From the NCBI GenBank assembly GCA_046563655.1, contig CM102285.1:5146001-5210000 (forward strand): a DNA stretch of 64,000 bases, in the 5' to 3' direction. Both the position numbers and the translations under genes were made by a program. Numbering within the stretch: position 1 is the first letter of the stretch; every line of letters begins with the position of its first letter. Source of the stretch: Yuukianura sp. NJ FZ-2021. Lineage: Eukaryota. The notes beneath the pieces are model-generated. The model worked only from the letters and a program-made list of their open reading frames with translations. It did no database searches and was not told where the DNA came from. Shown in pieces: positions 1 through 64,000 of this stretch.

Positions 1-1303
1 AGCTCCGTTTAGCTGTGGATGAAACTGAGGGTTTCGGAGTTGAATAATGCTCACAAGCTCATGCCTTACCTAACTCTATCATATATTTTCAAAACTAAAG
101 GTGTTTTATCATTAACGAATCTAAGCTTAATGTAGGAGATATCGGAGTTCGAGATTTTGTTATCGACAAATGCTATCCGAGGGGGGTAAACCACTTCAAT
201 TTATCGAAACGTTTTTATAGATCAAAAATATATCAGCCGCAATATTCATAGTCCTGTTTTACGTAATTGAAAACTGTTCAATTTTCCTTTTATATTTTGA
301 GGTTTTCTGGTGTCTGTGCACTATTTTTTACACCCTAACAACACCCCAGATCATAAAAATTCGTGCTGTATGAATTGCATAATTTTTTTTAAATATCGAA
401 AATTGTATTTGCATTCGAATGTTCAAAAGTAATTCGCTGAAAAGTTCTGTACGCTTTCCTTGTTCTAGACAAAAACATCCAGAATAATAAATGGCTTAAC
501 TCGCAAAAATTTTGTTGTATGTTACTACTTTGTTGGTAGTACATCTGAGAAAAAAAATTGACAATAATTGTACCCACGACAAAATTTATTCGAGATTTGA
601 GAAACCGAATTTCGATGAGTGCAGTCTGTATCTTATCGGCTTTGACGGTTATGGCATATTAAGCGCTATACAATGAGGCGCATGAAATTCTGCACATCTC
701 AAAAGTAGCTTTTTGCTTATTCATTTTGTAAAAAATCCGAAATGAAAGCTTTGCATCAGATTCAAAGTTTTCAACGAAAAAGTTACGTCTCCCCCTTCAC
801 ACTTTTAGTTGTTACCAGGAAAACAAATTTCGTGTGTGCAGGTTTTAATGCGCCTCACTACACTTTCAATTATAACTTTACCAAGTTAGATTCACTAAGC
901 TTTTTAACTTTGGTTTTCTAACTTTATAAATTCACTCGCGTCTTCCGTGTTTTATTCTATCACTAATTACATGTCAACGAACTCAATTGACACAAAATCA
1001 GTTTTGCCTTCCAACATGGTTGTAAAATAGACCAATATTTTCGGAAATTTGTAGCCATCAAGAACGTTCCCGAGTCGGGAATCCCGATAGCGTGAGTACG
1101 GGACATAGAAGCGGCGGTATTCTCACTTTACCGGATCGGAGGGGATTGCCTTGCTCTTTTATGTTTATATATTTATTTAAGTACTATCGTTGAATTAAAT
1201 CTGCTTTTAGGTAAATGCAGAGAATCTTCAAAATGCAGCACTTCTCGTCTTGAATCTGTTTTTCCTATAGAGTTGAATTTATTATCGGCGATATTTGCCA
1301 TTG

Positions 1304-1958
1304 TCACATAGAGGTTTCATTGACCTTTGGCCTTTCAAATGGATTTGGACCAAATCCGCCGAATGGTCCTTCAAACAGATCACCACCTGAAAGTCAATGG
1401 TTAGTGGTTTACGAAGGTTCATCAAACGGTTTTGCATTTTTTAGTAGTTTTACCGTTAAGGGGGCCGCCGTACCAAAAAGGATTGTAATAAGACTTCATG
1501 TAGTAGTACTGCAATGGATTAGTAAAACCAATGAAGTGGCGCTGAATCTGGGCTGTAGGAGTATAGAAAGCCCTAGTCATTCCTGTTGCATGCATAGGAT
1601 GTTTCAACGATATCTGTTGGATAATTTAATTAGAATCAAGTCTTATGTTAGAAACTGGCACAAATTCCTTAAATGTTTTCTAAAAATTGGCGAAATTCTT
1701 GAACATTAAATTTTATGGGCATGGTAACTAAATATTTCTGGCACGTTTGGAAATTAGACGCGCGCTTGAAATTAAAGCCACTTTAGTATGGCCAGCATTA
1801 TGTTATGAATCGTGTCTAACGAAGTTTTTTTTTAAATTTGAACGCAAGCTTTAAATACCTTTAAAGGTAATTCGTAATCGTAATTGATAGAGTCTTACCT
1901 GTGTGCTCATGAGTAGTAACGCTGCAGCCGTTGTCCCGAATCTGATTAATAGACTCAT
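1304..1958 (-). CDS. Small predicted secreted Tyr/Gly/Pro/Phe-rich peptide, 3 exons (1958-1899, 1613-1454, 1386-1304), 100 aa
   Basis: The ATG at 1958 gives a hydrophobic leader MSLLIRFGTTAAALLLMSTQ. GTAAGA and GTAAAA donors and CAG acceptors are in matching phase (0, 1), with a CACTAAC branch point in intron 2. Total length is 303 nt, and a minus-strand AATAAA lies at 1278-1283. Confidence 0.65.
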
Positions 1959-2636
1959 AATTTCGGTATTAGAAATGTTTATAGCAAAGGCCTGAAACGC
2001 TACAACTTTAAACTATCCACTAGTCAAAAGACGCGTATGTTTTCAAATTCACCGACCTGCTTTGAATGCTGAACCCTTCTCTTTCGACAAATTTAGAAAT
2101 AGGAAATAAATGCCGTTATCAAAACAGCTTACAGGTAATGTTGACATATTTCCTCCCACTCGTAGCTTACTTTCACATTCTTCCATTGTTAATTAAGTCT
2201 GAAAGCTACTTTATGCAATGACCTTGTCTGTCTGGCCGCTCATCATTCTAAATTATTATTTCGGAAGCAGCTCTAAATCGTGATTCAACTATTTCCAGCT
2301 CAAATACAAGGTCAACCGATCTGCAACCCCCGGTAACGTGTAAAATAGAAACAAAATTGAATAGAAATATTGAATGGAAACATGCACGTCATGTCATTAT
2401 GGATTTAGAATTTTTTCCTTAATTTTTATCTGCTTTCTAAAAGTGGTCGCATGCAGTAGTTGTTTTGGTATAAACAAAAATCAGTTTTAATTAACAAATG
2501 TCACAAAAATTTTCTGATATAGGTTATTCGTTTGGCTTTTTGTTATGGAGAATATTGGAAATCAATTCTAGTAGTTTTTTTTAAATTCTTAGCATAAAGG
2601 CGTAATGCCGAACGGAATATGCTAGATAGTTCAACT

Positions 2637-3991
2637 TCAAGCCAAAGTTTGAACGGCGTCAAATATAGAACGATTCCTTTTGTTTGACATGAGCAGTAAG
2701 TTCGTTGTTAGATGAACAGTATTGTTGAAAGTTACGAGAACAATTGCATTTTCAAAAGTAAAGAGAGCGCCGGAGGTGCAACGAATCCTTGGACAAGAAC
2801 GATGAAATGCTTTAAGCCACATCTGATCTTTCACGGATTTAGTATGCCATTGACAAGCACCTTCCCAAACTTCCAACAGTTCTCGGCTCTCTTCATTGAC
2901 TTTTCCCGCCATTGCGAGTGGCGTCATGGCTTCAAATGAGCAGCGCATTGCACAGGCTGGAAACAGCAAATAGGCTTGAATAGGCAAGTACCATAGCTTC
3001 AGCGTTGCAAAAAGTGTTAAGGAAATCATGCCGAGCAGAAACATTGGAAAAGTTGTCAAATACAACTGAAAAGTTTGGTTTAAATGACCGTTTATGACTT
3101 GACACATTCTGTAGTGTGCAGAATCGTCGAAGCCATTTTTAGCTTCGGTTGCGAATCCAATTTTCGTTCTGCACTGAAATTTTGATTTGGCAAAGTTCAA
3201 CTCCCGCCGGAGCCAAGCCAGGCCCAGAAAAACAATCAGCCAATGGAAAGCAAACAGAAACAGTTTCAAAGTTAGCAAATAAGTTTCGATAAAGAAAAAT
3301 GGAATTTTGGCGGCAAAGCCTTCTGCGTCTTCACTTGCGGATCGGCAAGGAAACACCATACTGGAAACAAAGTGTGGCGTACATGGTACCTCGATCATTC
3401 CAAGGCCATGTGCTTTTAAAAAAAAATCACCATTTCCAAAATTTGCAAAAGTTCAAAAATTTCAAATTTGTTTTTCAAACCTGGGCCATTAATAAAGAGC
3501 ATCAGACCACCAAATATACTACAGGCTGAGACAATCTGATCTGGTTGCCTTGTTCCTCCTAAAAGTTTGTTCAAATTGCTCTCTTAAAACTGGAGAACTT
3601 TGATTTTTTTTCTTCAAAATTTTTACCAACCTTGTTGTTTCTTGATATAGTTGCAAAGTGAGTTTACAAAGGTTATGATTTGGTGTCCAGTGATGTGGAA
3701 CTGTGCGTAACAAGCAACTGTTAGGCAGTGTGCAACAATCCAAATAATGTGAAGAACTCGTTGACGATGAGCCATGAGATTCCATTCTGGAGTGGTCAAT
3801 AGACGGTAAACGGAAAAGCCCGCCATAAGATGTGCGAAAGCGCAGTGAATTTTAAATGTAATTTGATGATTCCTGGAAGGTGGCTTGACCTCAAATTTCA
3901 TCGGATCCCAAGCAAACGGATAAAATTTGAAAATGTTACAACCAGCGAATAGGACGCTACTAAAAACACTTATTGCCTTAGTCGTCAACAT
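2637..3991 (-). CDS. Gustatory/odorant receptor-like 7TM chemoreceptor, copy A, 3 exons (3991-3631, 3558-3481, 3412-2637), 404 aa
   Basis: Two phase-1 GT-AG introns join the ORFs into 1215 nt. There are multiple hydrophobic segments and a GR-superfamily-like C-terminal TM7 (NNTVHLTTNLLLM). A paralog with the same exon structure lies at 6972-12201. Confidence 0.8.
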
Positions 3992-5637
3992 ATCGCTGCA
4001 TCAGAGTTTCAAACGCTTCTGAGATTTAAATGAAATTCCAAATTTCAATTTATACTGAAAAGCAGTTAACAGATGAAACGTTGGAATTGCTAAAATCCGA
4101 CCAGTAACGCTCTTTTTTGCAGTTAATATTTCATAATGGACACAAGGTCAAAAACAACATTGTCGTTATATGCTTGATTGGATTTGAACCAGTGTCGTGA
4201 AGGTTTTAATAGCTTTATTACTTCAATAAAATGGTTAACTTTTCATTGATCTTATTTTTCTACTACTTATAATTGCTCTTGATATACCAATGCTTGTTGA
4301 AAGTCAAAAATTGATTGAAATAGTCAATTGTTAGAAACATGTTCAAAACATAGGAAACAAACTTTATTCGTTTTAATTGGGTTGTTCAAAAGTTAGAACT
4401 TTTTTGAAACTAATTTGACCAAAAGCTATGCCAAAACACGACCATCCAACAAAGCCAGTTTTGATTCCTAAACGTTGAGAATAATACAGCTCAATTTAGA
4501 ACAAAAAATGGTTTGACAAGAAAATTTTAATTAGAAAACTTCAATTTCTTTTACTCACCCCTTCTATACAGTAGAACCTTCCAACAATGGTGGAATTGAG
4601 GAAACCAACAGACTTGTGAGGACTTCGCGAGAAATAAATTATGGTCGCACTGCGCATGCGCTGTTTTTCCGTAGCTTAAGTTTCTTTCGGCTTCACTTTA
4701 TTAAAAAAAGAAAACAAAAAACAACTCGGTTGAATGATGTTGTTGAACATGTTTACTACTCACATATTTTATATTGTTTACTCCCAACTTGCTGTTGTGG
4801 ACCCTCCATATCGACGCCAAAATCAAATGTTCAAAATCATTTTTGTTATTGTTTCTATGGTTGACGTTTTGCATGCTTTGCAGTATCGAAAAATCCGATA
4901 GTTAGTAACTAGAAAGTTAAAAGGTGGGATGGGGTTTTCAAAAGACAATATTTTGGAATTTTTCAATTTAAGGAAAATACATTTTAGGGAATATTTTAGC
5001 CTACGAGTGGCTCTTTCCAGAAGTATACTGCAGAAAGCTAAAAGGTGTGATTGTTTTAAATAAGAATATTTTGGAATACAATTAAAGCATGTAAATTTCT
5101 TCTTGCAATTAATTTTTATAAAAAGTTTTAACGAAACTTTTACAAAATTAGCTTAGAACTCTCCTCATGATTTCAAAAATAAACAAATTGTTTATGCTGA
5201 AAGTATTCAGTTTTTAGTGACACGCTGTATAGTCGAATCCTAAAGCAACCACCGCTTTACCGTAAAGATTTATGCCATTTCAAGGTAGAAAGAAATTGAA
5301 ATCGAGATTAAGACGTCTTCAGCATAATGTCCAAGTTGCTTTTAATTTTGAAACACCAAAGGAGGCAGCAGAAAATTGTTAGTTTTCTCAAAAATTTTCG
5401 GCATTTTCAAAGACATTAATTCGGTAAGGTCCATCAAGTCATATTGTCGTATTTGTTATGATAGTAATAAAACCTAATAGTAATGATAGTACTGCACTCA
5501 ATACTGCACACAAAGAATTACAGTGTTTAGATGTATAGGTTGCAAAACCCCAAAAATTTTCTCAAAATTTCATTTTTCTACCAAAGGTTCCAAAAATAAA
5601 ATAAAATTTTATAAAATAAATACAGGCCTGAACGACC

Positions 5638-6751
5638 CACGTTATGGCCAATGGATTATTTTTTGGCCAAACTTTTTTTTTCGGAGATTTTGGTCGTTTT
5701 ATATTCAAAACACCTACTGGTGACCCAAATTACCGAAAAAAAATTAAGTAGGCTTGAAATTTTGAAAAAAACCGAAAAAACCGAAATTCGATTATTTCGG
5801 TGTTTCTGTAACTTTTATTCGGTTTTCTCAATTGGAAAGTATAGATTAGTGTAAAAAATGCCTAAATTCAGAATTTCAGCATAATCGGGTGAATAATGGC
5901 GGAGTTACAGCCAAAAAACCGAATTTCGGGCTCAATTTTGAGGAGCTCTCCCGGGAGTTCCAAAGGGATATTCGAAGTATGTAAGGTGGCGTTGGAAAGG
6001 TATTCCCTTGGGCTACAAATTATCCCTTACGACTTTTTCGAATATAGCTTTGGAAATTGAGATATGTCGCCCGAAATAAAAGCGACAATTCATGGAGGGA
6101 GCTTTGCTCCAAAAGCTATAGCTGACATATTTATAATTGGTTTTAAGCATCGCATTGGGTGAAATTGTGCTAAAATTATGTTACTATACGTTATACAAGT
6201 ATAAGTTAATATAAAAGTAGTAATTGAACAAGTTGGTTCAATTATTTCGGCTTTATTTTGTTTACGATTTTCTTTCGGTAGTATTAATCCCCCCATGAAT
6301 TGTCGCTTTTATTTCGGGCGACATATCTCAATTTCCAAAGGTATATTCGAAAAAGTCGTAAGAGATAATTTGTAGCCCAAGGGACTACCTTTCCAACGCC
6401 ACCTTACATACTTCGAATATCCCTTTGGAACTCCCGGGAAAGCTCCTCAAAGTTGAGCCCGAAATTCGGTTTTTTGGCTGTAACTCCGCCATTATTCACC
6501 CGGTTAAGCTGAAATTCGGAATTTAGGCATTTTTTACACTAATCTATACTTTCCAATTGAGAAAACCGAATAAAAGTTACAGAAACACCGAAATATCCGA
6601 ATTTCGGTTTTTTCGGTTTTTTTCAAAATTTCAAGCCTAATTAATTTTTTTTTCGGTAATTTGGGTCACCAGTAGGTGTTTTGAATATAAAACGACCAAA
6701 ATCTCCGAAAAAAAAAGTTTGGCCAAAAAATAATCCATTGGCCATAACGTG
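5638..6751. mobile_element. Foldback/MITE-like element with long inverted arms (about 5638-6100 and 6288-6751) and a ~190-bp spacer
   Basis: CACGTTATGGCCAATGG at 5638 is the reverse complement of CCATTGGCCATAACGTG ending at 6751, and near-identity continues for about 460 bp. It has no coding capacity and no TSD was identified. Confidence 0.8.
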
Positions 6752-8317
6752 CGACCGAAGAGTAAAACCTGTGAACCCGTGAGGATCCTCGGTTGATTGT
6801 CAAAAAGACGTAAATTCAAAATACAAAAGGAAACGCCATTAGATTTAGCAATGGCTTTAAAATATTGAAAATCAAAAGAAAATTCGTCCAACACCGAACC
6901 ACTGTTTAATCAATACTACAAACTTTTTTTTAAATTCTAAACATCATTTTTCATTTTCCAAGGTGACATTTTCAAGTTAAATTTGAAACAGCGTCAGATA
7001 CAGAGCGATTCCCTTTGTTTGACATGAGCAGTAGATTCATTGTCAGTTGTACAGTGTTGTTCAAAGTACACAACACAATTGAATTTTCAAAAGTGTACAA
7101 GCTCCCTGCCGTACAGACAATTCTCGGACACGAACGACGGAATGCCTTCAACCACCCGATTTTCCCCTTCTTTTCAGCTTCCTTGTCCAGTCGTCGTCCC
7201 CACTGCTGCAGAACAATCATGCTCTCCTCGTTTACTTTACCAGCCATTGCAAGTGGCGTGAAGGCTTCAAAAAAGCAGCGCATTCCGCATGCAGGAAAAA
7301 GCAAATACGCATGGATTGGAATGTACCACAGTTTGATTGTTGCAAAAAGCAGAAGTGAAATGAGCCCAAGTAGAAACGATGGAAACCATTCCAAGTACAA
7401 CCCGAAAGCTTCGTTTAGTAGAATATTAATGCGCTGACATGTTCTGTAGTGCGCAAATGTCTGTTCCAGGCTGGTCCACTTAGGGTATGGATTCCCGCTG
7501 TGGTTCAAAGGAGTCATGCGCGTCTTTTCCAATTCCCGCCGAATCCAAGCTAAACCAAGAAAAACAAAAGCCCAATTGAATGCAAACAGAAATAAAACGA
7601 TCGTCACGAGGTAAGACTCAAGAAGAAAAAACGGAATTTTGGCGAGAATTCCCTCGACGTCGTCTGCTGGATGGAGACATGGAAAAGCAAGGCTAAACAC
7701 AAAATGAGCTGTACATGGGACTTCAATCATGCCAGTTCCGTGAGCTGTGTATTAAAACAAAATAATATGTCAATTAATATACAAATTAAGATGCTCAACC
7801 AAGGAGTTCTAAAATTTTGAAAAGTTTTAGTGTAACCTGGCCCATTGATGAAAATCATCAAGCCGCCAAAAATTGCACATCCAGAAACATAATCCATTTT
7901 TATCGTTTCTCCTAAAAAGATAACAAAGTTGAAGTTGCGTACAAGAAACACGATGGAAAATTTTTAGTACGAAATTAAAAAAAGGATGAAGTTTTGCGAA
8001 ATCGGAAACTGATTTTGTTTTACCCCGATGTTTCAAAATGTAAGCCCAGAAGGAATTTATGAAGTTCATAATTTCCGAACGCATTTGCTGAAATTGCAAA
8101 TAGCAAACAATTGCCAGGAAATGAGCAATGGTCCACAGGAGATGGAGAACGCGTTGACGATCAGGCGTGTCTTCCCATCGTGAAGCCGTGACGAGCCGAA
8201 AAACGCTAAAAACGCACATCACATGTTCAAAAACGCGATGAAAATTGAAGATGTTCAAATGCGACTGAGAAGCGGGAAGAAGTTTGAAATTTTGGGCATC
8301 CCAAATGTAAGGGAAAA

Positions 8318-11300
8318 GGCTACCGTAGTTCGCTTATGGGGCAGACGGGACCCGTACGATTCGGCTGAAAATTTAACCAGGCGCTCTCCAGACCTATAGG
8401 ACCAACTTTTGTACAGGGTGCAGATGGGGCGTCAAACGGTTTGACCTCCAGGGGTCACCAAAGGTCAAGGGGTCATCCTATGACAACCCCCCTTAAGTAA
8501 GGTATCGTTGGAAAGCCCTTCACCTCCTGATTCAGAAAATGTATGGGTATTAATACTTTGGTCCAGCCGTTTACCCGTAAGAGGTCACCGAAGGTCAACT
8601 ATGAAAAAAGTTGCAAAGTACCAACAAATGAAAATCGTTTCATGACAACCGGCAAAATCGTCGATACAAAAGTTATTCCACTCAAAAAGATAAGCAACTT
8701 TTTCCTTTACCATTTTTCTCTGCGGTCAACAGCTGATGAGATATGGACTCAAGCTATAAACAGATTTCTATGAAAAAGTTGCAAAGTACAAAACCTGAAA
8801 TGATTCTATGATAATCGGCAAAACCACCTATACAAAAGTTGTTCTACTCGAAAAGATAAGAAACTTTTCCCTCTGGCACTTTTGTTCACGTTGAGTGGTT
8901 CTAGAATTATAGGTTATCGGGTAGTTGTACACGCACGATATGTCAGCTTATTCAATGTGGCATTGTTGCCGCCCCAGAACTAGACGCCTGCTCGACATCG
9001 TCCCTATTTGTGTTTAAGCGATGGGCTGAATCCAAGAACATTTTTAGTGGAGCTGATGGAAATTGTAGCGTGGTATCGTATCTACCAGACCCCAGGTACC
9101 ATAACACTGATGCAACATGTGCGCAGCATCCGACAGTCCTTGCACCAGAACGACACTTGCAGTACCAACCTTGGATTGGAAATGCGTTTGGTTCTGTACT
9201 GAAAGATATCCAGAGTTTGTGTTTTACACTATTTGAAAATCTTGAGTAAGTTCGCGCCCGTAGGACACCTGGCTCTTCCAGGTTCATCTCGAACTTATAT
9301 TCCGCTTCTTTTCTCAATTTCTCCTGTACATATGACCGAGACAACTTGAGTTGATACACTCCAAGTGTAATGTCCGAGAGGTCTTCTTCGCTCAATATCG
9401 GAAACTCAGGTAACGATTCCGAGGTCATTGGCAGCCAGTCAGAGGACGCCTTTCTTTCCCAACCGCATTGCTCAACACGGGCTTTGAGCAAGTTGTCTTC
9501 TTGCGATTTTTCCAATATCCGTCTGGCAAACTCTATAGTTGCCGATGTCATCATTATTGGAGGAGAATAGGCGTTTATAATTGCGCAGGTAATGCGAAAA
9601 TATTCGCCTATGTATGGAACGTTGTCGGAATGCAACGTTTCCCTTAGAAGTTTGCATTTTTTCTTTACATGTCCATTTCTTGCTTCAACAATCCATCTGC
9701 ACTTTGTGACAAGACGTGACTCATTGGCTTCGGCCGTATCATGCTGCTTCCTTCCCTTTGCCAAATAATGAGGCATGCAGCATTTAATACCAATGGAAGT
9801 AAGGAATTCCTGACAATCCCTGTAACCCCTGTCTACCAGGCAAATGTCGCCGTCTTTGAGCCACTGCTTGAGGCCATCCGCAGAGCGTTGAAGTTCATTC
9901 CTCAAGCATGCTGCATCATTGTTTCGCCCATCCGCAAAATATGGCCCTTGAACGTCCAAAATATAGCCGTCGGGGGCTACAAGCATTATAGGCTTTACCA
10001 GGTGTCTGTTCTTTTGCATGGAATAACTCATTTTAAGAAAAGTATAATTTGAGGACTTTGGAATATATACATATGTTCCATCTATTGTTACAATTGCCAC
10101 TTTTTCTTTCGGGTTATTTGCTTCGTCGTGATTATAAAGTGCGTTTGAGAAGTCGGTAACATGCTTTTGTATGTAGGCCTCTCTTGTAATAGCTGATAAA
10201 CCTAGATGTTTTGGAACAAAATTCATCATAAGATGTCTTTTCACCTTCTGGATTAACTGTGACACATAAGCACGACTTGATTCTCGAAACATAACTTGCA
10301 GGAATTCATCCGAAACACCATGGCGCATTTTGACAAGAAACATGAGAAGATTCTTTTTTGATATTTGGGCGTTGTCGTACCTTTCTGCCACCGCAAAGGT
10401 TTCTGAAAAGTTTGCTTTGCTTAGGCCACATAGCGTATATAACTCCGAATCCGGAATGGAGTCCACGTTACCGTAAGGATTATTAGTTTGATCATTGATT
10501 TTTTTTCGAAACTTGTACAGAAATGAAGACACCTCTTCCGGGGGGATATAGATTTTTCGTCGGATGTAGCTAAGGCCAGATAAGAGACTTTCAAGTATTT
10601 CATTTGCAGAGTTTAGGTGCGACTTACAGCAGTAAGCGCGATCTGGAATAAACAAGTCCGAGGCTATAAAAGCATTAAGTCTTTGAGACCTTAGCAGACG
10701 AACAGTGTCATCTGTTCCGCTGCAAATTATGCAGCCCAATCCCAACGGCATGACAACAACGTTCATGGTTATACCATCGTTGTCTTTTTGGAGTTCTTTA
10801 TTTATTCTTTTGATGCAATTGAGGCATATCCGGTCATCATCTCGCAAGATTCTTGGCACCTTTGTAAACGTCAGACGATGAGCTTTCGCAATTTCACGTT
10901 TGGTATCATTTGCGGGACCAGATAGTGAAACAAACACCATGAAGTTGCCTCCACAAACATAGCACTTCTGCTGGGAGTCTAGTTTTTGTTTTTTGGCTCT
11001 TCGACTTCCGCCAGAAGTGGACGGCTCAGCTCTTGCCCCTTCCGGGTCAAGATTCGCTTCAGCGGACGTCAACGTCTGATTTGCTTCTTGCGTTGAAGCA
11101 TCCAAGTCAGGGGTCCATTCCATGTCCTGGCTCCCCTCCAGCGGGTTCACGGCACTGCCTCTGGCTCGGGTCCGCACCAACTCATGGGTGCCCCCCTCAT
11201 GCCGCTCCCCCGCTGGAGGTTCTGCTCGTCCACCTGCCGGGTCGCCGGAGAGCCTTCGCCGCAGACGTCGGGGGGTGGCGCCCCTACGGTCAGCTCGTCC

Positions 11301-12134
11301 GGCGGCATGCGCATCCCCGCATGCTGGGTCCGGGTCGTCATCAGAAGGTCGAGGGTGGGTCTGGGACGGCAACATTGCCTCACCCCCGCCCCCCTCCAAG
11401 GTAAGGGTTGTTGTAGGGGGTTTCGGCTTTCGCCTCACGGGGGTGGACCCCTTCCCCTACCCTTACCTCATCATCGGGGAGACACGCCCGGAATATTTTC
11501 ACCAGGCTTGTGTGATTTCGTCAATGATGTTCCTGAGTATTATATGACTGAAACCATTGAACGCAAAGAAAATTGCCAGAGGGAAAAGTTTCTTATCTTT
11601 TCGAGTAGAACAACTTTTGTATAGGTGGTTTTGCCGATTATCATAGAATCATTTCAGGTTTTGTACTTTGCAACTTTTTCATAGAAATCTGTTTATAGCT
11701 TGAGTCCATATCTCATCAGCTGTTGACCGCAGAGAAAAATGGTAAAGGAAAAAGTTGCTTATCTTTTTGAGTGGAATAACTTTTGTATCGACGATTTTGC
11801 CGGTTGTCATGAAACGATTTTCATTTGTTGGTACTTTGCAACTTTTTTCATAGTTGACCTTCGGTGACCTCTTACGGGTAAACGGCTGGACCAAAGTATT
11901 AATACCCATACATTTTCTGAATCAGGAGGTGAAGGGCTTTCCAACGATACCTTACTTAAGGGGGGTTGTCATAGGATGACCCCTTGACCTTTGGTGACCC
12001 CTGGAGGTCAAACCGTTTGACGCCCCATCTGCACCCTGTACAAAAGTTGGTCCTATAGGTCTGGAGAGCGCCTGGTTAAATTTTCAGCCGAATCGTACGG
12101 GTCCCGTCTGCCCCATAAGCGAACTACGGTAGCC
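8318..12134 (-). mobile_element. Autonomous-looking PIF/Harbinger-ISL2EU-Spy (PHIS) group DNA transposon, 3817 bp, 561-bp TIRs (8318-8878, 11574-12134), no TSD
   Basis: Termini are GGCTACCGTAGTTCG...CGAACTACGGTAGCC and the TIRs look identical by eye. Flanks are AAAA and TTTT, and there is a single long transposase ORF inside. Confidence 0.9.
8952..11438 (-). CDS. DDE transposase (DDE_Tnp_4-like) with N-terminal Cys clusters and a C-terminal SWIM-like zinc finger
   Basis: Uninterrupted 828-codon ORF with IDGTYVYI, GRNND, VDRGYRD and RWIVEARNG catalytic-type motifs and a C-terminal CKCRSGARTVGCCAH. The ORF track start is GTG, so the true start may be a downstream ATG. Confidence 0.88.
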   Translation of the reverse strand: MRRKPKPPTTTLTLEGGGGEAMLPSQTHPRPSDDDPDPACGDAHAAGRADRRGATPRRLRRRLSGDPAGGRAEPPAGERHEGGTHELVRTRARGSAVNPLEGSQDMEWTPDLDASTQEANQTLTSAEANLDPEGARAEPSTSGGSRRAKKQKLDSQQKCYVCGGNFMVFVSLSGPANDTKREIAKAHRLTFTKVPRILRDDDRICLNCIKRINKELQKDNDGITMNVVVMPLGLGCIICSGTDDTVRLLRSQRLNAFIASDLFIPDRAYCCKSHLNSANEILESLLSGLSYIRRKIYIPPEEVSSFLYKFRKKINDQTNNPYGNVDSIPDSELYTLCGLSKANFSETFAVAERYDNAQISKKNLLMFLVKMRHGVSDEFLQVMFRESSRAYVSQLIQKVKRHLMMNFVPKHLGLSAITREAYIQKHVTDFSNALYNHDEANNPKEKVAIVTIDGTYVYIPKSSNYTFLKMSYSMQKNRHLVKPIMLVAPDGYILDVQGPYFADGRNNDAACLRNELQRSADGLKQWLKDGDICLVDRGYRDCQEFLTSIGIKCCMPHYLAKGRKQHDTAEANESRLVTKCRWIVEARNGHVKKKCKLLRETLHSDNVPYIGEYFRITCAIINAYSPPIMMTSATIEFARRILEKSQEDNLLKARVEQCGWERKASSDWLPMTSESLPEFPILSEEDLSDITLGVYQLKLSRSYVQEKLRKEAEYKFEMNLEEPGVLRARTYSRFSNSVKHKLWISFSTEPNAFPIQGWYCKCRSGARTVGCCAHVASVLWYLGSGRYDTTLQFPSAPLKMFLDSAHRLNTNRDDVEQASSSGAATMPH

Positions 12135-14268
12135 TTTTGAGTTTGTTACAACCCAAGTGCAAAACGCTATTTAAAATATTGATTGCTCGTTCTGTTAACA
12201 TATTCTTTCTCTCAGGAAATGCTGGAGTTAAAAAAAATTGAAATAACGAATTTCTAACTTTGAAATCCTTTTTATCCCCAAAATTGCTTAAATAAGACAG
12301 TCTAACTACTTCTCGCGATGAGTGATTAGTTAATTTCTTGTTTTCCATTTTAATAGCATAACAAGCTTCTGCAAAAAATACTGTATCGGATTTCTTAAAA
12401 ACTGTCCGATTTCTGTGAAATTATTGAAAAATATTACAATTCAATTACAGGCTCAAGTAGCACGAGTAGTTTTAACAGTTCTTTTGACACCTTCGGTGGT
12501 CTAATTATGAAGAACTTTCAAAATTGCGCATAATTGAAAAAAACAATTTTAGAGTGATTTTATAGTAGTTAAGAAAAACTTCCTTTAAAAAGTGAAGAAA
12601 AAATTTCGGCGTTTTTAATCGACCAATTTTATCGGATTTTATATTTTCCGGACAAAAAATATGCAACTCGTTTTGAAAAATTTTATAAATATACACATAC
12701 ATAACTATACAATGAAGCCGATTTTTAAGGTTTACAAGTATTTGCAAGCTGTAATATTGTTAACATTAATCTCCTTTTTACCATATAGCCACTTTTTGTT
12801 GGCCACCAAGTTATTGCAAACGCTTTACTATATTTGAGCATGCCTTTTTCAAATTAAAAGTTTCAAAAATACTTTAGTGAAGGCGTATTTTTCTCATATT
12901 TGAAAAGTACAGTAATACAATTAATTAGTAAAAACGAATGACTAGTTTGTGTTTAAATAAAAATTCATTTAAGGCATTTAAAAAAAGAGTGCCATAATGT
13001 ATTTAATTATACTCGAAGAATTTTAAATTGCTTAAGTAGAGATTGACTATTAAATTATGAAATATTGATTAGTATTTGTATTATTGGGTTATTTTGATTT
13101 TACTCTTGATTTGTAGCACGGATCGATAATTAAGTTATTGAGCGCATTTTTGTTCCCCATCGCCATTCCCAATAGCAGGGAATTATACATTTCGAAAGGA
13201 ATCCACTTCAACACAGAACTCGTAAAATGACATGGGCTGATTTTCTGTTGATCTCGAGAATTCGGGAAAAGTTCATCTCTGCATCAGGCCGCCGTTTTTG
13301 TTGCAAAACAAACACGTTCGTAGTGCATAGATACTAGCCTTTCTGTTCTGGATTTACCCCGGTCACTTTATGGACAGATTCGTCAGCATGAATCAGTTCG
13401 GGGTATGATTATGACGTTTGAGTAAATGCAGATGCGATTTAATTCAGTCGACCTACATATTATAGGATTTTAGCAAAGAGAAGGTTCTACTTATTTATAT
13501 GTTATACTTTGCGTTAAATGTTTCGTTTAACTAAGGGAAGATTAACGTACTTGTCAGTGTCCCGATGTGCTTTGCCCGATAAACCACTTTTATAATAATA
13601 GCTACGCTATTATGATAAGGTACCAAAGCCTGAAATTATTGTTTTTGTGATATAAAGCTGTTTACTTTACGTTTTTTATGGTTAAAATTTTTAACGCCTT
13701 ATTGGGCCCAATTAGCATTTAAACCGAAATTCAAATGCTTTCACTGAAAAACAAATTGTGATTGGAATAGCAAATTGTAAGTTTCTTAAACCCGCGTTTA
13801 ATTTTGTGACATTTTAAACAAAATTAGATAAACAGAAATAGAAATGTAATTATGAAATTGCTTTACTTGTTAATTTGAAATGGTTGTTGAATTTGTAGGT
13901 GTAGGTGTTTTGTGAAACAGCCCGAGCGATCAGACCTAAAAATAACAGTACACGAACAAGCAATTCTAGAAAATTTACCTGCTGTCGAGAACTTTTCAAG
14001 GGCTTAAAAGTTTAGCCAAAAGGAACTAACAAAGGCCCTATTGTTATTTGTGCCGAATTTTGGGAATCTAAAAATGAAACTTCAAGGGTCCATTTCAAAT
14101 TTCAAGGCTTTCTAAACCCCGAACTCACCGTATAACACCTAACCTGTCCCCAATGGAAAACTTTAGTTTAGCAAAGAGATTCCAAGAGACTGCTTGTCCC
14201 TTAAAATTGTTAAAAACTGATTGTACTAAAGCATTGAATTGACACTACAAGAAACTTAGAAAACAGAA

Positions 14269-17200
14269 ATGAGTGGCTATCTGTCGCGTATTTCTAAAGC
14301 CATTTGGTCGTACTTACCTTTCCGTGGTAACAGGAATGGAGACTGTGGGAATTGCGAAAGTTGCAAATCCGTTATTAAATGCGAGAGCAGAAAAAAACGG
14401 AAGCTTGAGCCGGCGGAAACACAGCTTGGATCCAGTGACCAAATTCCGGAGAAGAAAATGGCCTTAGACGTGTCATCATCAGCCACGGATTCGAAACCAG
14501 CGGACATCCAGGATCAAGTTGGAACTTCTACTAGCTCCGCAGTGAATGTCCAAATTATGGAGACTTTGAGCCAATTGACGAAAATTGTCACAGAAATGAA
14601 CAAAAAAGATGGTAAAAATGTTAAATTCTTTAGTTTTAAATTAACTTAATTGTACTTTTAAATAGTAAACAATTGGGCTTCGCTTATCGTACAACGCTAT
14701 AGCCTTTGCAGATGGACAGATTAGGTTTTGATTTAGAAAATATTTTTACAGTGTTAAATCACAGTGAAAATATAAAATGTTCCGATTACATAAGCAATTC
14801 TTTTCCGCCTAAAAGTGGATATTTTCTGTCAAACGCCTGCTCTGCGTACAAAGCACTAAAAAGATGGTCAATTGTTGTGGTATTTTATACCAATACAATT
14901 TTACGCAACTCATGAAAGCTATCTAGCTATAATTTAATTTATCACTCTATAAAGCTTTACCTGGAATTGTCAATTTCTGGGTCTGGCGCAGTTTCCATTT
15001 AAAACGGGGGGTAACAAAATGGAGCTTCCGTTTTTTTTTCGTTTTTGACAAACCACAAAACTGAAAATGAAAGGGATCGAAAATCACAGATGAAATGGAG
15101 AAAAATGCATTAAGCATGAAAAGCGGTCGTAACAAAATTAACGCTATGGAAAATGAAAAAGTGACGAAACGTTAGAACAAATGGTAACAAAAATTGTATT
15201 TTTAATAAATAATGGTATAATAAATAATAAAGAAATAAATATTGTAACAAAGGGTTCTTAATTACAATTACATAAGACCACATCACGGATCAGAGTAGGA
15301 GTAATTAGTAATTTAAAAACTAAGCAAAAATAAGCATTGAGTCCGTTTTTATTGTCCCTTTTCATCAAGGAAAAATAATGCACAATTTTGTCTATAGAAA
15401 TTGAGATTTGTCACTTTAAGTAAATTCAGTCGTATAACTCCAACTTACCGAAATCATTAAGCATTGTAATTTAATTATCAACACTTTACCGCTGTTATAA
15501 TTTTTTTGTCTGAATTATGACATTATATCGGATTAGGGCAGTAGGAAATTTTGGAAACGGTCGAAGTGCTTTATGAATGCAGTTTTAAAATTGTAAAGGG
15601 GATGAGAAGCACTGAATTTTATGGCACCTCTTCGCAACCCAGCGAATTTGTCGGTTGATGGCGTTAACAACCAGAAAGGTCATTTTATGAATTTGTATAG
15701 AATGTAGCATGTGTTATTTTGGTATTGGTTTTCGTTAAGGTTTTAACAAAAGTTTGAAAGTTGACGAGTTAGCGGGTGAATTCAAACAACCTCGGAAAGC
15801 AAATATGAAGTACCTTATTTAGCCTCTTAAATTCTACCCTTCCAAAATGCCAAAGGTAGGCGGTGATCCCTTTCGAACAATTGTACCTGATTTAAATTTA
15901 GAACTCTACCCTTACTTGTTAATGGTTTAGTTCAACTAGATTTTCACACTTCTCATGAAGCGGGTTTTGTAAACTGAATTCTTTTAATTCCAAAAGTAGT
16001 AGCAGTAATTTTCAAAGCAGTTCCTACACATGCTAAAACGTAAGCAAGCCCTAAAAGGGAATTATTATGTAAATTAGATAATTTTATTTGTAAGGCAGAG
16101 GTAATTTCGCAAATAATAAGAAAATTACCAATCCCTTTACCAACCTATCCTTCCCGAGGAATAGTTCCAATATTTTTCATTTATTCTAGGTCAATTTAAT
16201 TTGAGATTTTTAAAGTAGTTTTTAGAATTTAACTTTGTCAGAGTACGACAGAGTTTTTCCCGTAACATGGGTTTACCAGTAGCTAATCCGCATTTTAGAA
16301 CCTCGAATTCAAATTCCTAATCCGGATTTGAAAATTTTGAATCTGGATTTCGGGAAGTATTTTGGGTCATTATTAGCATATTACCCGAGAATTTGTAAAT
16401 CTCCTAGTTAATGTAACGTAAATTACATGGAAAACCGCCATAAATTAGACTTGCTAGCCTATACGTTCCTTTTTGAAAACAAGTTGTGTATACAACGATT
16501 TTAATTTAATTTTAAAATTAAACACCCTTCACCTACAGCACCAACATTGAAGAGCTGAACACGTCGCTGCTTTTTTAAAGAATACAAAAATTTTCTTATG
16601 GAAGATCCTACAGCTTGAACACTCTCTTGCTTGCCTGTCTGCTATCTAGCGTTCTGGGGTTTTAGTACTTGTTTAACAACTTTGCGTCAACGGTTGGAAG
16701 AATTTTACTTTAATGCACTATTTTTGAAAATTCCGAAAATTTTTGTGCAGACAGATATAAATAATGAAAAAATTGACCGGAAATCAAAACCGATTAAACG
16801 ATTTAAAAAAAAAAGTTTTTTTTTTACATTTTGAAAAAAAAAAATTTTCCCCGAATTGCATTAAAATCGGTTTCTAGGCTAATTAGAGTATGCAGAACAC
16901 ATTGTGAAAGAATTTTTCATAAAAAGCAACCAAGAAAAGGAGATTTATTTAGTGATCAAATTTTGATCAGTAAATATCGTAACCTAACATAAGGAGAACC
17001 TCGAGACGTAGTCAGTGCTGTCAACGTTAAAAAAACCTACCACCGCGCATTCGACGCAGAAAGCAATAAGCCTATCCTAAACTAACGAGCAAATCCTAGC
17101 CGAACATAAGGAGAAACCATCGGGACGGAATCAGTTACAAATTTCAAAATTTGGCCAGTAAATAAATTCCAACTTTTTGGCTGTTGACGTTTTGTAAAAA

Positions 17201-20200
17201 ATTCTTTCAGAATCGTGTTCTGCATCCATTATCTATCCTAGAAATTGATTTTCATGCAGCGAAAAAAAATTCTTTTTCAAAATTTTGAAAATTTTTTTTT
17301 TCGAATTTGATTTTTAATTTCCGGTCAAAAGTTGTTGTTTTTTTGTTATCAGAGTTCCATGTAGGTTTGCACAAAAATTTTCAGAACTTTCAAAAATACA
17401 CTAAAGTACATTTATACCCAGCAGTTTTTCGATATATTCTTCAATATATTCCCTTAGCCTAATGCTTCGACGTATGCCAAATCCTAATAAATATCTCTTG
17501 TACTTCCAGCTCTTGTACCACATTTGGATGCCGCTGCGGTTGTCAAAATTGCCACGGAGGTTATGACGTCCAGAAATCCAGCACATAAGTCTGCAACAGA
17601 ATCAACTTCTCAATCTCTGACGCCAACCGCAAATCAGCCACCAACTGCTGCTGGTTCTACCGCGCAAAATATATCCTCTGCTGCCACTGCAGTTGCGGTA
17701 GCTCCAGCTACAACTGCCATAGCTCCTGCAACCTCAACAGCAGCAGCCCCAGCAACCTCAACAGCAGCAGCCCCAGCAACCTCAGCAGCAGCAGCCCCTG
17801 TAACCTCAACAGCAGCAGCCGCAGCACCCGCATCTCTCGTCGCAGCAGTAGCTTGCCCCAAAGCTTCTGAGACAACAGTTGTCAAATCTTCTGCAACAGC
17901 TGCAGCTTCATCAACCTCAACGGGCTCAAAGGCAACATCAGGCATAACAACATCGACAACCTCAACAGCTTCAACCACGTCAGCCGCAACTGCAACCACC
18001 TCTGCTGACGCCGGAAAAACCGTCGATGATAAAACTGCCGGCTCAGAGGACACTTCATCAACTGTTGCCACCGACGATGCCGAAGCAAAAGCTAAAAAGG
18101 AAAAAGAAGAGAAGGAAGAACAAGCTTTCATCGCGAGTCACGAGGTTGCACTAAAAAAGCAAGTAACTAGAGGAAATGCCGCTGGAAATTCGATACCATG
18201 TTGTGGCTCCAAACCTTGGACTGAGCCTATTGAACAAGGCCTGGAAAAACAGGTTGAGTATCTGCAACACAATGTCGTTGCTGCCTTAAAACACCAGGAA
18301 ATTATTCGCAGCGCGAGAATTGCCTTGCCCAAAGGAATTTATCTCCATGGCCCAGGAGCCGCTCCAAAATCTCTCACGTTAGTAAAAGCATTAGCCGAGG
18401 CGCTGTCGCTTGAAACTGGAAAAGATTGGAGACTTTTCAGAAAAATGGACACCGATGTTTTTAGTAAGTACGGATCTGAGTGGAAACAGTTCGTACAATT
18501 GTTGTTCTCAGTAGCGGTCAAAGCAAAACCAGCAATTGTGCTAATTCAAGACATCGACGTGCTCTGCAGCTATTGTGAATACGATATTTGTAAGTGTTTT
18601 ATGCTAAAAACCACACGCAATAACAGACGAAGCTTTCTGCGTTCAAAAAATCAATTTTTTTTGTTAATTAATTGTCCGCCGATCTTCCCACAATTTAGCA
18701 TTACGAGTGTCAAAGTAAGACCATTAATGGGCTAGTTACTGTCCACAGCGTGTCTGGAGTAATCTTCAGTTGTTACTGTTGACATGATTCCTTGACGGCG
18801 GACTTTTATGTAACAGATCCGGAAACAACAAAGAAATTTTTAGATTTTAGGAAAAAAATAAAATTCCTCTTGCAGGGTTGAAGAAACATAACAGTTAAAT
18901 CAATTCTTTTCACCTTGTACAGCAGAATGTTGCTTGAAGTGACTTAAGTTTGGAATCAGAAAATCATTAGAACCGCTTAAGAAAGGGGCTAGAATTAACT
19001 CATGAGGAAAGGCTTTCAGCGTTTCTCAAAATAAATTACGGGACTAATCGAAAAAAATTTATAACAATTTAAAGAAAAATTTTGACACTCGCTTCGTTTT
19101 AAAAATCGAAAAAAAAAGTTAACCCGAGGTGGATTCAAACCGAGGCCATACGAAGATGATGTTAAGATAACGTTCGTGTTAAAAAAAAATTTTTTTTTTC
19201 GCAATCTTCAAGTGAGCACAAATGCTGAAGTATTTTTTTAAATCAATTTAGTTGCTTGTTATTAGGCTTGGTTAGATTTGACTTTTGCATTTGGCAGAAT
19301 TCTTGATGTTTTTATAACAACTTGTATACACGGCTGGTATTCGATGCTACCTCGGGTGAACTTTTTTTTAGATTTTTGAAACGAATCTAGTTCAAAATTT
19401 TGATTTAGTTATAAGAAATTTTTTGCGACTAGTCCCACAATTTATTTTGAAAAACGGCTGAAAGCCTCTCCTCGTCAGTATGTTCACGGAAAACCAGACA
19501 TGTAAACCTGTAAGGCTTTCTATGTGAAGTGAGTTGAAATTAATTGCAAAGTCTTTATGAGTTTATAGAATATGAATATAGAATATAGAATATTTTATAT
19601 TTTGCGATGATGAGAAATATTACCCTGACGGAACGGAGAACAGGCAAATGCATGGCGAATTGCTATCGTAGATGCACTCTTAGGTGAAGTAATGGCAACG
19701 CTTCTAGTAAAGGCAGATGTAGGCCACAAAATTTTAAGGGCTACCTTTAAGTTACAAAACGACAGATCCTAACAATTCTACAACGCGAAATTGAGCGTTA
19801 ATTTGTTTTCGTTAAGCTTTTTTGAATTAGCGGAATAGCTTCAAAACAAGAAGAATTCTACCTTTGATATACATAATTCTCGCATCATAAATACGAAAAC
19901 GTTAATTCTCTTATCAGCAACTTTTATCTAACTTGTATTTCTTTTTGTAACTTAACAGCAACCAACAAAGAACTTGTTAAGAGACTTGCTGAGGAAGTGG
20001 ACAAAATAATTCCTGGCGAGGCTGTAGTTGTTTTGACCGTGAACGACTTGAAGAAAACGTTCCCAGCATTACGAATTCCTGCGGCATTCCAACACTACAT
20101 CGAAATTTCCGACGATATATCTACCAAGTCCATCATTAGCAGCTTGAAACGGCACACGTCCAGTTGGATCGGCAACACAGCCTCTGCAGAAGAAAAAAGC

Positions 20201-23200
20201 ACCATAGAAGCAAAATTGGAAAAAGTCGCAGAAAAAATACTCCAAGTTCCGTCTATTGCTTGCCCTGACGAGATTGCCCAGCTTTGTAGTGATGCTCATC
20301 AAAAAGCGGTACTTAACAAAATTAAGTCTACGATCAAACCTTGTAACTGCCAGTGCTGCGTTTCCACCATAACCACAGTGTTTCCAGAAATGTCTGATTG
20401 GAATGACTGCGTTATGGCTATGACAGAAAGAAAAAAGCCCGCTAAACCAGGTATTAATTTAAAGTCCACGGAGGCGGCAGCTACAGCTGCTGAAGAAAAC
20501 CATTGCCACGGTTTTTCATTCGCACAAGTCGGAGGTCTGGAAAAACAAATCGAGATTCTTAAAGAGAACATCGTCGTTCCACTAAAGAATAAAGCCACGC
20601 TGAAAGACCTTGGATGGAATGTGCAACCTGTTAGGGGTTTCATCTTTCACGGACCGCCGGGCACCGGAAAAACGCTTTTGGGAAAAGCACTTGCAGCTGA
20701 ATTAAGCCAATTGGAAGATGGGAAGAAGTTCTCCTTCATTTACCATAAAGGCACCGAATGTTTTTCAATGTATGTTGGACAAACGGAAGAAAAGCTGAGG
20801 AACATTTTTGAAAATGCGAAGAAAAAGAAGCCCGCAATTATCTTTCTGGACGAGATTGATGGGTTATGCTCAGCGCGATCTGATGAAGGTAAGAACTTGA
20901 GATTGGTTGGAATATGGAATTGATATAATTTCGTGGAAATAGGTTTCAATTGAAACCTATTTTAAGATTATTAACATTAATGTTCAGAGATGTTAATTAA
21001 GTGCATGGCCACTCAGGCTAGGACGTCAATGAAGGCGTAGCGAGAGCAAAATAATTCCTACAATTTAATTGACAGTTTAAGCTTTTTAGTTACATGGAAT
21101 CACTCTGAGGTTCGATGAAACTAGCGAACTTCAGAGAGAATCGACGACACCTCCAAGCGTGAAGTATTTATGGCAACGCATTACAAATTTTCTGTTTCGA
21201 AGCTGTATGGGTTGTTGATTTAACTTCCTATACGCCAGAATTAATCGGCAAACGGGGATTCCAAGCTGAACAATTTTCGCGGTCATTGAAAGCTTAAAGA
21301 GCATTCGCTCAAATGAGTCCAAGCATTTCAAATTAAAGTTAGTCAGTTGGATTGGTTCCATGTGATTTGGTCAGAAAGTGAAAAGATCAAAAGTGAAATG
21401 ATCAGAAAAAAAGGTCAGAACAGGAAGGATCGTAACCAAACCTAACCTGAGATCTTTTGAATTCTGACCTTTTCACTTCTGACCAAATATTTCTGACCTT
21501 ATCACCTGCTACGGCTGCTAGGTGGAAATTTTTGATCTCTCGCGGAATTCTGTATCGGGAAGTTTTGATTCAGTCATTATTTCAAAAGGATGTTTTGGGT
21601 AGCAATTTTCGTTCCCCGCGCGAAACAAAGTTGCGAGTGGCTAAGATCGAACCATCGCTACTCTCCAGATGAGAAAGAAGAAAGAAAAAGAAACAAACGG
21701 GAAAAAGCAATCCGCCCCATTCACTTTCACTCTCTCAGAAAGTCCGGAGAGCAGCGATTGTTGAATCCATGCCACGACCATTTTTTTTAATGTTTCCATT
21801 TAAAATTAAAACTAAAAATTTTCTTTTGAAATACGGAATACGACGATTATTTCTCCATTACAAAATTCCTTGTTAACTTCGGAAATCACGCCATCGCAAG
21901 TATTTTCCGTTATCACGTAATTTTTGTCCATGCATTTTTGTTTAAACCTAGGTGGGAATCGCTTCTTGAATGGAATCGTCACAACAATACTTGGCTTAAT
22001 GGATAACATTCCACGAGGAGAGGTATTTGTTATAGCGGCCACAAATCGACTATCAAGTTTAGACCCTGCTTTTAGGCGGCCAGGGAGATTTGACAAATGC
22101 ATACAGTTTGAAGCACCGGACGAAGACGGAAGAAAAAACATACTGGAAATTCATACAAGTACATGGAAGTCTGAATGCAAAATGCCTCAAAGTTTCTTAG
22201 TTGATATTGCTTCAAAGACGGTTGGATACACCGGGGCCGATTTGGAGCAATTATGTCGCCAGGCTTTTGTATTTGCCATGCGTAGACATAATTCTAAACC
22301 TTCAGAGCCCACAGGAGAACCTCACGAGTCCAACAAGGGCGATGTAGCTCTAACTAATCTCCGCGTTTCGGAACAGGACTGGTACGCTGCCTTGGGTGTT
22401 GTAAGGTCGAGTGGGAGCAATTATTTCAACAACACTGTCGTTTGCGACAAACCAATTCCGAAGACCGCCGTCACGGCATTGCAGAATAAAATTGAAATTG
22501 TTACAATGATGCTGACCCCAGTCCTCACTAAATGGGAAGAAAAGATTACAAACTTTGGCAACGATGGTTCACTCGAAACGTTTCTTATTTGGTGCAAAAA
22601 AGAGAATCAGGTAATTTATGCATATTCAAAAAGTATGCAATACTCACGTGGTATTTATCAACTCGTGTGTTCTAGTAAAAGTCTGAAAATTTACCCTGAA
22701 AATACATTCGTTTGAGACGATTTTCAAGGTTTTCATCCAGTTGCAACGCGCTAAAATTAAGCAAGAACAATCAAAGTTAAACAAAATATGTTTGCAAAAG
22801 TAATTTAAACAAAAATTCATTGTCGAAATTTTTCAAAGACTTCAATTAAAAAAATGTAAAAGAAAAAAATTGAAGAATACCGAAGCTATTTTTGCGTATT
22901 TGGGGTTATGAAAAAAAAAGAAAAGAAAAGGTTTGAAATTGAAAAAAATGATGGTGTTGGAGAAAAATCAATTACTGAGGTCATGTTTACGACGAAAGAT
23001 TTAGGTTTTAAAGAGTAGATATTCAATAATTGAAGTAAACAGGAAACTGAATATAACAAGAACAAGATCATATACTTTACAAAACCGTAGTTAAGCCAAA
23101 TCCGGAAACATTTTTGCTTGTAACGTACGCAGTTATGTTCTCCTGGCTTCTTGAAATATCGTGATATTTCTATGAGGTCACGGAGACGATGCATCGGTTT

Positions 23201-24608
23201 CCAATGTTCGAGAACTATATAATCTATTTTTTGAATTTTTACTGCTAATTTTTGTGATTATTTTCAATTAGTATATTAGAAAGTTTTTTGTTTGAATTTT
23301 AGGACGTTGCAACTTCACTTTACCCGTAAAAACGGTCATTTGTAATATGTTTAGTTTGAGGGTAAATGTAGGATACCGCCGTTTCCGTGTAAAACGGGAA
23401 ACGAAACGGACGCTCCGTTTTTGCCCTTTTCTTTTTTTGAATTTTTTGAAACGGTACTATTCGTTTCGATTTTCGTCAAAAACAGAACGAAAACGAAAAT
23501 CGAAAAACGGAAAACCAGAAAAACCAGACAAAATATCCACTTTTGCGTCTCCCGTACTGAAATTTTGGTAAATTAAAAATTAAACGTTAAAATTATAGTC
23601 TACTGTCGCAATTTTCACCACATTTGGAATCAATCATAGAAGTAAATCTTAAAGAAATTGTTGAAGAGAATCTTGAAATTTATGTTCTGCCCATTGAAAA
23701 TCAATGGGCAGAACATATATTTCAACATTTGCCCTTCGAAAATCCACTTCTTCCTCAGTCAACCGTTTTTCTCATTCCGTTTTTCTTTATCTGTTTTATG
23801 ACCGTTTCCGTTTTGCCGCCTACCGCTTCGCTGCATTTCCGTTTTTAGAAAAAACGGATACGAAACGCACGGCGGCAACCCTAGGTAAATGCCACCGTTG
23901 TTAGATAATACAAGGATAATACAAGCCAAGCCGATCCGGTATTTATATGTTCGCAAACAATTTAGGGTATCATTGATATAACGACTTTTGTCTCCATGAA
24001 GCTGATTTTTCCTAGAACTAAGAAATTGATTTTCCCGCCCTTATCATCTTATAGCAGTTCCGTTTCAACCATACACAATTTTGATGAAGCAAGAACGAAA
24101 ATAGTAACCAATAATATCGTTTTCTTGATGAATATTTGCAGCGAAAAGTGGTAGAAAATCTTTTCATCCCTCACCTGTTGTCTTCCGTACCGTTTCGATG
24201 CGCTACTATTGTCAAATTGGAGTTAACACAGAAGTCTTCCGATGTTGCCACCATTCTGCAGCAAGTCATAAAACCAGGAGAAGGAAGAGTTGGTATTCTT
24301 TTCGTTCCAAACATTGACTTCCTTCTGGATCCGAAGAATATTTCGTACGCCTCAGACGTCGCGGCTGCCCACAAATCGCTGTTAAACCAATTGGAAAAGC
24401 TGAGAGGTGAAAAAGTCATTTTGCTTGGCACAAGTGGACGCAGGCCATCGGAAATAGCCCAAGAAGTACAAGTGCTTTTTCGAGGTAGGTAGATATAGAC
24501 GCTCCTTGAGAGACGTTTACATTACTATCCCCAAAGTGAAGCGGATCATATGTATACATATGATTTAATATAGTGAAGGACGTATTATTATTATTATTAT
24601 TATTATTA

Positions 24609-24664
<56 letters not shown>

Positions 24665-25023
24665 TTGCAGATGTGAATAATTCAAAACGCTACGAATTCG
24701 AGGCCCCTACTGCAGAAGACATTCGCAACATGTTTACAGAATACGCTTCAAAGATATCAGTGAACGCTTTTGAGAAACTGGTTCGCATCTTGACTACAAC
24801 AGGCATTGGTAGCTCAATTGACGCAGTGCATACAATTGACGTCAACATTTACGACTTGCTAGACTTTAAGTCAGAAATGGATGTTATTCTAAGCAACGTT
24901 GGAATCAAAGATGAAATTCCCAACGACATCCTGGACGAAAAGCTAATCAAACTGGCGAAAGCATTTGTTAGCAATCTGAACGTCGAGGGAACTAAAAGCA
25001 GGTTAAATGGAATGTACACCTAA
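14269..25023 (+). CDS. ATAD2/Yta7-like AAA+ ATPase, 6 exons (14269-14611, 17510-18589, 19959-20888, 21952-22610, 24142-24484, 24671-25023), 1235 aa
   Basis: All five introns are GT-AG and phase-compatible (1,1,1,0,1), giving 3708 nt. Motifs are Walker A GPPGTGKT, Walker B FLDEID and SRH ATNRLSSLDPAFRRPGRFD. IVTTILGLMD, TVGYTGADL and a degenerate second module (ILFVPNID) resemble ATAD2. Linkage of exon 1 is the least certain. Confidence 0.8.
16706..17408. mobile_element. Diverged MITE/foldback element in ATPase intron 1
   Basis: TACTTTAATGCACTATTTTTGAAAATTCCGAAAATTTTTGTGCA pairs imperfectly with the reverse complement of about 17366-17408, and inverted similarity continues inward. Confidence 0.6.
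18998..19480. mobile_element. Diverged MITE in ATPase intron 2
   Basis: ACTCATGAGGAAAGGCTTTCAGCGTTTCTCAAAATAAATT is an imperfect inverted repeat of AATTTATTTTGAAAAACGGCTGAAAGCCTCTCCTCGTCAGT. Confidence 0.65.
21369..21500. repeat. Short inverted-repeat element (GGTCAGAA/TTCTGACC units around an AACCTAACCT core)
   Basis: Repeated GGTCAGAA and GATCA motifs on the left are mirrored by TTCTGACC on the right. Confidence 0.5.
23369..23883. mobile_element. hAT-type MITE with 8-bp TSD GGTAAATG
   Basis: Termini TAGGATACCGCCG...CGGCGGCAACCCTA, with GGTAAATG at 23361-23368 and again at 23884-23891. Many subterminal AAACG/CGTTT motifs are present. Confidence 0.85.
24583..24664 (+). repeat. (TAT)n microsatellite at the 3' end of ATPase intron 5
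   Basis: About 27 TAT units with one interruption, directly followed by the TTGCAG acceptor at 24670. Confidence 0.95.
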
Positions 25024-26293
25024 GTTTGAGAGGAGCCGACTTTATTTTTTCGATAATCCAGCAGAAAATGCTAAAAAAAAATCTAAGCCAGCGTTGCTAT
25101 AAGTTGCTCAGGTTCAGAATTTTAGTATACTTTAGCAAAATTACAATTATTGGCAGTTAATACACACAACCCATTGTTTGTTATTATTACTTTTCCATAA
25201 ACAATTTATACTTTTCAAATTTCTCCAAGTACCAGTTTTTAACACGGTATAGCGCCATTGGGAATCGTAGGGTATGAAATTTGAAATCATATGTGAATTA
25301 TGTATAGGTAGAAGGAAAGACTTTCAGTTAGAGCCATGCCGAGGGAACAAAGTCATTTTTGCCCCTCCCTTTCACCCCACGACTTTTGTTCTCTCCCCTC
25401 CCTTCACCCCACAACGTTTGTCTAAAACATTATGGTCATGATGGTCCCCATTGCTACGACCAGTGGCCATTTTGTTGTCCTCCATGTTCGTGTGCATGTG
25501 CATGTCCATGTCCATCTGGTCATCGATGGACAGGTCAAAGTCGTCCTCAACTTGTGTAAAATGGACAACGTGGTTGAGTTTCTTTTTGACTTTATTTTAC
25601 TGCATATGGCCGTACATGTGGACATTAATGACGATGTCGAAGGTTCGCCCTCCTCTTACATAGAATGGAGCAGCTGGTTGATTACGTTTTTGATTTTCTT
25701 TTCATATGATAGAATATGTATGCATTGCTGTTCTGCACATGTCCGACCATGTCAAAGGTCAAGGGCGTTCTAGCCTTGTAACTTTTACTTCCTCTTGCTG
25801 CATCGTCTTCATTTTGCAAGAAGAGTAGATGCCAATTTAGCAATCCATGTCCCGTAGGGATTTGGTTGGTTAAAAATAATACAAAGTGAAAGTTGTTAGG
25901 GCGAAATGGAGTGGGACAACAGGAGGAATTGGTTTTGCCATTTGTATTTGAATACTTTTCCTTACCATTTTCCAAAAAGGAGAGGAAGAGGGGAGCCCTT
26001 TGCCTTAATAGACGCATTTAAAGGGACTGTACTTTGCTTCGCTTAAGCGTAACAGCAGTTCGTTTCGCTCGTATGATGTGCGAGGTGGCATTTAAGTTGC
26101 CATCTTTACTCCGCCGACAGAAATTACTTACAATGCTGATGCATTTCTCGCGTACAGCAACTGCAAAGTTAGTGATTTGTGAAGCAAAATACCCTCACAA
26201 GTCGTGTGCAAGTTTAAATTCTGAGAAAACTTATCTATCTACCATCGCTAAAACAAAATTGTTGGCATGCCATCCCCCTTCCTCAGTTTAAAT

Positions 26294-27312
26294 AGAGTAA
26301 TTCGCTGTGCTCGTCGACGAGAAGAATCGACGAGCGGGTGAGTTCCGAACCCCCGGAGAGACCACGTGAGAGGACTTTCTCCGTTCGTAGATCCGTAGCG
26401 ACGAGAGAATCGACGAGCAAAACAGGGTTTTGCTCGTCGATGTTCTCGTCAATTCTCTGCATCTACGAATTCAATTATTTTGTGTTTTTAAACGATTTAT
26501 ATACATAAATATGTTATATATAAATATTATATAAGTATATAATAAATATATTATATAAATATTATATATATATCATATGTAACTCATATTAAAACACTAA
26601 ATAACTGAATATGTATTGTTAATGAGCCACCATTTGGTTATACATTAGGTTTTAATATATATTAATTATATATTGATATATATTTAATATATTCATGTAT
26701 ATACTGGTTTATACTTGGTTTATTATGTTATATTTATTATCATATTTATTATATATCATATATGATATATTATATGATATGATATATAATATACATATAT
26801 GATATATGATATATTATATGATATATAATATACATATATAATATATCATATACATACTTACATGATATACGCATATATGATATAAATACTATACTATATG
26901 CATCCTGTAGTATGTAGGATAGTATAGTATATATAATATAGTATATAGTATATATGGTATTGTATATATAATACAACCAACTGGGTATATATCGTAATAT
27001 AGTAAGATATAGTAATATATAATATATCCAACTGGGTATATATATAGTAATATAGTAATATATAGTAATATATAAAGTGATATAGTAATATATGTACTTA
27101 ATATATTAAAAATTAATATATAATTAAGTTGCAGTGCTGTTTCTATGTGTCAGACTTTGGGAAATTTTGAAAAATCGCACTGGCGCCATTTCATCTCGTC
27201 GACGCGTTCAGAAAAACTCTTTTTGAGGATCTACGAAGACGACTGACGAACAGAGAAAGTTCTCTTCGTCTTCGGCGATTCTCCTCGTCGACGAAATACA
27301 GCGAATTACTCT
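26294..27312. mobile_element. Non-autonomous TIR element with 3-bp AAT TSD (Harbinger-group-like) and an AT-rich low-complexity core
   Basis: Perfect 15-bp TIR AGAGTAATTCGCTGT, with AAT at 26291-26293 and 27313-27315. Subterminal TCGTCGACGA/TCGACGAG repeats flank a TA-rich core at about 26500-27120. Confidence 0.8.
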
Positions 27313-28985
27313 AATTTTCTGGAACATTTTCGTCTTCTGCACAATCACTTTGCTCTCCACATTCGCCATATCCCTCTGAAACATTTTCCAAAAAATCACC
27401 TGATCGCAAAGACCCCGTCACAGGTTTAATTACTATGCCACTTCCACGGTTAGTAACACTTCCGTCACAACTTGCACGAAAACCGTTTCTTCCAAAAAAT
27501 TGCCTCGAACGGAAGCCAACGGTGTTGACTCTCATGGGTCTTGGGTAATTTCCATAATTTTTGTTGATTTCATGTGCCAATATAATGTCACTTATCTCTT
27601 TTCCAGAATTAAAAATTTTTGATGGTACTTGGTCACATTTCATGAATTTCTTGTTCGCTTGGTCACATTTGTCACATTTCTCGTTTACTTCAACTTTTGA
27701 ATCACTGAACTTTTCCCCATTATTGATAGACACTGCTGCCATTTTATTTTGATTTTAGTGGTAGACTTCGGAACTTTCGAGGTGGTTGGTGCTGAAGTGA
27801 ATTGCACGTTTTGCAGGGCCGAATGATGGATGAATCCGACTGTATCTTAATGTGAATGAAAAGGAGCAATTAAAGTCTAATGTAAGTAAAATGGATTGGA
27901 AGAACCCGGTTGACACTGCAGAAACGAAGGGCCGACCCTGTGTGCTACCCCGAACTGACCAATGACCAATATTCCAAGTTGACCTCCAATGCTTCTATTT
28001 AATTAACTTTATTTACTGATTGAAAGAAAGAGTCGACTCTAATGTAGAGATCGACTGACCAAGTTACAAAATGAAATTTTCAGAGAGACTTCCACAAAAG
28101 AACTCTAGTACATTACTGACTGTTGAAAATTGAAAAGTGTGCAGGACAGTCCGGTTTTGCACACGACACTAAAAGAGGTGTCTAAAAATAAGAACTGCGA
28201 CGCGTGTATGGTAATAAAGTACGAAATGTAAAATTGGTTTGTAGAAAACTAAAGACATTTTGTTGAAAGCTTAAAAATCCTAAAATAAAAGCTTAATCCT
28301 GTGAGTCGACTCAAATCTCCCAAACACCGAAATCAGGGCCTCCGTCGAACGTGCACTTTCACTTTCACTAGAAGCCACCGCAGCGACTCCCTGTGTCACT
28401 TTTCGAACTACATTATGCATGCGTTCCATTATTTTGTGCAATACCACATGCACAATTTTTTCTACATCACCTTTTGTGTACACTGCCATGCTTGTCCTTG
28501 CTTTTTATATCCCCTGATGTTCCACCGCAGCAGAAACTAGATCCGGCTTATGTAGCACAATGGTACTAAATAATCACTTCCTTAACTTAGCACTTGACAA
28601 TTTCATTGATTACTGGTTATTCGTGACCTTTCACCTGGGCGAAAGCCACTGTTAGTGACTCCCATACGAACAAATTGGCGAAAGCCGCTGTTAGCGACTC
28701 TCATGCATGAATTTATGTACAACACACTTTGTAGATGCAAAATTTTTACAATTTTTACTCACCTTTATCTTTCTTGACCTTTGGTAACCTCGAAGCCACT
28801 GGATCTGCGCACGAACGGTCGCCATGTGTAACGCCCCACGGCGCTAACTAAACTGATCCTCTAACTCACTCAAAAGCCGAAGATGAACTAACTATAATAC
28901 GCACAACTTATCTCTCTCTCCACCACACCGCATCTCAAATCTCCCGCGACTCCACTCGCCGCATCTCTACAAATCTCAATTAGAT
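27313..28985 (-). mobile_element. Gypsy-type LTR retrotransposon 5' relic (LTR end, PBS, leader, gag-like ORF fragment 27742-27313)
   Basis: On the minus strand GTTACA-CA is followed by PBS-like TGGCGACCGT (28824-28815), then a long leader and an ORF truncated by the neighbouring TIR element. No second LTR was seen. Confidence 0.5.
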
Positions 28986-28988
28986 AGA

Positions 28989-29267
28989 ATGTTATGGATA
29001 CTATGCCTACGCAGCAGACGCCAACAAATTGGCATTCCGTATACAGAATTCCTGGACGGAGACGCCCTTTTTGCCTTTCAAATTAATACTTTTGACAGCG
29101 ACATGTATACGGTGATGAACCAAGGAACATTGCGACTGGAGTTTGGCTTTGTCAAGGACACGACCGATCAAATGGCTGCCGTAATCGTGGCTATCCAAGA
29201 AGCTGAACTGGAGATTGATCGGTTTGGAACAGTACATCCTCCTCAAAGGAAGCTGCAAAAAGTTTAA
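28989..29267 (+). pseudogene. Polinton/Maverick major capsid protein C-terminal fragment
   Basis: GIPYTEFLDGDALFAFQI...NQGTLRLEFGF...ELEIDRFGTV matches the Polinton MCP C-terminal pattern (G..LFAF.L...G.LRLE..F...EID..R.V). Confidence 0.7.
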
Positions 29268-30599
29268 GTTACAACAAAATTCAGAGTTCAAAGTTTTGAG
29301 CAGAGTTCAAACTTTGCTAGAAATCGGAGAAAATTCTTACAAACTTGAAAAAAAAATGACGTTAATTTGAGTATATGAATAATGTGTGGGGCAGTTTAAA
29401 AGAAAGTCGATTTCAACTTTCGCACCGTTAATTTCTCGATTTTCTGGCAGTCGATCAGTGTTGAATAATCGAGCCAATTTCAACTTAGGCACAGATCAAC
29501 TGCCCGTTGATCAGTCTCTATCTAATACCGGATAATTTAACCCTCACCAACTGAAAACTGAAAGTCTGACTGATCTTTGATTTGTTTTATGTTTATTTAC
29601 TTTTTTTAATCAAACCAATTAATCCAAATAAGAAGAGAACCAAATCAGAGCCAATTCCTTGCTTCTTATCTTGTCGGATCTTACAAATCTTATCACTTAC
29701 TACTAGGAAAACTCAAGTTCCCCTTTTCCCACTAACAGTCGAAAACAGAAACGACGCTATCCCTTTTCAAAGTATATTTAGCGCCCATTTCTCAAAATTC
29801 CCAAAATACTCAAAATTTAAAATGACCTTATTTCCAACAATCAGTAATAATCTTTCACAAATTGAGAAAGTCCCTTAAACTAGTGCACGTCCCTTAAACT
29901 GTTTGAAAACGCGTGAAGAAGTGTAAGGGCAAATTTAGTGGTTTGACTAGTTTTTCTGCAATGCAACAGCACAGCAGCATTTCAATGCCTCGGCTATCCT
30001 TTTTTTGTTGCGGTATTGTTACGGTTCTTCTTTTTATTCTCTTAGAAATGATTAAACGTCTGATGCAAATTCCCGGTTGCAAGAAGAGAAAATATAGTAG
30101 TTTATTCTTATTACCTTAACCTAAATTTTACAAATTGAGGGTTTAGTTAGGATTTCCTTAAGGGGTTTTAACAAGGAATAGGTTGGTTCAACTTAAACGA
30201 CCATTTGCCAGAAATCATCCCAAGACTATAGTTTTAGAGCGTAATGAGAACAAGACCGCTGAAGAGGTCTCGTTTCCCTGCTCCTAAATTTCGACTACCC
30301 CCGATCTTCTGGATTTTGGCCGTATTTATACAGAGTTTTGAGAGCGATGCTAACAGGGCGGGTTTACCGTTATATCGGGTTTCTAGAAGTGTCCTTGTAC
30401 ATTTTTAGAATTGGGACAGGGTTAAACAAACTTAATGCCAAACAGTATTTTTTGTTTTATTTTTTATTTTATACTTTTATGTCCTAACAGTATTTAGTAG
30501 TGGAAATCAAACTTTTCTATTTTTCCATTTGAAAATACAGCGACAAATCGGATGACCTGGCCGTATAAATGCATATAAACGGCCAACTGGGATCATACG

Positions 30600-32700
30600 C
30601 AATTGGCATGTGACGTAAGGTCTCCTCAAGTAAGAATTCCATTCCCTGGCTCCCACTTTCTACTGAGAATTAATAAAAGATCCAGTCCACTCAACTGCGT
30701 TTGTTAAGACGAAGGGCTCCCTTCTCCCCTCCAGCTTCGAAAATGGTTAGAAAGACATTCAAATGGCATGTACAAAACAGGTTCCCCTCTGTCTCACCGA
30801 GCTCTCGAATACAACTCCTTTCACTTTATACTATTTTGGACCAAACGCAACAGTACAGCACAGAAATGAAATGTTGAATCCGTGGGGTTAAAATTAAAAC
30901 TTAACCGCCAGGTCATACACAAACTTATACGAAGTAAACAACTATTTCACTGACGATAAACAAAATATAGCCCTTCACCTGAATTTATTAATACGTTTCC
31001 CACTCCAGCGGAAAAGGTGAGAATGTATTCTAATGCAATGGGACAACCCCGGTTTCCCCTATGTCCCACAAGCCCCTCGATTCCAGTATAATTTTAATTT
31101 ACTCAAAGGAAAGGCGACTCCTGTTGACCCCATTGTACTCCGGTGGTGTCACCAACCAAAAAACAAACAACAAACAATAGTTTTTCTTGCATTACTCGCA
31201 AAAGTTCACGTGAGATCTCACGAGATAGCGCCCAAGCTCCTCAATTCCACTATAATTTTAATTTACTCGAGCGAAACGTGACCCACTGCTGATAACATCG
31301 TGCTCAGTCGATATCACTAACAGTACAAACTGTAGGTACCAGACAGTTGAGTAGTTTATTTTCAGACAATGTCAATCCACAAAGTATTTTTTTAACAAAG
31401 GCAAAAAGAGATGTTTTATTGAAAAATAAATGTGGTTAGATTTAAGTTAACGATTCTTTTTCAAATTTTAATCGTGGAATGTCAATTTCAGATTCACTCA
31501 AATGGCTGGATCTCGGGTTCCGTTATACACAATATTTTATGGCTAGAGTATAGTAACGCAATGTCATCGGGAGGTTAAGCGCCCCCCGCTCCAAGCGAAG
31601 GGAGCCCAACTCCATTTTGATTCTGTCCCAAAAAGACCAGAAGACGGAAGAATGCGCCGTTGCGGCTGAAGAGCAGCCAACTCTTCCGCTGTCGTGGGAC
31701 GAATGTCGCCTGGAAGCATTACCTCAACTGATTTCATTAGTGCCAGACTGCACACATCTCCTTTACTAAAACGAAAAAAGAAATTATTAAATGTGTTGCA
31801 AGTATATCATCTCTAACTCTGCTGTGACAAATGTTTAATCGTTTCTTGCGGTCTTAGAAACACACGTCCTATATAAAAGAGGTCCTTCTGTTTTGGGTAG
31901 TCTAGGTAGACGAGGCGGCTGAAGCTTCCGAATATCCTTGCAGAGTTGCTCCCTGTCTTTGTGGCTTCTGTTTAGATTTGACAACTCCGTCACGCCAGGT
32001 AGGGGCGCCCCGCCCGGTCGTTCACTCTCCAGTGTCAGCAGCCACAGATCTGTATGAGAGTCGAAAACATTCCTTAAGTGCTTCTCCCGATCAACCACAA
32101 GCAGTCCCGCGTGATTGACACACAGAGCCACAGCGCTCGCCCCGCGCTCACTCTGCTCCTTCATGTACGTACACGCGTTCAGCTGGGGTGAGAACCCTGT
32201 CAGAAACATAAAAAGGTTTAAATACGTTTCAAATAAAACACGCCCAAATCAAATAGGTTTATTATTTGATGTATAAAATATGTTGAAATTTAAACACGCC
32301 AACAATAAAAATTAGCATACCAATCCTTGTTCAAAGGGAACTTCCTTGCAATTTGGTCGATGACTTCTCCATTCGGGGTAAATTTGTATGGAACGGAAAT
32401 TCGGAAGACTCCGTCGTCGCGGCAAAGATTAAATAGTCTAGACTCGAACAACACTGGAGGACGTGGGTTTTCCTACCAGTGAATTTGCCAGTCCCGTTGG
32501 CGGATCTATGAGTATCGAGTAAGATCATGGGAGTTCATCCCGTACCAGGTATCCAGATTACACTTGTGCTTCTGCTTGTCCTTTGACCTGGAACATGTCA
32601 CGATGACATTTGCCTCGACATTTGCCTTGACAGATTTCTTGGATGACGTTGTTACCAATTTCCTGCTTATATTATTCTTAGCCAATTTACAATACCAAAC
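30600..32700 (-). pseudogene. Degenerate multi-exon coding fragments of unknown family inside the 7.9-kb TIR element
   Basis: GC-richer ORF blocks (31564-31755, 31835-32209, 32331-32528) are separated by short AT-rich intron-like gaps. Stops and frameshifts are present and no domain was recognised. Confidence 0.35.
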
Positions 32701-34220
32701 CTCGACTATGTATTAAACCGAACACAAAACAACTGCACACAGCAGAAATGAAAAGCTAAACAACACTAAAGTACACATGTGCTCATGTATAAGAAAAACG
32801 ACACTTCCACAACAATACAACAGCTCGAAATTCCTTTTTCGGCCAAATCCGACACAAAACAACAATTCAACACAAAGCCAAAATCCTCTGACACTACATT
32901 CATTAATTTAATTAGAACCTTGTTTCTTTCTCAAACCAACAAAAATTAACATGAAAACGAAATCAATGTCATGACAGCAACAGAATACGAGCAGCACCAT
33001 CCCCGCCATGTTGTTGTTTTTCAAAATGGCTACTTAGTAAGGCGACAGTGAGATCTTCACGCCATTTTGAATGTTCAAAATGGCCACTAGTCATAACAAA
33101 GGCGACCATCATGACCATAACGTTTTACACAAACGTTGTGGGGTGAAGGGAGGGCAGGGAACAAAAGTCGTGGGGTGAATGGGAGGGGCAAAAATGACTT
33201 TGTTCCAGTTGGCATGGCATGGCTCTAACTCCTCTCAACATATTGTGTTAAATTTCAAATAATTACTAAAGCTTTTGCTTGTCTTTATAACAGTTTGAAC
33301 GTTTCGTTTAAACGGCGAGTTTACATTAAACGTAAAATATATTACCCATGCAGAAAATTGCACAAAAAAGACATCAAATTATATCCGAAAAATGCCAAAT
33401 CAAATCAAGACATCAAATTAATTTGGTTGAATTATCAAAAAGAAAAATGCAGATATAAAATACTTTTACTGAGGTTTGGTTTTGGTTACTATGCTTTTAC
33501 TATTGAAACTGTAAGTTGTCTTATTATAAGCAACGACGTGCAAGTTTAATATTAAATTTTAAAATATTATTTGTATAATTGCATGGATTCTAGTCTTAAT
33601 TTGAAATTGTAAAACTTACATGAGTAGTGTTGTCCCCACTTAGTTTGTATTGATCACTACAAACTAACTAGGGTCCTGCAGCATAAGGGCTGGGTTGGGG
33701 AGGTGGCCTGGTGGGTCCCACGCGGGTGGCCCGTGTGGTGGCTTATGACCACCATACCTATGGCCATAGGGCATAACCTATACCCGTAGGGCATACTAAA
33801 AAAATCTGAAAAAGAAAAACAAATATTGGGAGTTAGGCTTTTTTATTTCCATCTTTTTATTCACAAAGGTTAGTGTTCGTTGACCTCTGTGACCTCCGAA
33901 TGAATGTGGGAGAGCAAGTGAGTGGTGAAGCCACAGAAAAGTCAGTACATAGAGATGGAATGAGTATGCCTAGCCTTATAGTAAGGTAAAAAGAACAGAA
34001 TGAGAACATCAAATGTAAATTAGTGTGAGTAACTTAGAAGTTGAGGAAGGGAAGAAACGAGTGTTTCTACTGCCTGTCACTAAAGTAAAAATAACCTTAT
34101 TTTAAGAAATGAAATGCATGTGAAATGAAACTAAACTTAGCCTAAAATTATGAACCGTCGGTTTACCCGCCAACATGCCGCCACCCCTGACACGATCGTG
34201 TCGGAAAAATACGTTATATA

Positions 34221-35879
34221 CAGTGGCGGCCAAAATTATTGGGACACCCAGTGTAAAAATTTTTAAACAACGATAACTTTTTAACGAAGTGTCATAATTA
34301 ATAACTCGATACGTCATTTTATTCAGAAAATAGTTCTTTCCAATCTCCCAAGTTTTTAGAACTTAAAGTCAAGCGGTTTATTTTATGGAATTTTTTAAAC
34401 TCAAAACGTCAAAATTCTCGCGGTCAAAATTATTGGGACAGCTGGGGTTTTGGAACGAAATCAACAGTTATTGGCATTAGTCTTCCATCGGTAAGTCACC
34501 TAACTTAATTTTTAGTACTTACTAACACTTGTAGTTAATTGTTGATTAGTTTTTCAGAGATGGTTGGCAATATCAAGGAAGTTCCAGGACCGATACGCGA
34601 CCTAATCATTCAAGGTTGGGTTGGTGACGAAAATGGTACAAAATCAGTTCGTCAGCTGTCCGAATTGTACCACGTACCCAAGTCAACAGTACATAGCATC
34701 ATACAAAGGTACCTCAAGACCGGTCATGTCGAAAACAAAGTCGGAAGGGGCCGTAAACCAATTCTTACTGAGAGGGAAGTTCGCCTGATCACCAAGAAAG
34801 TGAAGCTGGACAATCGAGTAAGCGCCGTAGAACTGTCCAAAACACTCAAAAGTGACCTTGACACCGAAGTCAGCCCCCGTACTGTTCAAAGAGTACTTTG
34901 CAATCAGAATTTGAGAGCTTTCAAGCCGTTGCGAAAACCGTTTGTGTCAAAGAAGAATGCAGCCAAGAGATTGAAGTTTGCAAAAGAACACTTTATGAAG
35001 CCGGTATCGTTTTGGGAAAGAATTTTATTGTCGCACGAGTCAAAGGTCAACGTTTTGGGGTCAGATGGACGAAAATATGTCCGAAGAGGTATTGGTGAAG
35101 CCTTAAAACCAAAGAACCTCAATGTGACTGTGAAACACGGAGGAGGCAGTGTCATGGTTTGGGGCTGCATGGCTACAAACGGGGCTGGAACCTTGGAATT
35201 TATTAACGGAATTATGGATAAATTCGGCTCACTTCGTGTCAAGGTCATTTTTGAGTGTTTTGGACAGTTCTACGGCGCTTACTCGATTGTCCAGCTTCAC
35301 TTTCTTGGTGATCAGGCGAACTTCCCTCTCAGTAAGAATTGGTTTACGGCCCCTTCCGACTTTGTTTTCGACATGACCGGTCTTGAGGTACCTTTGTATG
35401 ATGCTATGTACTGTTGACTTGGGTACGTGGTACAATTCGGACAGCTGACGAACTGATTTTGTACCATTTTCGTCACCAACCCAACCTTGAATGATTAGGT
35501 CGCGTATCGGTCCTGGAACTTCCTTGATATTGCCAACCATCTCTGAAAAACTAATCAACAATTAACTACAAGTGTTAGTAAGTACTAAAAATTAAGTTAG
35601 GTGACTTACCGATGGAAGACTAATGCCAATAACTGTTGATTTCGTTCCAAAACCCCAGCTGTCCCAATAATTTTGACCGCGAGAATTTTGACGTTTTGAG
35701 TTTAAAAAATTCCATAAAATAAACCGTTTGACTTCAAGTTCTAAAAACTTGGGAGATTGGAAAGAACTATTTTCTGAATAAAATGACGTATCGAGTTATT
35801 AATTATGACACTTCGTTAAAAAGTTATCGTTGTTTAAAAATTTTTACACTGGGTGTCCCAATAATTTTGGCCGCCACTG
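34221..35879 (+). mobile_element. Tc1/mariner derivative made of two inverted 5' halves, TA TSD
   Basis: Termini CAGTGGCGGCCAAAATTATTGGGACACC are flanked by TA. The transposase ORF from 34539/34560 has HTH, GRGRKP and VKHGGGSVMVWGC motifs and is truncated at about 35230. 35231-35879 is the reverse complement of 34221-34870. Confidence 0.92.
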
Positions 35880-36029
35880 TACATCTGTAAGGATTACCAA
35901 GTCCTCGACCAAAGTCACTCTTACTGCAGGTCGGATGGGTAATTCGGGCATTGCGAAACGTCACCCTCATCCTCCGGCAAAACTAAAAGGAGACCCAATT
36001 TGTGTAACCTCCTACAGCTCAAGCGACTC

Positions 36030-37050
36030 TTACCAAAGCATGAACATAAGAAGCGACCCGATGATACAAAGGAGTTGTAAAAATAACGAGTACCTGCTCA
36101 GTAGAGGAAAAAACACTTGAATGGTTAAGACCTTGACCTTACGGTTTTCCTTTAGATGCTCAGATGTGAGTGTTTGTGAATTGGAGAACGAAGGTAATTG
36201 AGGTTGTGACAAAAACTCCGGTCCGTTCCACCAGAGCTGATTGTCGACGAGATCATTAAGAGGGATCCCTCTTGCTCCGCAATCGGCAGGGTTAAGTGTC
36301 CCAGGTACGAAATGCCAAGATTCGACTTGTGTGAGCTCTTGGATTTGCGAAACCCGATTGGCCACGAATGGGACCCAGCGACGAGAGGAAGATGAGATCC
36401 ACCGCAAAGTGATTTCACTGTCAGTCCAACAATAGATAGACAGTTTGGATCCAAACTAGAAAAAAGAAATTAGTTTCGATAATAATAAAGCACCAGAAAG
36501 TTCGAGCCTCGGTATGCTCTGTGCTTTGACTGGCGCTACTTTAGTCTTGGAAGTAAGAATTCGTAATATTCGTAGATCGTTATTAAATGTTCGGAGGTAG
36601 ACCACTGCACAGTAGGCTCTTTCGGAGGCATTCGAAAATCCATGTAATTCCTTTCGTTGGTAATTTGGTATAATCACACAACGTGGAATGGCAATGTCAC
36701 TAAGACATGACAATGATGAGCCAATGTTTTCCAGAGGGATCTCTAAGTGCATTAGGCACAGAGAGGACCACGGCGATGAGGCGCACTATCGGGTCTATTT
36801 CGCATGATGAGCCAAGGTGGGTCCACCTTTTTAAAAAGTCCTCGGGCAGGTTATCATCCCAACCAATTCCCAAGGTCCAAAGACTCTGAAAGAAAACTTT
36901 TACCGAAACGATGAATGGAGCGAGTAGCCCCAGTGTTTCAAACAACTTTGCAATGTCACTTAAAATGGTACGTTTTGTTATTACCGATGTTTGGTCAAAC
37001 CTAAATCCTGTGAAATGGAGGAGATCAGAATTTGGTGTGCATTGAACATT
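36030..37050 (-). pseudogene. BEL/Pao retrotransposon pol fragment (RT end and RNase H region), frameshifted
   Basis: Motifs LGLLAPFIV, GIGWDDNLP, ELHGFSNASERAYCAVVYLR, SKTKVAPVK, IPRLELSGA, FVANRVSQIQE and NPADCGARG. Confidence 0.92.
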
Positions 37051-37921
37051 TCCATTTCCTTCAGGACGTAATATCCGTCACGCATTTCTTTGAGGGGTTC
37101 TTGGTCGAGCTTGCGGTCCATGGCTCCTGCAAGATGACTGGATCACTTTGACTGGGAGAATGCTCAAATTTATATGAATTTTTTTAAGGTGACTTGAAAG
37201 GGTCATCGCAGTGTTATTTCTATAACTTTGTTTTCAACTTATTGTGTTCAGAGTCTCCGCACAAAATCACCCGCCAACCTCACAAGTAAAAACCATTTGA
37301 AAATTTTTGTATTTCCTTTGTAATTGAGGTTGACTTCGTAATGTTATTCAAGAACCCTTTGGTTTATGATGCACTCAAAATTGATGAAGTTCCTTGTTCA
37401 GTGAAGAAAAACAAAAACAGTCCTTTGACAAAGTCAACAATTTTCAAGGTATTCCAAGAGAAAGCTATAAAACTGCAAATCATCTGATTCAAATGAATTT
37501 CAAGAGTACCAATTCCAAATCATGCGCAATTTTTTTTTACAAATTCCAAACTTGTTTCTGCTCATGTGCACATCAGCTGAGTCAAATGATTCAATAGAGA
37601 CAGTTATGTTTGTATTTTTGGTTGGAGTGACCATTTCATCCAATTGTTGTTTTCACCAAAGTGAAAGGATCCAAAATCGGATCGGAAAGTGCAATGGTCC
37701 AACTTTAAAATGATATTAAATTATTTTACTGAATTAAAAATTAGTCTCAACCCATATCTACCTTATGCTTTGCTGATAGTTTACACTGAAAGTTTTCATT
37801 TTAAAATCGTTTCCCGTGGAAGTTAGGGTGTTAGCATGGGTAAACGTTCAAACATTCAAAGTTAGTGTGTTTATGATGTTTATGTAAACGTCCACGTACA
37901 ATAGCAGTCAAGCCGGCTAGG

Positions 37922-38464
37922 TTGGTGGATTACAGTGACAGTGAAGAAAGTGACTCCAACACACTTCCCCCTGCAGTAAACACTTCAACTTTGCGTAGAC
38001 GTGAGTGCATTACGTGTCAAGAACGTTTTGCAACCGTTGTAAAATTCCAGGTACATTTGCAAAAGTTTCATATGGAGCTTTATAATTTTCAAGTGGGATT
38101 TGGACGAGTTAATAATCCGCTAAAACTGACGCCCCGCTCAAGCGCACATGGCGACCATTATCAAGAGTTTAACATCGATTTTCCAAGTGAGAGTAAAATA
38201 ACTATGGAAGGCGATGTTAACTTTGTTTTGAGACAAGCTCAACAATATTTTAGACAGAATTGAAAGTTATACGTCGCTAGGTTCAAACTTTACGTTTCTA
38301 AACGTCATTACCTTTTCAGTTACTATAGCTAAACGCAAGTGTTTTCCGGGGGAAGTTTGCGGTTTCTTCCAGATATTTTGAATAGAAAAATTCGTCACTT
38401 GGTGGACGTTCCTGGAGATAACAATTCATGCTTTAAGCGGGCAGTTTATTTACATCCTCAATGA
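37922..38464 (+). pseudogene. N-terminal fragment of a Polinton-type PolB-associated ORF (C2H2 finger plus conserved motif)
   Basis: CITC...HLQKFH zinc finger, then SGGSLRFLPDILNRKIRHLVDVPGDNNSCFKRAVYLHP at 38345-38464, resembling the GSSYI.LP...K.I.N..N.D..CF.WA motif of Polinton polymerase genes. Confidence 0.6.
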
Positions 38465-38527
38465 TTCTGGAAAAAATTGGATGGGCGGCCATGCTGAATG
38501 CAACTCCTCCTGCAGCACACAAGGAGA

Positions 38528-40145
38528 TTATTCAAAATTCAGAAAATTGGCTTGCAAGGCGATGGGGGTTCTTGTAGAGCCCTGAGTTGAAGCTCTGGTA
38601 GCCTCGCGAGGTGTTCGTCGCAAATGAACCATGACTCTTCCTCCACGGTGTTGCGCCCAGGTATGAAGACAGTACGGCAAGTCACGGCTTAGTCTTGGGT
38701 CCAATGTATTCCTAGGTCGAATAATTCGAGCCCGAGGAGCCACTGGAGGTGACACTGGAAGCGGAGATGGATTCCAAGGTGTCAAGTCGATTTGCGTGTT
38801 GGTAACTAACAAAGTAGCCGGATGCCAGGCGTAGTCATCCTTTGTCACGTCGTTTCGCGCTAGTAGTTCCACAATTTTGATGACTGGAACAGAACATCTT
38901 AGACTTGGAGGAGTGTGATGTTCAATGTTGAACAGAATCCCCAGCGGCAATGGCGAGTCGGGATCAAAGTTTTCAAAACTCCGGATGCGTATGCCTTGAT
39001 TATGGGTTATTTGGCGCGCACTGTTGCATCACATGCCCCATCGTGGGGACAAGGACGTGTGTAAGGACACAACGTTGTTGGGTCCCAATGAATTCCACTG
39101 TAGATATTTGTCGGAAGTTGGTCAGCTGCGTAGGTCAGCGGTCCTTTGTCCAAGAGATATCCGTGACAGTCGTTGATTCCTACTGCCCAATCGTAGTCTG
39201 CAAAATTTGGTTGAGCTCAGTCCTGCGGATTTGACTCATGGTACCAATCAATCCAGAGCCGTGGGCGAATTAGGGCGAGTTGTTCCGGTGTAATGGCTTC
39301 CGTTGTAACACGTATTATTAGATAAAACTCGTACGGCGCATCTGGATAACATGGATTGTGATTACACAACACTGTATTTGGAGAGCCGTTCTCATATTCA
39401 CGTCCACCTCCTACACTTGTGCGTACTGGACGTCGCCACAACTTAAAGCGTGCACAATTTGGTGGCGCGGTAACTAAACTCGACTCTACTCGAGCTAAAA
39501 GCTCCCTGACTGCAACCGTACGTGCCGACATTTTGTGATTTGACAAAGCGAAAAACAAGACTCAAACGAGACTTGAAAAATTTGAAAAAAGGAAACCATT
39601 TGAATTTTTCCAAAAGGGTGCTTTTCCTCCAAAATCAAAAATCCCTGTAAATGTTCCGGAAGGATCCTTCCAAAAACGTTTTCCAAAGGTACTTAAGGAC
39701 GAAAAAGCCTGCTCGCTCTCATCATTCCAACTCCAGCAAGAGGATGAACCCATCTACCGACACTGTTATTCAATTCGAATCTGAAATGTCTGTCCGTGCC
39801 GACGACGCCGAAGCTCAACTGTCTGCAGTAACTGCTCACGATGTTGGAGCACAACGTCCTCCAGTTGTACAATCGTCATCTGCACCAGCGTCAATTATTG
39901 TTGATGAGACTCCAGGTGCAGCTCCAGTGGACAAAAATACACGGGTGAATGCCACTTTTTGGCGCAACGGTAATGGACCATTGATGGTTCATCTCTACCG
40001 CGCTCTCTATATATTATCTGAATTTTAACGCTGGCCTCGATGGCGTTGCTTTCATCAAAAAGTTGGTCTTGGTTTGGGTTCGTCATAGTTTGCCGCGCAA
40101 GGAACTGGAACACTTGGCGGCCTTCATCATTGAAAATGTTAATTA
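38528..40145. other. Compact intronless ORF fragments of unknown function, probably Polinton accessory genes
   Basis: Divergent ORFs (39558-39217 and 38950-38528 on minus, 39651-40028 on plus) lie between the PolB fragment and the Gypsy insertion site. No recognisable domain. Confidence 0.35.
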
Positions 40146-40304
40146 AGATTTTAAGGATACTTTATCATTGTACACCTTTCTTTGTCACTGCTTTCTTCAA
40201 ATAAAATTCCCTGAAAATCAATTTTTCTTTATTTATTTGTACAAAAATTCTTATTTAATGCAACATTGGCTTTGATTTGTTTTATTTGCATAAGATGTGG
40301 TTCA

Positions 40305-40628
40305 TGCTACAAGTTCATTTATGAACTTGTAAAATAAAGGCCTTGGAACAATTGAGTTTGTATAGCTTTATTTTACTTACATAGGAGAGGTAGGTTGGGT
40401 TAGGTTAACCCCAAGAGTACCTAGTTAGTAGGCGACCCCAGAGTAAGTTGGATCCGAACCAATCAGAGTCCGAATTTCAACTGATTTGAACAGAACTGAT
40501 CTACGGTATTTAAAGGAAATTTCTTAACCTAGACCTTAATGTATGACCTTAACCTAGCCTAAATAACAAAAACAATATTGGGAAAAACAGAACTATTTTT
40601 GAAGTACCATGGCAGAGAGTTGTTTCCT
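40305..40628 (-). repeat. 3' LTR of the Gypsy element (inner ~83 bp and PPT missing)
   Basis: Aligns to 59651-59975 with roughly 15 differences by eye, then diverges. Confidence 0.9.
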
Positions 40629-40688
40629 TAATACTCGTACAGAATATATTTTTTTTGTTGAATAAAGTGATTATTAACAGGAGTTACA

Positions 40689-41867
40689 TTATTTTGATTC
40701 CCCTTCAAATTGTTCTACAAATTTGATTTGTTCCTGTGTTGATAATTTTTTATAGTTTGCGGCATCTTGTTTATGTTTTTTATCCAAAAGATTGTAGTTA
40801 GAGGCAACATTCTCTTCGTCATCACATAAGGTTATTTCACAAAAGTTTTGAGTATTAGTGGAAATTGGGTTCCTATTAATTTGTTGTTCTTCCTCAGTTA
40901 GCATATCTAACCCTAAATCTACATATTCGGATTCGTCCACAATGCCGTCAATTTCAAAATGACGATCGGAGTATTTGGAAGGGTCGCAATCTTCGGATTC
41001 TGAATCGCTAGATGATGAGGAGTTAGAATCCGAGTCATCGGATGAAGAATCTGTCGAATCGGATGACGATGATGATGAATCTGAGGAAGGTGAATTTGAT
41101 GAGTCAGAAGAGGAAATTGGAGAAAGTAGCGGTTATGAATAAATCATTTTTTGGACAATCGAGGTAACGTCTGCGGTGATTAGGTTATTTGGTGTTTGTG
41201 GTTTTGTATGTTGCTCTGCATGGAACGTCAAAGTTTGGATTTGTGGGTTTCTTCCTTGTCTTGATCCGTTAGAAGGGTGGTCCAAAAATTCGTTCAACGA
41301 AATGTGGAGAAAGTTTGCGGCTTCTTGGGTATTTTGGAGAGGACGAGGGATTATAGGCGTTTCGGGTCGGGTAACATTGTTTGAGGAAGACGGGGAATTA
41401 ATAATAGCATCAAATGGGAGAATTTGATATTTTCTAAATACAAGTTTCCCGTTTTTCTCTATAAAATAGTGCTTATTTACAAATTCATGATCTCTACGCA
41501 TCTCAGTATGGTTAGTGAATAGACATTCGTCTTCTCTAATATTATCTTTATGATAATTGTTTATATTAGAGTCTACAGTATTATGTTTTAACATTTTCAT
41601 TTTCTCCGTTGTTAATTTGTTCAATCGTTGTCTTTTATTACTATCCGTGAACACCCACGTGGTATTTAAAACACCTGACAGTGTTTGTTCTGAGCTCATT
41701 TGTTGTATATTGTCGAATCTGATTTGTCGTCTTAATTGGTTTTGTTTTTTTCGTTTTTCTAGTTTGCGTTGTTTGACCCCTGCTCCTTGCCGTTTATTTT
41801 TTCGTCCTATTTTACTAGAATTTGTAGAGTGGTTTTTAGCATGTAAGATTTTTGTTAATATAGCCAT
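40689..41867 (-). pseudogene. Extra ORF(s) downstream of env: basic N-terminus and Ser/Asp-rich acidic tract, unknown function
   Basis: A 244-aa ORF (41867-41133) is followed by a Ser/Asp/Glu-rich frame (about 41130-40689), inside the LTR boundaries and co-oriented with pol. Confidence 0.5.
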
Positions 41868-41960
41868 TAGAAAATTGGAGAAAGAAATAGGAATAGATTT
41901 ATAGTATAGAAAAGAGTAGATGTATAGATTGATTTCTTTGTTTATGGATTTGGTTGTGTT

Positions 41961-44743
41961 TTAATTTTGAATTCTTTTCAATTCGTCAAACGGATATTTG
42001 GGTGTTAGACTATTAGGTTTACGAACCTCATTTAGAGTAGTACAGGAGTATTGGTTTTTAAAATTTTTTGGATTATTGTGAATGACCCGAGGTCGATTTC
42101 TGCGTGATTTGGTTCGGCGTAAAACCTGACGGGTGTGCATAACAGGTGCATGAATCTGTAAAGGAATATTTTCAGCTTCCGAATCGCTGCTAGGGATTTT
42201 CACATGTTTATTGCGAACTTTTCTGGTTTTCTGGGATTGAGAAAGGAGTTTGAGTCTTCTAAATATCTGTTGAAAGTAAGCCTTGTTTTTATACAAATAA
42301 ATATTTGAGTGTAAGGACAGCGATAAAAATTGCTAATCCGGACATGCAAATAGTAGCTAACACATTTTGGAATGGGGTTAATACGTATTCTCGTAAAAGA
42401 GTAATAGTTTTTGATTCAATAGGTCGTAAGTTAGAATTTGTATTTTGTAATATATTGTCATTTTGTTTTGTTTAGAAAGTTCTTTTAAGATAGCAGCAAT
42501 TGTCTCTGCGCCACCCACTTCGTCCAATGAATAGACTCCAGGGGCTGAGAAGGACAATTCCGGCATTTTTTTCAATTTTCAATAACCGTTCTGTTAGTCA
42601 AGTGAATAGTCATAGTTCCGTATTCAAAGTAAAACTTAGGTGCTGGACAAGAAGTATGAGTTGGGTCTTTTACAATTTCATGATTGATACCAGTTAAGTA
42701 CCCTTGAATTCGGTCCACGCCTACATAAAATTCAATTGGCCACTCCAGATAGCAACCAGTTTGAGGAAGTAGCATGTAAGTGTCAACTTCTTCACATTTA
42801 TAAACAGAAAGGATGTCTCCATTTGTTTTAGCTCGTAATGCTGGATATTTAGTAACGTGCGTACAAGTACACTAGGTTGTCCAGTAGCTGCTAGTACCCT
42901 AAGAAGTTCTAAATGTGCTTGATGGGCTTTGCACGTATCGCGATGAACAGTTTGAATACCAAAATGGTAAGAACTTGAAACAATTTGATATAAGTAAAGT
43001 AATCGGCTATTGAGTTCTCCCGTAGTTACCAATGTTGGAGTTTCGGGTTTTTCTGGTGCTGGTATTAATAGTTCAGATAACTTAGGTATGAGAGTTTCAC
43101 CGTCTTGTGTTTTAATTTCCTCCGCGGAACCTTCATCTTCTTCAGAAGAATCATCGTCATGAGAACGTTTATAACGTGTGGGATCATTGATTACATTCCG
43201 CGTGAGATTCGTAAAAGAAATAGCAAAAGGATGGTTTCGGATTTTGGACATGACTTTCAGCGTGGAAAAGAGCATCAACCCGATAACGCAACATTCTGAA
43301 ATTTAACAGACGTCATGTAGCCTTAGAGTAGAATCGATGTTCAAAAAATTGGCGTGATGCGTTTTCGGGTTCTAGTCCAAAAGGGACGCCAAAGTTGACC
43401 ATATTTTGATGGAAAGAATCACAATCTTTCATTTATTTCTCGTGCAAAATAGTTTTTAACACTTGGGTTTTAAACACGTGCACATTTTGAAAGTTTCGAT
43501 TGCAAACGTTGCACAACTAAAAAACAGGTTTTACTTTGTGCACAATTTCAAATTTCGGGTTTTTAATTTTTATTTTGCACAATTTCTAACTTTTAAGCGT
43601 ATCCGCTGCACATTTTCCTTGTTTAACGTTTTTAGAATGCACAATTTCTAGATTTTGTGTTATTCGCAGTGCACATTTCAAAAAGTTTACGTTCGAACAT
43701 TGCACAACTTTCGTACCTTTTCTGCAGTTGTGTTGCACAAGATCAAACTTTCTGGTTGTCACATTGCACAGTTTCGAACCTTTTGTTTTTAAATTGCATA
43801 TTTTCATAAGTTATAATAATGAGAATCAACCGATTGTAAACCGGATATACGTAAGTAACGTAAGCTCTGTTCAAGTCCGGCATAAAATAATTATCGGTGT
43901 CAGACAACGATAAGTATTGATTTTGGTAAGTGAGATCCAATTCTAAATGAGGCCATTTTGTTTTTCATTGATTTCGAAGAAAGAGCCAAAAGTTTAAAGT
44001 ATGTAGCAGTTTTAGATTTTTGAGAAGTAAGCAACTTTCAGCTTTTTGAAGAATTTATGTTAATGAAACAGTTTCCTTTTAAAACACCTTGGCTGCACCT
44101 GTTGACTGTATAACTGTGTTGTAGATAGTTGACGTTAATGGACTGACAAAAGAAAGGTGACTGACTAAAGAAAGTCTGATCCATGAACGGCCAGACAGAC
44201 AGACAGGCAGGGCCAAACCATAAAGTAGCTTACGCTATTTAGAAATAACAGGTGTTTCACAATTTCGAGCTTTTCGAGTTTTGATGCTGCACAAGGCCGA
44301 AAGAATTGTGCAACATTTTGCACATTTGTGAAAAAAACAGGCGATTTAAAACGTTTTATAACGTTATTAATTGGGCCGGAGAAAATACAAACAAACAAAT
44401 GGCGCTGGGCCGGATTTTCTACAGAAACCCGAAACCATCCTTTAAAGAATTATTACTCTCGGTGAAAATAATACCTTGAGCAGATGTACCGAAAATCAAT
44501 CCACATTTTTTAACAGGAATGACTTTAGTAATGGCAATTTCTAATGTTGGACATGACAGACGATCTTCAGTAAATAAACATGTAGCAGAATCACCGTCTT
44601 TCATCCTACATATCTTCACGTCCTTTGGTGTCCAACAAAGAATTCCATTTTCTGTATCACATGTACCTGTCTAATATTTACATTGTCCAACGGTTTTGGC
44701 GGTAGTAATTATGGTATCATCTGTATTTGATATCGAAAGTGTC
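41961..44743 (-). pseudogene. env: Envelope-like fusion glycoprotein (probable class III, gB/chuvirus-G-like), degraded and interrupted
   Basis: Cys-rich GQCKY*TGTCDTENGILCW, a furin-like RYKR site, TC..HQAHLELL...GQPSVLVRTLLN and, after a frameshift, GDILSVYKCEEV...GCYLEWPI...C. The N-terminus is missing beyond the BEL LTR. Confidence 0.65.
43229..44440. mobile_element. Non-autonomous TIR element (1212 bp) inserted at AAA^TTT without TSD (Spy-like)
   Basis: TIR GGATGGTTTCGG...CCGAAACCATCC with flanks AAAA and TTTA. Excision rejoins env in frame (ESNNSL-N-FAISF). Internal degenerate TGCACA-containing repeats lie at about 43460-43800. Confidence 0.85.
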
Positions 44744-45185
44744 TGTGAGCGCTCAGCGCGACTCACACTCCTCCTCGTCTCGGATTGCATACCAAATAAG
44801 GATAGAGATGAGAGTGCTTGTTGCACATGCACAAGAAGAGCATAAAAGGGAGTGCAACAGAGGAATAGGGAGCTCTGTATGGGGTTGAGGCGAGACTAGA
44901 GAGGTTAGCATGTAACAGTACTAGGGCCCTAGGATAGGTCGTAGGTTAAGTGCTTGTAGGTTGGACTAAGGGATCCCAATAAAGAGTGTCTACCTGAACT
45001 GGTGGTGTGTCGAGTGGGAGTTTACCTTATTGTCCCTTTTGGGGCTGAAACCATAACTGGGAGTGGCAGGTCATACTTGAGACGGGATCAGCGTTCCGTC
45101 CGCTATACAGTCGACATAGGCTCCACTGAGTTCTCGGTGTGCTTCTGGTCGGTGTGACGACTCATCCGCACCGGCAGAGGTCACA
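44744..45185 (+). mobile_element. BEL/Pao-type 5' LTR
   Basis: TGTGA...TCACA termini, a TATA-like CATAAAAG and an AATAAA at about 44978. It is followed 3 nt later by a tRNA-Tyr-type PBS and interrupts env at 44743. Confidence 0.8.
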
Positions 45186-45188
45186 TGA

Positions 45189-45206
45189 TGGTCCTTCGAA
45201 CCGGAT
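45189..45206 (+). promoter_or_regulatory. Primer-binding site (tRNA-Tyr type)
   Basis: TGGTCCTTCGAACCGGAT matches 17/18 of the complement of the tRNA-Tyr 3' end (TGGTCCTTCGAGCCGGAT), a PBS commonly seen in BEL/Pao elements. Confidence 0.85.
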
Positions 45207-45455
45207 AAAAATTTTTTTTTCTCTCTCTCCGTCCTCTTACTACAACAATCACAACGGTGAACAGGTAAAACCCAAATAAACACATCTTTGAGCCAGAGAC
45301 CAGAGAACAGGTAAAAAATAAATCATTCGCAATCTATTTCTTTTACTATCATACATCATTACACATCACTAATTCAGGCAACCTTTTTAACCTGCAACAA
45401 AGAATTGAAATTTTTTGCAGTATTCCTGTTTCAAACTAAACCAGATTTTGATTTC

Positions 45456-48400
45456 TCAAATAATATATCTATCCTTATTCAATACTATATTCTCTTGTGC
45501 ATCGAAACAATACCTAAAATCCCAACTACAATATCTTCTGCACTCTATGACGTCTTCCTTCGAATCCTTTATATTACCGCACATACATCTAAAACACTTA
45601 TGAGCTTCCCTAGTTTCGCCTAACGTGCTCAAAATATCCTCCCATGATTCCCAACAGGAAATGCAACGAACGCATTTGGTGCGGAAATGTCGCGAAAGTC
45701 CTACCCTATCCTTAAAAAATTCGTCGCAAAATCCACAATGAAATTTACATCCAATGATACGGGTTCCCGAAATTTTTCCTCTTAAAACATGCTCCTCTTT
45801 TTCCTTGTCCTGAAAATCATAAAAAAAAATACAAGATGTTACAATCTTCAATTCCTATATTTCAATTCCTATTGGAAATATTAATTACCGTGTCACAATA
45901 TTTCCCGCATACACAGTATTTCTCAGCCGTACAATTTATCAACCGATGATAGTCGTTTAGATCCACGCCGGTCGCTCGCCCGCATACACATTTTTGATAC
46001 AATAAGTTCCAGGGTCTATGCCTTTGCACATGACGATCTATGTCAGTTATGTCAAAGAAATACTTGATTCGTTTACGGCCCACTAAGACTCCGTCATCAT
46101 TCTTTTGTTTGCAAACTGAACAGCATAGCTTTAAAACACCGGGAATGGGTTTTACCAATGTACCCTTCTGTAGGCAACCTGTGAGTAACAACCCCATAGG
46201 CATCACAAACAAAACTAAGACTAAAAAGAAAGCAATTTTAATTTACTTAGAAGTATGTGCGGAACTGTATAAACATCTTTAGGACGGCCATTTTGCGTAC
46301 TGAAAGGAGGCTGAGCAAGGAAAGCGCCTTGAGCATAGCTGTCATAATATAATTTCAAAGAAACTGGAGAATTAACCTCGTCAGATCCAAGTAAGTACGA
46401 GGAAATTCCGATATGATAGTTCCGGCCATCTTGGGGATTAAAACGCGACGCACCAATTTTTATAAGAGGAAAGTTCCCAATGTCACACTAATAATAAGAT
46501 AGAAACACAACATTAGATTGACTATATTAAAAATTAGACAACTACTTGCTAGCATTTTCCATACGCCTAACCTAGTCTCAGTTACCTGTGACTGAATATG
46601 AGCATCCGTTGTATACAAAGATAAGCTATCCGTTATTACGGACATATCCGAGTACTCTGCTAGCATTGAGCTATTACCATCTCCTAGAGCAGCGGCATTA
46701 GCAGTAGATTCTTCTTCATCATCACTGCTAATCACATCAGGGGGTTTACAACTCATTATCCAATACAGGCATTTTGCAATCGCAATTGGGAACGAGAAAC
46801 CCTCCATAGTTAAAGTAGGCCCCGCGCGGAAATCAGGATCAGAATTATTCTTTGTCTCCTTCTTATACCAATAATATAGTATCCTCTTGGTCAAAACGAA
46901 TACTCGAGAACCTTCAGGAGTAACGGTATTATCCAGATGAGTGGTACTAATCCAAGTATGGGGTAACTTAGGGTCACAAAAGTGACACCCCGAAGTTCCA
47001 CGGATAGACCTTTTCCCGGGTTTACCTTTTCGTTTTTCCAGCAGTAACTAATTGAAACATTAATTACAAAATTAATACATAAAATTGAGATTCCGAGCTA
47101 TCAGAATTTTCGAAAATCATAAGTGGCACCTGTAATATTATCTTTAATCTCCTGGTTTCTTGAACCTCGGGTTTCTCAGTATGAGTAAACTTCCAATGAA
47201 GAAACACCAACAGGTTCAGGAGAAAGATCTTATCCTCCCTTAATTCAGTAAGTAAGCGTGTGATCGGCAGGAACGGCACGATCTAAGAAAATTAGAATTA
47301 ATTACAGGGAGCATATTTAGTCCTCTTACAATAAAATAAGTAAAACTAGTACACACGCTAACCTTCTGGTAGTTAAAAATCACCTTCAACTCAAACAAAT
47401 GAACCAATAGGCCATGTAATTTGGTATTATTGGAAACCAGTTCATAAAACTCCGAAACAGCTCTGCCACATAATAAAGGTTTCGTTTTCTGCAAAGTCTC
47501 AGCGTTTTTATATTTCCGGAAAAATTCGTCCAGATAATTTTTGAAGCCATCCGAATTTCGTTGCATAAACGCAGGCAAATGAGACACCATTGCATGAGTT
47601 ACCATCGAGGAAGCACCCGCCCGTACTGGAGCACCTATAAAGGGAAATCTTTAACAATCAAAACAGGACAAGACAGGGAAAGAAACAAGGGAGGGCGGTG
47701 CTCAAGGTTGAGCATAGGTCTTCAGGTAGGAGTCAGAAATTGATGACTCTTAAACCGGCTGTCTGTTGAAAAATCGAACCCTGAGGACAGTTAGTCGAAT
47801 ATCGTTTCTTAAAATCAAAAGCGGTTCAAACAACTGCACGAAGTGTTATTAGGGGCATAAGCGGTGGAGTCGAATATCGCTTGTTGAAAATGTAAATTAT
47901 AAAAATTTCTTGCAAAGGCAAATTCGAATCCTGCTAAATACCGCCTACGTATTAACAATTTAAGCCGGAATTTCCACCCTTGAACTAGGCTCAATTTGAC
48001 AACGTAATTATAACTAGGGTTTAGCTCCCATAAGAACGTGTGTCGGAACCTGCTCCCGTAAGAACGTGTCGGAACCTGCTCCCGTAAGAACGTGTGGCGG
48101 AACCTGCTCCCGTAAGAACGTGTGGCGGAACCTACTCCCGTAAGAACGTGTGGCGGAACCTACTCTCATAAGAACGTGTGTCGGAACCTACTCTCATAAG
48201 AACGTGTGTCGGAACCTACTCTCATAAGAATATGCGTCGTAACTTACTATCAAGCTCAGGGTCCGAACTTAATTTCTTAAATCAGCCGCGCAGAACCTGC
48301 ATCTAGACAGTACAAGGTAGGGCGGTGCTTGAGGGATTAGTATCGGACTTTTGGAGGAAAATTGATTCAACTTAAACAAACCTGCTACAAAAACTGTAAA

Positions 48401-49207
48401 GGAACTCAAAAAACCGTTTTCACGGGATCAGAATGAAAACTAACTCCACACCTTGTTAAATACTCTTACATAGAAAGAGTTTAAGCCACACTTTTTACAA
48501 TCCAACAAGCCAAAATTTAATAACATACATAACAATCTTGTAAAGAAGAAATGACCAGATAAAGACTTCATTCTTAATCTCAATAGTATTCTCCAGTAGT
48601 TTATAGACATACGTCCCGGGGAGCAGTAAAAACGAAATAAGTTTAACTACTTACCAACGGGGACTTCAGGAACCGCTTGGTTCTCACTCGCACTCGTTTG
48701 AGAGCAGCGTTCTACATCACTTATAGGGGAGTGACTAACGGTAATTGACGTCTTTTTCTGAAATATCTTCCTCTGAATTTTAGCTTTGGTGGTAACTTTC
48801 TTCTTTCTTGCAGTTTTGACCTCTAAAAAGACAAAGGAAAAACAGTAAAAACTGAAAAATTTTTAGCTTTTCAGAAATATCAAATCCAAACTTACTAAAA
48901 TTTTTGCGCAATTGCGAAGATTTCCGCGGTGATTTTCCTCCAATTAACTTTGACATTCCACGAGGCTTTCCCATCCCAGAAGGGGCAGCAGGTCCCGCAA
49001 TGACCCCTGAACTGGTAGAAGGAGTAGCCTCAGCAACTATTATAAAAAATACTGTAATATAACGCCTATGTTATACGATCCGATAAAAAGAAACAAAGAA
49101 AAGAAAACTGGAAATACAAAACATTGGATAATTCACAAGTCAGTTATGAGTAGGAAGCGAAATTACATACCTTCTGGCTTTCCCTTTCCAACTTTCGTCC
49201 GAGCCAT
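45456..49207 (-). CDS. Unknown 705-aa protein with histone H3-tail-like N-terminal motifs and Cys/His zinc-finger-like C-terminus; 9 exons (49207-49171, 49036-48896, 48822-48655, 47634-47363, 47282-47130, 47047-46586, 46487-46247, 46178-45889, 45809-45456)
   Basis: AACCATGG start context. Eight GT-AG introns (134, 73, 1020, 80, 82, 98, 68, 79 nt) are all phase-compatible, giving 2118 nt with no internal stop. The protein begins MARTK and contains GGKSPRK and KTARK. Confidence 0.78.
48025..48246. repeat. Tandem minisatellite, 8 copies of a ~28-bp unit (CTCCCGTAAGAACGTGTGGCGGAACCTR), in intron 3 of the H3-mimic gene
   Basis: Head-to-tail units of 26-28 bp with no spacers. Confidence 0.95.
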
Positions 49208-52200
49208 GGTTACAGATTTTTTTTTTTCTACAATTAACCAAGGTGAAAATCCACAAGTATAAATTCACTTATAATCACCCCTCCACGTCCAACAGGCCTC
49301 AACTATTAGGTCTACGAAGGAATACTTAAATTCGCAAGAATTTTGCAAACTGACCCAATCAACACACGACCCGTTGAAAAAAGTATTGGCAAAAAGGCAG
49401 GAAAAGCTAAAAATAAACAAGTCTCGAAAAATGCAACTTTGGCACACAACTAATTTACATAGCTAGTAGGAAGACTACTCAGGGTGAAAAGAATACTATT
49501 AAGGAGCGCAAGAAGAAACGTTTCACAAAAAGTTTTAATTTTAGAATTAGAAAAAAAATCCAAGAAAGAAAGAAAAAAAAAACAACAAAGCTGCCAAATT
49601 TTGCCGAAAGTTAGCGCACAAACGTTTTACATGCCAATATCCAGAAGACCAGACCAAAACATTATTCACGAAAATCCATTGTCTCAGTTTTCACACAACA
49701 CAGCATTACACCGGTTAAAAAGGCGTTGTTACTTCTAGCTTACAAACGGACTTGGGAAGTCTTCCATAATGCCAGTACACCGAACCCCCGGATTCCTCCA
49801 TGTTACATCCGTAACTAGCATGCAACGAAGTATTAACACAGATAATTATCAACCAAATCCGCTGGATGCTAAACTTAAGCTAGGTAAATGGACTTCAGCA
49901 AAAGTCTGAAGCCTTTCTCCAACTGACTTAACAAACGGAAACGGTTTTTCCACAGTAGACATACAGCACTGTAAAGGAGTGGACTGGGAGTGAAACAAAA
50001 TCCATAGCACCTTGGTTTTGAAACAACAATTTTAACACAACCGGACTTATAAGCATTTTATTTATCTTGTCTTCAAATAATTATTTTGTTTATTTTTCAC
50101 CATATAACCACAAGTCTATTGTATAAACAGCGATTTACAAGTTCAAGAGCGGCTTCTAGACCAAGCAGAAAAAACAGGTACACAAACGTAATTGAACTCT
50201 TTTAACAAGTACTCATTTTACAGTACAACTTAAATGACACACGCGCTGAAACTCAATATTTAGCGGTTAAATGGTAGGACTGCCCTTCCTCGTGCCCTCC
50301 TTGGACCATCATCTACCGGCTGAGGAATTTGGGAAGAAAGAGGTTCCGGGATGGCCACAATTTTTTGAAGAATTGTGAATATAAGGTCATCCAGAACACC
50401 CCAAGGGGTGGCATATCCAGAGTCAAGGATACGATCTTCAATAAAGCGCAATATGCACTCGGCAAGGTATTCCTGCACCTCTTCCTCTTGTTGTACATCT
50501 ATCCAATTTAATAATGATTTATAGTAAATAATGTCAAAAGAAGTATATCCAGTGGAAAAGGGATGAGTCAATTCTTGTCTGGTTCCAGTAAAATTTTGTT
50601 TTAAAGTTAAAAATAGTTTCTCGGGAGAGTCTAAATCTTCTTTTAAATTGTCAAGAGTAGTGTAATATGTATCACTTTCGATATCTGGTAAGTCCTAAGC
50701 AAAAATTTTCCGCATTCTTCCTACGTGTGCTGTGGAAACGGTATTTGTTTTTAAACATTTAATTTTATAGAGGAGATCATTAAGTTTTTCTAAAATCTCA
50801 AAATTCCCTGAATAAAATTTTTTTAGATTGACCTTTCTCAGTGCGGCGAGGAAATTTGAGTTTAATTTTGTCTTCAATTTTAAAGTCGACTTCCTTACGT
50901 CGTTGATCCTCACGAATTTTATATCTTTCTTGTTCTTTTTCTAAAGTTTCTTTTACAAGTTTACGCAGATGAAAAATATCGCAATTAGAACGTAAAGTCT
51001 CAGAAGAAGGTAATTGATAAGGAAATGATGGCTCACGGTTAAATACAATACGATAGGGACTCTGATGAGTAGTTTCATGTTTAGAAGTATTGTAAGCAAA
51101 TTGAATTTGTTCTAAATTTAGGTCCCAGTCATTGTGCATTGTGCTGACATAATGTGATAGCATACGATTCATTGTTAAATGTAACCGTTCAGCAAGTCCG
51201 TTGCCCCTAGAATTATAAGGCGTGATAAATAAATGTTTAGATTTGTATAACCTGCAGTAAGTTTTCAATAATTCACTTATGTACGGTCCTCCGTTGTCAC
51301 TTAATAAGTAACGAACAGAACCCATACGTGAAAAAACGCTTTCGTGTAAAAATTTAGCAATAGTTTCAGCTGTTTGGTCAGGTATCGCTTTAAGCCCATT
51401 TAGAAAAATGACAAATAATATTGACAATATACTTGTTTCCTGATTGGCTAATTGGGTATGGCCCACATACATCAGTTGAAACCAGTTCAAAAATTGTTTC
51501 TGGAACTGGAAGTGGTTTAAGAAGCCCGTATCTTTTTTCATGTGATACTTTATTAATTAAACACGAGTTGCAAGCATGAATAAAATTTGACAGATCAGCA
51601 GCAATGGATGACCAAAAATAACGCAAAGAAAGTTTATCAAAGGAGGGTGAAGAGCCCAAGTGTGCCGAAATAGTTTGTTCGTGTACTAATTGTAGTAATT
51701 CTTTTCTGAGTACTCGAGGGACTACCAGACGTGGGTATGGGTATTTGTAATTGTATAGAATGCCATTTTTGAGTTGAAATTTAGGTTTTGATACAGATTG
51801 AGACATTTTTTCTATAATTTGGATACAATCGGAATCAGCTAACTGTAATTGGTATAAGCGATCTTCAGAAATTAAAAAACTTGGTGCCTCTATATCTGTT
51901 TCATCGAATTTGTCAGGAAGGGGAAGACGTGAAAGACAGTCTGCTAATTTATTAAACGTTCCTTTACGGTAAACAATTTTATAGTCATATTGTTGCAAAA
52001 TTAATGCATATCTGGCTAATCGGGAAGAAGTCTCATTTTTAGCAAAATTTAGTCCAGTAATGGGTTGATGATCAGTAAAAATTGTAAAGAATTTAGAGTC
52101 CAAATAAAGGTGAAATACCTGTAATGCATAAATTATGCTTAAGTACTCACGATCTGTAGTAGAATATTTAATTTGAGTTTTATTTAAAGTACGGGAAGAA

Positions 52201-53926
52201 AATGCAACAGGTCTTTCAACCCCATGTTCATCGGGTTGCAGTAAGGACGCTCCTAACCCGTATCCGCTAGAATCAGTAACGACATGAATAGGTTTATTAG
52301 GGTCGTAATGAGCTAACACTGGGGCTGTGAGTAATGCCTTTTTCAAAAGTTGGAAAGATTTTTCTTGCTGTTCTCCCCGATGAAATTTCGTATCTTGATG
52401 TAATAAAATCGTAAACGGTTTGGCAAGTTCCGAATAACGATATATGAAACGACGAAAGAAACATACGGCTCCGAGAAACTGTTGGATTTCCTTTATGCTC
52501 GATGGAGTTTTAATTTCCGAAATTGCTTTAGTGTTTTCGGGGTCTACTTCAACTCCATTTTTAGATACAATGTAGCCTAAAATGCGAATAATTTTTCCTC
52601 GTAAAAATTGGCTTTTCTTAATATTTATTTTTAATCCATATTTTCTAAATCGTATAAATGCTAGTTCCAAATCCTTGACATGTTCCTGAATTAATTCCTT
52701 AAATTGCTAAAAATAATGTCGTCCAGATAATTAATTAAATTAGTCTAAATGTAATTCATCAGAATAATTGAAAGTGACCTTGAATCGGCGGCAGGCGCTC
52801 CACAGAGGCCAAAAGGAAGTTTAACAAATTCAAATAACCCTGATTGGCTAATGAATGCAGTTAACGGTATACTCTCTTCGTCCATTGAGATTGCCCAATA
52901 GCCTTTTTGTGCGTCTAAGGTTGATATTTTATGAGCCCTAGGTGCGATCCAGTCCAATATAGATTGATTGTTTGGCAATGGATACGCGTCTTTAACTGTA
53001 ACTTTATTAACTGGACGGTAGTCTATACAAAATCGTGGCTCTTTTTCCTGTTCAGACTTATGTCCGTCTCTAACTATTACTACTCCCGCTCCCCAAGGAG
53101 AACATGATGGTCTTATTACTCCTAATTTTAAAAGTTAATGAATTTTGTCACGTTCAAATTTTTCAAGATCTGGAGCTTTCCTATACGGGGCTCTTTTAAC
53201 TGGGGAAGCATTTGGAATTATCGTAATTTTATGTTTATAACAATATATTTTACCAATTTCGCCAGGTTTGGCAAACACATCTTGATATTTTCGAATTATT
53301 GCTTCAAGCAGTGCTTTTTCTTCGGACGAAGCTGTTGAAGCAATTCTTGCCAGAATAGCCTGAACATGAGTTTCGTCATTTATTAATGGATTACTGTCGG
53401 CTGGTGTACTAGAATTTTCAGAACGACATTCAGCAATATTCAGTACTTTTTCTTCAATTGGAAGATTTTCTAAAGTACTGATATTAGCAATTTTAGTATT
53501 AGCCGAAATTGTAATCGGGAAATCATGAATATTCATAAGTGGAAGAAACAAAAATTCATCCGAGTAAATTGATCGTAACAAAATGGGTGGCATTAAGATA
53601 CCTAACTCAATTAATTCATCACTAATTTCTAAATAATTCAAGTCATTAAGGTGGCCATTAAGCTTTACTTTAACTAATTTTACTAACCTAGCCGGCAATA
53701 TTAAATTATTAACATTATGTACAGAAGGATCCTGGTTGTGTGTCTGGTGTTGTGTAGACGAGAGCTCTGATGCTAACGCGTTATGTAACTTAATGTTATC
53801 TAATTCATTACTTGTGTTCCTAAAACTAAAATCGTTATTATTTTTCACATTTTTTATATCTTGGTTTATTTTTAACGCTAACACAGTGTGTTCTTTCATT
53901 GTCAAAGTAATGGGTTCATCATTCTT

Positions 53927-54187
53927 AAGTTTATTTTGTTCTGACAGCTTGTGTCCTTCCATTTCTGCCTGAATGGGTTCATTCTTCCTCTGAATTATTA
54001 TTTTTTGATTCATAAGTTTATTTTTTTCTTACAGCTTGTGTCCTTCCATTTCTGCCTGAATGGGTTCATTTTTCCGCTGAATTATTATTTCTTGATTAAT
54101 AAGTTTATTTTGTTCTGACAGCTTGTGCCCTTCCATTTCTGCCTGAATGGGTTCATTCTTCCTCTGAATTATTAAATTTTGATTTCT
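53927..54187 (-). repeat. Three in-frame 87-bp (29-aa) tandem repeats in the protease-RT linker
   Basis: NQxxIIQRKNEPIQAEMEGHKLSEQNKL occurs three times, and the middle copy has a TAA stop at 54031-54029. Confidence 0.9.
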
Positions 54188-54481
54188 ATTTTTAATTTGA
54201 CATAATAATACCTTTTTATTCAATATTCGTTGTTTTAATTGTTTTGAATTATCATCGTTATGTAAAAAGTTATTTAAACTTATTGGTTCAATTTCTAAAT
54301 CAATTCCTTGCCAGGAAACTTTCTCTTCGGAAACATTGAGAGAAATCTTTTGGAACTGACAAAAATCTAACCCTAACAGTAAGTCAAACATTAAACTCGG
54401 TACTAAGTAAACGTTAAAATAATAAATACTAATTTTATTAATTTGAATTCGAATTCTCGCCCAGTGGGTAACGGAAACTTT

Positions 54482-56852
54482 AGTTTTCATTTTTCGGATG
54501 TACTCCAGTTGTGGAATCTATTTTTATTGAGAACAATATCCAAGCTTTTGAACAATTGACTTTGTCCTTTTTCAGGGAAAATTTTAAATTAGAAAAATGT
54601 TTTAGTAAGATCTATAACTTCAGTGAGAAAAATTTTAGGTCGTAGTTGTTGACGGGAAAAATTTTCGTTTCTGTAATTTCTTTGCCATGGGGACGAGCAG
54701 GGGTTTCCAAATTGGGTTGACCTTCATTCCGCTGTCTCGATTTTAATTTCCCGATTCCGAATTGATCAGAATAGATTCGTAGAATTTCCTGTGGAAATTT
54801 TTTGGCCTCTTCAAAATGAGACTTGCTGAGTCGAATAAGATGTTTTGATTTTGAAAGTCCTTCAAATGTTGGACAAATGCTGAATTTTCGTTGTGTTTTT
54901 CAACATCTTTCTTGTGTTCTGCTACCCGAGTTTGTAAATTACGTCCTGTTTCTCCGATGTACTTTCTTTTACAATTGCATTGGATTTCATAAACTCCTGA
55001 TGTCATTGATTTTTCTTTTTCTTTGTGGTTACAAAGCATGTTTTTGATTTTGGCCCCAGGAATATATCCAAAACTGCAATCAAATTTTTTGTGAAGGAGT
55101 TTTGAAATTTTAGAAGTCAATGACCCGACATACGGAAGTATGAATCTTTTGTCATCTTGTGAGCTTGGGTTAACTTGATTCATTTTCAGTTTTTCTTTCA
55201 TTTTCTTGAATCTGGAGAGGATAAGTGTTCGTGGGTATCCATTGTGGACAAGTTGGTTGAAAATGTGATTTAGTTCATCTTCGATATAAGGACCATCACA
55301 AATTTTGAGGGCTCGGAAAGTTAATGAGTCTATCACCGACATTTTATGGGAAATGATGGAATGATTGGAAATTTAGATATCTTCCGGAATGAGTCGGTTT
55401 TCGGAAAATCCTTTTCGAAATATTTGCAGCTTCGTTGTATTCAAGTTTTAAATCCAGAAAATTGATTTTGCGATCAACATCTGATTCCAAAGTTAATTTT
55501 AAAGATGGATGGAAGTTGTTGCGGATCGAAAGAATTTCTTCAATTTTGTCTGATTTTATGCAGGCGATGATGTCATCAACGTAACGTTTGAAAAAAGCAA
55601 TGTCTTGGTGTGGGAGAATCAGTGATTCTTCGATGTACTGCATGCAGAATTCGGCAATTAATGGGGAAATTGGGCTTCCCATAGGAGTACCATGCACTTG
55701 CTTGTACAATTTTCCTTTGTATTGGAAAAAATTACATTCTGCTGCTAGTTCGAGTAGAGAAAAAATGTCGTTCAAATCTAGAGAAGTTTCCGATTTCCAT
55801 CTTGTGTCCGCGATCAGTCTTTGTTTCATGTATTGAAGTGTAAGATCCACTGGAACATTTGTAAAAAGTGAGACGACATCGAATGAAACCAATCGGTATC
55901 CACAAGGTACTTTAAAAGTACTTATAATTTCAGAAAATTGGAAGGAGTTCTTTAAATACGTTGGAAATATCGTTGTTATTCCTTTCAGTATTTTGTTGAG
56001 ATAAATCGCGAGTTCGTAAGAGACTGATTTTCTGAAATCGACGATTGGTCTGAGTGGTACACCTTCTTTGTGGATTTTGGCAGACCGTAGAAAATTGGAA
56101 TTCTTAAATCCGAATTGGTTAAAATTGTGTATAATGATTTGTTTATCCTCTTCCTTTTGAGCATATTCTTGCATTTCTCTTTGATTGCTTTCTCATAAAA
56201 TTTGCTCGGGTCGGATGGTATGACTCTGTAGCTTGTATCTTGTAACAATTTTTCAATTTTTATATTGTAGTCTTCCTGGTTTAAAATCACAGTAATATTA
56301 CCCTTGTCCGCGGGTAGAATTGCGATTGACTTGTCCGATTTCAGATTTTTCAGAATTGGAGGTATCCAGTTGTATTTTGATTGATTATCAGATTGTGTGG
56401 GTTGATGGCGATGCACAATGCGTGAAATAGAACTTCTAACAAAATACGAATTTGTGTTGTTTTCGGCATTTCCTCGGGGGAATTGTAATTCAGTGTTAAT
56501 TATTGTATCAAAAACTTTCTTGTTGAAATTGTTTTCTGGGATGGCAATATTTAGTCCCAAATTTAAAAGTTTTTCTTCTTCGGAGGTAAGTTTTCGATGG
56601 GAAAAATTCTTTGTGCTTGGAATCGTGTGGAATTGATCCAGATCACTTATGTTGATTTCAAATTGGTGTTCAGTGTTTTTGCCGAGTAAATTCGCAAATT
56701 TTTTGCGATGCCTTTCTTTGGTTTTGGTATTTTCACTGTTTACTGCAGCATCAACTTTTTCGAAAATGAAATCCAGACATCGTGTTTCTAAATTCGTTAC
56801 GAGTTGGATTTGTATTGGTTCAAGTTGTAATTCCAAAGTTCTCCGAAGTTTC
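54482..56852 (-). mobile_element. 5'-truncated Penelope-like element (RT plus GIY-YIG endonuclease) with 13-bp TSD
   Basis: Motifs PADKGN, PLRPIV, SFDVVSLFTNVP, GTPMGSPISP, RYVDD and GVYEIQC..YIGETGR. TAACGGAAACTTT occurs at 54469-54481 and 56853-56865. Confidence 0.93.
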
Positions 56853-56998
56853 TAACGGAAACTTTCCCTGGACCTATACCTACTAAGTTCATATTAAATT
56901 TAAGTAAGTTTCTGTCTTGAATAAATCGTGGATGCACTAAGGATACTGTACTCCCAGTATCAATTATAATTTGAGCTGGAAGGTTATTAATTAGACCG

Positions 56999-58219
56999 CT
57001 AATTCTGATTAGGCCACCGTTGGTGCCTAATATAAAAGAATATTCGTAAGATTTTAGTTGAGCGTGGGAGGAAACATGGGTTGCTGTTGGTGTGGATTTT
57101 GGTAATACTGAACTGGGGTAGGATTGGAAGTTGAATTTTGATTGTTTTGAACGAGTTGGATGAATTGTTGGGATTGGTATGGGGGAGTATAGTAATTGTG
57201 AAAATTTTGGGTTGAACGAGGGTTGTAGGAGGGATTCCTCGGCCGAGGTTGGTAAGTTTGAAAGCAAAAGGTTGGGAAAATTGGAATCGAGGACGGTAAT
57301 TGGTATTCATGCGTTGTTGGTATATAACTGGTCGAGAACCCATGGCATACCTGGGCCGTGGACTCCGGCCAATTGCGTTTTTTAAGCGACATTCGTAGGT
57401 AGAATGTGTAGTAGAATTATGAATTTGACAGAATTTTTTGTCACAATTTTGAGCAAAATGTGAATCCGATCCACATGAATAACATTTAAAATTTTGCTTA
57501 TTTGTATTATTTTTTGAACTTTTTCTCTTTTCTTTATCTTCATGTAATTTAGATAAATCCTTCCGGTTTTTCAGAATATTAGTGATCAGAACAGTCTGAT
57601 TTTCAAAAAGTTTTGTGAGTTTGTCCATTTCTGGTTGGACCTCACTAACGGCATTCACAGAAGCATTTTGTTCTAACATAAATTGAGTTTCTGCGATTTT
57701 TCGTCCTGTACTAATTAATTCTTCTATAGTTTTTAAATTTAGAGGGTTTATTTTTTCTAGATAGTATGGTAATAGAGACCTTGTAATCTTCCGTAATTTT
57801 ACGGCTTCAGTCATATTAGGGTCATGATCATTACACAAATCAATATAAGCATATACAAAATCCTCAAAGCTTTCACCTAATTGTTGTTTTCTGTCATTTA
57901 ATTTCTGTTCCGCTATTTCCTTGTTAGCGACAGTTTGAAAAGCGCGCTGGGGCGCTTCAGTTAGTTCAGCCCATGTAATTGCTGGCTCAGTGTCACCTTC
58001 CTTAGCAGTTGCTTTATGTTTTTCAGTCCGTTCTTTCTTCCAATTTAGGTACCACAAACTAGCCGATGCAGTCAGATAATTTGGAAGCTGGACAACTTTG
58101 ATTTCATTTGTCCAAGAGTTAGCTATGCTAACTAGTTCGAATTGTTGTAGCCATTTGAATGCATCGTCTCTAGGACTAAATTTGGTTGGAACAATTCCAA
58201 CTTTGGTAGGTTTACTCAT
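56999..58219 (-). CDS. gag: Gypsy gag (frameshifted near the C-terminus)
   Basis: Retrotransposon-gag-like WLQQFELVS..NSW, ASLWY and RKQQLGESFEDF motifs, a zinc knuckle CYSCGSDSHFAQNC and a second CQIH...H...C motif. Confidence 0.9.
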   Translation of the reverse strand: MSKPTKVGIVPTKFSPRDDAFKWLQQFELVSIANSWTNEIKVVQLPNYLTASASLWYLNWKKERTEKHKATAKEGDTEPAITWAELTEAPQRAFQTVANKEIAEQKLNDRKQQLGESFEDFVYAYIDLCNDHDPNMTEAVKLRKITRSLLPYYLEKINPLNLKTIEELISTGRKIAETQFMLEQNASVNAVSEVQPEMDKLTKLFENQTVLITNILKNRKDLSKLHEDKEKRKSSKNNTNKQNFKCYSCGSDSHFAQNCDKKFCQIHNSTTHSTYECRLKNAIGRSPRPRYAMGSRPVIYQQRMNTNYRPRFQFSQPFAFKLTNLGRGIPPTTLVQPKIFTITILPHTNPNNSSNSFKTIKIQLPILPQFSITKIHTNSNPCFLPRSTKILRIFFYIRHQRWPNQN

Positions 58220-59637
58220 TTTGGTTAGAAAATTTTAACTTAACTTTAACTGATTTTTATTGATTCAAAGTGTAAAAATAAAAAATAATGAGTAATCCTA
58301 GGCCAATAATTATAGTAAAAGCAAGAGCTAATTCGAAAAGTAAACTAGCCGTCCAATAATTTTCTAGTTTAGCAGCTCGTTCTTCATCCATTTGAATATT
58401 CTTAATGTGAAACGTTAAATTAAATCAATTGCAAGAAAAAAATTAGAACATATATGCCGTTGTTTTTTCTTCTAAACTAACGTTGCTTTCAGAATACCCT
58501 GAATTTTGGTTCAATCGAACGGAAAATTTCGCCTTAATTAATTTCTTTTCCCATTTTGAAAAAAAATTAAAAGTATTTACAATGATTGCTATACCACAAA
58601 TTGATGTGTTTGCTACAATTAATGCAGTGGACTGAAATAAGTCTCTTATTGGTAGGTTTAACAGAAACGCTTTTGTTAAACTAAAATCCCAAAAAATAGT
58701 CGTAGAATTTTGGGAAGATAGGAAATGAAGATTTGGACTCAATTTAGCAGTGTGTTGTAAAAGCTGATTTTTGATTTCAAAATATTTAGTCGTTAGGATA
58801 AATGTGTGAATTGCAATTTATTAGTTTGAAGTGCCAAATTGAAATTGAGAATATCTTGTGATGTCAGAAATGATAAAATGTGTTCTATTAAAGGAAAATC
58901 TAATTTAATCATTTGTTCAGAATTTTTGTTCTAACTTGTAGTATGAGAATTTATTACGAATGTCATTTGTGAAAACGAATAGAAAATTTCTTACCAAGAA
59001 GATTTCTACAGTGTTTATCTAATTCGCGAAATTTAGTTGCTTCAAGTTGAATTGAACAAATCTGTTTCTCAAGTAATACCTTAAGGGTAGATTTAAACAA
59101 ATCTTTTAGTAACAACGTTCCCAAGAAAGTTTTAGTCAAGGTGTTGACACATCCAATAAACTGATTAGTTCTCCTGAACACGGAAGAAAGTGAAAGCGGT
59201 AAATTTGCTAAATGACTTTTTAATTGATTATGAGAGTTTTCAAAAGTATTGAAAGTGTAAGTTTTTAAGAATGATGATTCTGAACCTGTCACTGCTATTT
59301 TAAAATTTCTTAAATCGTTAAAAGTTAAATATACGAAAATCTTATAAGAGAACGGAAGAAAAAATTATAAGAGAAGAAAATGAAGTGCACATGACTTTGT
59401 TTTTACCTTTACTGTCGAATTGGAGAAAACTTCTCTTCAAATCCGAGTAAAATGAGGGTATCTTTTTTGTTGGCAAGCAGTCACGGGAGTTTTTATTTTT
59501 TGATTTTTGAAATCATTTGAAAATGAGCGTAGATAGAAACCAATTTGAAAATGAAAATTAATTTTGCATTGAAAATTATTTGAATTTGGTTCGGCCCTCC
59601 AAGTACCAAAACGTATTTTGGAATTATGAGAGGTCGC

Positions 59638-59648
59638 TTTCGGCACCA
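59638..59648 (-). promoter_or_regulatory. Primer-binding site (tRNA-Phe type) of the Gypsy element
   Basis: TGGTGCCGAAA lies 2 nt after the LTR end TGTAACA and matches the complement of the tRNA-Phe 3' end over 11 nt. Confidence 0.75.
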
Positions 59649-59650
59649 AA

Positions 59651-60058
59651 TGTTACAAGTTCATTTATGAACTTGTAAAATAAAGGCCTTGGAACAATTG
59701 AGTTTGTATAGCTTTATTTTACTTACATATGAGAGGTAGGTTGGGTTAGGTTAAACTCAACGAGTACCTAGTTAGTAGGCGACCCCGGAGTAAGTTGGAT
59801 CCGAACCAAACAGAGTCCGAATTTCAACTGATTTGAACAGAACTGATCTACGGTATTTAAAGGGAATTTCTTAACCTAGACCTTATGGTATGACTTTAAC
59901 CTAGCCTAAATAACAAAAACAAGATCTGGAAAAACAGAACTGTTTTTGAAGTACCATGGCAGAGAGTTGTTTCCTAAAGTACAAGGTCATCTAAGGGACT
60001 CAAGACGAAAACAAAATAACAATGCCTCTTACTTGTTGGGTTTGTGGGATGTGTAACA
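59651..60058 (-). repeat. 5' LTR of the Gypsy element, 408 bp
   Basis: TGTTACA...TGTAACA inverted termini, with the PBS on one side and the TSD on the other. Confidence 0.92.
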
Positions 60059-60517
60059 GTTCAGTTTCCAAAATTCGTTTAGATGCATTTTGCGCGCGAG
60101 GAAAGATGGTCAAAATTAACGGAGCACAGATAAGAAACCCCTGTGCATGTATTTCTGAAAAGGTGTAGAGGAATTTTGGGAATAGACATCAAAAGGCAAA
60201 CTATAGTCTACGGATTGACTTTGAAGAGGTGCCACACCTAGTTGAAACCCTGGTACATTTTTTTTATCTCAACAGGTGGTTACAAGTGGGAATTTGACGA
60301 CATTTCCTGCACGATTAAAAATGCTCGTTCACTTCACAAGGGATTTGTGGTTTGTGTCAGAAACTGTGGAACCTAAAACAACTTGACGAAAGCTATGGAT
60401 CAACAAGTGAAGAACAAGATTAGCATACAACTCGTCGTTGGTGTTTTGTTAATTTTATTAATTTTTCTTTTAGGCCAATTTGTGTTTACTAATACAACTT
60501 CTAAATTTCTACTACTT

Positions 60518-61165
60518 TTAAATAAATGCAATACTACATTTTAAATGGTTTAATGTATCCACAAATGTTTGTGCGACAAATTTCACATTTCGAAATTGAG
60601 AGGACGCAGTCGATGAGAGGACGCAGTAGCAAAGATGGCCGCAAGCCAACACAAGGTACTGCTCTCCTGCTGGGCTCAGGCAAATGACGCACTCGAGCTC
60701 CAGCCCATTCTTATTGACCTGAGGCTCGGTTTCAACGGCTTGATCATTGGGAGCGTCGACTTCGTCAAAACCTTGAGGCTTGTATCCTACCGGTAGCAAA
60801 ATAAATGGCCATTGAGGGTTGTAATTTGCATGGTCAACGATTGGATCGTCTTGCCTCTCCCATTCTCCCACGCCGAGCCCGCAATAGAAGCACACAACGT
60901 GGTCATCATCTCCGTAGTAACAGAATCCAGCTTTTGCCAAGTGTTCTGGAGGTGGGTATGGTTTTGGAAAAGCTACAAATGTTGGAATTCGCTTATCCAA
61001 AGACGCAAACTTTGGAGACTTTTGTCCCTTACCATTCACAACGCCATAAGTGTTGTACAGTAACTTTGTTGTAATTTTCAAGCGTTCGGTGATCAACTGA
61101 ACCAGTTCTGTGATTACATCACCAATAGGATCCATTTTCAAGTCAAAACTAACTCTTCTCTGCAA
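60518..61165 (-). pseudogene. iap: Intronless viral-type inhibitor of apoptosis (single BIR plus RING), degraded
   Basis: RIPTF...LAKAGFCY.G..D.VVCFYC...W...DDPIVDH BIR, whose last Cys reads Trp. The RING CVIC...LACGHLCYC is broken by a frameshift. Confidence 0.85.
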
Positions 61166-61169
61166 AATT

Positions 61170-61900
61170 ATCGGTCTAATATACCTTCCTCGGATTCGAT
61201 TTCGTAAGTAGTTGGATTCGTTTTAAGTACGGAAACGACCTTCTGCTTTTGATCTTCGAAATTTGGAGCATACCCTTTTGTAAATGTTGTCTTTGTTATC
61301 TTTAGGTTTACAATGTCCCCAACCTTCAAGTCGTTTTTTGTCGCTTAACAATTTTATGACCGTACAGCCTCTGCCAAACCTCATTCGCATTTGATGCGTT
61401 TACAGAACTTGGAGTTCTTCCTACTGTTCTGTGATAGGAATTTTGATATGCAACTTCAAAGTCGCGAAGTTTATGGATGGATCGTTTTGTTTTGTTTTGT
61501 GTCATATACCTCGTAATTTATTGTTGTATTGTCCGTAAATCGTAAATCGTTCAACATAACTAACCTTAACTGTACTAAAGGTGGAAAACTGATTATGTTA
61601 TGTTCTAAACAATACTTTTTCATTGCGCTGCCCACACATTCTTTACCGTCATCACTCTAAATCTTTGCTGGTTTTACGCTTGCTCGTACTAGTACACTGT
61701 CTAACGCATCCGGAACTTGAGTCATAGTCTATTTTTTACTGGCTCCAGCCATGCCATTTTACTAAAAAAAAAGGCAACCACAACCAAAATGTAGTTTTTT
61801 CCAAAATCTGATTTTGCGTATTTCCTGTTATCAATCAAATCTACTCCAAATTGTTCATTCATTGCCGGTACATAAACATAACGTTTCGAAAGTTTCGCTT
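61170..61900 (-). pseudogene. Polinton/Maverick retroviral-like integrase, degraded
   Basis: Manual translation gives QFGVDLIDNRKYAK...NYILVVVAFFFSKMAWLEPVK, KPAKI*SDDGKE and LKVGDIVNLKITKTTFTKGYAPN, which are typical Polinton integrase blocks. Confidence 0.8.
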
Positions 61901-62149
61901 CGCTGGGAAATGTAGGCGGTAACCTCTACTGCGTTTCAATATTTTTGCAATTTTTGATTTCCCAGCAAAATGTTTCGTTATCCAGCAGCACAAACTGGAG
62001 GTCTTTGGCGACACGATTCAAAGGTTCTACTACTTCTTCGATGAATTTGCAAACTTTTCCCAGTGACGACGTCTGCGTGTTGGAAACAACAAAACGTACT
62101 TTTTCTGGAGAGGGGGTAATTTTAGAGTCAGTAATACAGTCAGTATAGA

Positions 62150-62900
62150 CAACTTGGTTTAATTGAAATTTTCGACTTTATTGCGCTCCAAAAAATATTT
62201 GCTGGGACTTCATAAAGTTCGCTATCGCCTTGTGCTACAAACTTGAGCTCTACTAAGTCAAGAGCCGCCACAATTAATGCCAATAATTCTAAATAGCACC
62301 GAATTAGGTTGGATGTGACTAAAATCCGGGCTTGTCATACCGTATTGTATCATTTTCTTGTCTTTAAACTCTATATTATTTAGCTTCAGTGAGTCCCAAA
62401 AATTCTATAAAATTCTCAGCAAAGACGATGGGAAATTGAGCATGAGGTTTAAGGTATTTAATCCTTATTTGATACCTTTCACCTTCTGCAACAACCCCAG
62501 AGAACTCAATTTCGAAAACTTTAAAAATTCGGTTAAGTCCCAAACTAAAGTTTTGGACTGTTGTTCTTTGGCGCCATTACCGAAAATGACCTTTTCTGAC
62601 TGCAGTAATTCTCTTTTGAGTAATTCCAAACATTTCTCGGAATTATAATGCTACTTGTATTGTATAAGGCCTTAATATTTGCCAATCGTAATTGCTCAAG
62701 TGTTGGTAGCGAAAAAACATTGTCACCATAACCTAAAGTAATGTCGAATATTCCAGAAATTTTTTTAATTGTAAGCATTGGCTTTTCATATGACAGCACT
62801 GGGGTAGAGAATGTGGAACTACATTCTGTCAATGCCACCTCAAATAAGCTAGAGTCGAGATTAATCGGTTGGCTAAGCTTATTTCTAAAATTAGATTTTA
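62150..62900 (-). pseudogene. Polinton minor capsid (penton)-like gene, degraded
   Basis: SNFRNKLSQPINLDSSLFEVALTEC resembles the S.F...L...I.L...WEVAL.EI N-terminal motif, and the gene is adjacent to the integrase. Confidence 0.6.
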
Positions 62901-62915
62901 GATCTTTAACAAATG

Positions 62916-63845
62916 CAGGGTTCGAAAATTACGGTATTTTTCCCGAAAACTACGTAACTTAAGTAATTATCGCAACTTACGTAATCTACGTAAGATTGTA
63001 ATTTTCAAAACAAGCCGCCCGCACCCCACTCCCATCCCCAAACCATAAACTATTAATATCTACTATCTAATTGCGTTAAAAATCAAACCAAAGCCTGATA
63101 GAAATCTACTGCGGTAGACAATGGCTACTATTTTATTCTTAAGACTAAACTAATAACACACCTAACGCAATTAACACAAATAGTTCGAGAAACATAAACT
63201 AATTATTCCACTGCCATCACATCTAACTCTTCCTCAGGCTCTGGTAATCATCCTCCACTTCTATGTACTGCTCCTCGTCATCTTCTCCCCAGACAAATTT
63301 AAGTGAGGACTTTTTAGGTTCTTTGGATTGGTTAAAATGCTTAAACATAAATGCTAGTTTTGCGGCTTTTGGATTTCCCGAACGATTTCGCAGTTTGGAA
63401 TTCACATAACCATAAGTTGAAAAGATTCGTTCGAGAAAAGCCGTACTAGCTGCTGCCGACAGCAGTTGCTCACAAAGTTAGGAGTCGCTTGAGAGGAGGT
63501 CAAATATGTGCGAGTTGCACCCGTACTGAATAATTTTCATGTTTTCAGTTAATTTTCTTCTCATTTGGCCACATTTCCTGTATTGTCCGTGACAAATGAC
63601 CCGATTCTGACGTGGTAGTCATTTTCGCACTTTTCGATTTCGGCTTCAGCCAACGACAGTAAATATTCTGCGTTATGTGCATGGCCGGAAGTGTCCACGC
63701 TGTTTGTGAGAGCTGAGTTACCATCCGAGTCTAAGATCGAAATTCCGACAATAGGCTCATTATGAACGTTAGACCAACCATCTAAAGCCATGGTAACAGT
63801 TTTTCCATTGAGTTGGAGTTTCCATTGCTCCACAAGTTGGTCATG
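62916..63845 (-). mobile_element. hAT (DUF659-type) transposon fragment with one terminus
   Basis: CAGGGTTCG terminus at 62916 with subterminal TACGTAA repeats, LDGWSNVHNEPI and VTDNTGNV motifs, and a dimerisation-region ERIFS..G.V.SKLRNR. Internally deleted. Confidence 0.85.
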
Positions 63846-64000
63846 TGTGCCCGTATCATCTTACTGCCCGGGTTTGGTTCAAGGTCAAAATCGTTCCAAA
63901 TCGGATCTCTGACTCGTGGCATTTCAATAACAGCCAGTTAAAACAACAGAAAGAAAAGCTAGAAGGCAGATCAGTGTAAAACCGAAAAAATAATCATCTA

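Follow-up and report, generated by a model that had tools for sequence, protein, structure and literature searches.

A truncated plus-strand LTR retrotransposon beside a nine-exon orphan gene at an env-bearing Gypsy locus of Yuukianura sp.

The window, a stretch of 64,000 nt from Yuukianura sp. NJ FZ-2021 (GCA_046563655.1, CM102285.1: 5,146,001-5,210,000, forward strand), contains an LTR and a primer-binding site on the plus strand that cut into the env gene of a minus-strand Ty3/Gypsy element, and on the opposite strand a predicted nine-exon gene of 705 codons ends shortly downstream. The data support the interpretation that the LTR and the primer-binding site represent the 5' end of a separate plus-strand element that integrated into the Gypsy env. 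For the gene, we tentatively put forward the explanation that it was resident in the Gypsy element and that the LTR stump was joined to it by a deletion, and we lean slightly towards this over the gene having been carried by the plus-strand element as cargo. The deletion and where it is placed, as well as the side to which the gene belongs, are what we infer from the arrangement. The coordinates of the features are presented in Table 1.

Table 1. Features of the Gypsy locus, the plus-strand LTR and the nine-exon gene in the window.
Feature	Position	Strand	Basis or remark
Gypsy 3' LTR	40304-40631	-	Direct repeats D1 and D4, 94-96% identical to 59650-59978
Gypsy env, distal part, one frameshift	42572-43228	-	Pfam Monjiviricetes_fusion, E 1.1e-5, profile positions 361-428 of 653
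1212-nt insertion in env	43229-44440	.	16-nt terminal inverted repeats, both ends GGATGGTTTCGGRTTT inverted
Gypsy env, proximal surviving part, cut at 44743	44441-44743	-	ORFs 44419-44670 and 44671-44895
5' LTR of plus-strand LTR retrotransposon	44744-45185	+	TGTGA...TCACA termini, TATA-like motif, AATAAA, variant contigs, single in window
Primer-binding site, tRNA-Tyr type	45189-45205	+	16/17 letters equal to tRNA-Tyr 3'-end probe
Primer-binding site to gene stop	45206-45455	.	250 nt; plus-strand leader, gene 3' flank, or both
Nine-exon gene model, 705 codons	45456-49207	-	8 GT-AG introns, one open frame from ATG to stop
Predicted gene exons 1-9	49207-49171, 49036-48896, 48822-48655, 47634-47363, 47282-47130, 47047-46586, 46487-46247, 46178-45889, 45809-45456	-	Modelled
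Short, highly repeated element, intron 3	47794-47946	.	Loose ends cluster in all four contig runs; 14-17 contigs at 47929
28-bp tandem array, 8 copies, intron 3	48025-48248	.	TRF score 308
Interval from pol stop to departure	49146-50259	-	Gene exon 1 and upstream region; without long ORF
Gypsy pol, decayed: RT, RNase H, integrase	50260-53134	-	RVT_1, RT_RNaseH, Integrase_H2C2, rve
Penelope-like element within Gypsy protease	54615-56851	-	RVT_1, GIY-YIG
Gypsy 5' LTR	59650-59978	-	Direct repeats; PBS-like TGGTGCCGAAAGCGACC 2 nt inside

The plus-strand LTR and the interrupted Gypsy element

The plus-strand LTR is 442 bp long, starts with TGTGAGCGC and ends with GAGGTCACA, and has a perfect inverted terminus of 5 nt. 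Its GC content is 51%, compared to 36-42% in the surroundings, and it contains the TATA-like motif CATAAAAGG near 44841 and an AATAAA signal at 44978. Following a 3-nt TGA spacer, the LTR is succeeded by the 17-nt primer-binding site TGGTCCTTCGAACCGGA, which corresponds to the complement of the tRNA-Tyr 3' end, agreeing with the human tRNA-Tyr 3'-end probe, as it appears in the excerpted text of the source (10.64898/2026.01.26.701835), at 16 of the first 17 letters. The comparison is with human tRNA only. Neither a tRNA gene nor an Rfam family was found in the 64-kb window. The minus-strand env frame is open to 44743 and continues into the LTR (ORF 44671-44895), so that the LTR interrupts env. 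The integration junction is placed exactly at the LTR terminus, which supports the explanation that the gene was resident in the Gypsy element.

A search for a second copy of the LTR in the 64-kb window gave no match (blastn, word 7, E up to 1), and no plus-strand gag or pol domain adjoining it was found among the Pfam matches and ORFs of the window. Neither a polypurine tract nor a target-site duplication was recovered in the window, and the latter is not readable since the right end of the plus-strand element is absent. These results agree with most of the first-pass annotation, which had described an LTR and a tRNA-Tyr primer-binding site that cut the Gypsy env, an antisense gene ending about 250 bp beyond, and the absence of gag, pol and a second LTR. 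The minus-strand stop codon is located at 45456-45458, 250 nt past the primer-binding site. The further proposal that the right boundary was lost together with the env N-terminus is also consistent with the sequence, there being about 669 nt of env upstream of position 361 of 653 in the Pfam profile. The classification as BEL/Pao-type is not supported, and we assign the plus-strand element to no superfamily: the sole Pao-type domain, a Peptidase_A17 at 36033-37077, is on the minus strand outside the Gypsy element, and no other sequence of the window is similar to this LTR. No coding sequence of the plus-strand element is left, and no Pao-type protease, RT or integrase is tied to the LTR.

The outer element contains the LTR pair, gag, the protease, RT, RNase H and integrase domains in order, and env after pol. 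Its own genes hold stops, frameshifts and insertions; the protease ORF, for example, is split into 57306-56797 and 54517-54029, and the env frame is preserved across the 1212-nt insertion. A second long frame follows env (42332-40689). The score of the env match to Monjiviricetes_fusion is under the Pfam curated cut-off, but the match is backed by P0001, a protein carrying PF24664 to which the distal env part is 53% identical. Among relatives, env piece B led to one partial protein, P0001, which itself lacks the N-terminus, while piece A had no relative and the metagenome scan gave only the 3-kb contig of P0001. Close relatives of the Gypsy pol were absent from the metagenome and viral contigs. 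The 12 short minus-strand ORFs at 49140-50201 contained no Pfam family and no env-like domain.

The predicted nine-exon gene

The gene strand contains 10 ORFs of at least 70 amino acids (1100 amino acids), a count that none of 300 dinucleotide shuffles matched. The GC content of the exons is 42%, and that of the introns 36%. Exon 1 has the context ACCATGG at the start codon, a strong donor (AAG|GTATGT) and the right phase for exon 2. In the direction of transcription, no AATAAA or ATTAAA is present on the gene's strand from the stop to 44300, whereas two other genes that were checked have such a signal within 135 nt; an AGTAAA is located at 45347. The absence of a canonical poly(A) signal fits a gene with a clipped 3' end. 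In the 250 nt that separate the stop from the primer-binding site, the sequence GAACAGGTAAAA occurs twice on the plus strand (direct repeat D11), and if the gene is not cargo, the deletion junction is likely to be located within this segment.

A word search with exon 6 against longer proteins gave no relative of the gene, nor did searches of the ESM Atlas, the PDB and viral contigs, and tblastn revealed no paralogues within the window. The single HMMER match among 1.84 billion representatives (9.6e-5) was to a repetitive protein and was judged spurious. No Pfam domain exceeds the cut-off. Exon 9 gives weak C2H2 leads, with Pfam E-values of 0.014-0.028 (below cut-off) and Atlas scores of 0.87-0.89 (under 0.9). 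An AlphaFold2 model of exon 6 alone had a mean pLDDT of 35.5 and was unusable. We also considered transposons that could have carried the gene. The terminal inverted repeats flanking it are low-complexity or chance pairs only and do not mark a DNA transposon, and no Helitron-like ends were seen around it by eye.

Histone H3 contains the motifs ARTK and GGKAPRK. The gene model starts with MARTK and has GGKSPRK and KTARK within. However, the N-terminal region is generally rich in lysine and arginine, so that the H3-like motifs may be due to chance. The ARTK motif is encoded by exon 1, which is the exon of doubtful ownership, and no histone was found among the PDB chains matching the ORF of exon 2 (phmmer, all PDB chains, E up to 10).

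It may be asked whether the gene model is non-working, being what is left of a decaying gene from the host or a transposon, with open frames as relics, that is adjacent to the LTR through nested insertions only. The absence of homologs, of a Pfam domain above the cut-off and of a confident fold would be in line with this, as would the finding that the contigs show three differences from the window in the exons and that each one alters an amino acid. However, 705 codons are open over nine exons with eight GT-AG introns inside a decayed Gypsy element, and both the excess of ORFs over the shuffled sequences and the higher GC content in exons than in introns make this very unlikely.

Contig comparisons and the origin of the gene

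To compare the locus with other copies, we used four runs of read-derived public contigs (X1-X4), of which X3 represents a second organism. Only counts of distinct contigs were used, because the depths, being sums over each contig, are not informative on copy number. The plus-strand LTR is repeated: at 45115, another letter is present in 8 distinct contigs of X1 and 10 of X2, and a 384-nt contig that spans 44765-45147 with 22 differences (94% alike) represents a diverged LTR copy. Five of the 15 contig joints listed out of 60 are indel variants within 44744-45185. A contig in X2 (record 11, 516 nt, 1 difference) runs unbroken across 45156-45671 and joins the LTR end, the primer-binding site and the 3' end of the gene; X2 is possibly derived from the sample behind the assembly of the window, which makes this non-independent support. 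No joint that bridges the entire block (44743 to 49146 or beyond) is present among the same 15 of 60.

In the second organism, one contig (X3 record 17) agrees with the window at 49146-50052 at about 98% identity (17 differences, 5 gaps) and continues with 182 unlike letters. It shares exon 1 with its ATG and 0.85 kb of upstream sequence, and departs from the window 24 nt into intron 1. The X3 contigs over the Gypsy env, pol and gag have the same level of identity (records 16-19 and 23). These contigs leave the window at two further insertions, namely at the edge of the Penelope-like element (record 23) and at the 1212-nt element, where the joint 43228->44441 is found in one contig each in X1, X2 and X3, its shorter side being 30, 30 and 24 letters long, respectively. 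The X3 cover over 45512-48831 is close to nil except for the intronic repeat, and this gap was not counted as evidence. The departure within intron 1 leaves two alternatives for the origin of the gene. Judged from the sequence comparison, either the LTR and exons 2-9 would form a block that is foreign to the Gypsy element, with exon 1 being Gypsy sequence, or the whole gene would be located in the pol-env interval, where the copy of the second organism would then be different. The departures at 49146 and at the two other insertions suggest that the LTR and exons 2-9 may be foreign.

Such a block would be expected if the internal region of the plus-strand element had contained the gene in antisense orientation, adjoining the primer-binding site, and a deletion after integration ended at 49146, which we consider somewhat unlikely. 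The element would then comprise 44744-49145, that is, the LTR, the primer-binding site, exons 9 to 2 and 109 nt of intron 1; the deletion would have removed the rest of it along with the env N-terminus, and the ATG exon would be Gypsy sequence that splices in frame by chance, or a former Gypsy leader exon. One integration and one deletion would explain both the loss of the env N-terminus and the breakpoint at 49146, a position at which the X3 contig departs much as others do at the two later insertions. Antisense orientation would also allow the introns to outlast reverse transcription. The diverged copies of the gene (X1 records 3 and 5, 85-89% alike) have kept introns 4, 5, 7 and 8, and their nearly equal length, with only a single gap over the 655 nt of record 5 that span introns 4 and 5, is consistent with such a history. 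Finally, variant contigs are about fourfold more numerous on the LTR (8-10) than on the gene (2-3), which would be in keeping with two LTRs in each element and additional solo LTRs.

On the other hand, the cargo scenario must treat as an accident that a start codon in ACCATGG context occurs in the correct phase and with a near-consensus donor within 61 nt of a random breakpoint, and exon 1 with its upstream region is on the Gypsy side of that breakpoint in the X3 contig. No full-length member of the LTR family was seen, the contigs containing fragments only. With 3.9 kb of antisense gene at a distance of 250 nt from the primer-binding site, the element would have no room for gag and would need to be non-autonomous, and it would provide no canonical poly(A) signal for the gene. 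Furthermore, the published antisense extra ORFs are placed between pol and the 3' LTR, and not in the leader, in the excerpted account of PMC7264820. We consider it unlikely that an animal LTR family mobilizes, antisense and next to its primer-binding site, a complete, intron-rich gene of cellular type with a basic, H3-tail-like N-terminus and a C2H2-like C-terminus, kept intact because it serves the element, for example by countering chromatin silencing, and that the copy in the window is a truncated member.

The explanation that we favor, in which the gene was resident in the Gypsy element, would begin with a tRNA-Tyr-primed LTR retrotransposon on the plus strand entering the env frame of an env-bearing Ty3/Gypsy element on the minus strand, which was older and by then in decay. 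Subsequently, a deletion would have taken the plus-strand gag, pol and 3' LTR, and with them about a hundred codons or more from the start of the Gypsy env; it is placed after the integration since the right side of the plus-strand element and the env N-terminus are both missing. The 5' LTR and the primer-binding site would be left over, with no more than 250 nt of leader, and the deletion would have brought this stump up against the 3' flank of the orphan gene with its nine exons and 705 codons. This gene, on the Gypsy strand in the pol-env interval, would already have been present in this Gypsy copy, whether an ancestral copy had acquired it as DNA or the lineage carried it. Copying as DNA, or in the form of unspliced genomic RNA, would then account for the retained introns, rather than a status of the gene as antisense cargo. 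A diverged copy of the Gypsy RT (X4 record 27, with 78 differences and 16 gaps over 744 nt) and diverged copies of the gene are found at similar distances from the copies in the window, which is consistent with this explanation. However, exons 2-9 are non-native if the X3 contig represents the native Gypsy, and a clean Gypsy copy is the simpler reading of the departure at 49146, given the departures at the two other later insertions. A sense gene with eight introns should also lose them via RNA, but the diverged copies have kept theirs. No contig linking the gene to an LTR-less Gypsy was seen in X1-X4.

A related scenario, which we regard as quite unlikely, is that the Gypsy lineage carries a version of the gene between pol and env, as an accessory gene with its own promoter, and that the copy in the window is a recombinant of two subfamilies with the crossover at 49146, the LTR stump being an unrelated later insertion trimmed by a deletion. 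Exon 1 and its upstream region are common to the X3 contig, the gene and the Gypsy RT each have diverged copies (about 85-89%), and the further long frame after env indicates that the Gypsy is a complex element. However, eight sense introns would have to outlast repeated reverse transcription, no contig ties a gene paralogue to a Gypsy element, and the gene has no relative in any database searched.

Comparison with known systems

The stump resembles truncated nested LTR insertions in that an element with TG...CA termini is integrated in another element, the primer-binding site follows after 3 nt, and neither the partner LTR nor the coding region is left. It differs in that the deletion would end at most 250 nt from the stop of an intact multi-exon gene and would have taken part of env.

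Some Ty3/Gypsy elements bear an env gene that encodes a glycoprotein from a negative-strand RNA virus. The outer element is similar to these in its gag, protease, RT, RNase H, integrase and env with the weak Monjiviricetes_fusion match, but the likeness covers the outer element only, the viral origin of its env is suggested here solely by the name of the Pfam family, and the match is below the Pfam cut-off.

Genes captured by retroelements are usually sense-oriented fragments that lack introns. The locus has in common with gene capture, which is mentioned for LTR retrotransposons and retroviruses along with transduction in the excerpted text of PMC7264820, that a coding sequence of cellular type is located inside LTR-element borders in one or few copies, but the gene in the window is complete and intron-rich. 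Antisense additional ORFs are described in the same excerpt for the plant and fungal LTR elements Grande, RIRE2, Retand, PvRetro13 and Boty (brtn), where most copies of a family contain them, in the interval from pol to the 3' LTR (PMC7264820). As far as this account goes, the gene in the window is similar to the Grande-type ORFs in having no known function and no database relatives, in being antisense to an LTR element and in presumably having its own promoter. It differs in that it would be located between the primer-binding site and gag, its 3' end being 250 nt from the former on the gag side, in having eight introns and in occurring in an animal-type genome. Our literature search returned no matching case of an antisense intron-bearing ORF in an LTR element or of H3 mimicry by a retrotransposon, although such a case may still exist in print.

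If the gene is a mere neighbor that came to its place via nested insertion and deletion, the locus would be ordinary, and the gene would be a lineage-restricted orphan, notable for its 705 open codons in a decayed element. If it belongs to either of the two retroelements, this would represent a rare animal LTR element with an intron-bearing accessory gene and, if true, would bear on how retroelements gain and keep host-like genes, and on whether chromatin-directed factors are among the proteins that they encode.

The Ty3/Gypsy element and its surroundings

The window sequence is eukaryotic and rich in repeats, and the features under discussion are collected in the table. In Pfam, the distal env piece (43228-42572) hits the Monjiviricetes fusion glycoprotein family, but weakly and below the cut-off (E 1.1e-5, profile positions 361-428 of 653). 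It is 53% identical to P0001, a metagenome protein with the Monjiviricetes fusion domain. The env reading frame is continuous across the 1212-nt element. Contigs from X1, X2 and X3, three sets of read-derived contigs of which X3 represents a second organism, bridge this element with shorter sides of 30, 30 and 24 letters, which points to other copies or alleles that lack it. The element itself is packed with high-copy short repeats, and loose contig ends occur at 44192, 44231 and 44318. X1 and X2 contigs also link 60058 to 40628 (side region 59979-60058), so that the Gypsy LTR seems to be about 80 nt longer in other copies than in the window's copy at 40304-40631.

Features of the Gypsy element, the sequences inserted in it and the flanking genes
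Feature	Position	Strand	Remarks
Ty3/Gypsy element		minus	19.7 kb; encloses the LTR stump and the gene
Gypsy LTR pair	40304-40631 and 59650-59978	minus	94-96% alike
Gypsy gag	58234-57000	minus	first in minus-strand order
Gypsy protease		minus	next after gag; split by the Penelope-like element
Penelope-like element	56851-54615	minus	RT and GIY-YIG endonuclease; inserted in the Gypsy protease
Gypsy RT, RNase H, integrase	53134-50260	minus	after the protease
Nine-exon gene model	49207-45456	minus	exons joined, single open frame, 705 codons
Primer-binding site TGGTCCTTCGAACCGGA		plus	3 nt past the LTR
LTR of the stump	44744-45185	plus	442 bp; starts TGTGA, ends TCACA
Gypsy env, two pieces	44743-44441 and 43228-42572	minus	past pol
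Element with terminal inverted repeats	43229-44440		1212 nt; 16-nt repeats GGATGGTTTCGGRTTT; between the env pieces
AAA+ ATPase gene	19877-22712	plus	
BIR-domain gene	60521-61222	minus	

Within the Gypsy coding frame, just past the protease, an 87-bp tandem repeat (53921-54184; 3 copies, 91% matches) encodes a repeated 29-residue peptide. The interval from the end of env to the 3' LTR is occupied by a long minus-strand frame (42332-40689; 123 + 275 + 147 aa, interrupted by two in-frame stops) with a Ser/Asp-rich terminal stretch. This frame has no Pfam match, and could represent an additional Gypsy ORF or a very long tail of env. Outside the Gypsy element, each arm of a near-perfect (99%) 649-nt inverted duplication at 34216-35884 encodes the DNA-binding N-terminal part of a Tc1/mariner transposase, and a possibly intact PIF/Harbinger-type transposon (8314-12138) is bounded by terminal inverted repeats of 598 nt (98%) and contains an open frame of 834 aa with DDE_Tnp_4. 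The repeat-rich stretch is bordered by the two ordinary-looking host genes listed last in the table.

The plus-strand LTR stump

The LTR contains a TATA-like motif and AATAAA (44978), and its GC content of 51% is distinct from that of the surrounding DNA. The primer-binding site agrees at 16 of 17 letters with a published human tRNA-Tyr 3'-end probe (10.64898/2026.01.26.701835). The Gypsy env frame stays open to the last base before the LTR, which shows that the LTR integrated into env, and the left border of the stump is an integrase-made junction. About 669 nt of env are left upstream of profile position 361 and the N-terminus is absent, implying at least one deletion after LTR integration. 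No second copy of the LTR was found within the window, nor any plus-strand gag or pol in domain scans of 63 of the 95 ORFs of at least 90 aa and of 22 ORFs located between 40.7 and 58.2 kb. Among public contigs, one LTR position has 8-10 variants, and there are several internal indel variants and one 384-nt copy with 22 differences; judged by these sequence variants, the LTR belongs to a repeat family.

The anatomy described in the first-pass annotation is thus real and beyond chance, in that an LTR with a tRNA-Tyr primer-binding site interrupts the Gypsy env, the gene stops on the opposite strand 250 nt from this site, and the gag, pol and second LTR of the inserted element are missing. The annotation's label "BEL/Pao-type" is unsupported: the sole Pao-type domain lies 8 kb away, on the opposite strand and outside the Gypsy element, and has no tie to the LTR. 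That domain is part of a BEL/Pao pol fragment (36033-37077, minus strand; Peptidase_A17, E 3.6e-22 and 9.4e-16), the sequence of which is unrelated to the LTR.

The nine-exon gene

The gene starts with an ATG in an ACCATGG context and has eight GT-AG introns of 68-134 nt, except for one of 1020 nt that contains a short high-copy repeat and a 28-bp tandem array. The exons have a GC content of 42% versus 36% in the introns, and the long-ORF excess on the gene strand was matched in none of 300 dinucleotide shuffles. Contigs from S1, the sample behind X1, include partial, diverged gene copies that retain introns 4, 5, 7 and 8, for which reason the gene is considered a member of a small family; over 655 nt, X1 record 5 shows 96 differences with 1 gap, and over 826 nt, X1 record 3 shows 93 differences with 20 gaps. 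Every S1 contig differs from the window at three exon positions, all three amino-acid-changing. That the gene is a dead fragment is highly improbable.

Database searches found no relatives of the protein, exon 6 gave no usable fold, and the only such lead is a C2H2-like signal, itself weak, in the last exon. The N-terminus (exons 1-3, 49207-48655) is Lys/Arg-rich overall and contains MARTK, followed by GGKSPRK and KTARK, which we take to resemble histone H3 tail motifs. A sequence search of all solved structures with the exon-2 frame as query returned no histone, and the putative H3 mimicry is a lead only.

The right border and the residence of the gene

The evidence on the right border from outside the window comes from a single second-organism contig, X3 record 17 (1086 nt). 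Between 49146 and 50052 it agrees with the window apart from 17 differences and 5 gaps, a likeness equal to that of the second organism's contigs over the Gypsy env, pol and gag, and it carries 182 further letters beyond 49146 that do not fit the window; the side of this loose part was inferred from the placement of minus-strand records 1 and 24 among the aligned contigs. The departure point is located 24 nt into intron 1, indicating that both organisms have exon 1 and the 0.85 kb upstream of it, and that in the second organism these do not adjoin exon 2 and the remainder of intron 1. As a new result, the right border is refined to 49146, with the first exon on the Gypsy side. Second-organism contigs also diverge at two other, later insertions, namely the edge of the Penelope-like element, where X3 record 23 leaves the window sequence, and the joint of the 1212-nt element.

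The gene had been proposed to be cargo of the plus-strand element, in which case the second organism would have the plain Gypsy and 44744-49145 (LTR, primer-binding site and exons 9 to 2) would be a foreign block. This is consistent with the retained introns, and nothing need have happened in the second organism. The ATG exon, however, has a good start context, a near-consensus donor and the correct phase, and would have to be Gypsy sequence put to use by accident or recruitment. The antisense extra ORFs described in PMC7264820 sit downstream of pol, ahead of the 3' LTR, rather than at the primer-binding site. We regard such cargo as possible but somewhat less likely than residence of the gene in the Gypsy element.

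We tentatively favor residence of the gene in the Gypsy element, which is consistent with the lack of AATAAA or ATTAAA behind the gene and with diverged Gypsy RT copies that are as distant as the gene copies. That such residence extends to the whole lineage is quite doubtful. If the gene is resident, all of it would belong between pol and env, in this Gypsy copy or its lineage. A deletion or recombination at 49146 would then have altered the copy in the second organism, and the deletion that removed the env N-terminus would merely have joined the LTR stump to the 3' flank of the gene.

Follow-up and report, generated by a model that had tools for sequence, protein, structure and literature searches.

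What kind of gene, if any, lies in the intact reading frame that interrupts the remains of a decayed retrovirus-like element, and what should be made of its predicted N-terminus, which matches that of histone H3? We analyzed the whole 64-kb stretch of DNA around this frame (the window). The locus had been described in a first-pass annotation as a retrotransposon-borne gene encoding a chromatin decoy or anti-silencing factor. The structure of the gene model, its H3-like and cysteine-rich parts, its relatives and copies, and the element that surrounds it are considered in turn before the competing readings are weighed.

A nine-exon model with one continuous frame

On the minus strand, from 49207 down to 45456, nine exons and eight introns form a chain with a single continuous frame. 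The spliced product has 698 amino acids, and the sole stop is the terminal one. Exon 4 has a second phase-0 donor 21 nt farther on, which moves its end to 47363 and adds 7 residues; with this donor the nine exons, eight GT-AG introns and 705-residue frame proposed earlier are reproduced. All eight introns (134, 73, 1020, 101, 82, 98, 68 and 79 nt) run from GT to AG, with T-rich acceptor tracts.

Exon 1 (49171..49207, minus strand, like all the exons that follow) has its ATG in the Kozak-type context ACCATGG, encodes MARTKVGKGKPE plus 1 nt and ends at the donor AAG/GTATGT. In exon 2 (48896..49036) an Ala/Ser/Pro/Gly-rich stretch passes into a basic one with GKPRG and GGKSPRKSSQL, the latter containing an SPRK site, while exon 3 (48655..48822) is lysine-rich, with KTARKKK and TTKAK followed by a Ser/Thr-rich linker. 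The 1020-nt intron 3 (47635..48654) contains a tandem array of eight 28-nt units (48025-48248) and a high-copy repeat insertion at about 47744-47977, a short stretch covered by very many contigs. The central region begins with exon 4 (47384..47634) and is followed through exon 5 (47130..47282), exon 6 (46586..47047) and exon 7 (46247..46487); exon 6 is the largest, with 154 codons, a basic start (RKGKPGK) and an acidic Ser/Asp/Glu run at its end. Exon 8 (45889..46178) is Cys/His-rich, with CSVC and HVQRH 26 residues apart and two CxCG units, and exon 9 (45456..45809), which includes the stop, carries a CCHC finger, more Cys clusters and a third CxCG unit. Every string quoted for the product in the first-pass annotation is found in the translation (MARTKVGKGKPE, GGKSPRKSSQL, KTARKK, TTKAK, CSVC...HVQRH, CGFC...SRHFRTKC and CFRCMC).

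Several features exceed what chance would give: stops occur at a density of 0.001 in the spliced frame and of 0.053 and 0.086 in the two others, and GC content is 0.420 in the exons versus 0.279 in the seven short introns. The contrast that had been drawn between the intact frame and its decayed neighbors holds, as the gag, protease, RNase H-integrase and env-like open reading frames (ORFs) are all fragmented across several frames. Under an indel-to-substitution ratio of 0.1, which is our own assumption, a neutral copy of the coding sequence and splice sites would stay intact with a probability of about 4e-4 (per-copy divergence, 0.025).

The choice of start is limited as well. Upstream, 20 ATGs lie within 1.36 kb, of which only 4 provide a phase-compatible first exon; the one encoding MARTK is the nearest, and its donor, which agrees with the consensus at 8 of 9 positions, is the best of the 4. 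Consensus scores alone were insufficient to fix the model among the 27,930 splice paths enumerated, and the maximal-ORF model was picked by eye. Neither AATAAA nor ATTAAA occurs on the minus strand within ~1.9 kb past the stop. The nine-exon model is a well-formed prediction, not a discovery; the gene is probably real and lineage restricted.

A predicted N-terminus resembling the histone H3 tail

Once the initiator Met is removed, the predicted product would begin with A-R-T-K, the residues of the H3 N-terminus; GGKSPRK and TARK follow further along the lysine-rich tail. The H3-like motifs are scattered across about 75 residues encoded by three exons, and 43 residues separate ARTK from GGK. 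How often such motifs arise from composition was estimated with 200,000 composition-preserving shuffles of the first 115 residues. MARTK stood at the start in 9e-5 of them. GGKxPRK appeared in 8.5e-5, a figure that overstates H3 specificity because SPRK also occurs generically in basic tails (SPKK-type) and as a CDK-type site. TARK (0.0077) and TKA (0.12) were less rare. In a further 20,000 shuffles, any 7-residue window of TGGKAPRKQL was matched at 6 or more of 7 positions in 0.00105, and QTARKS at 4 or more of 6 in 0.088. The dispersed H3-tail matches reported for this product therefore stand, MARTK and GGKxPRK being far rarer in shuffles than TARK and TKA, and the resemblance of the predicted tail to H3 exceeds compositional expectation.

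The likeness is confined to the tail. None of the eight exon ORFs searched matches Pfam Histone at an E value of ≤1, and no H3 chain is among the PDB phmmer matches of exons 2 and 3 (4 and 0 matches, respectively) at an E value of ≤10, which bears out the earlier statement that a histone fold is lacking. HP1-type chromodomains read the form ARK[ST]; this motif is absent from the protein, whose only similar site is ARKK at residue 64.

A cysteine-rich C-terminus behind an orphan central region

The last 214 residues contain 22 Cys and 7 His. Within them, residues 606-627 (exon 9) form a C-x2-C-x12-H-x4-C finger in which the usual Phe and Leu positions are kept. Its best PDB matches are fingers of CTCF and ZFP57 (E values of 0.012-0.022), and the ESM-atlas leads for the Cys-rich C-terminal exon are all of the C2H2 type (0.87-0.89). 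Pfam scores fall below the cut-offs, at 16.5 bits for zf-C2H2_4 (E value, 0.014; cut-off, 27) and 15.3 bits for zf-C2H2 (E value, 0.028; cut-off, 25.2). Of the C2H2-like assignment made earlier, the finger pattern is present, and the family scores stay under the cut-offs. We consider the C-terminus, about 214 residues long, a predicted module that includes one or more classical-type CCHC fingers.

The central region of about 370 residues has no detectable relatives in the searches run. Exon 6 gave no usable match in the ESM atlas, where its “recognition” value is low (1299). Single-sequence AlphaFold2 models had mean pLDDT values of 35.3 (exon 6) and 41.5 (exon 9), too poor for a fold search.

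Relatives and copies

The large homology searches took in exons 6, 8 and 9. For exon 6, the word-index search yielded no relatives among longer and near-length proteins alike, none of 140 pattern matches was confirmed in JGI metagenome contigs, and the PDB search returned nothing. The sole phmmer match among 1.84 billion representatives (E value, 8.6e-5) was judged spurious; it is a 413-residue, internally repetitive protein aligned at residues 5-39 only. Exon 8 had no match in the word-index search and no confirmed match among three in viral contigs, and its PDB rows, all triosephosphate isomerases with E values of >0.3, were set aside as chance. For exon 9, 0 of 85 matches in metagenome contigs were confirmed. 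Since the searched exons gave no homologue, the gene looks like an orphan. No paralogue was found by tblastn in the 64-kb window, and the flanking segments have no second copy there. Rfam families were not detected between 40000 and 60200, nor were tRNA-like sequences between 43500 and 49500.

Contigs from four DNA runs were compared, two of them (X1 and X2) from one sample and a third (X3) carrying another organism label. X1 and X2 contigs span the stretch at 99-100% identity, together with diverged pieces. Same-sample contigs that are about 85-89% identical extend through both exons and introns at 45645-46470, 46746-47400, 46837-47283 and 48236-48836, from which it follows that at least one diverged copy exists with the same intron layout. 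An X3 contig over 49146-50052 diverges into unlike sequence 25 nt inside intron 1, so that in some copy or allele this gene body does not come after exon 1. Elsewhere in the gene, X3 coverage is limited to identical pieces, patchy and of low depth, in exons 9, 7 and 6, while its flanks are covered by deeper contigs with 2-4% divergence; this pattern may reflect repeats, polymorphism or carry-over. The gene body is uncovered in the fourth run (X4), and a joint at 44365/49259 in that run was disregarded, as it rests on only 21 letters.

Position amid the pol and env remains in a decayed element

The surrounding Gypsy/ERV-like element is 19.7 kb long, old and decayed, and the minus strand encodes its gag, protease, RNase H-integrase and env-like ORFs. 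The two LTRs are about 95% identical; behind the 5' one (59650..59982, minus strand) comes a PBS-like stretch that starts with TGG, and the 3' one lies at 40304..40634 (minus strand). The ORFs for RNase H, the zinc-binding part of integrase and the integrase core are divided between two overlapping frames at 50801..52706 on the minus strand. An env-like ORF fragment (42575..42871, minus strand) matches Pfam Monjiviricetes_fusion with an E value of 1.1e-5 and 24.0 bits, under the 27-bit cut-off. This fragment puts the gene downstream of pol and ahead of env; the stretch that holds it, some 5 kb long, lies between the integrase and env remnants and on the same strand as the element. The gene had been described as hidden in nested LTR retrotransposons. 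An LTR element does enclose it, but we find a single pair of LTRs and, nested within, a Penelope-like (non-LTR) insertion, not several LTR elements.

Does the gene belong to the element? Its GC and GC3 values (0.42 and 0.39) are close to those of host ORFs in the window (0.42 and 0.42), in contrast to the gag-pol of the element (0.35 and 0.27). Its relative synonymous codon usage (RSCU) correlates at 0.58 with element ORFs versus 0.31 with three host ORFs, both from small samples. The codon-usage evidence is contradictory, being host-like in GC and GC3 and nearer to the element in RSCU. Around the gene no inverted pair is longer than an 18-nt run of low complexity, which is not a terminal inverted repeat, and the presumed borders share no word of ≥9 nt that could be a target-site duplication; the gene thus lacks both marks of DNA-transposon cargo.

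Passage through the RNA of the element is difficult to square with eight spliceosomal introns in sense orientation. By what is expected of LTR-carried genes, this one does lie inside the LTRs on the coding strand, yet it has eight introns that a diverged copy has kept. The gene has probably not been copied through the RNA of the element. The label “retrotransposon-borne” is not upheld, given the introns, the host-like GC and GC3 and the lack of inverted repeats and target-site duplications, despite the position between integrase and env remnants.

Comparison with known H3 mimics

Viral and G9a-type mimics include ARSK of influenza NS1, ARKS of SARS-CoV-2 ORF8, and ARKT. They have in common with the predicted protein that short linear motifs copy modified H3-tail sites, but they use the ARK[ST] context of K9 or K27, usually at internal or C-terminal positions, whereas the strongest match here is the free N-terminus. 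With histone H3, CENP-A and CENH3 the predicted protein shares the first five residues, including Met, and 6 of the 7 residues of the GGKAPRK segment; it differs in having no histone fold and in motifs split over three exons. Like the extra ORFs of LTR elements and ERVs, it is enclosed by an LTR element, where it follows pol on the sense strand; unlike them, it has eight spliceosomal introns, a host-like composition and no sign of having multiplied with the element. An anti-silencing protein encoded by a transposon is known in VANC of VANDAL. Among the titles and abstracts listed on histone mimicry that also concern transposons, retrotransposons or ARTK, none describes a transposon-encoded H3-tail mimic.

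The closest parallels are proteins with H3-like N-termini (H3TMs), defined by the start iM-Z1-R2-X3-K4 (Chen et al. 2021, PMC8166343). According to that paper, 48 human proteins begin with iM-Z-R-X-K, chromatin-binding proteins are enriched among them, and several zinc-finger families bind NuRD via the N-terminus; examples are SALL1-4, BCL11A/B, FOG1/2, TSHZ1-3, HIVEP1 and VRK1 (PMC8166343). Many of these proteins are zinc-finger regulators with NuRD or PHD readers as docking partners. The predicted MARTK start is matched by the expression ^M[GASTCPV]R.K, in which Z1 is small enough to allow Met removal, and fits this definition. The predicted protein resembles H3TMs in its A-R-T-K start, its basic low-complexity N-terminal region and its predicted zinc fingers. 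It goes beyond the definition in also having GGKSPRK and TARK segments. That nothing like this gene is known, as first suggested, is too strong a statement in view of the SALL, BCL11, FOG, TSHZ and HIVEP1 zinc-finger regulators with H3-like N-termini (PMC8166343).

Zinc-finger repressors with NuRD-interaction motifs, namely, N-terminal RRKQxxP and internal RK(x)xxPxK/R (PMC11602157), share the concept of RBBP4 recruitment by a short peptide that resembles the H3 tail and belongs to a DNA-binding zinc-finger protein. RRKQxxP is absent from the first 15 residues and from the rest of the predicted protein. The internal motif is matched once, by RKGKPGK at residues 256-262, and 5.5% of 50,000 shuffles also match it.

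Weighing the explanations

The proposal that an LTR retrotransposon carries the gene, and that the product serves against silencing or as a chromatin decoy whose tail baits H3 writers and readers, draws on the position within the LTR pair, from integrase to the env-like ORF on the coding strand of the element, on H3-like motifs that occur above chance and on the RSCU correlation. It meets the difficulty that eight sense-strand introns would be spliced out of the genomic RNA and that they are kept in the diverged copy; moreover, GC and GC3 resemble the host and not the element, the element itself is decayed and holds a Penelope-like insertion, and the protein has no ARK[ST] site. We regard this proposal as highly improbable, and in our analysis an anti-silencing decoy appears less likely than H3 N-terminal mimicry. 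Scarcely more probable is a “tail-only” mimic of several H3 sites, in which ARTK, K14/K18-like and K27-like segments would stand in H3 order ahead of zinc fingers in a possibly ERV-resident gene. It is likewise very unlikely that such a mimic would compete with or replace the H3 tail at bound loci, either shielding the element or its targets from silencing or nucleating silencing there. The locus could also be nonfunctional, a recently duplicated or inactivated copy whose frame has yet to decay, or its first exon could be misassigned. The absence of relatives in the searches of exons 6, 8 and 9, the lack of a canonical poly(A) signal nearby and the low recognition value of exon 6 would agree with this, which we nevertheless think unlikely: a 2.1-kb frame and 16 splice dinucleotides are intact amid a broken element, exons and introns contrast strongly in composition, and the finger motif is well formed.

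A more serious possibility, if still a somewhat unlikely one, is that the gene is real and its likeness to H3 has no histone-related role, the tail being an ordinary lysine-rich nuclear-localization and DNA-contact region and MARTK a coincidence of a very large scan. phmmer does not retrieve H3 even at an E value of ≤10, the motifs are widely spaced over their three exons, TARK and TKA are unremarkable on their own, and SPRK is a generic basic-tail motif. Short histone-like motifs are, besides, reported to be widespread among viral proteins (PMC11738798). Against coincidence, an exact MARTK start and agreement with the K14/K18 segment at 6 of 7 positions (9e-5 and 1e-3 of shuffles) are jointly rare, the choice was limited to 4 first-exon candidates, and human starts of the form M-small-R-x-K are enriched in chromatin proteins (PMC8166343). 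The explanation we tentatively prefer, at a little under an even chance, is that of a host-type gene, lineage-restricted and low in copy number, that is real or was so until very recently and whose product would be a nuclear zinc-finger protein and H3 N-terminal mimic. Points against it are the RSCU correlation with the element, the missing poly(A) signals, the X3 contig that leaves the gene inside intron 1 and the misfit of the N-terminus to RRKQxxP. Under this explanation, loss of the initiator Met would expose A-R-T-K at the start of a tail of about 95 residues, disordered and strongly basic. The zinc modules would bind nucleic acid, and the H3-like N-terminus would act as a docking peptide, as in H3 N-terminal mimicry proteins, for partners that otherwise bind the H3 tail, either unmodified or methylated at K4, such as RBBP4/NuRD and PHD or Tudor readers. 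The tail would probably double as a nuclear import and DNA-contact region, and the protein would be a locus-bound adaptor or regulator and not a free decoy.

Implications

If expressed, the gene would provide an orphan zinc-finger protein of invertebrate type with the exact N-terminus of H3 and additional tail-like segments, and it would extend H3 N-terminal mimicry past the human proteome, in which it was defined. The 12-residue peptide and the tail of roughly 95 residues would offer a compact test of whether such starts recruit H3 readers. The position between pol and env of such a dead, retrovirus-like element may mean that intron-bearing genes can settle and survive in such places, or that the remnants supply a promoter.

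Predicted nine-exon gene and its coding signal

The minus strand of the window can be read from 49207 down to 45456 as a gene of nine exons (49207-49171, 49036-48896, 48822-48655, 47634-47384, 47282-47130, 47047-46586, 46487-46247, 46178-45889, and 45809-45456), a model built by joining the maximal open segments of stop-to-stop frames at canonical splice sites. All eight introns are bounded by GT..AG, with T-rich tracts preceding the acceptors; seven are 68 to 134 nt long, and intron 3 measures 1020 nt. The predicted product has 698 amino acids, and the 705 amino acids of the first-pass annotation are reproduced exactly by a second phase-0 donor of exon 4, located 21 nt further on. Unguided enumeration yielded 27,930 stop-free splice paths across the gene region, and therefore the exact junctions depend on the maximal-ORF choice rather than on proof. 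Intron 3 contains a tandem array (28 nt × 8, 48025-48248) and a high-copy short repeat (47744-47977) present in very many contigs of all four sequencing runs; a tRNA-like part was sought in this repeat stretch and not found.

Several features set the nine-exon open frame apart from chance. In the spliced frame the density of stops is 0.001; the two alternative frames have 0.053 and 0.086, and the introns 0.07 to 0.095. The GC content of the exons is 42.0% versus 27.9% for the seven short introns, as expected for genuine exons of an animal genome rich in AT. The predicted start codon lies in the context ACCATGG. Among the 20 ATGs in the 1.36 kb upstream, only four ATG-to-donor segments are phase-compatible with exon 2; of these four, the exon encoding MARTK lies nearest, and its donor, agreeing with the consensus at 8 of 9 positions, is the best. 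The choice of first exon was therefore made among few candidates. The observation of a predicted nine-exon gene with a histone H3-like start is confirmed in silico.

Histone H3-like N terminus

The first 115 residues of the predicted protein are basic, with 18 Lys and 7 Arg versus 6 acidic residues. MARTK stands at the start (exon 1), followed by GGKSPRKSSQL (residues 45-55), KTARKK (residues 62-67), and TTKAK (residues 70-74). In 200,000 composition-preserving shuffles of these 115 residues, MARTK at the start occurred with a frequency of 9e-5, GGKxPRK with 8.5e-5, TARK with 0.0077, and TKA with 0.12. A more lenient test (20,000 shuffles) gave 0.00105 for any 7-residue window of TGGKAPRKQL matched at ≥6 of 7 positions and 0.088 for QTARKS matched at ≥4 of 6. 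The joint rarity of these motifs withstands a generous correction for the size of the scan, with a first caution that SPRK occurs generically as well, as a basic-tail and kinase-type site. A motif scan of the predicted protein found no ARK[ST] site.

A second caution is that the likeness to H3 is limited to short motifs, which are distributed across three exons. No exon ORF matched Pfam Histone, and phmmer against PDB chains (E ≤ 10) returned four matches for exon 2 and none for exon 3, with no histone among them. The earlier statement that the protein lacks a histone fold accordingly holds and, together with the spread of the motifs over three exons, argues against a simple capture of a piece of an H3 gene.

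Cysteine-rich C terminus and apparently orphan center

The last 214 residues contain 22 Cys and 7 His. Residues 606-627 have the form C-x2-C-x12-H-x4-C, with aromatic and Leu positions as in a classical finger. Weak but consistent matches suggest a finger of this type: Pfam zf-C2H2_4 (E 0.014) and zf-C2H2 (E 0.028), both under cut-offs; CTCF and ZFP57 fingers as the best PDB rows (E 0.012 to 0.022); and ESM-atlas leads to C2H2 clusters for the Cys-rich part (0.87 to 0.89, under the 0.9 line). Three CxCG units and a CSVC..x26..HxxxH pair were also observed, without a database counterpart.

The central 370 residues appear to be orphan within the searched range, the large-library homology searches having covered exons 6, 8, and 9. 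Exon 6 had no homologue in word-index protein searches, PDB, or metagenome contigs; exon 8 had none in the word-index protein search or viral contigs, and exon 9 had none in metagenome contigs. Full phmmer of exon 6 against 1.84 billion representatives gave a single row, a repetitive protein that was judged spurious and rejected. AlphaFold2 single-sequence models were unusable (pLDDT 35 for exon 6 and 41.5 for exon 9).

The enclosing element

Direct repeats at 40304-40634 and 59650-59982 (minus strand), ~95% identical (a hand count gives 15 mismatches and two single-base gaps), form an LTR pair that encloses a 19.7-kb minus-strand Gypsy/ERV-like element. The LTR ends are TG..CA on the minus strand, and a PBS-like stretch beginning with TGG adjoins the right-hand copy. 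All parts of the element lie on the minus strand: a weak gag (57002-58234, Retrotrans_gag E 0.0011), two weak protease halves (56800-57306 and 54032-54517), RNase H, integrase zinc domain, and integrase core in two overlapping frames (50801-52706), and an env-like fragment (42575-42871, Monjiviricetes_fusion with E 1.1e-5 and 24 bits, the cut-off being 27). Between the protease halves, a Penelope-like element (54746-56192, minus, RVT_1 then GIY-YIG) appears to have been inserted. The nine-exon gene occupies an extra ~5-kb stretch between pol and env. The first description of the gene as located within an LTR element with decayed genes is thus correct, although a single LTR pair was detected rather than a nest of LTR elements.

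By its near-threshold match, the env-like remnant of this Gypsy-like element belongs to a viral fusion-glycoprotein type, and Cys-rich ORFs at 44419-44895 (minus) were grouped with it. The env region also holds a second very high-copy short repeat (44000-44467) with no other copy within the window, and the pol region a tandem repeat (87 nt × 3, 53915-54198). Elsewhere in the window are a PIF/Harbinger-type transposon (8314-12138; 834-aa ORF, DDE_Tnp_4 E 9.4e-17) with 598-nt inverted repeats of 98% complementarity, and, at 34216-35884, a palindromic, internally deleted copy in which a Tc1/mariner-type HTH transposase ORF lies within paired 649-nt arms, 99% complementary and 371 nt apart. Host-type sequences include AAA+ ATPase exons (19877-22715, plus; AAA E 2.3e-26, with an AAA lid) and, immediately beyond the right-hand LTR, an ORF with a BIR (IAP) domain (60521-61222, minus; E 3e-17).

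Origin and possible role of the gene

The first-pass annotation read the gene as borne by the element and encoding a decoy, and its position between the LTRs on the element's strand agrees with this, as does the RSCU correlation, 0.58 with the element's ORFs versus 0.31 with the host-type ORFs in these small samples. We nevertheless think that the element probably does not bear the gene and regard an element-borne decoy as very improbable. Eight sense-strand spliceosomal introns would be expected to be lost from an RNA-copied unit; contigs from the same sample, at roughly 85 to 89% identity, run continuously through exons and introns, and therefore at least one older copy has the same intron layout; and the gene's GC (0.42) and GC3 (0.39) are close to the values for three host ORFs of the window (0.42 and 0.42) and unlike those for gag-pol (0.35 and 0.27). 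Around the gene segment, neither TIRs nor a target-site duplication nor any further border signature was found. On the minus strand this low-copy segment ends ~240 nt past the stop with (GA)n and then A9 (45212-45229), and an A11 run lies 10 nt ahead of the predicted ATG (49212-49229); no target-site duplication was found with these runs. One contig of DNA sequencing run X3 covers 49146-50052 with exon 1 and, past that point, runs on into unlike sequence.

A non-functional young copy or a wrong first exon is a distinctly unlikely explanation. The computed probability that a neutral 2.1-kb CDS and 16 splice dinucleotides stay intact is ~4e-4, assuming an indel-to-substitution ratio of 0.1 and presence of the gene since LTR divergence began (~2.5% per copy); the ORFs of the element itself, which are equally old, are disrupted. 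The intact frame is an indirect argument for selection, void if the gene arrived later. That the H3 resemblance is functionally irrelevant is somewhat unlikely, yet the most probable of these alternatives. Short histone-like motifs are reported as widespread in viral proteins (PMC11738798), a warning against inferring function from motifs alone. Among the titles and abstracts listed by literature searches, no transposon-encoded H3-tail mimic appeared.

The predicted start fits the definition of H3 N-terminal mimicry proteins (H3TMs), iM-Z1-R2-X3-K4, with exact H3 residues (Chen et al. 2021, PMC8166343). As outlined there, the human proteome has 48 H3TMs, enriched for chromatin proteins and including the zinc-finger families SALL, BCL11, FOG, TSHZ, and HIVEP1; several zinc-finger H3TMs associate with NuRD in the unmethylated state and, once K4 carries methylation, with PHD or Tudor readers. 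The predicted protein likewise has putative zinc fingers. It lacks the N-terminal NuRD motif RRKQxxP, and it has one match to the internal NuRD motif outlined in PMC11602157, a match that 5.5% of shuffles also give. Tentatively, the likeliest reading is that the gene is real and orphan, of host type, and encodes a zinc-finger protein with an H3TM-type N terminus. While bound to DNA, this protein would act as an adaptor for factors that bind the H3 tail; the gene itself would be lodged in a dead retrovirus-like element and not copied with it.
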